Part shown: positions 1-16,742 of the stretch, one piece after another
Numbering within the stretch: position 1 is the first letter of the stretch
Layout of the letters: each line of letters begins with the position of its first letter
Virus genome (UHGV): UHGV-0281303
From: a virus
Strand: one strand, 5' to 3'
Length of the DNA stretch: 16,742 nt
Made by a program: the position numbers and the translations under genes
The notes under the pieces: model-generated
What the model was told of the DNA's origin: nothing
Databases searched by the model: none
The model's input: the letters and a program-made list of their open reading frames with translations, nothing else

Positions 1-73
1 TCTCGACAATGGCTTATACCCTACACGGGATAACTTAACTGATATCCCTTTTAACGGATAAACGGAGCCAACA

Positions 74-316
74 ATGGCAGAGATTATTCCCATGACTGAA
101 GAACAGAAATTCCAGCTAGAGATTTACAAGCTGGTCATGAACCAGAACGCAGCCGCAGAGGAAGCATTTCAATTCATTGGCACTGACGAACTGAAGCTTG
201 AGCTATTCAAAATTCACTTCCAGTCAGGCGGCGCTAATTCAGATATCACGACCCGCACTATCGAAGCGGTGCGTAAATCGAAGGAAGCGTTAGACCTGTT
301 CACCACCGGAGCATAA
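74..316 (+). CDS. hypothetical small protein (80 aa) immediately upstream of the terminase small subunit
   Basis: ATG at 74 with GGAG 6-7 nt upstream; stop TAA 2 nt before the next start. Same strand and tightly packed with the terminase genes. No family recognised. Confidence 0.6.
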   Translation: MAEIIPMTEEQKFQLEIYKLVMNQNAAAEEAFQFIGTDELKLELFKIHFQSGGANSDITTRTIEAVRKSKEALDLFTTGA

Positions 317-318
317 AC

Positions 319-759
319 ATGGCGCGCCCAACAAAGTATCAAGAGGCGTACGCCGAACAGGCACGCAAACTGTGCTTGCTGGGCTACACCGATGCAGAAC
401 TTGCTGATTTCTTTGAAGTTAGTGAGTCAACTATTAACAAGTGGAAGCTTGATTATCCTAAGTTTTCGGAGTCCATAAAAAGGGGTAAGGCCGTCGCTGA
501 TGCAGAAGTTAGTGATCGTCTTTATCAGCGCGCTATGGGCTTCGTGGCTCCAGACATCGATATTCGTGTTATTGAAAACAGAATTGTCGAAACTCCGCTT
601 GAGAAGTATTACCCGCCTGATACAACCGCCGCCATCTTCTGGCTTAAGAACCGACAGAAGGATAAATGGCGCGACAAGGTTGATCACGAGCTAACAGGCA
701 AAGACGGCGGCGCAATTCAGATTGAAACATCACCGATGAGCACTCTATTCGGAAAATGA
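319..759 (+). CDS. terminase small subunit (Sf6 gp1-like / P22 gp3 position)
   Basis: 146 aa directly upstream of the large terminase with an ATGA stop/start overlap. The C-terminal tail ...GKDGGAIQIETSPMSTLFGK matches my recollection of Sf6 small terminase; the N-terminal region looks like a DNA-binding helix-turn-helix segment. Confidence 0.85.
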   Translation: MARPTKYQEAYAEQARKLCLLGYTDAELADFFEVSESTINKWKLDYPKFSESIKRGKAVADAEVSDRLYQRAMGFVAPDIDIRVIENRIVETPLEKYYPPDTTAAIFWLKNRQKDKWRDKVDHELTGKDGGAIQIETSPMSTLFGK

Positions 760-2171
760 CCTCGATTAATCCTATCTTTGAACCGTTCATTGAGGCGCAT
801 CGCTACAAAGTCGCCAAAGGCGGTCGAGGTAGCGGAAAGTCTTGGGCAATTGCGAGGCTGCTTGTTGAAGCGGCGCGTCGGCAGCCTGTGCGCATACTTT
901 GCGCTCGTGAGCTGCAAAACAGTATCAGCGATTCGGTAATTCGGTTGCTTGAAGACACCATAGAGCGGGAAGGGTATTCGGCCGAGTTTGAAATTCAGCG
1001 TTCCATGATTCGTCATCTCGGAACGAATGCTGAGTTCATGTTCTACGGCATCAAAAACAACCCGACAAAGATTAAATCGCTCGAAGGTATTGATATCTGC
1101 TGGGTGGAAGAAGCGGAAGCGGTAACGAAGGAATCATGGGATATCCTGATACCAACCATCCGTAAGCCGTTCTCTGAAATATGGGTGAGCTTTAACCCGA
1201 AGAACATACTCGACGATACCTATCAGCGATTCGTTGTAAATCCTCCCGATGATATTTGCCTGCTGACGGTGAACTACACCGACAACCCGCACTTTCCTGA
1301 AGTTCTCCGTCTGGAGATGGAAGAGTGTAAACGCAGAAATCCGACCCTGTATCGTCACATCTGGCTTGGTGAGCCAGTGAGCGCAAGTGATATGGCAATC
1401 ATCAAACGTGAATGGCTTGAAGCCGCAACCGATGCGCACAAGAAACTCGGATGGAAAGCGAAAGGCGCGGTTGTTTCTGCTCATGACCCGTCAGATACAG
1501 GGCCGGATGCTAAAGGTTATGCATCGCGTCACGGTTCGGTAGTTAAGCGCATTGCCGAAGGTCTTCTGATGGACATCAACGAGGGGGCTGACTGGGCTAC
1601 TTCGCTGGCGATTGAAGACGGTGCTGACCATTACCTGTGGGATGGTGATGGCGTCGGTGCAGGGCTACGCAGACAGACAACGGAAGCGTTCTCCGGTAAG
1701 AAAATCACCGCCACGATGTTCAAGGGCAGCGAATCGCCATTTGATGAAGATGCACCATATCAGGCTGGAGCATGGGCTGATGAAGTCGTGCAGGGCGACA
1801 ACGTTCGCACTATTGGCGATGTGTTCCGCAATAAGCGAGCGCAATTCTATTACGCGCTGGCTGACAGGTTGTATCTGACATATCGGGCGGTTGTCCACGG
1901 TGAGTATGCAGACCCCGACGACATGCTGAGCTTCGACAAAGAAGCGATAGGCGAGAAGATGCTGGAGAAGCTGTTTGCAGAACTGACGCAGATTCAGCGC
2001 AAATTCAATAACAACGGGAAGCTGGAGCTTATGACTAAGGTCGAAATGAAGCAGAAGCTCGGTATTCCATCTCCTAACCTGGCTGATGCGCTGATGATGT
2101 GTATGCATTGCCCGGAGTCGGCTGCGCAACCCGACTATTCCAGTTACTCAATTCCTTGTGGTGTAGGTTGA
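756..2171 (+). CDS. terminase large subunit (ATPase plus nuclease)
   Basis: 471 aa. Walker A-like motif AKGGRGSGKS near residue 20 (about nt 813-845). Size and position match the P22-like/Sf6 large terminase (about 470-500 aa). ATGA overlap with the upstream gene, 1 nt gap to the portal gene. Confidence 0.92.
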   Translation: MTSINPIFEPFIEAHRYKVAKGGRGSGKSWAIARLLVEAARRQPVRILCARELQNSISDSVIRLLEDTIEREGYSAEFEIQRSMIRHLGTNAEFMFYGIKNNPTKIKSLEGIDICWVEEAEAVTKESWDILIPTIRKPFSEIWVSFNPKNILDDTYQRFVVNPPDDICLLTVNYTDNPHFPEVLRLEMEECKRRNPTLYRHIWLGEPVSASDMAIIKREWLEAATDAHKKLGWKAKGAVVSAHDPSDTGPDAKGYASRHGSVVKRIAEGLLMDINEGADWATSLAIEDGADHYLWDGDGVGAGLRRQTTEAFSGKKITATMFKGSESPFDEDAPYQAGAWADEVVQGDNVRTIGDVFRNKRAQFYYALADRLYLTYRAVVHGEYADPDDMLSFDKEAIGEKMLEKLFAELTQIQRKFNNNGKLELMTKVEMKQKLGIPSPNLADALMMCMHCPESAAQPDYSSYSIPCGVG

Positions 2172-2172
2172 T

Positions 2173-4371
2173 ATGGCAGAAAAAAAGATGACTGACTGGC
2201 ATCGCAAGGTGCTGTGCAACTTTGATAATGCCTGGTCAGCAACGCAGGATATGCGTAAGCAGATTATTGAGGCTCAACGTTTCGTCCGGGTGTCCGGCGC
2301 ACAGTGGGAAGGCAGCACAAACGCTGGTTACTCATTTGATGAAGGCAGGTTTGAGCATTACCCGCGCTTTGAACTGAATAAGATTGCCCGTGAATGTGAT
2401 CGCATCATTGGCGAGTATCGACAGAATCGCATCAGCGTTAAATTCAGGCCGAAGGATGACAAGGCATCGGAAGCGTTAGCCGAAAAGATGAACGGCAAAT
2501 TCCGCGCTGATTATCAGGAAACATCCGGTGGCGAAGCGTGTGATAACGCATTTGATGATGCTGTAACGGGCGGATTCGGTTGTTTCCGCATGTGTGCTGA
2601 TTACGAAGATGAAATGGATCCGAGTAACGAGCAGCGACGCATCAGCCTTCTTCCTGTTTACGACCCGGCGACATGCGTCTTCTTCGATCAGGACAGCAAG
2701 CAATATGACCGCTCTGATGCCATGTGGGCTATGGAAATGTTCTCCATGACGCCTAAAGCGTTCGAGGCTGAATACCCTGATTCCATCGCGGCAAGCCCTT
2801 CTCGTGATGACACTGGTACTCAGTATGACTGGTTAACGCCTGACGCCATCTATGTTGGACGCTACTACGAAGTCCGCATAGAGAAGGTGAAGCTCACAGC
2901 ATGGCGTAACCCTGTCAGCGGAGAAACGGCAATCTATGATGAAGAGCAAATCAAAGATATTGTCGACGAGCTGACCGATGGTGCATTCGAACTGATTGGC
3001 GAGCGAACGGTGAAGAAACGCCGAGTTTATTGCGGTCTTCTGTCTGGCGCTGAATGGCTGGAAGAACCGAAGCGTATTCCGGGCGAACATATTCCTCTCA
3101 TCCCGGTATATGGGCGTCGTTCATTTGTTGATAATCAGGAGCGAATCGAAGGCCACGCAGCAAAAGCGATGGATGCACAGCGTCTTGAGAACCTGATGGT
3201 TTCCATGATTGCAGATAACGCTACTCAGGCTGGCGGCGATGGCATTCCTATCGTGGATGTTGATTTCATTCCCGGTCCATTAATGAATCACTGGGCAGAG
3301 AGGAATAAGAAAAGACCTGCAGTTCTTCCCATGACCAGCAAGAAGGACAAAAACGGAACGGTCATTTCAGAGGCTCAGGTTGCTGGCTGGACACCTCCGA
3401 CACAAATGCCTCCTGCTCTTGCTGGGCTATTGCAGTACACCGGAACGGCTATTCAGCAAATTACAGGTGCGTCGCAGCTTGAGAACATGCCGAGCAACGT
3501 CGCTACCGATACCGTTGATAGCATCTTTAACCGGATGGACACGCAGTCCTATATCTACATGGACAACATGGCTAAATCCATGCGCCGTGCTGGCGTCGTG
3601 TGGCTTTCTATGGCTCGTGAAGTCTATGGCAGCGATACGCCAATGCGCATCGTTAATGAGGATGGCAGCGATGACGTGGCGCTGATGACTGGTGAAGTGG
3701 TTGACCGTCAGACAGGGAAGGTTATCGCGCTTAACGACCTTTCGCAGGGTAACTATGAAGTGACTGTCGATGTCGGTCAGTCGTTCGCTACTCGCCGTGA
3801 TGCAACGGTTAAGTCGTTGCTTTCCATGCTGGCACTTATCCCGCCAGGAACGCCGAAGCATGACCTTGTATCGTCGATGATTCTCGACAATATGGACGGC
3901 GAAGGGATGGACGACCTTAAAGAATACAACCGCAATCAGTTGCTTCTGTCTGGCGTTATTAAGCCGAGAACACCAGAAGAACAGCAAATGGTTGAGCAGG
4001 CGAAACAACAACAGGCCAGTCAGCCAGATCCGGCTATGGTTGCTGCGCAAGGTCAGCTTCTTGCTGGTCAGGCTGAATTGCAGAAAGCGCAGAACGAACA
4101 GGCAGCCATTCAGGTTAAAGCATTCCAGGCACAGACTGATGCTCAGGTTGCAGCGGCAAATGTTGTGAAAATCCTCGCATCTGCCGATAGCCAGCAGAAA
4201 TCTGATATCCGCGAGGCTCTGAAACTGCTCGGACAGTTCCAGCAACAGCAAGGAGACAATGCCCGTGCTGATGCAGAGCTTGTCCTGAAAAGTCAGGCAC
4301 AGGGCCATGCGCAGCACATGGACATCAGCAGCATCCTGCAAAAATCAACTCAGCAACAACCACAGCAGTAA
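2173..4371 (+). CDS. portal protein with long C-terminal Gln/Ala-rich helical barrel
   Basis: 732 aa. The C-terminal ~130 residues (PEEQQ...DPAMVAAQGQLLAGQAELQKAQNEQ...) closely resemble the P22 portal C-terminal barrel as I recall it. Gene order terminase-portal-scaffold-coat. Confidence 0.92.
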   Translation: MAEKKMTDWHRKVLCNFDNAWSATQDMRKQIIEAQRFVRVSGAQWEGSTNAGYSFDEGRFEHYPRFELNKIARECDRIIGEYRQNRISVKFRPKDDKASEALAEKMNGKFRADYQETSGGEACDNAFDDAVTGGFGCFRMCADYEDEMDPSNEQRRISLLPVYDPATCVFFDQDSKQYDRSDAMWAMEMFSMTPKAFEAEYPDSIAASPSRDDTGTQYDWLTPDAIYVGRYYEVRIEKVKLTAWRNPVSGETAIYDEEQIKDIVDELTDGAFELIGERTVKKRRVYCGLLSGAEWLEEPKRIPGEHIPLIPVYGRRSFVDNQERIEGHAAKAMDAQRLENLMVSMIADNATQAGGDGIPIVDVDFIPGPLMNHWAERNKKRPAVLPMTSKKDKNGTVISEAQVAGWTPPTQMPPALAGLLQYTGTAIQQITGASQLENMPSNVATDTVDSIFNRMDTQSYIYMDNMAKSMRRAGVVWLSMAREVYGSDTPMRIVNEDGSDDVALMTGEVVDRQTGKVIALNDLSQGNYEVTVDVGQSFATRRDATVKSLLSMLALIPPGTPKHDLVSSMILDNMDGEGMDDLKEYNRNQLLLSGVIKPRTPEEQQMVEQAKQQQASQPDPAMVAAQGQLLAGQAELQKAQNEQAAIQVKAFQAQTDAQVAAANVVKILASADSQQKSDIREALKLLGQFQQQQGDNARADAELVLKSQAQGHAQHMDISSILQKSTQQQPQQ

Positions 4372-4461
4372 TTAACCCATAACGTGCAATGGCTGTCTTT
4401 ATGAGGCCTGGCACCCTATTGCCTTCCGATGGGCTGAACATCGAGTAAACAGGGGTAACAA

Positions 4462-5355
4462 ATGGACCAGATGGCAGAAAACACACCAGAAGTTGAAATC
4501 GAACCCGACGCGTCAGAGCAGATTCCTGATGATGTCGAACTGGCTGAAGAAGTCGAAAAAGCAGATGGCAGTGAGTCCTCAGGAAATGATGCAGAGGAAG
4601 CTACTGACACTGATGACGACGAATCAGAACAGGAATTCTACTTTGGTGACGAAAAGCTGGATTCGCCAACCAGCGAAGATAGCGCAGAGCATGGACTGGT
4701 AAAACACCTGCGCAAGACGATTAAAGAGAAAGACCGTGAGCTGAAAGAGCTGATGCGTCAGTCTCAGAAACCCGTCGAGCAGCAGCCGGTAATCACTCAA
4801 CCACCGCGAATGCCAAAACTGGATGATGAGGACATCGGTTTCGATGAAGAAATCTACCAGCAACGCATGGCTAAGTGGGCAGAGGATAACGGCAAGTACC
4901 AGCAACAGGAGATGGCTCGCAAGCAGAAGGAGCAGGAGCTTCAGGCTGCCTATCAAGAGCGATTATCCAAATATCAGCAACGTGTTAAGGCTCTCAAAGT
5001 TCCTGGCTATCAGGAAGCTGAGCAGGCCGTACTCGAGGAAATCCCCATCGAGACACAAAACGCGATCCTGTTTGAGTCAGAGAAGCCGGAAATCGTTGTT
5101 CTGGCACTCGGTCGCAACGCTGAACTGCGCAAGCAACTGGCAGAAGCTACCAACCCCGTAGCAATTGGTCGTCTGCTGGAACGTATCGAATCGAAGGCCA
5201 GAATCATGCCAAAAGCAAAAACCACGGCAGCCACAACCCCGACAGTTAAGGGGAGCAACGGCGCAGTAATCAACAACCTCGGCAAATTGAAAGCCAAGGC
5301 GCTGGAAACTGGTGACTGGACGCCGTATTTCGCCGCTAAAAAGGCAAAAAAATAA
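4462..5355 (+). CDS. scaffolding protein
   Basis: 297 aa, highly charged, with an acidic N-terminal region, predicted helical KE/Q-rich middle and a basic C-terminal tail (...AAKKAKK). Sits between portal and coat, as P22 gene 8 (303 aa) does. AGGGG-type ribosome-binding site upstream. Confidence 0.8.
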   Translation: MDQMAENTPEVEIEPDASEQIPDDVELAEEVEKADGSESSGNDAEEATDTDDDESEQEFYFGDEKLDSPTSEDSAEHGLVKHLRKTIKEKDRELKELMRQSQKPVEQQPVITQPPRMPKLDDEDIGFDEEIYQQRMAKWAEDNGKYQQQEMARKQKEQELQAAYQERLSKYQQRVKALKVPGYQEAEQAVLEEIPIETQNAILFESEKPEIVVLALGRNAELRKQLAEATNPVAIGRLLERIESKARIMPKAKTTAATTPTVKGSNGAVINNLGKLKAKALETGDWTPYFAAKKAKK

Positions 5356-5373
5356 CCTATCGGAGCATTAAGC

Positions 5374-6627
5374 ATGGCTAACCAATTAGCAAAAGACCTT
5401 GAAATCATGTTCGAAAACTACGTTGAAGGCTTTGAGGCCGCCTGCGTAGTTTCCCGTAACGCTAAAAAATTCCGTCCCGGTGATACAGCAATGCAGCGAG
5501 CAGGTGATGTTCTGTATCGTCCGCAGCATTACCACATGAACATTGAGGAAGGCCTAGACCTCAGCGGCAAAACGCCAACAGCACTGGTTCAGCGCCTTGT
5601 TCCTTCTGTGTTCAAGGAACCGAAAAACATTCTGTACACTCTGGATGCGCGTGAAATGCGTGACCCGGAACATAAAACTGAAGCTGGTCGCGCCGCAGGT
5701 ATGCGCCTTGCTGCACAGATTGACTCTGACCTGATTTCCATGGTTACGCAGCGTGCTACTAACGTGATCACGATGGCTGACTCAACCACAGGTACACAGG
5801 GCCGTGATTTGTGGAACTGTGCGGCAGGTATTGATGCCACCATGACGGCGATAGGTGTACCGCAGGGTATCAACCGTCGCTCTTTCTGGAACCCCTTCAA
5901 CTACAAAGACCTTGCTGGCGAGCTTGGTCACCGTGCCTATGCTCAGGGCGCAACCCTGACAGCATACGAAAAAGCGCAAATCCCTCCGGTTGCGTCCTTC
6001 GATAGCTACAAGACCGATATTTCTGGTCGTGTTCCGAAGGGTACAGCAACTTCCATTACGCTGGCAGCAGCACCTGCGCACAAGGTTGAAGCGAAAGATG
6101 CTAACGATATGCCAGTGGATAACCGACAGGGGACCATTACGGTATCTGCTGAAGGTTTGCAGGTTGGCGATGCGTTTACCATTGCAGGGGTGAATTCTGT
6201 ACACCAGATCACCAAAGATACCACCGGGCAGCCGCAGGTATTCCGCGTTCTGGCAGTAAGCGGAACGACAGTAACTATCTCCCCGAAAATTCTGCCACCT
6301 GACAACGCGGATGTCGCCAGCCGTCCATATGCAAACGTTGATGCTAATGCGGCAAGTGGCGCAGCAATCACCATTCTCAACAAAAATGCCGCACCGGCTA
6401 ACCTGTTCTGGGCTGATGGTTCTGTTGAACTGATGTACGGCAAACTGGCGTTCCCGACTGGTCAGGGTCCACAGGTAATGACAGCAACCACCGAGCAGGG
6501 CGCTACGCTGATCATGTCTTATGCCTTCGACCACATCAAAGGCGTAACCACTGCTCGTTTCACCACTCTGTACGGTTGCTCTGTACTTGTTCCTGAATAT
6601 ACGGGCATCGTTATTGCCGGGCAGTAA
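5374..6627 (+). CDS. major capsid (coat) protein
   Basis: 417 aa, GGAG ribosome-binding site 8 nt upstream, followed by a strong intrinsic terminator. Size and position match P22-like coat proteins (about 420-430 aa). Confidence 0.85.
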   Translation: MANQLAKDLEIMFENYVEGFEAACVVSRNAKKFRPGDTAMQRAGDVLYRPQHYHMNIEEGLDLSGKTPTALVQRLVPSVFKEPKNILYTLDAREMRDPEHKTEAGRAAGMRLAAQIDSDLISMVTQRATNVITMADSTTGTQGRDLWNCAAGIDATMTAIGVPQGINRRSFWNPFNYKDLAGELGHRAYAQGATLTAYEKAQIPPVASFDSYKTDISGRVPKGTATSITLAAAPAHKVEAKDANDMPVDNRQGTITVSAEGLQVGDAFTIAGVNSVHQITKDTTGQPQVFRVLAVSGTTVTISPKILPPDNADVASRPYANVDANAASGAAITILNKNAAPANLFWADGSVELMYGKLAFPTGQGPQVMTATTEQGATLIMSYAFDHIKGVTTARFTTLYGCSVLVPEYTGIVIAGQ

Positions 6628-6633
6628 TTTTGG

Positions 6634-6656
6634 TGGGGCTTCGGCCCCATTTTTAT
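6634..6656 (+). terminator. rho-independent terminator / attenuator after the coat gene
   Basis: GC stem GGGGC (6635-6639), TTCG loop, GCCCC (6644-6648), then ATTTTTATT. Lies immediately 3' of the coat stop codon. Confidence 0.7.
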
Positions 6657-6668
6657 TGGGAGAAGACA

Positions 6669-6857
6669 ATGGCACGAACAATGCTCTATAAGCCGGGCAA
6701 CATGATCACCTGTGGTCAGTTTGCTGTCGATTACATCATTGTTGATGACGAAGAAGTTAAATCTCACCTGAAAAAAGGCTGGGTAAAAACTCCTGAAGAA
6801 ACCGCAACGAAGCATAAAGTGGCTAAGGCGGAAGAAGATGGCGAAAACGAAGGGTGA
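6669..6857 (+). CDS. small hypothetical protein (62 aa) between coat and gp4-like gene
   Basis: ATG at 6669 preceded by GGGAGA. The ORF track's longer version starts at a TTG at 6630 that lies inside the terminator hairpin, so I prefer the ATG. Its 3' end overlaps the next gene by 20 nt. Basic and Glu-rich at the C-terminus. Confidence 0.45.
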   Translation: MARTMLYKPGNMITCGQFAVDYIIVDDEEVKSHLKKGWVKTPEETATKHKVAKAEEDGENEG

Positions 6858-7299
6858 TCTCGTTCTTAAGGCTTTACGAAAAGCCGGGCTGTATTCCAAT
6901 GCCACGTTGACAGATGCTGACCCTCAGGCAATTGAAGATGCCATTAATGACCTCGAAGACATGATGGCAGCATGGCAGGCTAAAGGTATCGAGCTTGGAT
7001 ATCAGTTTGCTGATACAGAAAACGGCATCATGCCGTTACCTGACGATGATTCAGGTATCCCTGCATGGGCAAATGATGGCGTCGCTTTGAAACTCGCTGT
7101 GCAAGTGTGCATGGATAACGTCATTCAGCCGTCAGACGCTCTCCTTACCGCTGCTGACAGTGCATATCAGACAATCTGTATCGCTTTAACCAAAATACCA
7201 CCACTTGAGCGGCGAAATGACATGCCTCGCGGTAGTGGTAACAAAAGCGCGTTTACGTGGAATCGGTTTTACATCGAGAAAGATGATCCGAGTACGTGA
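6838..7299 (+). CDS. head-to-tail adaptor / head completion protein (P22 gp4-like)
   Basis: 153 aa. N-terminus MAKTKGDLVLKALRKAGLYSNATLTDADPQAIEDAINDLEDMMAAW resembles P22 gp4 as I recall it; C-terminal PRGSGNKS motif region. Position after coat. Confidence 0.8.
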   Translation: MAKTKGDLVLKALRKAGLYSNATLTDADPQAIEDAINDLEDMMAAWQAKGIELGYQFADTENGIMPLPDDDSGIPAWANDGVALKLAVQVCMDNVIQPSDALLTAADSAYQTICIALTKIPPLERRNDMPRGSGNKSAFTWNRFYIEKDDPST

Positions 7300-7308
7300 G
7301 GTGAATAA

Positions 7309-8727
7309 ATGCCGATTCAGCAACTTCCGCTTATGAAAGGTGTCGGCAAAGACTTTCGAAACGCCGACTATATCGACTATCTGCCAGTGAATATGCTGGC
7401 TACACCAAAAGAAATCCTTAACAGCAGCGGATATCTTCGCTCATTCCCGGGCATTGCCAAACGTTCTGATGTGAACGGCGTATCGCGCGGCGTCGAGTAC
7501 AACATGGCGCAGAGTGCTGTTTATCGCGTGTGTGGTGGCAAGCTGTACAAAGGAGAAAGTGAAGTCGGTGATGTTGCCGGAAGTGGTCGCGTATCAATGG
7601 CGCATGGTCGGACATCACAGGCGGTAGGCGTTAATGGTCAACTGGTCGAGTATCGCTATGATGGTACGGTTAAAACCGTCTCAAACTGGCCTACAGACAG
7701 TGGATTCACTCAGTATGAGTTAGGTTCAGTTCGCGACATTACGCGCTTACGTGGGCGTTATGCGTGGTCAAAAGACGGAACTGATTCATGGTTTATCACT
7801 GACCTTGAAGACGAATCTCATCCTGACCGTTACAGCGCACAATATCGTGCCGAGTCTCAGCCTGACGGAATCATCGGCATCGGAACATGGCGAGATTTCA
7901 TCGTCTGCTTTGGTTCATCGACGATTGAATATTTTTCCCTGACAGGTGCAACCACCGTTGGTGCAGCTTTGTATGTCGCACAGCCATCACTGATGGTGCA
8001 AAAAGGCATCGCCGGGACTTACTGCAAAACGCCGTTTGCTGATTCCTATGCGTTCATCAGCAATCCGGCAACAGGTGCTCCGTCTGTATACATCATCGGC
8101 TCCGGTCAGGTGTCACCAATCGCCAGTGCGAGCATTGAGAAAATCCTCCGCTCCTACACTGCTGATGAACTGGCTGATGGTGTGATGGAATCGCTGCGAT
8201 TTGATGCGCATGAGCTTCTGATTATCCACCTTCCGCGCCATGTTCTGGTGTACGACGCATCTTCAAGCGCTAATGGTCCGCAATGGTGTGTGTTGAAAAC
8301 TGGCTTGTATGACGATGTGTACCGCGCTATCGACTTCATTTACGAAGGCAATCAGATAACGTGCGGAGATAAGCTGGAATCGGTTATCGGCAAATTGCAG
8401 TTCGATATCAGCAGCCAGTATGGGCTACAGCAAGAACACCTGTTGTTTACACCACTCTTCAAAGCTGAGAACGCCAGATGTTTTGATCTGGAAGTTGAAT
8501 CATCGACTGGTGTCGCTCAGTATGCTGACCGCCTGTTCCTCTCTGCAACCACTGACGGCATAAATTACGGTCGTGAGCAGATGATTGAGCAGAATGAACC
8601 GTTCGTTTACGACAAGCGCGTTTTGTGGAAGCGTGTCGGGCGAATCAGGAAAAATGTCGGCTTCAAACTTCGCGTTATCACAAAGTCACCTGTAACTCTG
8701 TCTGGCGCTCAGATAAGGATTGAGTAA
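7309..8727 (+). CDS. tail hub / head completion protein (P22 gp10-like)
   Basis: 472 aa, the same length as P22 gp10. N-terminus [49 protein letters not shown] matches my recollection of gp10 very closely. Confidence 0.9.
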
Positions 8728-9428
8728 TGGCGGATTCATCACTGAATAATCCTGTCGCGGTTCAGGCTACGCGCCTTGATGCTTCAATTTTGCCACGCAA
8801 TATATTCAGCCAGTCTTACCTGCTGTATGTCATTAATCAGGGGGCTGATGTCGGCGCAATTGCCGGGAAGGCAAATCAGGCTGGTCAGGGCGCTTACGAT
8901 GCTCAGGTGAAAAACGATGAACAGGATGTCGAACTGGCTGATCACGACGCAAGAATCACCGCAAACACAAAAGCGATAAATCTCCTTGAGGTCAGGTTAA
9001 CAACCGCCGAAGGGAAGATAGTCGTACTGCGTAGCGATGTTGATTACTTGCTGGATGAGGTTATCGATATTCAGGCGCATCTGGTCACTGTTGACCAAAG
9101 ACTGGATGGCGTAGAAAGCGATGTCTCTGGCATTAAGAGTGATTACGTATCGAAAACCGTAACAGAATCGCAGTCTCTTGCGTCACCGCTGGATGTAAAA
9201 ACATCATATTCAGTTGATGGAATTCAGGTCGTTGGAGCAAGGCAGACCGGATGGACTGCAGCCACAGGCACACCACTTCTTGGCTCATTCAACGCTAACC
9301 AGTCATACACGGTCGGCACTACGTACACACAATCCGAAGTCGCAGCTATCGCTACAGGTTTGGAGCAGGCGCGGCAGCGTATTCTGGCGCTTGAAACAGC
9401 ACTTAGATTACATGGGCTGATTGACTGA
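8727..9428 (+). CDS. tail needle (P22 gp26-like)
   Basis: 233 aa, the same length as P22 gp26. N-terminus [27 protein letters not shown]... and C-terminal ...[32 protein letters not shown] match the gp26 pattern; the central coiled-coil region is divergent. TAATG stop/start overlap with gp10. Confidence 0.9.
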
Positions 9429-9883
9429 TGATTACATTTAAACCAACGCGAAACATCGACTTGATCGAAGCAGTCGGAAATCACCCCGACATTATCGCCG
9501 GGAGCAACAACGGTGATGGATACGACTACAAGCCTGAATGCCGTTACTTTGAGGTGAACGTGCACGGGCAGTTCGGCGGAATTGTTTACTATCAGGAGAT
9601 TCAGCCGCTGACATTCGATTGCCACGCCATGTACCTGCCAGAGGTTCGTGGATTCAGCAAGGAAATCGGGCTGGCGTTCTGGAGATACATTCTGACTAAC
9701 ACCACTGTTCAGTGTGTCACATCGTTCGCTGCGCGCAAATTCCGCCACGGGCAGATGTACTGCGCAATGATTGGCCTTAATCGTGTAGGAACCATCAAGA
9801 AATACTTCAAAGGCGTGGATGACGTGACGTTTTACAGCGCCACACGCGAAGAACTAATCGACTTCCTGAATCACAGGAGATAG
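9428..9883 (+). CDS. gp14-like protein (ejection-protein assembly/accessory)
   Basis: 151 aa in the position of P22 gene 14, between the needle and the ejection proteins. Start overlaps the needle stop (ATGA-type overlap at 9426-9430). Confidence 0.75.
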   Translation: MITFKPTRNIDLIEAVGNHPDIIAGSNNGDGYDYKPECRYFEVNVHGQFGGIVYYQEIQPLTFDCHAMYLPEVRGFSKEIGLAFWRYILTNTTVQCVTSFAARKFRHGQMYCAMIGLNRVGTIKKYFKGVDDVTFYSATREELIDFLNHRR

Positions 9884-9885
9884 CC

Positions 9886-10575
9886 ATGTTATATGCATTT
9901 AAGCTGGGCAGAAAACTGCGCGGCGAGGAACCTTATTGCCCTGAAAAAGGCGGGAAAGGTGGCTCCGATAAAAGTGCAAAGTATGCCGCAGAAGCTCAGA
10001 AGTATGCCGCAGACCTGCAAAATCAGCAGTTCAACACCATCATGAATAACCTGAAGCCGTTTACTCCTCTGGCTGATAAGTATGTCGGCAGCCTCGAGAA
10101 CTTATCGTCTCTGGAAGGGCAAGGTCAGGCACTTAACCAGTATTACAACTCTCAGCAGTACAAAGATCTTGCTGGTCAGGCTCGCTATCAGAGTCTGGCG
10201 GCAGCGGAAGCAACAGGTGGATTGGGTTCCACTGCAACCGGTAATCAGTTAGCAACAATCGCACCAACGCTTGGTCAGCAGTGGCTGTCTGGTCAGATGA
10301 ACAACTACCAGAATCTGGCAAATATTGGTCTTGGCGCTCTTCAGGGGCAGGCAAACGCCGGGCAAACATATGCCAACAACATGAGCCAGATTTCACAGCA
10401 AAGCGCGGCGCTGGCGGCGGCAAACGCCAACCGACCGTCAGCATTGCAGCAGGGTGTTAGTGGTGCTGCATCCGGTGCGCTTTTGGGTGGTGGCATAGCC
10501 AGTGCTCTCGAGCTATCAACTCCGTGGGGTGCTGGTATCGGTGCTGGTCTTGGTCTGCTTGGCTCGTTGTTTTAA
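9886..10575 (+). CDS. ejection (E) protein, P22 gp7-like
   Basis: 229 aa, the same length as P22 gp7. Gly/Ala/Gln-rich C-terminal half with a terminal hydrophobic Gly-rich segment (GGGIASALELSTPWGAGIGAGLGLLGSLF). Position after gene 14. Confidence 0.75.
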   Translation: MLYAFKLGRKLRGEEPYCPEKGGKGGSDKSAKYAAEAQKYAADLQNQQFNTIMNNLKPFTPLADKYVGSLENLSSLEGQGQALNQYYNSQQYKDLAGQARYQSLAAAEATGGLGSTATGNQLATIAPTLGQQWLSGQMNNYQNLANIGLGALQGQANAGQTYANNMSQISQQSAALAAANANRPSALQQGVSGAASGALLGGGIASALELSTPWGAGIGAGLGLLGSLF

Positions 10576-10585
10576 GGGGTAATCA

Positions 10586-11935
10586 ATGGCTACGTGGCAA
10601 CAGGGTATTAATTCTGGTGGTTTTCTGGCTGGCATTGGTGCGCAAAATGAGAATGCGCCAAAGGCAAGCGACATTAACGCAACGCTTGGTCTGATTCGCG
10701 AAAACAATGAACTGGCTCGATCAGGTGCAAATAACGTTGGTCTGACCGCGTTACGTGGTCTGGCTGGAGTTGCTGATATTTATAAGCAGGAACAGCAACA
10801 GAAAGCTATTAGTGCGTTCAATAAGGTTCACGCTGATGCATGGGCTTCTGGTGATCCATCGGGACTATTTAAGTTTGCCCAGGAAAATCCAGCGTTTGTT
10901 GCACAGGCACAACAGGCGTTTTCCGGTCTTAATGATCAGCAACGCAACGATATGGGCGATTTAGCCATGAGGGCTAACGTCGCTCTTTCTCAGGGACCGG
11001 AAGCCTACAGTAAATTCATTACTGACAACAAGGACAGGTTAAATCGCGTTGGTGCTAATGCTGACTGGATGATTCAGACAGGTATCCAGAATCCAGAGCA
11101 GCTATCACACATGCTGACTACTATGTCTCTCGGTGCGCTTGGACCAGAAAAGGCGTTTGCTGTTCAGGATAAGATGGTTGGTCGCCAGCAGGAGCAGCAA
11201 AGAATTAACGAAACCATTCGCAATAATGACATGACGAATGCGAGGGCTATTAGGGGGCAGGATCTTTCCTATAAGGCTCAAATGGCAAGACTGAATCACG
11301 ACAAGTATGTGTTTAAGCAGTCACAGGCGGCCCTTGAAAGAGCAGGACAACTTCAGGATATGGATGTTTTGTCTCTTAACTCACAGATAGCAGCGACGGG
11401 AATTGATCCGCTAACCGGTAAAGCTGCAACGTCAGCCAGAATGTCTCAGGCTAAGAGATGGCTTGATGGCAACAATAATTACAACAATGCGTTGATTACT
11501 GGTGAGCGAGGGATAGAGAAAATTGATTCTTTGCTTGGTAAGAAGGAGCTTGAAGGTATCGGTCGCTTCGAAGGAAGAAATATAGATGGCTTCACAAGTG
11601 CTGAAGGGCTTGCAAACCGTAATGCGATAGAAGAATTAAAGTCGGGTGCGTTTGTCCAGAACGTGCAGACTATGCGAGGTATGGGTAGCCTCTCCAATGC
11701 TGAAGGCCAAAAACTGGAAAACCTGATCGCGAAACTCGATATAACACAGCCTGAAGAGGTCGTCAGAAAACAGTTATCTGAAATACGATCTCAATATTCT
11801 GTATTTCAAAAGGTTGCAGCAAGGGAGGCTGAATCAATGGGATATAGTTCATCAGGTTATGACACATATGTTAGTGAGCGAAAATCAGGAAGCGACAGCA
11901 ATAAGTCCGGTTTCTCGTCTTTATGGGGTGATTAA
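10586..11935 (+). CDS. ejection (E) protein, P22 gp20-like
   Basis: 449 aa in the gene 20 position. AAGGGG ribosome-binding site upstream. The 3' third of the gene is noticeably more AT-rich than the 5' part. Confidence 0.7.
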
Positions 11936-14103
11936 TGGCTAAGGCATGGAAAGATGTTATCGCTTCTCCACAGTATCAGGCGTTAACTGAAGAACAGAAA
12001 GCACAGGCTCAAGCGCAATATTTTGATGAGGTTGTTGCCCCTAAGGCTGGTGACAAATGGGCTGAAGCAAGAGATCAGTTTTATGCAGCATACCCTCCGC
12101 CTCAGCAGCAGAAAGAAGAACCATCATTGATGCAACAAGCTGGTGATTGGCTCACAGGTGGTCAAAGTGCAGGGCAAATTGCAGAACAGGCTGGTCGTGG
12201 TCTGGTAAACATACCATTTGACGTATTGCAGGGTGGCGCAAGTCTGATTAATGCAATCAGCCAGGGGCTTGGCGGCCCCAAGGTTTTGGATGATGTTTAT
12301 CGCCCCGTCGATCGACCGACAGACCCTTACGCGCAAGCCGGTGAAACAATTGGTGGGTATCTCCTGCCAATTGGCACAGCGGCAAAAGCTGCTGGATCGC
12401 CAGCAAAGCTCGCTGAAGATATCGGTTCCGCAGGAAACATGATTGCAGGTTCTCTTGCTGATGCTGCAAATCAGGAGGGCGACTTTGCACAAAATGCTGC
12501 CATTAACGGTGGTATCAATATTGGTGCTCAGGGGATACTTTCTGGCGCTGGAAGGATCTTAACATCTAAATCACCTCAAGTTCTTGGTGGCGGGGCAATA
12601 AATTCCGCTGCTGATGTTTCGAAAATGGCAAAGTCTGGTACAGGAAGAGAGATTATTGCCAGACAGTCAGCTAATGTGTCAGACGAAATAGCAAAAGCAG
12701 CAGATACTGCTGGAATAGATATCAACGCATTAACTCCTGGCATGAGATCAGGTAGTCGTGGTCTTGCTCAGGCGGAGGGGATTCTGGCGTCAAAGCCCGG
12801 AATTACACAGGATGCACACACCAAAGCATTCAGTGAAATAGAGTCGAAATTTAACTCAGCATTGGATGAGTTTGGGGCTGAAGCAGGAACTGCATCAGAA
12901 AAAAGTGCAGCCATAAAACAAAGGGTTTTGGCAAGTATTGATAAAATGAAAAATTCAGAAAAGGCCGCATGGGATAGCGTCCGCTCCACGATGCCTGACG
13001 CAAAGGCCAGAATGTCAAACCTGAACGCTACAATTCAGGGTGATATTTTGGCTGGCATGCCGCTAACTCCTGAGATGAAACAATTCGCATCTGCTTATGC
13101 TAAAACTGGTAAAAAAGGAATCACGTTTGATGCCATGAAGGCATGGCGAAGTAAACTTGCTGACGCAGAGCAGAAGTATATAAGGTCTGGTGAGGCAAAT
13201 ACGGCAAGGCGCATGGCTGAGCTTCGTGATGCAGCAACGGAAGATATGCGCATAATGGCTCAAAATGGCGGTTTTCTTGATGACTGGCAAAAAGCTAATG
13301 ATCTGTCAAAGGCAAGATTTACAGCACAAGAACAGGCTGAAGCGGCGTTTGGTAGAGACCTTGCAACTGATCAGTTGGTAACTAATGGCTCTAAGGCGTT
13401 ACAGGGTTCAGCAAAAAGTGGAACAGGTCAGTTCCATAAAATAATAAGTGCCCTACCTGAGTCAGAACGCGCGCCAGCAATTGCATCAATATTACAAGAT
13501 GCAATGTCGCAAGGGGTACGCGGAGGTAAGTCTGAAGAGGCTGGAATTAAGCATATCGCGACTATTCTTACCCCACAAAACGTGAAGGCAATTAGTCGAT
13601 ATTCTCCAGAACTTGGCAGGATTACAAGTTCATACGGAGAACTTGCACGAGCAGCAACAAAGCCACTTCGATATGTTGAACAGACAGGGCGATCTATGCC
13701 AGCCATTAGCACTCTTGAGAATGGCCTTCATCCAGTTTTAGAGAGCGCATTGTCTGGCGCTTTTAGAACTACTGGCACTATCGCAGGGTTCTCTGGAGGA
13801 GGCGTTATTGGAGCAATAGCGGGTGGCGCTGCAGGTGGGGCAATTGATGCAATGGCAAAAGGAGCGATAGCGAAATTATCCGCAACTAGAAGCGGTCGTT
13901 ACGCTATTGAAAAGGCTGTTCAAGAGGCAACAAAGGCAGTTAAGGTTGGGGCAAGTGATGGCGCATTAGCGGCGGCGGAACGCAGATTTATGGCAAATAA
14001 GGCCGCCGTAAAAGCAATACGCGAGGCACTAGGAAACGAAGAGTTCCAGCGTTTAGCAAGAGCTGGAATTGTGGCATCGCTAAGCGGAATGGCACAGGAG
14101 TAA
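11935..14103 (+). CDS. ejection (E) protein, P22 gp16-like (extended, 722 aa)
   Basis: Last gene of the late train, start overlapping the upstream stop. Gly/Ala-rich hydrophobic segment near the C-terminus ([29 protein letters not shown]), compatible with a membrane-active ejection protein. Longer than P22 gp16 (about 609 aa). Confidence 0.7.
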
Positions 14104-14487
14104 TTAGTCATCCATGGATGGATTGAGCTTATCTCGTGTTGATGTGGCAATTTTCCCAACATTTTTCAACCAAGATTTTAAGAAGGATATGTCGTCCTTA
14201 ATATCATGAATATCCTCATTCTTTATACGATCAACCTTATCCTCTAAGCTCTCTATAGAACGCTCAATGCTAGACAGAGAGATTTTTAAGTCCCCTTGCT
14301 CACGTTCCAGTGAGGATTTGAGAGCATAATATTCGTTTTCTAGAATTCCTATTTTTTTTGTTAGAGAGTGCATTCGATACTCATACACCAAACCAGAAAC
14401 GACTAATGCAGCCAACAGAAACCATTCAAGCACACCAACCTCCTTAGTTTTGAGCAGGATACCAGATGATGTATGGAGAGGCATCAT
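14104..14487 (-). CDS. small membrane protein with N-terminal TM helix and C-terminal coiled coil (sieA-position cargo gene)
   Basis: 127-codon ORF in AT-rich DNA, where long ORFs are unlikely by chance. Hydrophobic segment VLEWFLLAALVVSGLVYEY, then a heptad-like charged region (LENEYYALKSSLEREQGDLKISLSSIERSIESLEDKVDRIKNE). No obvious Shine-Dalgarno before the ATG, so the start is uncertain. Its stop abuts the gp16-like stop with zero spacer (TAA/TTA at 14101-14106). Confidence 0.55.
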   Translation of the reverse strand: MMPLHTSSGILLKTKEVGVLEWFLLAALVVSGLVYEYRMHSLTKKIGILENEYYALKSSLEREQGDLKISLSSIERSIESLEDKVDRIKNEDIHDIKDDISFLKSWLKNVGKIATSTRDKLNPSMDD

Positions 14488-14508
14488 CTACTGGTGATAG
14501 AACGATGG

Positions 14509-14537
14509 TTGCATAATGATATCACGTGACGTAGAAT
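14509..14537 (+). promoter_or_regulatory. candidate sigma70 promoter for the two-gene cassette, with overlapping palindromes in the spacer
   Basis: -35 TTGCAT (14509-14514), 17-bp spacer, -10 TAGAAT (14532-14537). The spacer holds palindromes TGATATCA (14517-14524) and TCACGTGA (14522-14529). Predicted start site is about 60 nt upstream of the ATG at 14606. Confidence 0.4.
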
Positions 14538-14605
14538 TACTGCGCATAGCGTGTATTCAATGGATGCATAGCTATTGATAATCTCCGATAAGAAAGGAGG
14601 TTTGT

Positions 14606-15172
14606 ATGAGCAATGAGACTAATGGGATTGATGAAATGTTTAGCTTGAACGCTGCCAAAGCTGGAGTCGCAATAGGTTTGCTATTACAGCAAGCTTCTGC
14701 GTTCAGTTGTGAGGTGGTTGTTACTGATAACGTTCAGCACGCTTACCATCAATCCTCATTCAGCAGTGAACAGGCTAATGATGAGCTTCATGAGGCGGTG
14801 TCTTCGATTAAAGAATTGTCTCGAATGCTGAAATACGCTTATCGTGTTCTTGCAAACGCTACCGATGAGAATGTAGACAATGTGTTGTCTATCATTGAAC
14901 CAGAAAAGTCTCGATTGATAGAGCATCAATTGAGAGGACTTGAAGGGGCAATGAAATCGGTATTCAAAGAAGCTTCTGCTGATTTTAAAGAGATCGCAAG
15001 AGATATCTATATCGTTGTTGCTGATGCTAGATCTGCCGTAACTAACCTGAATAGTCTTATTAAACAACGCTCATGTGTTCCGGTTGTTTTTGATAGTTCC
15101 GTAGATATGGCTGGTTTGCGTGCGCTTGCTGAGCACGGGACTCGTGTGTTTCACTCTGGTAACTTCCACTGA
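14606..15172 (+). CDS. hypothetical protein (188 aa), upstream partner of the YafO-like toxin; candidate antitoxin/immunity component of unknown family
   Basis: Strong ribosome-binding site AAGGAGG 5 nt upstream of the ATG. Stop codon TGA overlaps the Shine-Dalgarno (GAGG) of the downstream gene, with an 8-nt gap. Acidic, predicted mostly helical, no DNA-binding or TM motif that I recognise. Confidence 0.75.
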   Translation: MSNETNGIDEMFSLNAAKAGVAIGLLLQQASAFSCEVVVTDNVQHAYHQSSFSSEQANDELHEAVSSIKELSRMLKYAYRVLANATDENVDNVLSIIEPEKSRLIEHQLRGLEGAMKSVFKEASADFKEIARDIYIVVADARSAVTNLNSLIKQRSCVPVVFDSSVDMAGLRALAEHGTRVFHSGNFH

Positions 15173-15180
15173 GGTAAAAC

Positions 15181-15630
15181 ATGCAAGTAACCGTGGAATA
15201 TAATCAGGATAGTTTTGACTATTTTTTCTCCCCGGTTTTTGTTGAGTTTCCTGATTTAAAACAAACACTTGTAGATGATTTTATCATCTACAAGTCTACG
15301 GGAACGTTGCCCAGCTATTTTGGCAGAGACACCTCTTATCATCGGCCTCCTGATATTGAAGATGCAGGTCTTATGCACCTTCATTTAGCAATTGGTGAAA
15401 ATAAATTTGAGCCAATAAAAAATGGCACAGATATCAGCACACCGCAAAAGTTGCAGTGGCATAAAACATCCAATACCGCTCTCGTTTATGCACAAAATCT
15501 TTTTGATGAGAACAGGTATTCATTGATTGCTCTTTTTCATCCAGTAGCTCACATGTCTGCTAACAATCATAATAGAATGAGAGTGTTAGCAGGGTATGCG
15601 AGAGACTTTAGAAACACTATGTTTGACTAA
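15181..15630 (+). CDS. YafO-family toxin-like protein (ribosome-dependent mRNA interferase family)
   Basis: 149 aa. Motifs DFIIYKSTGTLPSYFGRD, HLHLA, ALVYAQNLFDENRYSLIALF and NNHNRM...FR align by eye with E. coli YafO as I recall it (DFISYKRDGVLPDTFGRD, HIHLA, HLVYCQGAFDEQAWLLIAIL, NNQMH...FR). Followed by an intrinsic terminator. Confidence 0.8.
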   Translation: MQVTVEYNQDSFDYFFSPVFVEFPDLKQTLVDDFIIYKSTGTLPSYFGRDTSYHRPPDIEDAGLMHLHLAIGENKFEPIKNGTDISTPQKLQWHKTSNTALVYAQNLFDENRYSLIALFHPVAHMSANNHNRMRVLAGYARDFRNTMFD

Positions 15631-15656
15631 ACCCACCGTCAGGTGGGTTTTTTTAT
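15630..15656 (+). terminator. rho-independent terminator after the toxin gene
   Basis: Stem ACCCACC (15631-15637), loop GTCA, GGTGGGT (15642-15648), then a T-run to 15654. Starts immediately after the stop codon at 15628-15630. Confidence 0.75.
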
Positions 15657-15686
15657 CTTCTCTACTTTAAAGATTAAGGAAATACC

Positions 15687-15866
15687 ATGACCATAGAAGA
15701 ACGTGTGGAAAACCTTGAACGCACCATCAAAGTGATGAAGTGCCATCTTGGAGAACTTCATCTTGAATCACTGAAGCATCAAGCAGAAGAGCTTGAGAAA
15801 TCAGCAAAATCAATGCGCAGTCGTTACGATTCGACTCTGGAGGCTATTAAAAACGGTAGCTATTGA
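15687..15866 (+). CDS. small hypothetical coiled-coil protein (59 aa)
   Basis: ATG at 15687 with AAGGA 7 nt upstream; charged helical sequence (MTIEERVENLERTIKVMK...). Not in the ORF track, presumably because it is under the length cut-off. Its 3' end overlaps the 3' end of the convergent minus-strand ORF by 20 nt, so one of the two may be spurious. Confidence 0.35.
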   Translation: MTIEERVENLERTIKVMKCHLGELHLESLKHQAEELEKSAKSMRSRYDSTLEAIKNGSY

Positions 15867-16032
15867 TACGAGAAGCAGTATCCAGATCATCCCTATCTCC
15901 GCTTCTTGTTAGTTCATCAAAAACAGCTTGTCGAGCATCTGGTGGCAACTTGGAGTAGATAAGTGATACCAGTTTATGAAGTTTCTTTAACTCGCGCTGC
16001 AACTCTTCGTTAGACATTGGTTTATTATTCAT
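15847..16032 (-). CDS. hypothetical protein (61 aa), distal gene of the mnt operon
   Basis: ORF in AT-rich DNA on the same strand as and downstream of mnt and orf90, 24-nt gap from orf90. Weak Shine-Dalgarno (AGGT about 9 nt upstream). No family recognised. Confidence 0.5.
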   Translation of the reverse strand: MNNKPMSNEELQRELKKLHKLVSLIYSKLPPDARQAVFDELTRSGDRDDLDTASRINSYRF

Positions 16033-16056
16033 TTTACATACCTGCCATGTACGCCG

Positions 16057-16329
16057 TTAATTAACTAATGTCATTGAACCTGGAAGGTTGCCACCTCTGA
16101 GATCAATACATTCTTCAGCTGTAGCCATTCTCCAATTTCCAAAAGCATCACGTATAGCAAATTGGTCTTCAAAGCCAAGCCAGATAGAGCACTGACCAAA
16201 CTCATCATATGTCTCTATCCGTATTGACTCTTCGGTAAACGGATAATAAGCTTCATATCTCTTTGCAAGCTCAATAGTGAAAGGAAGTACTTTTATTTGC
16301 TCGAAAATTTCTTTGTTCGTTGGTTTCAT
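16057..16329 (-). CDS. hypothetical protein (90 aa), translationally coupled to mnt
   Basis: Start ATG overlaps the mnt stop (ATGA, 16326-16329). GGGATGGG/AAGGGA purine-rich stretch 6-10 nt upstream. No family recognised. Confidence 0.6.
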   Translation of the reverse strand: MKPTNKEIFEQIKVLPFTIELAKRYEAYYPFTEESIRIETYDEFGQCSIWLGFEDQFAIRDAFGNWRMATAEECIDLRGGNLPGSMTLVN

Positions 16330-16568
16330 TTCCCATCCCTTACACGTTGTAGAACATCAATAGTCACATCAAGAGCCTCTTTCTCTGACTTGGTCAGTTG
16401 CTGACTACTTGAAGGTATTACCTGCTCTTTATGTATCTTTATCCACAATTGGATAGCGGCAATAATTTCAGCATTGATAGAGCGACGATTTGTTGCAGCA
16501 ATATGCGTAAGTTGCTGTTTTATCTCATCTGGCATTCTTACGTTGAATTGCGGATCATTTCTAGCCAC
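16326..16568 (-). CDS. mnt: Mnt-like ribbon-helix-helix repressor (immI region)
   Basis: 80 aa starting at a GTG (reverse complement of CAC at 16566-16568) with AAGGAG 6-7 nt upstream. N-terminus MARNDPQFNVRMPDEIKQQLTHIAATNRRSINAEIIAAIQ resembles P22 Mnt (MARDDPHFNFRMP...ANGRSMNSELLQIV) as I recall it. Divergent from an Arc-like gene. Confidence 0.85.
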   Translation of the reverse strand: MARNDPQFNVRMPDEIKQQLTHIAATNRRSINAEIIAAIQLWIKIHKEQVIPSSSQQLTKSEKEALDVTIDVLQRVRDGK

Positions 16569-16585
16569 GTCATTCTCCTTTTATT

Positions 16586-16640
16586 TGTTGACATGCTAGA
16601 ACGGTAGTAGTACGCTTTCAATAGTAGTACGGTAATACCA
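16586..16640. promoter_or_regulatory. divergent overlapping promoter/operator region between mnt and arc, with a direct repeat TAGTAGTACG
   Basis: + strand: -35 TTGACA (16588-16593), 17-bp spacer, weak -10 TACGCT (16611-16616). - strand: -35 TTGAAA (complement of 16616-16621), 17-bp spacer, -10 TAGCAT (complement of 16593-16598). Direct repeat TAGTAGTACG at 16605-16614 and 16623-16632, each containing the palindromic core GTAC. Confidence 0.4.
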
Positions 16641-16653
16641 CAAAGGGGATGAC

Positions 16654-16742
16654 ATGCAAGGTGCAAGAAAAATGCCGCAGTTCAATTTGCGGTGGCCTAA
16701 AGAAGTATTGGATTTGGTGCGCAAGGTAGCTGAAGAGAACGG
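16654..16742 (+). CDS. arc: Arc-like ribbon-helix-helix repressor, 5' part only (truncated by the window end)
   Basis: Translation MQGARKMPQFNLRWPKEVLDLVRKVAEENG... resembles P22 Arc (MKGMSKMPQFNLRWPREVLDLVRKVAEENGRS...) as I recall it. AAAGGGGA ribosome-binding site upstream. Runs off the window. Confidence 0.85.
   Translation, partial: MQGARKMPQFNLRWPKEVLDLVRKVAEEN

Follow-up and report, generated by a model that had tools for sequence, protein, structure and literature searches.

Small proteins of the inner membrane through which a prophage blocks the entry of DNA are among the closest described systems to the locus considered here. One of them is gp15 of HK97, reportedly described by Cumby et al. 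in 2012 as a small, prophage-expressed and moron-encoded exclusion protein of the inner membrane that keeps out the DNA of phages of its own type; its moron is said to sit inside the virion-structure gene cluster and its target to involve the tape-measure protein and PtsG, and the protein, which comes from a siphovirus, is reportedly unrelated in sequence to HkcB, the protein that concerns us. Among P22-like phages, SieA is the only DNA-entry block that is understood. [quoted passage not shown] How SieA recognizes very divergent ejection proteins is an open question (PMC10883804).

Here, we compare with sieA a gene that occupies its position in a window of 16,742 nucleotides (the whole stretch of DNA analysed, UHGV virus genome UHGV-0281303), which constitutes the late-operon half of a P22-like (Lederbergvirus) prophage and carries, in this order, genes for the small and large terminase, portal, scaffold and coat and homologues of 4, 10, 26, 14, 7, 20 and 16. 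The variable region to the right of gene 16 is the 'ant moron' of Villafane et al. (PMC2629481). In the window it begins with the minus-strand gene hkcB, followed by a plus-strand 188-aa ORF and a YafO-family toxin gene, then a terminator, and beyond this terminator three minus-strand ORFs, the last of which encodes an Arc/Mnt-like repressor. A preliminary description of this DNA had placed the ORF beside a gp16-like gene, in the slot that sieA fills in P22, and both statements are borne out, as the position and orientation in P22 agree and the neighbour is a gene 16 homologue (Table 1).

The main new result is the leader that hkcB and sieA share. The sequence TGGTATCCTG-NNN-AAAACTAAGGAGGTTGGT-GTG precedes P22 sieA and hkcB alike, with the same GTG, the same Shine-Dalgarno sequence and the same leader of 33-40 nt; from the base that follows the GTG onwards, the two ORFs differ. 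This leader was found in at least 116 distinct instances in IMG/VR (a deduplicated count) and in 69 phage records, and is common to P22 sieA and at least 11 other types of ORF cassette. In HK620 the whole 170 nt upstream of hkcB are nearly identical to the P22 region, to which the 85 bp sufficient for sieA expression belong; of PsieA in P22 the window retains no more than the proximal 31-35 nt, the promoter that is annotated just upstream in P22 being replaced here. The same boundary is seen from the other side in E. coli genomes, where homology to the upstream module of the window starts exactly at 14431, the last base of the GTG, and where, in strain 19SZHZ803Rt, that module continues into a different, unannotated 62-aa ORF with two TM segments and a different gp16 body. 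One trinucleotide in the otherwise frozen leader is hypervariable, with nine alleles within and across cassette types among the matches listed and an entropy of 1.1-1.35 bits, compared with 0.03 at the third-codon positions of HK620-type hkcB.

Table 1. Features of the hkcB locus, in window coordinates.
Feature	Position	Strand	Evidence
Gene 16 homologue (ejection/DNA-transfer protein, 722 aa)	11935..14103	+	phrog_770, E 1e-219
Stop-to-stop junction TAATTA (gene 16 TAA/hkcB TAA), zero spacer	14101..14106	both	read from sequence
hkcB coding sequence, 109 aa plus stop, GTG start	14104..14433	-	HK620 identity; phrog_5962; GTG kept in 62 loci
Conserved C-terminal module, residues 69-109	14107..14229	-	invariant columns; dN/dS; motif W-x-x-N-V-G-x-I-A-T-S-T-R
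Coiled-coil region, residues 24-96, break at 71-74	14146..14364	-	heptad counts; AlphaFold2; PDB coiled-coil matches
N-terminal hydrophobic membrane anchor, residues 2-19	14377..14430	-	Kyte-Doolittle; charge pattern
Leader TGGTATCCTG-CTC-AAAACTAAGGAGGTTGGT	14434..14464	-	identical in P22 sieA, HK620 hkcB, epsilon34 gp14 and E. coli 62-aa cassette
False 5' extension of the 127-aa reading; really 5' leader	14434..14487	-	upstream frame unconserved; no shared ATG
Shine-Dalgarno AAGGAGG, 5 nt upstream of GTG	14439..14445	-	read from sequence; invariant in alignment
Hypervariable trinucleotide in otherwise frozen leader, CTC in window	14452..14454	-	allele and entropy counts
Candidate extended -10 TGGTATCCT (inferred)	14456..14464	-	conserved across leader instances
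Second candidate extended -10 TGATATCAT (inferred)	14516..14524	-	window-specific upstream module; unconserved across modules

By its sequence, the minus-strand ORF is hkcB, an already catalogued gene of P22-like prophages (HK620, 2001; epsilon34 gp14), to which the literature that names it assigns no function. The window protein shares 97.5% amino acid identity with HK620 HkcB (AAK28903.1) and is 48-55% identical to epsilon34 gp14, a SEN22 ORF and CUS-3 HkcB, each annotated as hypothetical. In the related prophages HK620, epsilon34, SEN22 and CUS-3 the gene is found at the same place as in the window, in the same orientation and again stop to stop against gene 16. Substantive differences are absent: at residue 36 the window copy has Y instead of the C of most copies, and its upstream module consists of the 188-aa ORF and the YafO-family toxin gene instead of hkcC. 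The ORF reported in the preliminary description does exist at 14104-14487 of the minus strand, but the 127-aa length given to it is an over-extension of what is really a 109-aa protein starting at the GTG at 14433-14431. Across 62 homologous loci the run AAGGAGG-TTGGT-GTG is kept, while the frame upstream of KTKEVGV varies and its ATG-ATG is not conserved; the phrog_5962 profile, which has 109 positions, aligns over positions 1-109 with residues 19-127 of the long ORF (E 1.1e-60); and the HK620 annotation of hkcB likewise gives 109 aa. For these three reasons we take 14104-14433 as the real coding sequence.

The family is small and of narrow distribution. Its members, which come from E. coli, Salmonella and Klebsiella aerogenes, form 26 clusters at 90% identity, and hkcB is present in 82 of 5,426 complete E. 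coli genomes (~1.5%); species-representative genomes gave no match to the HkcB protein patterns or to the leader pattern. When 1.84 billion representative proteins were searched exhaustively with an HMM, only ~7 HkcB representative clusters came up and no relative outside P22-like prophage contexts, the matches beyond ~E 1e-5 being long coiled-coil proteins that we do not count as relatives. Comparison with Pfam, NCBIfam, PADLOC and PDB gave no relative. In the first three of these only sub-threshold coiled-coil noise appeared (Rx_N, FlaC, bZIP, ASRP and DpdH), including a PADLOC 2.0 match to DpdH (E 0.0033, 15.6 bits, no significant stretch) that we discarded as such, and a PDB sequence search with the family profile matched nothing but coiled coils (GCN4, keratin and designed ones), with E values of 0.019 or higher.

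The preliminary description credited the protein with one N-terminal TM helix and an acidic coiled coil, and the shorter reading retains both. A single strongly hydrophobic segment lies at the N-terminus, with a Kyte-Doolittle value of 2.16 over 15 residues against at most 0.49 elsewhere in the protein, and HkcB is mildly acidic: its pI is 5.2 and its soluble part carries a net charge of about -2. The heptad pattern is present, with hydrophobic residues at 10 of the 14 a/d positions in residues 23-72 and at seven of nine in residues 73-104, and two stretches, residues 24-70 and 75-96, show a regular 3-4 spacing of hydrophobic residues. AlphaFold2, working from a five-sequence alignment, models helices at 2-72 and 75-103 with moderate confidence (pLDDT 73, pTM 0.32); Foldseek returned no PDB matches to this model, a comparison that is uninformative for HkcB because the model is a single extended helix. 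The coiled coil of ~73 residues is probably oligomeric. No lysine or arginine precedes the anchor of the window protein and R20, K26 and K27 follow it, a pattern kept in all four HkcB subfamilies, which have no such residue before the anchor and at least two within ~12 residues after it. By the positive-inside rule, this charge pattern predicts a bitopic protein of N-out/C-in topology, in which the coiled coil and the conserved tail would face the cytoplasm. BLASTP of HkcB against all proteins of the window gave nothing significant, the best match being to the gp26 coiled coil at E 0.09. A six-of-eight match between GKIATSTR and gp20 residues 278-285 has E 8.7, and mimicry of ejection proteins was rejected.

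HkcB is under purifying selection, most strongly so in its last 41 codons. When the window is compared with epsilon34, these codons have a dN of 0.15 and a dS of 1.17 (dN/dS ~0.13), and the N-terminal 66 aligned codons have a dN of 0.64 with dS saturated (~2.6). The last 40 residues, RIKNEDIHDIKDDISFLKSWLKNVGKIATSTRDKLNPSMDD, are near-invariant, with 19 invariant columns across subfamilies that are ~50% identical overall; since a dN of 0.15 stands against a dS of 1.17 here, this conservation reflects functional constraint and not a recent recombination patch. The core motif W-x-x-N-V-G persists in the ~30%-identical relatives P0030 and P0032, and the window protein combines the N-terminal anchor with the C-terminal motif W-x-x-N-V-G-x-I-A-T-S.

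At its other end, hkcB meets gene 16 with nothing in between. The hkcB stop (TTA on the plus strand, 14104-14106) abuts the gene 16 TAA (14101-14103), which is the zero-spacer TAATTA that had been described, and the spacer is likewise zero in 65 of the 70 hkcB locus records among the matches listed; in the distant homologues P0030 and P0032 it measures 3 and 4 nt, respectively. The accompanying claim that no room is left for a terminator also stands, as neither an intrinsic terminator nor a significant hairpin follows the hkcB stop. RNA folding at the junction has a z-score of 0.28, the sole weak terminator candidates are situated within gene 16, over 650 nt in, and no Rfam family matches the hkcB region. 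With no terminator present, hkcB transcripts would run antisense into gene 16 and late transcripts antisense through hkcB. As it is convergent with the late operon, hkcB is not built for late lytic expression.

Because the promoter annotated in P22 is replaced in the window, expression in this prophage would depend on a candidate extended -10, TGGTATCCT, within the leader. This element is present, and the T before GGTATCCT is kept, in all of the at least 116 distinct leader instances listed, and it stands behind at least eight unrelated upstream modules, each with a poor match to a -35. In the window the candidate has four of six consensus positions and a poor -35, and a scan for consensus sigma-70 promoters detected none on the minus strand upstream of hkcB; we propose the element solely on account of its conservation. 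It is lost only where hkcB follows co-directional genes, as in the CUS-3-type arrangement mnt-mnt-ORF-ORF-hkcB. In CUS-3-type phages hkcB is the distal gene of the mnt operon with no terminator between, and at one distant locus (L191) the homologue lies 36 nt after mnt, again with no intervening terminator. The mnt gene serves the maintenance of lysogeny. From the two mnt-operon layouts and the orientation against the late operon, we infer that hkcB is transcribed in the lysogen.

The leader also defines a slot that is not reserved for sieA and hkcB. Cassette types were collected by scanning IMG/VR for the leader, and their figures apply to the matches listed; some contigs entered the counts of cassettes, of gp16 pairings and of SieA/HkcB co-occurrence in two ways. 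The ORF types that start at the leader GTG number at least 13, all unrelated, and end 0-45 nt from the gene 16 stop, namely SieA type A, two HkcB subtypes, a second protein with an N-terminal anchor and coiled coil (phrog_8100), three signal-peptide proteins, two 2-TM peptides, one 4-TM protein, two further single-TM proteins and one soluble protein. A hydrophobic segment is found in 12 of the 13 types among the matches listed, HkcB is the commonest cassette among the loci retrieved, and SieA, an inner-membrane exclusion protein, is the only listed type of known function. Each locus holds one leader cassette among the matches listed, with the exception of a 99-aa signal-peptide protein that accompanies another cassette in at least five loci, and SieA and HkcB are never found together in one of these loci. 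Many different combinations of upstream module and cassette occur, and several cassettes are left uncalled by PGAP. One cassette of 109 aa, beginning MLEIVV, is built like HkcB, but homology between the two is not demonstrable (a probability of 11% in profile comparison); this sister cassette has a weak match to DivIC (E 0.0037). No paper among those searched describes a hotspot at sieA in P22-like phages, and an earlier mention of the shared leader or of the sieA/hkcB replacement in the HK620 genome paper, Hofer 1995 or Casjens & Grose 2016 is possible.

The cassettes are also linked to particular forms of gp16. Every hkcB among the matches listed adjoins one gp16 C-terminal type, in the HK620 type, the epsilon34 type, P0030 and P0032 alike, so that the pairing holds down to HkcB relatives of ~30% identity, and sieA is always joined, by a 22-nt spacer, to the gp16 type ending ...RPLLANEATRQ. 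The gp16 type that goes with HkcB is also present where hkcB is missing, in Bas106 and Dewey, which have no moron, and elsewhere beside other cassettes; hkcB therefore implies the gp16 type and not the reverse. The association may be one of pure linkage, as the zero-length spacer leaves no room for recombination.

HkcB and SieA are both small membrane proteins encoded at the same locus, between genes 16 and 9 and convergent with 16, behind the same leader, Shine-Dalgarno sequence and GTG. Each is best conserved towards its C-terminus, in a part for which a cytoplasmic location is predicted; in SieA this is the motif FxRYPxEAxxFNK (PMC10883804). SieA, whose family has three or four transmembrane segments, however, has three hydrophobic segments, is basic (pI 9.6) and lacks a coiled coil, whereas HkcB has one anchor followed by a coiled coil, is acidic and lacks the SieA motif; their gp16 partners differ as well, being the ...NEATRQ type with a 22-nt spacer for SieA and the other type with no spacer for HkcB. 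That the protein in the slot differs from SieA, as first noted, is supported by a BLASTP comparison with P22 SieA that finds only seven residues at E 0.66, and the SieA profile phrog_7745 gave no match to HkcB at E <= 0.1. The positional argument of the preliminary description, meanwhile, gains from the discovery that hkcB starts at the same GTG behind the same leader as sieA and ends at the gene 16 stop. These two boundaries, together with the lack of co-occurrence and of similarity, make hkcB a non-homologous, ORF-for-ORF replacement of sieA, and strengthen the case that hkcB may be regarded as a non-homologous allele of sieA under the same expression signals. What a common slot demonstrates is that regulation and recombination anchors are shared, which does not extend to function; of the two proteins, SieA is the one with a demonstrated exclusion phenotype.

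What HkcB does can be approached by weighing several readings. The one we tentatively favour, plausible though just short of probable, is that HkcB is a moron-encoded DNA-entry exclusion protein placed in the sieA expression slot. In this scheme, HkcB would be made at a low level in the lysogen, either from a promoter in the leader itself or, in some phages, as the final gene of an mnt operon, and from the inner membrane it would keep a superinfecting P22-like phage from completing the passage of its DNA across that membrane through the ejection-protein conduit, its most probable contact being the membrane- or cytoplasm-proximal C-terminal domain of gp16, of the type always joined to hkcB. In its favour, the family is confined to P22-like prophages and the only characterized protein of the slot excludes phage, and the shared leader, the mnt-operon layouts, the convergent orientation, the purifying selection and the pairing with one gp16 C-terminal type count on the same side; against it, one cannot readily see how a coiled coil in the cytoplasm would block a conduit in the periplasm. 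HkcB might instead be an envelope protein of some other benefit, in abortive infection or defence against unrelated phages or in lysogenic conversion. The envelope proteins of the slot are very varied (signal-peptide, 2-TM and 4-TM) and need not all be exclusion factors, a YafO-family toxin pair lies in the same moron region of the window, and adjacency is the sole direct tie of HkcB to the ejection proteins; yet no PADLOC defence model matches HkcB, and confinement to P22-like prophages, next to gene 16 even at 30% identity, is unexpected of general-purpose cargo, so that we consider this alternative unlikely, if deserving of attention.

The same strict association with one gp16 C-terminal type across four HkcB subfamilies would also be expected if HkcB served the phage's own gp16, as immunity or chaperone against membrane damage from inside or as a type-specific helper, and its predicted cytoplasmic orientation would face newly synthesized gp16; sieA, moreover, is reported to be up-regulated during induction (PMC10883804). 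However, the same gp16 type does without hkcB in Bas106 and Dewey and is found with different cassettes in others, making hkcB dispensable for gp16 function, and hkcB runs antisense to the late operon that expresses gene 16, which leaves a role of this kind improbable. That the coding capacity is incidental, with a convergent or antisense RNA modulating read-through from gene 16 to the tailspike, or with hkcB as a recombination linker, would suit the missing terminator, from which antisense transcripts through hkcB and gene 16 are expected, as well as the influence on tailspike expression that the P22 moron is thought to have (PMC2629481). Such an explanation is very hard to reconcile with a dN/dS of ~0.13-0.25 at a dS that is high or saturated, a conserved Shine-Dalgarno sequence and GTG, an amino acid motif kept in 30%-identical relatives whose DNA is unrelated, and the lack of an Rfam match or a stable fold, and we give it scant probability. 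In architecture HkcB further recalls a group of bitopic coiled-coil proteins. The lambda Rz i-spanin, FtsB/DivIC and ZapG (YhcB) all carry a long heptad-repeat helix behind an N-terminal membrane anchor, and HkcB, with its N-terminal TM segment and two heptad-repeat helices, could mimic i-spanins such as Rz or divisome proteins such as FtsB/DivIC and act in lysis or division, a reading to which the weak DivIC match of the MLEIVV sister cassette lends something. It is nonetheless the one we think least probable of all: HkcB has no Pfam match to the DivIC, FtsB or spanin families (none to FtsB/DivIC, PF04977, at E <= 0.1) and no profile match to such proteins; its lack of N-terminal positive charge predicts an orientation opposite to that of Rz and FtsB; and its context is unrelated to lysis or division, since hkcB has gene 16 on one side and the mnt/arc region on the other, outside the lysis cassette, with no embedded or adjacent lipoprotein ORF that could be an o-spanin partner.

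The exclusion reading can be extended to the slot as a whole, in a bolder form that we regard as unlikely to hold in all its parts. The DNA from the leader to the gene 16 stop would be a combinatorial cassette-exchange site, HkcB would found an exclusion family, and specificity would arise from the pairing of cassette and gp16. A frozen leader of ~33 nt, composed of the extended -10, Shine-Dalgarno sequence and GTG, would drive any one of at least 13 unrelated and mostly envelope-targeted ORFs, each tied to a particular type of gp16 C-terminal domain; in the case of HkcB, a membrane-tethered coiled coil in the cytoplasm would recognize that domain and stop DNA translocation.

These possibilities are within reach of experiment, as hkcB is only 330 bp long and an assay system exists in the form of single-copy galK insertion and E-protein hybrid phages. 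If HkcB proves to be without exclusion activity, the slot would be a more general hotspot for envelope cargo, which also matters for prophage annotation because PGAP misses several of the cassettes. If, on the other hand, the ORFs of the slot are alternative exclusion proteins, they would constitute a natural panel of unrelated membrane proteins, each linked to a gp16 type, and such a panel, which would bear on the recognition question posed by SieA, could reveal which portion of the gp16/gp20 conduit is exposed to attack at the inner membrane and how exclusion specificity and the diversity of ejection proteins have co-evolved.

The ejection protein gp16, the product of gene 16, is mosaic when the window is compared with the E. 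coli 19SZHZ803Rt locus (L194), the first ~140 residues being identical in the two and the remainder unrelated, with total lengths of 722 and 621 aa, respectively. This unrelated remainder has been exchanged jointly with the downstream cassette, the ORF that follows the common leader, and because the two are swapped together the gp16 body and its cassette appear, from these sequences, to form a single unit of exchange. Several of the cassettes, at L194 and at other leader loci, are short ORFs that carry no PGAP annotation, and at such loci PGAP shows nothing from gene 16 to the following annotated gene.

Features of the window and of the E. coli 19SZHZ803Rt locus (L194)
Feature	Position	Strand	Remark
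gp16 gene	11935-14103	plus	
gp16 gene, L194	1432-3297		
Two-TM ORF (62 aa), MKKKFVNVAKC..., L194	3315-3503		No PGAP annotation
Perfect 12-nt palindrome, CATCCATGGATG	14111-14122		Directly past gene-16 stop
TTGAGA-17-TAGAAT	14318-14346	plus	Sigma-70 consensus 10/12; top sigma-70 match of the region
Hypervariable trinucleotide, CTC	14452-14454	minus	Same position compared in L001-L190
Divergent Shine-Dalgarno and ATG, CAGGATACCAGATGATG	14455-14470	plus	Leader reverse complement
188-aa ORF	14606-15172	plus	phrog_8416, function unknown
YafO-family type II toxin	15181-15630	plus	Pfam E 3e-22
Strong terminator	15629-15650		After the toxin gene

In the window, the cassette is hkcB, which encodes a membrane-anchored coiled-coil protein, and the palindrome falls inside the codons of its conserved tail, NPSMDD. 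This palindrome is no terminator, since no T-run comes after it. Chimeric or truncated forms of HkcB were found in P0022 and P0023 (both metagenome contigs), P0024 and P0031; two variants join the conserved C-terminal 40 residues to an unrelated N-terminus that lacks the membrane anchor, and others are frameshifted past the coiled coil, a picture suggestive of decay, or of shuffling of domains, in certain prophages.

Across the window and loci L001-L190, the sieA/hkcB leader is invariant except for three hypervariable bases, for which CTC, CGC, CAC, AGC, CGA, CGT, CTA, TTC and TGA occur among the matches listed. At these bases the entropy reaches 1.1-1.35 bits, compared with 0.03 for the third-codon positions in HK620-type hkcB, and the allele varies regardless of which upstream module or downstream cassette flanks it. 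The variability may be neutral and old, caught between two blocks that selection holds fixed and reassorted by recombination, or it may serve to tune a promoter discriminator. The promoter-like match on the antisense strand within hkcB is directed at the 188-aa and YafO genes and may represent a face-to-face promoter or have arisen by chance.

The leader also holds a divergent start, at which a real gene begins in HK620 (where it is hkcC), P22 and epsilon34, and which in the window opens only a 16-codon remnant. UCCU, complementary to this divergent Shine-Dalgarno motif, is found 12 nt upstream of hkcB's own motif, with which it could base-pair.

Beyond the leader, the 188-aa ORF, at double the length of YafN and without a match to any antitoxin family, is separated from the YafO-family toxin gene by 8 nt. 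A query of window positions 13900-15700 matched ~370 complete E. coli genomes, in many of which the module is conserved at ~98%. The ORF may be a novel antitoxin, or the two genes a defence pair, carried as moron cargo.

Follow-up and report, generated by a model that had tools for sequence, protein, structure and literature searches.

The window analysed here is a stretch of 16,742 nucleotides of a virus genome (UHGV-0281303). Near its right end, directly downstream of the ejection gene 16, lies an island (14104-16329) with six ORFs, which are four small genes of unknown function and a two-gene toxin cassette (Table 1); an earlier note had counted five or six small genes in addition to the cassette. 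The first base of the island immediately follows the stop codon of gene 16, and on its other side come the immI genes mnt and arc. The tailspike gene lies beyond the window end, and in the loci that are 99.7% identical over 15630-16742 the genes arc, ant and tailspike come next. Gene 16 is encoded on the plus strand, the hkcB-like gene on the minus strand, orf188, yafO and orf59 on the plus strand, orf61, orf90 and mnt on the minus strand and arc again on the plus strand; the several strand switches noted before are therefore four. The statement that each gene has its own signals held for orf188-yafO, with a promoter-like site and a terminator, but not for orf90 and orf61, which share the signals of mnt.

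Table 1. Genes and sequence features in and around the island (positions refer to the window).
Feature	Position	Strand	Details
Gene 16, ejection/DNA-transfer protein, HK620 type	11935-14103	+	phrog_770, E = 1e-219; left island anchor
hkcB-like gene	14104-14433	-	109 aa from GTG start; longest ORF (orf127) to 14487
A/B recombination junction	14431-14470	.	40-bp leader/SD/start common to unrelated first-slot genes
Cassette promoter-like site	14509-14537	+	TTGCAT, 17-nt spacer, TAGAAT; read from sequence
orf188, putative antitoxin	14606-15172	+	phrog_8416 full length; helical, Pfam-less
YafO-family toxin gene, 149 aa	15181-15630	+	PF13957; 8 nt 3' of orf188
Intrinsic cassette terminator (B/C recombination junction)	15629-15657	+	9-bp stem, then T run; segment overlap 15630-15653
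orf59, small coiled-coil ORF, uncertain gene	15687-15866	+	weak PHROG matches only; identical in L006-L013
orf61, small helical protein	15847-16032	-	phrog_16466, E = 3e-11; last gene of putative mnt operon
orf90, conserved 90-aa alpha/beta protein	16057-16329	-	translationally coupled to mnt, 4-bp ATGA overlap
mnt-like ribbon-helix-helix repressor	16326-16568	-	PF03869 (Arc), E = 3e-13; phrog_2685; right anchor
arc, 5' part, ends at window edge	16654-16742	+	tblastn 100% match to arc of L007

Three overlapping segments with different closest relatives were distinguished. Segment A (11935-14470), containing gene 16 and the gene of the hkcB-like membrane protein, shares 99.2% identity with phage 611R6; segment B (14431-15653), with the self-contained orf188-yafO cassette, is 98-98.6% identical to S88-type prophages; and segment C (15630-16742), which carries orf59 together with orf61 and orf90, the latter two distal in the putative mnt operon, is 99.7% identical to the loci L006-L013. 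The overlaps fall exactly at the leader (A/B) and at the terminator (B/C). At the first of these, high-identity matches of the 611R6 type stop at 14470 and those of the S88 type start at 14425-14431, and ACACCAACCTCCTTAGTTTTG was also found 5' of different first-slot genes. At the second, the terminator stands directly after yafO in all cassettes examined. We propose that A, B and C circulate independently and that homologous recombination within short, conserved linking sequences would exchange them; at this locus the linkers would be the 40-bp shared leader/SD and the 24-bp terminator hairpin. As the exchange junctions were mapped to base level, they give a concrete picture of cargo swapping at this site.

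The locus was compared with 82 related loci, most of them at least 98% identical in gp10 and all with a near-identical backbone, using the interval that separates gene 16 and the tailspike gene. The gp16 of the window is 99.7% identical to that of phage 611R6 and 95% identical to that of HK620. Among the relatives, gene 16 is a mosaic, of which a patch at 12115-12360 alone is common to many loci. The gene is conserved by position, not by sequence. Linkage exists between the type of gene 16 and the first cargo gene: hkcB and the HK620-type gp16 occurred together in ten of ten loci. The idea that gene 16 and mnt form conserved anchors was thus correct for gene 16 in position but not in sequence, while mnt-like genes were present in 62 of the 82 loci. 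The stop codon of the hkcB-like gene directly abuts that of gene 16, and its GTG start is preceded at 5 nt by the SD sequence AAGGAGG. The match to phrog_5962 (E = 1e-60) aligns to residues 19-127 of the longest ORF, and hkcB of HK620 measures 330 nt. One hydrophobic segment is predicted in the product, which would span the membrane once and also contain a coiled coil. In the relatives, the first gene after gene 16 is always oriented leftward and usually codes for a membrane protein or lipoprotein; the SieA motif was found among these first-slot genes only in survey families 26 and 55.

Since toxin-antitoxin modules can serve as abortive-infection systems and nearly all first-slot genes of the relatives code for envelope proteins, two families even with the SieA motif, the island might be a dedicated anti-phage defence hotspot, with most of its genes being defence or exclusion systems. 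The linkage of hkcB with the gp16 type points in the same direction, although it may only mirror the zero-base gap between both genes. By analogy, the defence function suggested in the earlier note is plausible, as in P22 the same slot encodes SieA, which blocks injection through an action on gp16 and gp20 (Leavitt et al. 2024, PMC10883804). However, PADLOC detected no known component, giving no significant match for any of the seven proteins (the best hits, DpdH and ZorA with E = 0.003, are coiled-coil noise), and orf127 has neither the topology nor the motif of SieA. Furthermore, other kinds of cargo occur in the relatives, namely a ClpP-like protease, a P63C-domain protein, CI-like repressors and antirepressors. 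We consider a hotspot dedicated to defence unlikely, albeit worth keeping in mind.

On the right side of the island, orf59 is convergent with orf61 and overlaps it by 20 bp; a 76%-identical copy of orf59 in other E. coli genomes is interrupted by in-frame stops. The orf61 gene was always located downstream of mnt in the relatives, with or without orf90, and orf90 accompanies the ant/arc/mnt module in phages of unrelated types. Nothing was returned for orf59, orf61 or orf90 by PADLOC, by NCBIfam or by a sequence search of the PDB, and the confidently predicted fold of orf90 had no significant PDB match. Both orf90 and orf61 seem to form the distal part of the mnt/immI operon and not to be free cargo. 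They lie downstream of mnt, whose promoter probably drives their expression in the lysogen. Because orf90 follows the module across unrelated phage types, it could have a new accessory role, as a regulator or a partner, in the Mnt/Arc/Ant antirepressor circuit. Its travelling with antirepressor modules suggests an unstudied component of immI-type circuits.

A sharp drop in base composition had been noticed by eye, and the calculation along the window bears this out: GC was 0.496 for positions 1-14103 and 0.399 for 14104-16329, compared with a mean of 0.499 (sd 0.014, minimum 0.463) in upstream windows of 2226 bp. The single best change point (log-likelihood ratio 40) was at 14100, with a GC of 0.497 to the left and 0.402 to the right, that is, at the stop codon of gene 16, 3 nt ahead of the last base of the gene. 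Of the drop over about 2.2 kb that had been described, the left edge stood but the right edge did not, since the low-GC domain extends past 16329, through mnt and arc, to the window end (GC 0.419). Related loci also showed a real step, with an interval GC of 0.389-0.444 versus 0.484-0.521 in the backbone (59 related loci).

This step might be mainly an artefact of amino acid composition, carrying no signature of foreign origin. The protein gp16 is rich in Ala and Gly (GC2 0.505, GARP fraction 0.37), whereas the small island proteins, with GARP fractions of 0.13-0.23, are rich in Lys, Asn and Ile. Moreover, GC3 in genes 16 (0.34) and 20 (0.41) is as low as in the island (0.35), the difference residing in GC1 and GC2. 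Due to this composition of gp16 and the low GC3 in genes 20 and 16, the step at 14100 is partly attributable to gp16. Synonymous sites are AT-rich already within genes 20 and 16, ahead of the island, and the cargo boundary is therefore not marked by composition alone. Nevertheless, with GC3 values of 0.46-0.63 in the head genes, the right end of the late region is truly AT-rich at silent sites; the intergenic spacers of the island also have a GC of about 0.38-0.40, and presence or absence in relatives marks the genes as cargo independently of composition. An explanation mainly by amino acid composition is therefore improbable.

The toxin gene of the cassette was assigned to the YafO family by its match to PF13957 (E = 3e-22; 78.9 bits, cutoff 25; profile positions 3-101 of 101). 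Its product shows 38% identity to YafO of E. coli K-12 (BLASTP, E = 7e-20) and scores 79 bits on NF007377, below the NCBIfam equivalog cutoff of 153. For orf188, no match was obtained in Pfam, NCBIfam or PDB sequence searches, hhalign against K-12 YafN gave a probability of 0.2%, and Foldseek against the PDB returned only generic helical bundles, with no recognisable DNA-binding or antitoxin fold. Its N-terminal segment is borderline hydrophobic and, with 188 aa, the protein is large for an antitoxin. The family is small; it forms 6 clusters at the 90% identity level and, in a set of 1.84 billion representative proteins, no more than 24 at the 50% level. In its homologues (34-66% identity, and a remote one with E = 4e-9), a YafO-family gene was always found 3-8 nt downstream, and this pairing was seen in P22-like, siphovirus-type and lambdoid prophages. 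The exact orf188 allele occurred in three other contexts, none of them matching the window. In other phages the cassette lies inside structural or lysis clusters, and one relative occupies the Q-to-holin moron slot of a lambdoid prophage. Between cassettes the toxin is better conserved than its partner (83-89% versus 54-66%), and both genes are under purifying selection (dN/dS of 0.06-0.21 for orf188 and 0.04-0.16 for the yafO-like gene). The putative promoter was missed by a consensus scan because its -35 element matches at only 3 of 6 positions, but the layout TTGCAx-17-TAGAxT/TACACT is retained in cassettes whose orf188 is just 54-66% identical. An Rfam scan of the island produced only a sub-threshold, terminator-like match to sroH. 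The perfect 13-bp inverted repeat in yafO (15267-15295) was rejected as a regulatory hairpin or antisense terminator, since the peptide VDDFIIYK accounts for it and divergent cassettes no longer have it.

It has been shown that YafO cleaves translated mRNA (PMC2814082). The pair orf188-yafO is most probably a type II-like toxin-antitoxin system, which would be transcribed from the promoter-like site and in which orf188 would neutralise a translation-dependent mRNA-cleaving toxin via its conserved C-terminal HGTxVFxSGxFH tail, the putative toxin-binding part at residues 159-188; such a pair may provide the prophage with addiction, protect the lysogen by abortive infection, or both. Alternatively, the cassette may not be a classical addiction module, with orf188 acting as a sensor, adaptor or chaperone, or with the toxin being used by the phage itself, e.g., to shut off the host while the late genes are transcribed. 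This would agree with the missing antitoxin-type fold and YafN homology of orf188, with the orientation of the cassette, which is that of the late operon, between gene 16 and the tailspike gene, and with its position within structural or lysis clusters elsewhere. On the other hand, the layout is that of a type II system, with the partner first, a gap of 3-8 nt and obligatory pairing throughout the family. Sequence change is faster in the partner than in the toxin, and a promoter-like site and a terminator, both conserved, belong to the unit itself. That the cassette is something other than a classical addiction module seems rather improbable. The YafO-family toxin with its obligatory, uncharacterised partner of about 190 aa, a pair confined to accessory slots of temperate phages, is a compact candidate for a new antitoxin family or a phage-borne abortive-infection module. 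A more far-reaching proposal, that orf188-YafO, with a partner from a new protein family, is an uncharacterised phage-specific abortive-infection or exclusion system, and no housekeeping toxin-antitoxin pair, hopping as a cassette between P22-like, lambdoid and siphovirus-type slots and that, in addition, orf90 is a new regulator or partner of Mnt/Arc/Ant, is speculative, and we doubt that it is correct as a whole.

The interval between gene 16 and tailspike gene ranged from 77 to 4164 bp among the 82 loci, with 46 ORF architectures and 54 DNA-level types. The DNA clustering, independent of ORFs, was added because the mechanical ORF survey contains some spurious antisense ORFs, so its 67 ORF families are an upper bound. 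Nine loci contained mnt alone. Against about 50,000 phage genomes, and likewise against 5426 complete E. coli genomes, the whole island gave partial matches only. When its right half (orf59 to orf90) was used as DNA query, there was no match in phages, and the matches in E. coli were limited to decayed remnants of orf59; the exact 58-mer across the yafO/orf59 junction was absent from IMG/VR and JGI metagenomes. The combination of hkcB, orf188-yafO, orf59, orf61 and orf90 was found in none of the phage records, complete E. coli genomes, IMG/VR and JGI metagenomes searched. That the genes are core, conserved and syntenic in all relatives, is almost certainly wrong: mnt-like genes are the only common genes of the interval, while 13 loci have no insert at all, each cargo family occurs in at most 16 of the 82 loci and no record holds the whole island. 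The variability among relatives, in which the genes are not conserved syntenically, supports the view of a cargo or moron hotspot at a fixed place in a conserved backbone.

Taken together, positions 14104-16329 very probably represent the cargo portion of an 'ant moron' in a phage or prophage of the P22-like group (HK620 type, Lederbergvirus), built as a mosaic of three segments around a toxin-antitoxin-like cassette. Between the ejection gene 16 and tailspike gene 9, the late/structural operon would have one place where accessory genes are tolerated and swapped; Pfam, PHROG and NCBIfam profile searches gave no match to structural or lysis families for any of the six island proteins. In P22-like phages, the ant moron lies between genes 16 and 9, consists in P22 of sieA, hkcC, orf59a, mnt, arc and ant, and is described as changing rapidly, ten types having been distinguished in sixteen genomes (Villafane et al. 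2008, PMC2629481). The locus is thus already described, novelty is limited to the gene combination, and confirming a hotspot that is textbook for P22-like phages adds little. The window shares with the known ant morons the place directly after gene 16, mnt and arc, the variable length and content, the absence of morphogenetic genes and, as in HK620 and epsilon34, an hkcB homologue. It differs from them in the combination of hkcB with orf188-yafO, orf59, orf61 and orf90.

Like SieA of P22, the hkcB-like protein is encoded leftward in the slot directly after gene 16, is a predicted membrane protein and shows genetic linkage to one particular type of gp16. However, it has a single predicted transmembrane segment and a coiled coil instead of a multi-pass topology, and it lacks the motif FxRYPxEAxxFNK and any sequence similarity. 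Homology to SieA was ruled out on these grounds, and a role in exclusion is only putative. With classical lambdoid morons, the cassette has in common a promoter-like site and a terminator, a low GC content and a presence/absence distribution, but it is a two-gene unit and its promoter is putative. As in yafNO of E. coli K-12 (PMC2814082), the toxin belongs to Pfam YafO_toxin and is encoded by the second gene of a tight two-gene unit. In contrast to the K-12 system, the partner is an all-helical protein of about 190 aa without similarity to YafN or the Phd family, and the two genes are carried by phages and move from one phage type to another.

The earlier note had reported a sharp drop in base composition and repeated switching of the coding strand across the 14104-16329 island, between gene 16 and the immI region, and both features were borne out. 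GC content falls from 0.496 (1-14103) to 0.399 (14104-16329), and in a likelihood scan the best-supported single break lies at the gene 16 stop codon (position 14100; log-likelihood ratio 40); every 2226-bp window in the upstream 14 kb has a GC of at least 0.463. The low-GC domain runs on past the island, through mnt and arc, up to the window end. At synonymous sites, AT-richness begins before the island, in genes 20 and 16 (10586-14103), with GC3 values of 0.41 in gene 20, 0.34 in gene 16 and 0.35 in the island, compared to 0.46-0.63 (about 0.5) in the head genes. The sharp look of the step at 14100 is thus partly due to gp16 being rich in Ala and Gly (GC2 0.505). Reading direction changes four times along the series gene 16 (+), the hkcB-like gene (-), orf188/yafO/orf59 (+), orf61/orf90/mnt (-) and arc (+). 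The interval contains six ORFs, fewer than the five or six small genes plus a toxin cassette previously counted.

The late region of an HK620-type, P22-like podovirus (Lederbergvirus) lies in the window, with the gene order terminase, portal, scaffold, coat, gp4, gp10, gp26, gp14, gp7, gp20 and gene 16. Using the highly conserved gp10 as an anchor, 80 IMG/VR loci and 12 species-representative genome loci were collected with 10-kb flanks and, with further loci added, 82 loci were kept that include the stop codon of gene 16 as well as the tailspike gene start. The interval between them measures 77-4164 bp and falls into 54 DNA-level types by ORF-independent clustering and 46 ORF architectures, with 67 mechanically called ORF families as an upper bound. 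The insert is absent altogether in 13 loci, mnt is the sole content in 9, and even the commonest cargo family occurs in only 16. Intervals of at least 800 bp have a GC of 0.389-0.444 versus 0.484-0.521 in the gp10-gp20 backbone. Among 5426 complete E. coli genomes and about 50,000 phage genomes, no record covered at least 80% of window 13500-16742. Since there is a GC discontinuity and the genes are not syntenic in all relatives, the interpretation as a cargo island stands.

The island is a three-piece mosaic of segments A, B and C.

Segments and genes of the island and its borders (L006-L013 are prophage loci used for comparison)
Feature	Coordinates	Strand	Content or match	Closest relatives
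Segment A	11935-14470		gene 16 + hkcB-like	611R6-type loci, 99.2% identity
Segment B	14431-15653		orf188-yafO	S88 / APEC / ExPEC-type prophages, 98-98.6% identity
Segment C	15630-16742		orf59, orf61, orf90, mnt, arc	prophages L006-L013, 99.7% identity
Gene 16	11935-14103	+	phrog_770, E = 1e-219	
orf188	14606-15172	+		
yafO	15181-15630	+		
orf59	15687-15866	+		
orf61	15847-16032	-	phrog_16466	
orf90	16057-16329	-		
mnt	16326-16568	-		
arc (5' part)	16654-16742	+		

Segments A and B overlap by 40 bp (14431-14470), corresponding to the start codon, Shine-Dalgarno (SD) sequence and leader of the first-slot gene, which directly follows gene 16. This leader/SD (CAAAACTAAGGAGGTTGGTGTG on the first-slot coding strand) is common to unrelated first-slot genes in the window and in loci L004, L005, L106, L109 and L111, and it appears to act as a recombination linker. 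The common leader also makes mechanical ORF calls extend upstream through a shared 'KTKEVGV' peptide. The 24-bp overlap between B and C (15630-15653) is the terminator hairpin found 3' of yafO in every cassette. The position of both overlaps points to segment exchange by homologous recombination at short conserved linkers.

In segment A, the stretch formed by the final 600 bp of gene 16 and the adjoining gene matches Escherichia phage vB_EcoP-611R6 at 99.9% identity and HK620 at 96.7%. Gene 16 is itself internally mosaic, with a patch (12115-12360) that alone is common to about 25 loci (at least 94% identity) and a remainder found in 7-8 loci. The convergent stop codons of gene 16 and hkcB abut with a zero-base gap (TAA then TTA, 14101-14106), as in ten surveyed loci. 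The most likely start codon of the hkcB-like gene is the GTG at 14433, preceded at 5 nt by AAGGAGG, which gives 109 aa as in HK620. The product combines a single hydrophobic segment with a coiled coil; it lacks the SieA motif and is not regarded as a SieA homologue. In relatives, the first-slot gene always reads leftward and nearly always encodes a membrane protein or lipoprotein. All 10 hkcB loci carry an HK620-type gp16 C-terminus, a co-occurrence that could reflect function or mere physical linkage.

With PF13957 at 78.9 bits and 38% identity to K-12 YafO (E = 7e-20), the 149-aa protein of segment B is by homology a clear YafO-family member; it scores under the NCBIfam YafO equivalog cutoff. 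Its partner, orf188, has no match in Pfam, NCBIfam, PADLOC or PDB and no similarity to YafN, the partner of K-12 YafO. The orf188 family comprises just 6 clusters at 90% identity in a set of 5.8 billion proteins and 24 clusters at 50% identity in a set of 1.84 billion representatives, none of them with a Pfam domain. In every context examined, a YafO-family gene lies 3-8 nt 3' of the orf188 homologue. Among P22-like prophages, the pair is present in those of E. coli and of S. enterica subsp. houtenae and diarizonae. Outside P22-like phages (loci L121, L123, L124 and L126), it lies in a siphovirus-type prophage between head and tail genes of the structural cluster, in a lambdoid prophage between the genes for the Q antiterminator and the holin, and beside other mnt/arc/ant modules. 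The toxin is more conserved than its partner (83-89% versus 54-66%, and 56-71% versus 34-37% in more distant pairs), and dN/dS values of 0.04-0.21 indicate purifying selection on both. AF2 models orf188 as a helical bundle in which residues 54-155 form a confidently predicted core. Model confidence is low for the C-terminal tail, although conservation within the protein peaks there, which would fit a segment folding upon partner binding. Taken with the conserved promoter-like site TTGCAx-17-TAGAxT and with the terminator, this pattern points to a self-contained mobile two-gene moron. Most likely, the cassette is a type II-like toxin-antitoxin pair with a putative toxin that orf188, as a novel antitoxin, would neutralise, and it may play a part in abortive infection. 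mRNA cleavage by YafO requires ongoing translation of that mRNA (PMC2814082). Inside yafO (15267-15295) lies a perfect inverted repeat of 13 bp with a 3-nt loop, largely dictated by the peptide VDDFIIYK. It is probably incidental, since close relatives retain only 8 bp of it and distant ones lack it.

In segment C, orf90 and mnt share 4 bp (ATGA). Members of the orf90 family (about 26 clusters, all roughly 90 aa) come from Salmonella, Yersinia, Enterobacter, Photorhabdus, Xenorhabdus and Pectobacterium. Comparison of the window with loci that include L112-L115 placed it directly downstream of a Mnt-type gene, which diverges from arc and an antirepressor, in P22-like, Yersinia siphovirus-type and Xenorhabdus prophages; in a Pectobacterium myovirus-type prophage, orf90 itself diverges from an antirepressor gene. 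Its fold is predicted with confidence (pLDDT 92), and nothing in the PDB matches it; orf90 may represent a so far uncharacterised part of immI-type circuits. orf61 always lies downstream of mnt, whether orf90 is present or absent. In L004 (E. coli S88), L016, L020 and L021, a ClpP-like protease gene (PF00574, E = 2e-11) directly 3' of mnt occupies the place held here by orf90 and orf61. The gene status of orf59, a small coiled-coil ORF convergent with orf61, is uncertain, because a 76%-identical, unannotated copy in E. coli S163-2 (locus L119, 3380-3560) and five similar genomes has in-frame stops; that copy is a remnant decaying within a minimal ant moron. Two copies of TAGTAGTACG lie in the divergent mnt/arc promoter region (16600-16640), presumably as Mnt/Arc operator half-sites.

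Of the 'moron or defence hotspot' proposed earlier, the accessory-gene hotspot is supported, while a defence hotspot is still hypothetical: a PADLOC scan recognised none of the island proteins, and the cargo of relatives is mixed. It includes exclusion genes (sieA in P22 and SieA-motif families in the survey), and also repressors, antirepressors, a P63C-domain protein and the ClpP-like protease. P22 SieA, encoded in the same slot, is an inner-membrane protein which blocks DNA injection via an action on gp16 and gp20 (Leavitt et al., PMC10883804).

Two leads deserve further work: the cassette of orf188 and YafO, and the association of orf90 with the antirepressor module. The phenomenon itself has already been described: the same place, between genes 16 and 9 of P22-like phages, was named the 'ant moron' by Villafane et al. 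(PMC2629481), who noted ten types among sixteen genomes, 'a state of rapid flux', the presence of an hkcB homologue in both epsilon34 and HK620, and versions with six genes in CUS-3, UTI-1 and APEC-1. The island is a new mosaic of a known kind.

Follow-up and report, generated by a model that had tools for sequence, protein, structure and literature searches.

A mobile prophage cassette pairs a YafO-family protein with a candidate antitoxin from an unannotated protein family

What a YafO-like gene is doing among the cargo of a P22-type prophage, and what the unannotated gene directly upstream of it encodes, are the questions raised by the locus described here. The stretch of DNA that was analyzed (the window; 16,742 nucleotides of the virus genome UHGV-0281303) is a segment of a CUS-3-like, P22-type prophage of Escherichia coli. 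Positions 1-14103 were aligned with phage CUS-3 over 96% of their length at 94% identity and code for the terminase, portal, coat and ejection proteins, the last of these genes being the gp16-like gene. The GC content of the structural genes is 0.44-0.51, compared with 0.37-0.43 over positions 14150-16700, and it is within this low-GC cargo DNA of the prophage that two genes, here called A and B, form a compact operon on a single strand (Table 1). A preliminary description of the locus, made from its sequence alone, had reported these two open reading frames and placed them in an AT-rich gap between the gp16-like gene and mnt. The reading frames were recovered with the same limits, strand and ATG starts, and the low GC content of the gap was also confirmed; however, the pair does not abut the two genes named, as an hkcC-like gene lies to its left and three small open reading frames lie to its right.

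Table 1. Features of the A-B cassette and its surroundings (positions are those of the window).
Feature	Position	Strand	Description
gp16-like gene	11935-14103		722 aa
hkcC-like gene	14104-14433	-	Between gp16-like gene and cassette; TM-like segment
Putative promoter	14509-14537	+	Sigma-70-like; -35 TTGCAT (14509-14514), 17-nt spacer, -10 TAGAAT (14532-14537)
Leader stem-loop over the gene A SD	14580-14602	+	AATCTCC (14580-14586) pairs with GGAGGTT (14596-14602); 9-nt loop
Gene A ribosome-binding site	14594-14600	+	AAGGAGG, 5 nt ahead of the ATG; read from the sequence
Gene A	14606-15172	+	188 aa, ATG start; unannotated family phrog_8416; proposed antitoxin of B
Signal-peptide-like segment of A	14636-14710	+	Residues 11-35; MFSLNAAK-AGVAIGLLL-QQASA followed by FSC
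A-B junction	15170-15183	+	TGA-GGTAAAAC-ATG; stop of A, SD, start of B
Gene B	15181-15630	+	149 aa, ATG start; YafO family (RelE/ParE superfamily); putative mRNA endoribonuclease toxin
Intrinsic terminator	15629-15660	+	AAACCCACCGTCAGGTGGGTTT and T-run; 9-bp GC-rich hairpin at 15629-15650; from terminator scan
Small ORF	15687-15866	+	Between cassette and mnt
Small ORF	15847-16032	-	Between cassette and mnt
Small ORF	16057-16329	-	Between cassette and mnt
mnt	16326-16568	-	

Protein B is a member of the YafO family, as it had been read in the preliminary description. A search with the Pfam profile YafO_toxin (PF13957) gave 78.9 bits (gathering cut-off 25; E=3.4e-22) and covered profile positions 3-101 of 101, and protein B is 38% identical to YafO of E. 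coli K-12 over 120 residues (E=7e-20). The score against the NCBIfam YafO equivalog PRK09885 was 79 bits, under the cut-off of 153; protein B therefore belongs to a distinct clade of the family and is not the ortholog of K-12 YafO. The motifs FGRD, HxHL, LVY, DE and P..H are common to the two proteins and were invariant in 15 homologues. Fold matches were to the RelE, HigB and YafQ toxins, and were obtained with a poor AF2 model (pLDDT 52). Protein B is mildly acidic, with a net charge of -5, and this would be unusual for a ribosome- or RNA-binding toxin of the RelE type; as K-12 YafO is itself neutral (net charge 0), this property is not decisive. No model in PADLOC-DB v2 matched protein B.

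The arrangement of the two genes was examined for signals that would make them a transcriptional and translational unit. The GGAGG of the gene A ribosome-binding site was invariant among related loci. At the junction between the genes (TGAGGTAAAACATG), 8 nt separate the stop of A from the start of B, and a GAGG Shine-Dalgarno sequence overlaps the stop codon of A. Both the 8-nt gap and the TGAGG motif were kept in nearly all of about 50 related loci, in which the junction follows the pattern '..F-H TGA GGT nnnnn ATG/TTG'; the weak start TTG is used by many B homologues. The terminator hairpin was invariant in six loci despite diverged coding DNA, and homology to copies that have other flanks stops directly after the terminator. 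The strong ribosome-binding site, the coupled second gene and the dedicated terminator that had been claimed for this operon were thus all recovered.

The promoter-like element that had also been claimed was missed by a consensus scan of positions 14488-14605, which reported no promoter (the -35 hexamer matches the consensus at three of its six positions), yet the element was conserved in an alignment. TTGC and TAnAnT, at fixed spacing, were present in six loci that span A-protein identities of 54-99%, and were retained even where the A proteins share just 54-66% identity. This conservation suggests that the sigma-70-like element functions as the promoter of the cassette. A stem-loop that would sequester the Shine-Dalgarno sequence of gene A was found in both the MFE and the centroid predicted folds of the leader. 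Across 14 distinct leaders, four pairs were invariant and two outer pairs showed compensatory changes, and 88.8% of cells were paired, compared with 46-51% in slid controls. As the covariation largely reflects a single clade split, it lends modest support to a conserved leader hairpin.

Protein A was compared with the known antitoxin families, none of which it had been thought to resemble. It had no significant match in Pfam, NCBIfam, PADLOC or PDB sequences, and its sole match was to phrog_8416, a family without an assigned function. Neither did 24 members of the A family, scanned singly and as a profile against the same four libraries, give a consistent match; the lone hit in PADLOC-DB v2 was to the tail of ZorA2 and came from one of the 24 members (E=0.0033). 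RHH, HTH, AbrB and Phd/YefM domains were absent from protein A at E<=1 and from its 24 relatives at E<=0.1, no Phd/YefM profile of Pfam or NCBIfam was matched, and DUF4065/PanA and other such antitoxin families of Pfam gave no match to protein A at E<=1. Comparison with K-12 YafN likewise gave no similarity (BLASTP E=36). The claim that the first gene belongs to no known antitoxin family was upheld in each of these searches.

The A family is rare: clustering at 50% identity left 23 representatives from 1.84 billion proteins, and six clusters at 90% identity were found in a set of 5.8 billion. The AF2 model of protein A is a helical bundle only. Conservation is greater in the C-terminal half, where the mean frequency of the top residue is 0.47 (residues 108-188), compared with 0.28 at residues 36-107, and the conserved motifs QLRGLEG, VAxARS..LNxLIxQ and GLRxLAxHGT..SGxFH are found there. 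A literature search found no experimental paper on the pair of A and YafO. A 'YafM antitoxin' label in GenBank (PV340560) proved to be a pipeline annotation only, and the one paper that names 'YafO/YafM' does so without experiments. Protein A thus represents a family that is new to the libraries and literature searched, and is most likely the dedicated antitoxin of B, as judged from the genomic comparisons that follow.

The genomic neighbors of protein A homologues were surveyed, as had been proposed in the preliminary description. A YafO-like gene lies directly downstream of the A-family gene in every locus examined (about 60). These loci span Escherichia, Salmonella, Klebsiella, Serratia, Enterobacter and Pseudomonas; they include P22-like prophages (Escherichia, Salmonella), HK639 and other siphoviruses, Pseudomonas phages, SSU5-like phage-plasmids (Klebsiella, E. 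coli) and Serratia and Enterobacter genomes, and they take in the four most divergent representatives of the A family. The linkage is also obligate in the reverse direction, in that every phage YafO homologue inspected has an A-family gene upstream. The A family is linked to a single toxin clade and is not promiscuous.

The two proteins have also diverged together. The identities of A and B were correlated over 33 distinct pairs (528 comparisons; r=0.89), and in 98% of these comparisons it was A that had diverged further; faster change in A than in B is the usual pattern for an antitoxin and its toxin, and would be consistent with these roles here. In one metagenomic copy (L021), B is frameshifted and A is intact; a broken A beside an intact B was not found among about 70 copies.

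That the cassette is self-contained, as had been claimed, was evident from its distribution. Of 5426 complete E. coli genomes, 55 carry this unit of about 1160 bp (about 99% identity), including the type strain of the species, ATCC 11775, as well as S88 and APEC O1 (ExPEC/APEC ST95-type). The E. coli copies are always in a P22-like prophage, between gp16 and mnt, and their immediate neighbors vary. Over all loci, the cassette was found at several moron sites: between gp16 and mnt, between the Q antiterminator and the holin, inside tail-gene clusters, beside a siphoviral immI region and beside the integrase. The A-B cassette is therefore a self-contained, mobile, two-gene prophage cargo (a moron) that moves as a unit.

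These observations bear on whether A and B act together, and in what sense. It is highly improbable that A is a co-factor, chaperone or activator of B, or that the two genes are independent cargo that happen to share an operon. Independence is contradicted by the complete linkage, the fixed 8-nt junction and the co-divergence seen over the roughly 60 loci, and an activator would leave unexplained how a RelE-type toxin with no antitoxin is tolerated in 55 healthy E. coli lineages. On balance, the cassette is probably a type II-like toxin-antitoxin module, carried as a prophage moron, in which the antitoxin belongs to a new family that lacks a DNA-binding domain. Two properties of protein A count against a toxin-antitoxin module: it is larger than the toxin (188 and 149 aa, respectively), and it has no DNA-binding domain.

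If the cassette is such a module, its own promoter would transcribe A and B in the lysogen, and the leader hairpin, by sequestering the Shine-Dalgarno sequence, would tune the translation of A. B would be translated solely via coupling to A, given that its Shine-Dalgarno sequence lies over the stop of A, and would thus never exceed A. Protein A would neutralize B, most likely through direct binding; the toxin would probably be bound by the conserved C-terminal half, and the fast-evolving N-terminal half would be available for another role. The antitoxin would not be expected to regulate transcription of its own operon in the classical manner, given that A lacks a domain for binding DNA. Free B would act as an mRNA endoribonuclease of the RelE superfamily and arrest translation. 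Its release would follow the loss or inactivation of A, either on infection by a phage that stops host expression or disturbs A, or on loss of the prophage, and would lead to abortive infection, exclusion or post-segregational killing.

The closest characterized pair for comparison is yafN-yafO of E. coli K-12, which is part of the dinB-yafN-yafO-yafP operon. The two pairs share the toxin family (PF13957), the order of partner then toxin, and tight spacing. They differ in the partner, as K-12 YafN has 97 aa and the all-helical, 188-aa protein A is unrelated to it, and in their setting; i.e., the K-12 pair lies in an SOS operon, whereas the window pair is phage cargo and has a promoter and a terminator of its own.

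A second comparison is offered by CUS-3 itself, the sequenced phage closest to the window, in which the same gp16/mnt site is occupied by ECRS218_0007/0008, coding for an unannotated protein of 199 aa and a YafO-like protein of 139 aa. The latter matches YafO_toxin (E=3e-11), and its gene overlaps or is coupled to the upstream gene for the 199-aa protein. The CUS-3 pair is in the opposite orientation to the window pair and its toxin is from another YafO clade and is basic (+6, compared with -5 for B); its 199-aa partner, unlike most A proteins, has no hydrophobic N-terminus. Homology between A and the 199-aa partner was considered and rejected, as the HMM comparison gave 1 bit and hhalign a probability of 0.14%. 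The family of the 199-aa protein occurs in E. coli, Salmonella and Pectobacterium.

Toxins of the YafO clade thus have at least three unrelated families of upstream partner (YafN, A and the 199-aa protein). The presence, in the other YafO clades too, of an obligate upstream partner from an unrelated family supports the upstream gene as the antitoxin slot. PaaA2-ParE2 and the PanA-type antitoxins are examples of non-canonical, DNA-binding-less or swapped partners of RelE/ParE toxins, and such modules combine a BECR-fold toxin with an unrelated helical antitoxin, as the window pair may do. The presence of three or more YafO partner families fits the partner swapping that is known for modules of the RelE/ParE superfamily (reviewed in PMC11980606). 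The preliminary description had gone further and proposed a system of an undescribed type. This was overstated: the partner family is new, but the toxin family and partner swapping are both known. The novelty lies in the partner family, and the cassette is not a new kind of system.

Surveys of Pseudomonas aeruginosa prophages report such YafO genes as partnerless toxins, and those of E. coli prophages have also been reported as orphans (PMC10449497, PMC12066637). Phage D14L, which is among the surveyed phages with an 'orphan' YafO, has an A-family gene.

The N-terminus of protein A was examined separately, as it resembles a signal peptide. The start of most A-family proteins aligns with M11 of the window protein, and an n-h-c/AxA pattern is present from that point (another example from the family is ..LCGVLAQPGAMA followed by ETF). 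In a crude test for this pattern, 17 of the 24 A members passed, compared with 9% of 419 background phage ORFs and six of seven textbook signal peptides. Nearly every subfamily of A has an n-h-c/AxA start, including those in which little of the remaining protein can be aligned. The hydrophobic segment is followed by a Pro/Gln-rich linker of low confidence, and the charge distribution, as inspected by eye in the alignment, favors an N-in/C-out orientation. Two specific export routes were rejected: the invariant Cys35 does not mark A as a lipoprotein, as the -1 residue is H, P or C in relatives and does not fit a lipobox, and there is no twin-arginine motif beside the h-region that would indicate a Tat signal.

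The insertion site is also suggestive in this respect. P22 carries sieA at the corresponding gene 16/immI site, with a role in membrane exclusion, and an hkcC-like gene is found beside the cassette in the window; the site therefore holds membrane or exclusion cargo in relatives. The window cassette shares this genomic niche with sieA of P22 and hkcB/hkcC of HK620, and resembles such P22-like cargo in having its own promoter and terminator, a lower GC content and a variable presence among relatives. However, sieA and hkcB/hkcC have no sequence relation to the window pair, the effector of which is a predicted cytoplasmic RNase and not a membrane protein.

Together, the recurrent N-terminus, the predicted topology, the linker and the cargo of the site could indicate an envelope-coupled module, in which A is Sec-exported or membrane-tethered and links an event at the envelope to the activation or control of the cytoplasmic YafO-like RNase. 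Such a module would act in superinfection exclusion or abortive infection. Were the signal segment functional, A and the RNase would be separated by compartment, which argues against simple neutralization. The candidate triggers are phage DNA injection, Sec stress and a collapse of the proton-motive force. Envelope coupling is the main rival to cytoplasmic neutralization, but it and these triggers are considered unlikely; a specific version, in which the cytoplasmic pool of A is set by Sec or proton-motive-force status or by events at the injection of phage DNA, and a change in this pool frees the RNase, is if anything slightly less likely.

Several properties of the segment itself argue against export. 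It is only about as hydrophobic as the signal peptide of MalE, which puts it among the weaker of true signal peptides in this respect; in the clade of the window protein, the h-region is short (nine residues) and only marginally hydrophobic, an additional acidic 10-residue extension is present at the N-terminus and the n-region is acidic. The GLLMQQ motif is better conserved than is usual for a signal peptide, and one member of the family (P0039) has no hydrophobic N-terminus but is still paired with YafO. Moreover, envelope coupling does not explain how A, once cleaved and in the periplasm, could hold back a cytoplasmic RNase, and the tight translational coupling and co-divergence of the two genes suggest direct contact between A and B. 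A cytoplasmic antitoxin that binds B is accordingly preferred here over an exported protein, at the strength given above for the toxin-antitoxin module.

The biological role of the module is, plausibly, phage defense, exclusion or addiction expressed from the lysogen, as suggested by its moron context. A narrower alternative is that the pair serves purely for the selfish addiction or stabilization of the prophage or cassette, with no anti-phage function. In its architecture the cassette resembles any ordinary toxin-antitoxin pair, it had no match in PADLOC, and A-B occurs on SSU5-like phage-plasmids, a setting in which addiction modules would be anticipated; in addition, the pair of 199-aa protein and YafO stands on the Pectobacterium chromosome as an island by itself, outside any phage. 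A purely selfish role is nevertheless rather unlikely, given that A-B is almost exclusively phage-borne and lies at the moron/exclusion hotspots of unrelated phage types, and that plasmid-style addiction would be of little gain to an integrated prophage. The question of addiction bears on the biological role of the pair only, and not on its molecular mechanism.

Annotation pipelines call the gene upstream of prophage YafO 'hypothetical'. The obligate and co-evolving A family provides a candidate antitoxin for the 'orphan' YafO toxins of prophages, and adds a third unrelated class of partner to the YafO clade in the form of a compact, portable module of about 1.16 kb. The signal-peptide-like N-terminus of A and the leader that sequesters its Shine-Dalgarno sequence might reveal a non-standard mode of control for a RelE-type toxin. 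If envelope coupling of A were true, the cassette would be a prophage-encoded, envelope-sensing abortive infection system, for which there is no described counterpart.

A conserved control region with divergent signals occupies the gap between the cassette and the leftward hkcC-like gene. The leader and ribosome-binding site of the leftward gene (minus-strand CTAAGGAGGTTGGTGTG, about 14431-14447) were unchanged across six loci, where they precede differing genes encoding products of 109, 111, 140 and 297 amino acids. The related locus L001 has this leader too, but no annotated leftward gene. In the window, the GTG at 14433 is the probable start codon of the hkcC-like gene (109 aa), rather than the ATG at 14487: residue 19 is where its PHROG match begins, and the GTG has a strong, conserved Shine-Dalgarno (SD) sequence before it. 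Its product has a hydrophobic, transmembrane-like segment at the N-terminus, followed by a coiled coil. On the rightward side, the spacer of the cassette promoter contains the short palindromes TGATATCA and CACGTG (14520-14531, plus strand), and TGAyAyCAyGT is mostly kept there among diverged cassettes. This stretch could serve as an operator for some regulator.

The leader of gene A, the proposed antitoxin gene, is predicted to form a stem-loop that occludes the SD. Both P22-like and HK639-like cassettes retain the stem-loop, including two covarying outer pairs; the remotest cassettes, those of Pseudomonas, PhiR40_1 and Klebsiella, lack it. In the protein itself, Cys35 (14708-14710) lies immediately past the hydrophobic N-terminal segment and never varies within the P22-like clade or the HK639-like clade; a lipobox was considered for this residue, and its context did not match. 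The protein ends in GNFH (15158-15169), and the corresponding ...SGxFH is nearly invariant among enterobacterial members. The last two codons of gene A adjoin the SD of gene B, and the constraint on this C-terminus may act at the level of either the protein or the RNA.

The phage-type YafO clade, comprising the product of gene B (15181-15630) and its homologues, is slightly acidic, with net charges from -1 to -10, whereas K-12 YafO is neutral and the YafO-like protein of CUS-3 is basic (+6). Such acidity is unusual among RelE-type toxins that bind ribosomes or RNA. In a near-identical copy of the cassette (L021; IMG/VR UViG 2537562173_000011), a T-run at about 4620-4626 is longer by 1 nt (T6 to T7), which shifts the frame of gene B past residue 16 and leaves gene A intact. 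The extra T may be natural, knocking out the toxin, or may come from an error in sequencing.

Coordinates of features in the window and in related loci
Feature	Location	Strand or orientation	Details
Conserved divergent control region	window 14434-14605	both	gap between cassette and leftward gene
SD-occluding stem-loop, gene A 5' leader	window 14580-14602	+	predicted 7-bp stem, CUCC/GGAG core
hkcC-like gene	window 14104-14487	-	phrog_5962, E=1e-60
59-aa coiled-coil protein ORF	window 15687-15866	+	own RBS
61-aa protein ORF	window 15847-16032	-	phrog_16466, E=3e-11
90-aa protein ORF	window 16057-16329	-	unmatched in every library searched
ClpP-family protease gene, E. coli ATCC 11775 prophage	L002 7186-7722	-	178 aa; Pfam CLP_protease, E=2e-11
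CUS-3 YafO-type pair	L056, CP000711.1 7577-8580	opposite to cassette	gp16/mnt site
Pectobacterium copies of CUS-3-type pair	L057/L058 4001-5004		

The three small ORFs between the cassette and mnt are also present in Salmonella loci (L007-L009), and are gone from L001 without replacement. In the ATCC 11775 prophage their place is taken by a truncated-looking ClpP-family protease gene. Many ExPEC/APEC prophages have such a gene in this position, and it is further cargo at the gp16/mnt hotspot.

CUS-3 carries a YafO-type pair at the same site as the window cassette, but the genes are different and the orientation is reversed. The pair comprises overlapping genes for an unannotated 199-aa protein and a 139-aa YafO_toxin protein (Pfam, E=3e-11). 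Comparison of gene A with the 199-aa partner family by hhalign revealed no relationship (probability 0.14%). In Pectobacterium, the CUS-3-type pair stands alone as a chromosomal island. The CUS-3-type 199-aa family is a third class of YafO toxin partner.

What the first reader, a model, noticed from the sequence alone, without database searches (positions are those of the whole stretch)
14509..14537. Overlapping palindromes inside the cassette promoter spacer: candidate autoregulatory operator
Two overlapping perfect 8-bp palindromes (TGATATCA and TCACGTGA) lie exactly between the putative -35 and -10 hexamers. Toxin-antitoxin operons are normally autorepressed by the antitoxin or complex binding palindromes that overlap the promoter, so this architecture fits an autoregulated module even though the partner protein has no obvious DNA-binding domain.
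Basis: seen in the sequence. Interest (0 to 1): 0.45.

Follow-up and report, generated by a model that had tools for sequence, protein, structure and literature searches.

The report
Prophage toxin cassette promoter with palindromes

Summary
TTGCAT (14509-14514), a 17-bp spacer and TAGAAT (14532-14537) enclose two overlapping perfect 8-bp palindromes: TGATATCA (14517-14524) and TCACGTGA (14522-14529). Two such palindromes in a shuffled spacer are rare (P = 6e-4).

The promoter reading is well supported. The same TTGCnn-17-TAnAnT is the best-scoring plus-strand promoter at the same aligned position in all six known lineages of this cassette. The cassette is an unknown 188-aa helical protein plus a YafO-family toxin, sitting between gene 16 and immI of P22-like prophages.

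The operator reading is not supported.
- TCACGTGA is perfect only in the ~99%-identical E. coli allele.
- TGATATCA survives in 3 of 6 lineages.
- The cassette whose partner is 80% identical has no dyad at all.
- Dyad centres shift between lineages.
- Two distant cassettes with an identical partner protein carry different spacer dyads.
- The partner is acidic and all-helical, with no detectable DNA-binding fold.

Other elements are conserved more strongly: a block just upstream of the -35, the start of the leader, and a hairpin that sequesters the ribosome-binding site in 12 of 12 lineages.

Verdict: an ordinary prophage "moron" promoter. Function of the palindromes is unproven and, on balance, unlikely to be autoregulation.

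The parts
14495..14503 (+). Conserved block TGATAGAAC immediately upstream of the -35; this is the best-conserved stretch of the promoter region.
   Evidence: In 14494-14508, 10 of 15 columns are invariant across six lineages, against 14-23% at codon third positions. It resembles the left half of the Arc operator.
14509..14514 (+). -35 hexamer TTGCAT; the TTGC is invariant.
14517..14524 (+). Palindrome 1, TGATATCA. Across lineages only TGAnAnCA is invariant. It is perfect in the E. coli allele, L011 and L012.
14522..14529 (+). Palindrome 2, TCACGTGA. It is perfect only in the E. coli allele.
14532..14537 (+). -10 hexamer TAGAAT. Variants are TAAACT, TAGACT and TACACT, all of which keep TAnAnT.
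14544..14575 (+). Inferred transcript start (about 14544-14546) and 5' leader hairpin. The outer stem ATAGC (14546-14550) pairs with GCTAT (14571-14575). The block CATAGCGT (14545-14552) is nearly invariant.
   Evidence: leader z-score -2.5 in the window and -2.4 in L009. The start site itself is inferred, not mapped.
14580..14602 (+). Hairpin that sequesters the ribosome-binding site: anti-SD AAUCUCC (14580-14586) pairs with SD GGAGGUU (14596-14602).
   Evidence: All 7 pairs are kept in 7 of 7 aligned sequences. The SD core is paired with probability 0.9-1.0 in 12 of 12 cassette lineages, including five with unalignable upstream DNA. Only 1 of 16 GGAGG sites in the window has an upstream CTCC.
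14606..15172 (+). 188-aa partner gene (candidate antitoxin): acidic, all-helical, no known family.
   Evidence: (phrog_8416).
15181..15630 (+). 149-aa YafO-family toxin gene.
   Evidence: PF13957 at 3.4e-22. NCBIfam PRK09885 scores 79 bits, below its 153-bit equivalog cut-off.
15629..15650 (.). Bidirectional intrinsic terminator that closes the cassette.
   Evidence: The right-hand limit of cassette homology in E. coli genomes is about 15653.
14104..14433 (-). Divergent hkcB-like gene (GTG start, SD AAGGAGG), with a candidate extended -10 (TGGTATCCT) at 14464-14456. It shares the intergenic region with the cassette but is not part of it.

Best explanation
Positions 14509-14537 are the core sigma-70 promoter of a self-contained prophage 'moron' operon. 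The operon runs promoter, about 60-nt leader, 188-aa partner gene, YafO-family toxin gene, terminator, and sits between gene 16 and the immI region of a P22/HK620-like prophage. The two overlapping palindromes are a sequence peculiarity of the E. coli allele of this promoter's spacer. They are not a conserved operator and are probably not bound by the partner protein or by the toxin-partner complex. On the evidence here, expression is shaped by elements that are conserved: the hexamers, an invariant block just upstream of the -35, a 5'-terminal leader hairpin, and a hairpin that pairs the Shine-Dalgarno sequence with an upstream CUCC and so limits translation of the partner gene. What is shown: the sequence features, their conservation, and the absence of a recognisable DNA-binding fold. 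What is inferred: the transcription start, promoter activity, the role of the hairpins, and the lack of binding to the palindromes.
Against: Two 8-bp palindromes in one 17-bp spacer are improbable by chance (P = 6e-4). The spacer is invariant in all 17 sampled copies of the E. coli allele, although other promoter positions vary; this is not significant, at P about 0.2. Six of the 8 columns of palindrome 1 are invariant across lineages, so something constrains TGAnAnCA. L009 (TTGAC-N5-GTCAA), L012 (ATGATATCAT), L015, L016 and L021 each carry a dyad in the spacer, and dyads are mildly enriched overall (Fisher P = 0.04 over ten lineages). Most characterised type II toxin-antitoxin operons are autorepressed at such sites (general knowledge). 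An unrecognised DNA-binding surface on a novel helical protein cannot be ruled out from a pLDDT-74 model.
Confidence: 0.6

Rival explanations
1. One reading: the palindromes are an autoregulatory operator. The 188-aa partner, alone or with the YafO toxin, binds them as a dimer and occludes RNA polymerase in the spacer, giving the usual negative feedback of type II toxin-antitoxin operons. In this view the operator has drifted or co-evolved in other lineages.
For: The dyads lie exactly between the -35 and -10. Two palindromes in one spacer are unlikely by chance. The spacer is more conserved than neutral sites. Several diverged and distant cassettes carry some dyad in the spacer (L009, L012, L015, L016, L021). 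The gene pair is tightly coupled in every lineage, as in toxin-antitoxin operons.
Against: The partner has no DNA-binding domain or fold and is acidic. The closest diverged relative, L006 (partner 80% identical), has lost both palindromes, and L007 has none. Dyad centres differ, falling at spacer columns 6.5 to 11.5 (reading). The identical partner sits behind two different dyads in L015 and L016. L004, L013, L017, L020 and L024 have no spacer dyad.
Confidence: 0.2
2. The spacer dyads and/or the conserved upstream block are an operator for a different regulator. Candidates are a prophage ribbon-helix-helix repressor of the neighbouring immI region (Arc or Mnt type) or a host factor such as Fur. 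This would tie cassette expression to the phage life cycle or to host physiology.
For: In P22 the Arc operator lies inside the 17-bp spacer of Pant, which is the same architecture. The conserved block 14493-14513 matches the window's own Arc-operator-like 21-mer (16592-16612) at 14 of 21 positions (P = 0.03), and the L001 allele matches at 15 of 21 (P = 0.005). TGATAGAA is identical to 8 bases of the P22 O-arc left half. An Mnt/Arc pair flanks the cassette in nearly all loci. By eye, 14512-14530 matches the 19-bp Fur consensus at 11 of 19 positions; this is my own comparison from memory of the consensus, not a tool result.
Against: Three different immI types, with operator repeats TAGTAGTAC, CACTTTGnTATC and CTACAnnGTGTAG, accompany the same conserved block, and none of their operators matches the spacer dyads. 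The block does not co-vary with immI type. Only one Arc half-site is present, and its 8 of 10 match to the P22 half-site is not significant (P = 0.2). TGATA[T/G]CA occurs several times per locus by chance. The Fur-like match is weak and is lost in L006-L009.
Confidence: 0.12
3. The constrained bases inside the palindromes belong to overlapping promoter elements rather than to an operator. One option is the -35 of a tandem promoter (xTGAyA at 14516-21, which is TTGACA in L007 and L009). The other is an extended -10 (TGATATCAT on the minus strand, 14524-14516) firing leftward toward the hkcB-like gene.
For: L007 has TTGACA-16-TATTAT at this position, scoring 14.2 bits, the best promoter of its region. 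TGnTATCAT is present on the minus strand in the window, L001, L006 and L012.
Against: In the window the tandem promoter would be ATGATA-16-TACTGC, which is too weak to appear among the top scores. The minus-strand element has no -35 and is absent in L007, L009 and L011. A better and conserved leftward extended -10 exists at 14464-14456.
Confidence: 0.08

Closest known systems
E. coli K-12 yafN-yafO (dinB-yafN-yafO-yafP operon)
   Same: The toxin belongs to the YafO family (PF13957 at 3e-22). A co-oriented upstream partner gene abuts the toxin gene.
   Different: The partner is not YafN or Phd/YefM-like and belongs to no known family. The toxin scores 79 bits against the 153-bit equivalog cut-off. 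The cassette is prophage-borne with its own promoter and terminator. By inspection of 14490-14605 I see no LexA box (CTGT-N8-ACAG). Leplae et al. 2011 (PMC3141249) noted that YafO toxins pair with Phd antitoxins and with unclassified 'guilt-by-association' partners, and at that time found none on phages.
Canonical type II toxin-antitoxin autoregulation (e.g. relBE, phd/doc, ccdAB, mazEF operators)
   Same: Dyad-symmetric sequences overlap the core promoter of a two-gene operon with the toxin gene second.
   Different: No RHH, HTH, AbrB or Phd DNA-binding domain is present in the partner. The dyads are neither conserved nor co-varying with the partner in related cassettes.
omega-epsilon-zeta systems
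   Same: The toxin partner is helical and has no DNA-binding domain, and ribbon-helix-helix genes lie nearby, so regulation by a third protein is conceivable.
   Different: There is no evidence that the neighbouring Mnt/Arc proteins regulate the cassette. Their own operators differ from the spacer. The toxin family is different.
P22 Pant promoter with the Arc operator in its spacer
   Same: Same genomic neighbourhood (immI of P22-like phages). It provides a precedent for an operator filling the 17-bp spacer. TGATAGAA is shared with the conserved block upstream of the cassette's -35.
   Different: The shared motif lies upstream of the -35, not in the spacer. Only one half-site is present, and the spacer palindromes do not resemble O-arc.
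Phage 'morons' (autonomous promoter-gene-terminator units inside late regions of lambdoid and P22-like prophages)
   Same: It has its own promoter and terminator, is inserted between gene 16 and immI, is present in some relatives and absent from others (HK620 carries hkcC there), and moves between unrelated prophage types.
   Different: Nothing essential differs. This is the category it fits best.

Membership tests
Sigma-70 promoter | -35-like and -10-like hexamers separated by 17 +/- 1 bp, upstream of a gene on the same strand | tested here: met
   TTGCAT-17-TAGAAT lies 68 nt before the ATG and has the best weighted score in the intergenic region (10.8 bits). The -35 matches the consensus at only 3 of 6 positions, so the strict consensus scan missed it.
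Sigma-70 promoter | Positional conservation of the hexamers in homologous regions | tested here: met
   The same position and spacing hold in all six lineages, and TTGC and TAnAnT are invariant.
Sigma-70 promoter | A mapped transcription start 6-8 nt after the -10 | not testable with these tools
   No transcript data were available. The start at about 14544 is inferred.
Type II toxin-antitoxin autoregulatory operator | Dyad-symmetric site overlapping the core promoter | tested here: met
   Two perfect 8-bp palindromes lie in the spacer of this allele.
Type II toxin-antitoxin autoregulatory operator | Antitoxin carries a DNA-binding domain (RHH, HTH, AbrB/SpoVT, Phd/YefM) | tested here: not met
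   No Pfam, NCBIfam or PADLOC hit. No PDB sequence match. The model is all-helical with only generic bundle matches. pI is 5.3.
Type II toxin-antitoxin autoregulatory operator | Dyad conserved in, or co-varying with, the antitoxin of related cassettes | tested here: not met
   Palindrome 2 is kept in 0 of 5 diverged lineages and palindrome 1 in 2 of 5. L006 and L007 have no dyad. An identical partner sits behind different dyads in L015 and L016.
Type II toxin-antitoxin autoregulatory operator | Binding by the antitoxin or complex, and repression of the promoter | not testable with these tools
   This requires EMSA or footprinting and reporter assays.
YafO-family type II toxin-antitoxin module | Toxin matches the YafO family model | tested here: met
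   PF13957 at 3.4e-22 and 78.9 bits against a 25-bit cut-off. The score is below the NCBIfam equivalog cut-off.
YafO-family type II toxin-antitoxin module | Conserved co-oriented partner gene immediately upstream | tested here: met
   The partner-YafO pair, with a gap of 8-10 nt (8 nt in nearly every lineage), is found in every lineage examined and in at least four prophage contexts.
YafO-family type II toxin-antitoxin module | Antitoxin of the YafN (Phd/YefM) type | tested here: not met
   The partner belongs to no known family, and only 23 cluster representatives were found among 1.84 billion proteins.
YafO-family type II toxin-antitoxin module | Toxicity of the toxin and neutralisation by the partner | not testable with these tools
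   There is only an indirect hint: in strain SF-088 the toxin gene is truncated while the partner gene is intact.
P22 Arc operator | 21-bp site with two inverted TAGA-containing half-sites | tested here: inconclusive
   The left half matches at 8 of 10 positions (P = 0.2). The full 21-mer of the window's own immI site matches at 14-15 of 21 (P = 0.03 to 0.005). There is no convincing right half, and the site does not co-vary with immI type.

The most novel reading that the evidence does not exclude
The cassette is a new kind of YafO toxin-antitoxin or phage-defence module whose 188-aa helical partner, from a family with no known relatives, controls its own operon in one of two ways. Either it binds lineage-specific dyads in the promoter spacer through an undescribed DNA-binding surface, or control has moved entirely to the RNA level, through a universally conserved hairpin that hides the ribosome-binding site of the partner gene. 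In the second case the operon would lack the transcriptional autoregulation that is the rule for type II modules.
Probability: 0.15. Interest if true: 0.55.

Novelty: new member of a known kind. Interest (0 to 1): 0.25.

Why it matters
The flagged element is a routine promoter, so the finding changes little by itself. What may be worth a bench experiment is the cassette it drives. It pairs a YafO-family toxin with a previously undescribed helical partner family. It is mobile among unrelated prophages of Enterobacteria and is present in about 1% of complete E. coli genomes, including ExPEC and APEC lineages. Its one universally conserved regulatory feature is a hairpin that sequesters the ribosome-binding site, not a DNA operator. 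If the partner is confirmed as an antitoxin without a DNA-binding domain, the module would be a useful case for asking how toxin-to-antitoxin ratios are set without transcriptional feedback, and whether such prophage cassettes act in phage defence or prophage maintenance.

Tried and rejected
- Consensus promoter scan. It did not list the promoter because TTGCAT matches the consensus at only 3 of 6 positions. I replaced it with a weighted score, using hexamer frequencies recalled from memory.
- The search for related loci in genome contigs with a three-sequence alignment. It found no confirmed relative.
- The 14-base pattern GATAGAACNNTGNTTGC in viral contigs and genome contigs.
- A 26-base pattern spanning the promoter without constraining the spacer. 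It found no spacer types beyond the six already known.
- Cross-regulation by immI repressors. I compared the mnt-arc intergenic operators of three immI types with the spacer dyads. There was no match and no covariation, and the shared TGATATCA / TGATAGCA octamers occur several times per locus by chance.
- LexA box, as in K-12 dinB-yafNO. None was seen by inspection of 14490-14605.
- CII/C1-type TTGC-N6-TTGC. It is absent by inspection.
- Fur box. The match is 11 of 19 by eye and is not conserved.
- Rfam scan of 13900-16742. Only sub-threshold hits to the terminator were found.
- Literature searches on the protein accessions and on YafO with P22-like phages. Nothing was found.
- Restriction-site explanation. 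GATATC occurs 13 times in the window and CACGTG once. This carries no interpretive weight.
- N-terminal hydrophobic stretch of the partner as a signal peptide. I considered and set this aside: the motif (A-V/I-G-L-L-M/L-Q) is sequence-conserved and too short, and I did not test it with a predictor.

Full report
**Context**

The window is the late region of a P22/HK620-like (Lederbergvirus) prophage of E. coli. ORF sizes and order match terminase, portal, scaffold, coat, gp4, gp10, gp26, gp14, gp7, gp20 and gp16. Matches to HK620 and to annotated E. coli prophages agree.

- Gene 16 ends at 14103.
- A divergent hkcB-like gene occupies 14104-14433 on the minus strand. It has a GTG start preceded by AAGGAGG, and HK620 annotates the same gene.
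- Two plus-strand genes follow: an unknown 188-aa protein (14606-15172) and a 149-aa protein (15181-15630) that hits PF13957 YafO_toxin at 3.4e-22.
- A bidirectional terminator lies at 15629-15650.
- Beyond it come minus-strand ORFs and an Mnt/Arc-type immunity region.

This block is a mobile unit. Fifty-five of 5426 complete E. coli genomes carry it at about 99% identity, from about 14493 (homology extends less well to 14431) to about 15653. It sits in P22-like prophages whose flanking genes differ. HK620 has hkcC in its place. No deposited phage genome contains it.

**The observation**

The sequence is as described:
- TTGCAT at 14509-14514
- a 17-bp spacer
- TAGAAT at 14532-14537
- TGATATCA at 14517-14524
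- TCACGTGA at 14522-14529

The -35 matches the consensus at only 3 of 6 positions, which is why the strict scan missed it.

Statistics:
- The window contains 44 perfect 8-bp palindromes, against about 69 in Markov simulations.
- This is its only overlapping pair.
- A shuffled spacer contains at least one 8-bp palindrome 5% of the time and at least two 0.06% of the time.

For this allele the feature is therefore unlikely to be pure chance.

**Is it a promoter?**

The partner protein has few relatives. A search of 5.8 billion proteins found five diverged clusters at 80, 66, 63, 61 and 54% identity. All of them lie at the same place in P22-like prophages of Escherichia and Salmonella and are followed 8 nt later by a YafO gene.

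The upstream regions align. In every lineage a weighted promoter score places TTGCnn-17-TA(G/C/A)A(A/C)T at the same aligned position. It is top-ranked in all but L007, where it is second at 9.2 bits behind an overlapping TTGACA-16-TATTAT.

TTGC and the T, A, A and T of the -10 are invariant. Within the E. coli allele the -10 varies between TAGAAT and TAAACT. I regard the promoter as well supported, although the start site (about 14544) is only inferred.

**Are the palindromes an operator?**

Evidence against:
- Complementary pairs out of four, for palindromes 1 and 2, are 4 and 4 in the E. coli allele, 3 and 2 in L006, 2 and 1 in L007 and L008, 3 and 3 in L009, and 4 and 2 in L011 and L012.
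- TCACGTGA is therefore perfect only in the E. coli allele.
- L006, whose partner is 80% identical, has no dyad better than shuffles (P = 0.99). The same is true of L007 (P = 0.67).
- A pattern search that left the spacer unconstrained found only these six spacer types in IMG/VR and JGI metagenomes.
- Where dyads exist, their centres differ. Measured in spacer columns they fall at 6.5 in L012, 7.5 and 11.5 in the window, and 9 in L009 (my reading).

Evidence in favour of some constraint:
- The spacer is not neutral. Seven of 17 columns are invariant across six lineages, against 14-23% at codon third positions.
- Six of the 8 columns of palindrome 1 are invariant, giving the pattern TGAnAnCA.

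**More distant cassettes**

A profile search of 1.84 billion representatives found only 23 relatives. The ones I could place are again paired with YafO, but in other prophage settings: beside dusA, inside lambda-like and myovirus tail modules, and next to another immI. Their upstream DNA does not align with the window.
- L004, L013, L017, L020 and L024 have no dyad in the predicted spacer.
- L015, L016 and L021 do. Their dyads abut the -10: TTACTC-AG-GAGTAA, TTATCA-G-TGATAA and TTACC-ATATA-GGTAA.
- Dyad enrichment over ten lineages is marginal (Fisher P = 0.04).
- L015 and L016 encode the identical partner protein yet have different dyads. A recombination junction lies between the promoter and the gene. 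If those dyads are operators, this argues against the partner as the binder.

**The partner protein**

- No Pfam, NCBIfam or PADLOC family matches it. Its only family is PHROG 8416, of unknown function.
- It has no sequence relative in the PDB.
- Its AlphaFold model (pLDDT 74) is six helices.
- Foldseek finds nothing at E<0.05.
- Its pI is 5.3.

Nothing suggests a DNA-binding domain. A novel one cannot be excluded.

**What is conserved instead**

1. The block GTGATAGAAC (14494-14503), immediately upstream of the -35, is the most conserved stretch. In 14494-14508, 10 of 15 columns are invariant.
2. CATAGCGT lies at 14545-14552. Its ATAGC pairs with GCTAT at 14571-14575 to close a 5'-terminal hairpin.
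3. AAUCUCC at 14580-14586 pairs with the Shine-Dalgarno sequence GGAGGUU at 14596-14602. All seven pairs are kept in all aligned sequences.

The third feature recurs in every lineage with a GGAG Shine-Dalgarno sequence, 12 of 12, including five whose upstream sequence cannot be aligned. The arms and loops differ: CUCCUU/AAGGAG, CUCC/GGAG and CUCCU/GGGAG. The predicted pairing probability of the Shine-Dalgarno core is 0.90-1.00. In the window only 1 of 16 GGAGG sites has an upstream CTCC. Translational restraint of the partner gene is thus the best-conserved regulatory feature of the family.

**Other regulators considered**

P22's annotated Arc operator fills the spacer of Pant. It shares TGATAGAA with the conserved upstream block. 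The window's own Arc-operator-like 21-mer (16592-16612) matches 14493-14513 at 14 of 21 positions (P = 0.03), and the L001 allele matches at 15 of 21 (P = 0.005).

Against this lead, the block is invariant across three different immI types, and none of their operators resembles the spacer dyads. I keep it as a weak lead. No LexA, CII-type or convincing Fur site is present (by inspection). No Rfam family matches.

**Conclusion**

The 29 bases are the promoter of a prophage moron that carries a YafO-family toxin and a novel helical partner. The palindromes are real and unusual in this allele.

My estimates are:
- about 0.6 that they are not a dedicated operator
- about 0.2 for autoregulation by the partner or complex
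- about 0.12 for another regulator
- about 0.08 for overlapping promoter elements

Only a start-site map, reporter assays and binding assays can settle the question.

Noticed in passing
window 14580-14602; also L004 3493-3510, L013 about 1472-1492, L015 about 1472-1492, L017, L020, L021: The Shine-Dalgarno sequence of the partner gene is paired with an upstream CUCC in 12 of 12 cassette lineages, including five with unalignable upstream DNA. This points to conserved translational restraint of the putative antitoxin gene.
   Followed up: yes
window 14493-14513 versus window 16592-16612 and P22 O-arc (L019 366-386): The invariant block upstream of the -35 resembles the Arc operator. It matches the window's own immI site at 14-15 of 21 positions and shares TGATAGAA with P22 O-arc. 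It does not co-vary with immI type.
   Followed up: partly
L015 1367-1383, L016 (homologous position), L021/L022 promoter about 194 nt before the ATG: Distant cassettes carry different dyads abutting the -10: TTACTC-AG-GAGTAA, TTATCA-G-TGATAA and TTACC-ATATA-GGTAA. L015 and L016 have the identical partner protein but different dyads. The binder, if any, is unknown.
   Followed up: partly
window 14431-14470 (minus strand) and the equivalent positions in L006-L012: A conserved leftward 5' region (extended -10 TGGTATCCT, SD AAGGAGG, start codon) precedes a different cargo gene in each prophage: hkcB-like, Rap1a-domain, and 140-, 297-, 111- and 107-aa proteins. It looks like a variable 'slot' back-to-back with the cassette. 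The same 40 bp occurs in phages that lack the cassette.
   Followed up: partly
L026 (E. coli SF-088) 2188-2636: The YafO gene is annotated as a shorter ORF (start displaced by about 125 nt) while the partner gene is intact. This is consistent with erosion of a toxic gene.
   Followed up: no
L021/L022 leader, about 60-100 nt before the ATG: A tandem duplication, CGTGTATCGCACATCATGC x2, lies in the leader. CGTGTAT also occurs in the window's conserved leader block (14549-14555).
   Followed up: no
window 14505-14515 and 14560-14570: A direct repeat, ATGGTTGCATA / ATGGATGCATA, lies 55 bp apart. The second copy is in the leader and is not conserved in diverged lineages.
   Followed up: partly
whole window: Perfect palindromes are depleted. 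There are 170 six-mers against 262 expected and 44 eight-mers against about 69, as is usual for phage DNA under restriction pressure. Three of the 44 eight-mers lie in the 172-bp cassette intergenic region.
   Followed up: partly
window 16581-16640: The immI control region of this prophage has a Pant-like promoter, TTGACA-17-TACGCT. It also has repeated TAGTAGTAC motifs and a near-perfect 15-bp dyad, GTAGTACGGTAATAC, which is probably the Mnt operator of this immunity type. The arc gene runs off the window end.
   Followed up: partly
L002 7252-7788: In many E. coli copies a ClpP-like protease subunit gene lies convergent to the YafO gene, in one operon with the Mnt-like gene. The window has two small unknown ORFs there instead (15847-16032 and 16057-16329, minus strand).
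   Followed up: no

What the first reader, a model, noticed from the sequence alone, without database searches (positions are those of the whole stretch)
15847..16568. Mnt repressor operon carries two unknown small genes (orf90, orf61) that would be expressed in the lysogen
In P22-type immI, Mnt is the maintenance repressor made in the prophage state. Here mnt is followed on the same strand by a 90-aa gene whose start overlaps the mnt stop (ATGA) and then a 61-aa gene, all AT-rich. The arrangement of an RHH protein with an overlapping downstream small gene mirrors RHH-antitoxin/toxin architecture. Alternatively these are lysogenic-conversion or exclusion cargo riding on the repressor transcript. 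I recognise neither protein.
Basis: partly seen in the sequence, partly recalled or inferred. Interest (0 to 1): 0.6.

Follow-up and report, generated by a model that had tools for sequence, protein, structure and literature searches.

The report
Small accessory genes behind phage Mnt
Two small genes behind the Mnt repressor of a P22-like prophage are real. The 90-aa one belongs to an undescribed protein family that is almost always found beside phage antirepressor switches, the 61-aa one is the usual gene after mnt in this phage group, and they are not a toxin-antitoxin pair.

Summary
On the minus strand, mnt (16568-16326, 80 aa, GTG start), orf90 (16329-16057, ATGA overlap with the mnt stop) and orf61 (16032-15847) run in one direction. 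They lie in an AT-rich stretch opposite arc, in the gene-16/tailspike variable region of a P22-like prophage. Both small ORFs are under purifying selection (dN/dS 0.08-0.21).

orf90 is an acidic 90-aa alpha+beta protein (AF2 pLDDT 92) with no Pfam, PHROG, NCBIfam, PADLOC or PDB relative. In about 19 distinct loci from podo-, sipho- and myovirus-type prophages it lies within 2 kb of an antirepressor gene wherever enough flank is visible. Its position varies:
- after mnt;
- after ant on the opposite transcript;
- alone and divergent from ant;
- before mnt;
- fused to an RHH domain in the Mnt position (P0032).

orf61 follows mnt in 39 of 41 further P22-like loci. Its only constant partner is a convergent 59-aa ORF that overlaps its 3' end.

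The toxin-antitoxin reading is not supported. The TA-like cassette in this region is the YafO-family gene next door. Best reading: orf90 is an accessory part of antirepressor (immI) control, probably a protein-binding modulator, sitting in a cargo slot of the mnt transcript that holds other genes in related phages. Function and lysogenic expression remain untested.

The parts
16655..16742 (+). 5' part of arc (Arc repressor), cut by the window end
   Evidence: Reads MQGARKMPQFNLRWPKEVLDLVRKVAEEN. 94.6% nt identity to P22 arc. The full 52-aa Arc, followed by a 73-aa ORF and a 307-aa Ant, is seen in L038, whose Mnt, orf90, orf61 and 59-aa proteins are identical to the window's.
16569..16654 (.). 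Divergent arc/mnt control region (candidate Pant/Pmnt and operators)
   Evidence: Promoter-like TTGAAA-17-TAGCAT on the minus strand at 16621-16593. Direct repeats TAGAACGGTAGTA / TAGTACGGTAATA spaced 28 nt apart. AAGGAG lies 7 nt before the mnt GTG. The operator assignment is inferred, not tested.
16326..16568 (-). mnt-like ribbon-helix-helix repressor, 80 aa
   Evidence: Pfam Arc PF03869 3.3e-13. 48% identical to P22 Mnt over residues 1-40 only. 88.5% nt identity to the gene annotated mnt in phage Emek.
16057..16329 (-). orf90: acidic 90-aa alpha+beta protein of an undescribed family associated with antirepressor modules
   Evidence: ATGA overlap with the mnt stop. 26 homologue clusters with the invariant core GQC..LGF.DQF.IRD.FG. 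dN/dS 0.13-0.21. AF2 pLDDT 92, fold H-H-E-E-E-E-H. No family or fold match. Next to ant/RHH genes in every locus examined.
15847..16032 (-). orf61: small helical protein (phrog_16466), the usual gene downstream of mnt in many P22-like prophages
   Evidence: phrog_16466 2.7e-11. Homologues in Emek and Kapi1. dN/dS 0.08-0.09. It follows mnt in 39 of 41 IMG/VR loci. AF2 pLDDT 75, helical hairpin plus a short helix.
15687..15866 (+). Convergent 59-aa coiled-coil ORF (cc59) overlapping the orf61 3' end by 20 nt; the constant partner of orf61
   Evidence: Conserved family with the invariant N-terminus MTIEER. dN/dS 0.12-0.23. Present and overlapping orf61 by 10-26 nt in all 41 IMG/VR loci and in L001, L002, L012, L013 and L038.
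15629..15650 (+). Strong hairpin terminator of the + strand YafO cassette; the only strong hairpin available to a minus-strand mnt transcript, but with no U-tract on that strand
   Evidence: Fold z-scores are -3.8 (+ strand) and -3.5 (- strand), and the minus-strand tail is UUUAGUC.

Best explanation
The segment is the mnt side of a P22-type secondary immunity (immI) region. Its leftward transcript carries two unrelated accessory genes.

orf90 is a member of a previously undescribed family of about 90-aa acidic alpha+beta proteins that belong functionally to antirepressor (Ant) switches. I infer that it is a protein-binding modulator of the antirepressor pathway. Most likely it binds and buffers Ant, or works together with the RHH repressor, so that in this phage Pmnt delivers both a transcriptional block (Mnt) and a post-translational one (orf90). 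It is not a toxin and not a DNA-binding protein.

orf61 is a separate small helical protein that forms a fixed convergent pair with the 59-aa ORF. It is the default gene after mnt in many P22-like prophages. Here orf90 sits in the variable slot between mnt and orf61.

Shown: the gene order, the coding status, the family distributions and the fusion. Inferred: co-transcription from Pmnt, lysogenic expression, and the binding target.
For: 1. The region is immI:
- Mnt-like RHH protein and divergent arc.
- ant, tailspike and sar RNA in sister loci L013 and L038, which carry identical or near-identical proteins.
- Ejection gene 16 on the left.

2. Both ORFs are coding and under purifying selection.

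3. orf90 lies within 0-2 kb of an antirepressor gene in about 19 distinct loci from P22-like, siphovirus-like (Yersinia, hydrothermal metagenomes) and myovirus-like (Enterobacter, Pectobacterium) prophages. Five arrangements occur:
- ant<-arc<-|->mnt->orf90;
- mnt<-|->arc->ant->ant2->orf90;
- ant<-|->orf90 with no RHH gene;
- ant<-|->orf90->mnt (L025);
- an RHH-orf90 fusion (P0032, 152 aa) divergent from an ORF6N antirepressor.
Proximity kept through rearrangement argues for functional coupling.

4. The fusion is genuine:
- The identical protein is found on 6 contigs from JGI, ENA and Logan, in at least two different phage backbones.
- Its RHH part is 64% identical to a 94-aa protein in the Mnt position of Acinetobacter phage A3926.3.

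5. orf90 is more conserved than the Mnt beside it: 58-60% against 29% amino-acid identity in L003 and L023. The neighbouring Ant proteins carry five different N-terminal domain types. The family is therefore not a fast-evolving passenger.

7. orf61 follows mnt in 39 of 41 loci and overlaps the convergent 59-aa ORF in 41 of 41.
Against: - No interaction, expression or phenotype data exist.
- The family is optional. The same 80-aa Mnt type and similar Ant proteins occur without orf90 (Emek, E. coli prophages), and other unrelated genes occupy the same slot. That is how cargo behaves.
- orf90 is always at the edge of the module, which also fits a hitch-hiker.
- Its expression context is contradictory across loci: with mnt in some, with ant in others.
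- No domain is shared by all the adjacent Ant proteins, so a single conserved Ant binding site is not evident.
- In a Kapi1 lysogen, mnt transcripts were not detected above threshold (PMC12922286).
Confidence: 0.45

Rival explanations
1. Both genes are ordinary morons: lysogenic-conversion, exclusion or anti-defence cargo. They use the mnt transcript as an expression platform. They stay near immI only because the module and its flanks move together in the mosaic gene-16/tailspike region.
For: - The slot after the same Mnt type holds unrelated genes in other prophages. Emek orf77 is a two-TM protein. E. coli prophages carry 136/117/107-aa or 81/161-aa genes. P22 carries orf59a.
- The literature describes this region as very variable among P22-like phages (PMC8022706).
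- orf90 always lies at the module edge.
- orf61 plus the 59-aa ORF also occur with no immI at all (L040, L041).
- The region is AT-rich.
Against: - orf90 keeps its proximity to ant in three virion types and five arrangements, including the opposite transcript and the reversed order.
- It is fused to an RHH domain exactly in the Mnt position, in a lineage maintained on at least two phage backbones.
- It is more conserved than its neighbours.
- It has no PADLOC or defence hit.
Confidence: 0.3
2. orf90 is a cofactor or detachable C-terminal domain of the RHH repressors. It would be an oligomerisation, co-repressor or signal-sensing module that alters Mnt or Arc operator binding, rather than acting on Ant.
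For: - In the RHH-orf90 fusion P0032, the orf90 domain replaces the C-terminal tail of a repressor in the Mnt position.
- In arrangements A and B, in L025 and in the fusion, orf90 is on the same transcript as an RHH gene (mnt or arc).
- In distant homologue P0040 an RHH gene lies adjacent, but convergent on the opposite strand.
- Translational coupling to mnt through the ATGA overlap.
Against: - Four distinct loci have orf90 divergent from ant with no RHH gene next to it; L004 and L024 have none within several kb, and L026 only one about 3 kb away (L004/L029, L024, L026).
- The 80-aa Mnt type works without orf90 in other prophages.
- orf90 is far more conserved than the Mnt proteins it accompanies, which is unexpected for a specific partner.
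Confidence: 0.15
3. mnt and orf90 form a type II toxin-antitoxin pair: the RHH protein is the antitoxin and orf90 is the toxin.
For: - An RHH gene whose stop overlaps the start of a small downstream gene.
- The RHH protein gives weak hits to the FitA-like (5.6e-05) and RelB-like antitoxin models, both below cut-off.
Against: - orf90 matches no toxin family in Pfam, NCBIfam, PADLOC or the PDB.
- It is acidic.
- It occurs after ant genes or alone, with no adjacent RHH gene.
- The RHH protein is a bona fide Mnt with arc divergent from it.
- The default gene overlapping mnt in this phage group is orf61, not orf90.
- A recognisable toxin gene (YafO family, 3.4e-22) sits separately on the other strand.
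Confidence: 0.05

Closest known systems
Phage P22 immI region (mnt | arc-ant, sar RNA), including the mnt-orf59a-t_mnt transcript
   Same: - Same position between ejection gene 16 and the tailspike gene.
- An RHH Mnt-like repressor divergent from arc across about 90 bp.
- A small gene of unknown function carried on the mnt transcript.
- Sister loci carry ant and sar.
   Different: - Mnt resembles P22 Mnt only in its first 40 residues and has no PF11423 hit.
- orf59a is unrelated to orf61 and to the 59-aa ORF.
- P22 has no orf90.
- sieA is replaced by a 188-aa gene plus a YafO-family cassette.
- No terminator is recognisable after orf61.
Lederbergvirus phages Emek (mnt-orf77-orf69, convergent orf61) and Kapi1 (mnt-Kapi1_062, convergent Kapi1_061)
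   Same: - Emek's mnt is 88.5% nt identical to the window's.
- An orf61 homologue (40% identity) on the mnt strand, converging on a homologue of the 59-aa ORF.
   Different: - Neither phage has orf90. Emek has an unrelated two-TM orf77 in that slot.
- In Kapi1, the orf61 homologue overlaps mnt directly.
Type II toxin-antitoxin modules with RHH antitoxins (for example ParD-ParE, FitA-FitB, RelB-RelE; from general knowledge)
   Same: - An RHH gene followed by an overlapping small gene.
- In one relative, an RHH domain and a second domain are joined in one chain, as in antitoxins with a DNA-binding N-terminus and a partner-binding C-terminus.
   Different: - No toxin homology.
- The pairing is not conserved across homologues.
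- The RHH protein is the immI repressor.
- If the analogy holds at all, Ant rather than orf90 would be the protein being held in check.
RHH regulators with a fused C-terminal regulatory or oligomerisation domain (NikR; Mnt's own tetramerisation helix; from general knowledge)
   Same: P0032 joins an Arc-size RHH domain to the orf90 domain by a linker of about 20 residues. It sits where other phages have a 94-aa RHH protein with a short C-terminal tail.
   Different: In the window the two are separate genes, and Mnt keeps its own C-terminal helix. No ligand or oligomerisation role has been shown for orf90.
Lysogen-expressed exclusion genes of the P22 gene-16/gene-9 region (sieA)
   Same: Small accessory genes, leftward-oriented within the late operon, in the same variable region.
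   Different: - SieA is unrelated.
- orf90 and orf61 have no predicted membrane segments.
- orf90 is also found in non-P22-like phages, always beside antirepressor genes.

Membership tests
P22-type immI secondary immunity region | Ribbon-helix-helix Mnt-like maintenance repressor | tested here: met
   Pfam Arc PF03869 3.3e-13, above cut-off. 48% identity to P22 Mnt over residues 1-40.
P22-type immI secondary immunity region | Mnt C-terminal tetramerisation domain (Pfam Repressor_Mnt, PF11423) | tested here: not met
   The window protein gives no PF11423 hit, and similarity to P22 Mnt stops at residue 40. The Symbiopectobacterium Mnt in L012 does carry PF11423. A different C-terminal helix may do the same job.
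P22-type immI secondary immunity region | arc transcribed divergently from mnt across a short control region | tested here: met
   arc starts at 16655, 86 bp from the mnt GTG. 94.6% nt identity to P22 arc.
P22-type immI secondary immunity region | Antirepressor gene (ant) downstream of arc, with sar antisense RNA | tested here: inconclusive
   The window ends inside arc. L038, with identical Mnt, orf90, orf61 and 59-aa proteins, has arc, a 73-aa ORF and a 307-aa Ant. L013 has Ant (P22_AR_N + P22_AR_C), the tailspike and a sar RNA hit of 63 bits.
P22-type immI secondary immunity region | Location between ejection protein gene 16 and tailspike gene 9 | tested here: met
   Gene 16 (DNA transfer protein) ends at 14103 and is 97.8-99.8% identical to those of HK620 and vB_EcoP-611R6. 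The tailspike is seen on the far side in L013.
Type II toxin-antitoxin module (RHH antitoxin + toxin) | The downstream protein belongs to a toxin family or fold | tested here: not met
Type II toxin-antitoxin module (RHH antitoxin + toxin) | The two genes stay adjacent as a pair across homologues | tested here: not met
   orf90 lies after ant genes on the opposite transcript in 7 loci, and alone divergent from ant in 4 distinct loci. The same Mnt type occurs without orf90.
Type II toxin-antitoxin module (RHH antitoxin + toxin) | The toxin arrests growth and is neutralised by the antitoxin | not testable with these tools
   Needs expression of orf90 alone and together with mnt.
orf90 family (undescribed, defined here) | About 90 aa with the invariant core D..(G)QC..LGF.DQF.IRD.FG and an H-H-E-E-E-E-H fold | tested here: met
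   Alignment A1: 27 sequences, 16 invariant columns. AF2 pLDDT 92.
orf90 family (undescribed, defined here) | Encoded within an antirepressor (Arc/Mnt + Ant) module | tested here: met
   The window has mnt and arc adjacent. All other loci with enough flank have an Ant-type gene within 2 kb. Only 10 hits were found among 1.84 billion representative proteins.
PHROG phrog_16466 (unknown function), for orf61 | Profile match over most of the protein | tested here: met
   E 2.7e-11, residues 4-60 against profile positions 10-66 of 69.
YafO toxin family (neighbouring gene 15181-15630) | Match to Pfam YafO_toxin PF13957 above the gathering score | tested here: met
   78.9 bits against a cut-off of 25, E 3.4e-22. 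The NCBIfam equivalog scores 79 bits, below its cut-off of 153, so this is a family member but not an orthologue of E. coli YafO.

The most novel reading that the evidence does not exclude
orf90 is an 'anti-antirepressor'. It would be a small acidic protein that binds Ant-type antirepressors and neutralises them after translation, adding a protein-level layer to immI control alongside Mnt, Arc and sar.

Made from Pmnt in the lysogen, it would mop up leaky or incoming (heterologous) Ant and so stabilise lysogeny against superinfecting phages. Placed after ant, it would act as a built-in timer.

The RHH-orf90 fusion would then be an antitoxin-like regulator, with a DNA-binding domain joined to a partner-neutralising domain, and Ant in the role of the 'toxin'.
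Probability: 0.2. Interest if true: 0.65.

Novelty: new variant of a known kind. Interest (0 to 1): 0.45.

Why it matters
immI of P22 is a textbook regulatory switch, thought to consist of Mnt, Arc, Ant and sar. A conserved extra protein that travels with antirepressor modules across three tail morphotypes, and that is once fused to the repressor's DNA-binding domain, would be a new player in how prophages guard against untimely or foreign antirepressor activity. That bears on prophage induction, on phage-phage competition and on the frequency of lysogeny, which a recent study found to depend on immI (PMC11016777). If orf90 turns out to be unrelated cargo, the result is still useful. It defines the slot after mnt as a recurrent site for accessory genes that may be expressed in lysogens, and it removes a false toxin-antitoxin call.

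Tried and rejected
- **Family searches.** Pfam, PHROGs, NCBIfam and PADLOC give nothing for orf90. orf61 hits only phrog_16466, of unknown function.
- **Large repetitive proteins** P0031, P0036, P0038 and P0039 in the profile search were rejected as low-complexity or repeat artefacts.
- **Unrelated sequences.** Emek orf77 against the orf90 profile (hhalign probability 0.2). P22 orf59a against orf61 and the 59-aa ORF.
- **Hidden similarity of orf90 to Ant or neighbouring ORFs:** none.
- **Collections with no orf90.** Phage GenBank records and plasmids. E. coli complete genomes match only the mnt part of the segment. The species-representative genome scan gave a single locus, in Shewanella.
- **Shared Ant domain.** P22_AR_C, as a domain common to all orf90-adjacent Ant proteins, was rejected because several are KilA-N, pRha or ORF6N only.
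- **Terminator after orf61.** The fold there is no better than shuffled sequence (z -0.24).
Full report
**What is in the sequence**

Three ORFs run in the same direction on the minus strand:
- an 80-aa ribbon-helix-helix (RHH) gene, 16568-16326. It starts at GTG, which gives MARNDPQFNVRMP, and AAGGAG lies 7 nt upstream;
- orf90, 16329-16057. Its ATG overlaps the RHH stop as ATGA;
- orf61, 16032-15847, starting 24 nt after the orf90 stop.

GC content is 0.38-0.41 here, against about 0.50 in the virion genes to the left. The RHH protein matches Pfam Arc (3.3e-13). It is 48% identical to P22 Mnt over its first 40 residues and unrelated after that.

arc begins 86 bp away on the other strand, at 16655, and runs off the window. 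The DNA-transfer gene 16 ends at 14103. Contig L038 encodes Mnt, orf90, orf61 and 59-aa proteins identical to the window's. It continues through arc and a 73-aa ORF to a 307-aa Ant. The close relative L013 continues to Ant, the tailspike and a sar RNA.

- a 59-aa ORF (cc59, 15687-15866, + strand) converges on orf61 and overlaps it by 20 nt;
- a strong terminator (15629-15650) belongs to the + strand cassette;
- that cassette consists of a 188-aa gene and a YafO-family toxin gene (Pfam 3.4e-22);
- no terminator follows orf61 on the minus strand.

**Are the ORFs genes?**

Yes.
- orf90 has 26 homologue clusters, nearly all of 87-96 aa (one truncated at 71 aa), at 52-99% identity, with 16 invariant columns.
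- Against relatives, pN is far below pS. dN/dS is 0.13-0.21 for orf90, 0.08-0.09 for orf61 and 0.12-0.23 for cc59 where dS is not saturated.

**orf90**

It has no match in Pfam, PHROGs, NCBIfam, PADLOC or the PDB by sequence. It is absent from 50,697 phage records and from PLSDB plasmids.

The informative evidence is genomic context. I labelled ORFs with phmmer seeds in every locus retrieved. In about 19 distinct loci, orf90 lies within 0-2 kb of an antirepressor-type gene. Five arrangements occur:
- **A**, ant<-arc<-|->mnt->orf90: the window, Salmonella L013-15 and L038, Xenorhabdus L003, the siphovirus-type Yersinia L006-8, and L019, L020, L023, L028, L030.
- **B**, mnt<-|->arc->ant->ant2->orf90, which puts orf90 on the antirepressor transcript: the myovirus-type Enterobacter L005, and L009-11, L021, L022, L027.
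- **C**, ant<-|->orf90 with no RHH gene between them: Pectobacterium L004/L029, L024 and L026.
- **Reversed order**, ant<-|->orf90->mnt: L025.
- **A fusion**, described below.

The adjacent Ant proteins carry five different N-terminal domains (P22_AR_N, KilA-N, Bro-N, ORF6N, pRha). No domain is common to all of them.

A profile search of 1.84 billion representative proteins returned only ten hits. One of them, P0032 (152 aa), joins an Arc-like RHH domain to the orf90 domain, which is 49% identical to the window protein. The identical protein occurs on six contigs from JGI, ENA and Logan, in at least two phage backbones. Each time it is divergent from an ORF6N antirepressor, which is the Mnt position. 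Its RHH part is 64% identical to a 94-aa protein that occupies the same position opposite a BRO-N gene in Acinetobacter phage A3926.3.

orf90 is also better conserved than the Mnt next to it: 58-60% against 29% identity in L003 and L023.

**orf61**

It matches phrog_16466, of unknown function. Among GenBank phages it has homologues only in Emek and Kapi1. IMG/VR holds 41 loci:
- In 39 of them the homologue lies on the mnt strand just after mnt. Usually the two genes overlap by 4 nt. In about ten loci a 232-nt gap holds Emek-type orf77. In one locus orf90 lies between them.
- In all 41, a convergent cc59 overlaps its 3' end by 10-26 nt.
- Two loci (L040, L041) have the orf61/cc59 pair beside the tailspike gene with no immI at all.

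The fixed partner of orf61 is therefore cc59, not Mnt. The AF2 model (pLDDT 75) is a helical hairpin plus a short helix, and fold hits are generic.

**The slot after mnt is variable**

The same 80-aa Mnt type (86-92% identity) is followed by different genes in different phages:
- a two-TM orf77 in Emek;
- 136/117/107-aa genes in E. coli strain 266917_2;
- 81/161-aa genes in strain ETEC1730.

P22 itself has mnt-orf59a-t_mnt, and orf59a is unrelated to orf61 or cc59. The phage L genome paper describes this gene-16/gene-9 interval as very variable among P22-like phages (PMC8022706).

**Interpretation**

The toxin-antitoxin reading fails two testable criteria. orf90 has no toxin homology, and the pairing with an RHH gene is not conserved. 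The RHH protein is also plainly the immI repressor.

Two readings remain.
1. **Module component (preferred, 0.45).** orf90 is an accessory part of antirepressor switches. The argument rests on proximity to ant being kept through rearrangement, on its spread across three virion types, on the RHH fusion in the Mnt position, and on conservation higher than that of its neighbours. Being acidic and not resembling a DNA binder, it is most simply a protein-binding modulator. That could be an Ant binder (anti-antirepressor) or a repressor cofactor. Loci with orf90 and ant but no RHH gene favour the first. The fusion is compatible with both, if it is read as an antitoxin-like design that joins a DNA-binding domain to a partner-binding domain.
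2. **Ordinary cargo (0.3).** The family is optional, it sits at the module edge, other genes use the same slot, and its expression context (mnt transcript or ant transcript) is inconsistent.

Co-transcription from Pmnt and expression in lysogens are inferred from spacing only. A promoter-like TTGAAA-17-TAGCAT lies at 16621-16593. In the one lysogen transcriptome found for a relative (Kapi1), mnt itself was not detected above threshold (PMC12922286).

**Novelty and score**

The general arrangement, small unknown genes on the mnt transcript, is known from P22 and its relatives. Three points appear to be new:
- the orf90 family and its specific association with antirepressor modules, including the RHH fusion;
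- the recognition of orf61/cc59 as a fixed convergent pair;
- the recognition of orf61 as the default gene after mnt.

I rate this a new variant of a known kind, with interest 0.45. It is a concrete, testable candidate for an extra layer in a textbook switch, but no functional evidence exists yet.

Noticed in passing
window 14606-15630 (+): A 188-aa ORF (phrog_8416, 5.5e-96) is followed, 8 nt later, by a 149-aa YafO-family toxin gene (Pfam 3.4e-22) and a strong terminator. The cassette is about 98% identical in many of the 457 E. coli genomes that match the queried segment, where it is annotated 'hypothetical protein | type II TA system YafO family toxin'. The 188-aa protein is not YafN-like and may be an unrecognised antitoxin. 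The cassette is absent from L038, which otherwise has an identical mnt-orf90-orf61-cc59 block.
   Followed up: partly
window 15687-15866 (+) with 15847-16032 (-); L001, L002, L012, L013, L038, L040-L080: The 59-aa coiled-coil ORF (invariant N-terminus MTIEER) and orf61 are always convergent and overlap at their 3' ends by 10-26 nt. They do so with or without mnt, arc and ant. Late-operon transcription and mnt transcription would be antisense to each other here. The function of the pair is unknown.
   Followed up: partly
L004 4788-4870, L024 3664-3749, L025 3660-3745, L026 3666-3750, L029 3788-3870 (all -); L018 5871-5957 (+): Rfam sRNA-Xcc1 (RF02221, 67-79 bits, gathering score 53) lies immediately 5' of the antirepressor gene, on its strand. 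This occurs in exactly those orf90 loci that lack arc and mnt between ant and orf90, and also in Shewanella. An APSE phage paper noted the same RNA upstream of an ORF6N gene (PMC7313666). It looks like a leader or regulator of ant genes used as an alternative to Arc and sar.
   Followed up: partly
L031-L033 6001-6459 (+): P0032 is a 152-aa fusion of an RHH domain and the orf90 domain, divergent from an ORF6N antirepressor in siphovirus-like metagenomic contigs. A HicA/HicB pair sits just beyond the antirepressor gene.
   Followed up: yes
L040-L080 (mnt genes upstream of orf61): Mnt proteins of 78, 82, 83, 85 and 90 aa have quite different RHH N-termini. They share the same C-terminal end...ETLKTMYGKDAK, and a near-identical 69-aa orf61 homologue. 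This points to a recombination junction inside mnt.
   Followed up: no
window 16597-16637: Direct repeats TAGAACGGTAGTA / TAGTACGGTAATA (28-nt spacing) and GTAGTAGTACG motifs flank the promoter-like site between arc and mnt. They are candidate operators and differ from the P22 Omnt and Oarc sequences. Mnt has Gln where P22 Mnt has His6.
   Followed up: no
L038 4761-4955 (+): A homologue of P22 orf59a (MAKKPGENTGKNGGIYQEVGPRGG...) lies on the mnt strand beyond cc59 in the contig that shares the window's mnt-orf90-orf61 block. orf59a-type and orf61-type genes can therefore coexist.
   Followed up: no
window 14104-14487 (-): A 127-aa ORF lies directly after gene 16 on the opposite strand. It is covered by the 97.8-99.8% match to HK620 hkcB and to a phage vB_EcoP-611R6 hypothetical protein. 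It is another leftward accessory gene of the variable region.
   Followed up: no
Literature, Kapi1 (L002): In RNA-seq of an E. coli MP1 Kapi1 lysogen, mnt (Kapi1_063) was not detected above threshold. The orf61 homologue Kapi1_062 is not on the list of unexpressed genes (PMC12922286). No supplementary tables were available to check its level.
   Followed up: partly
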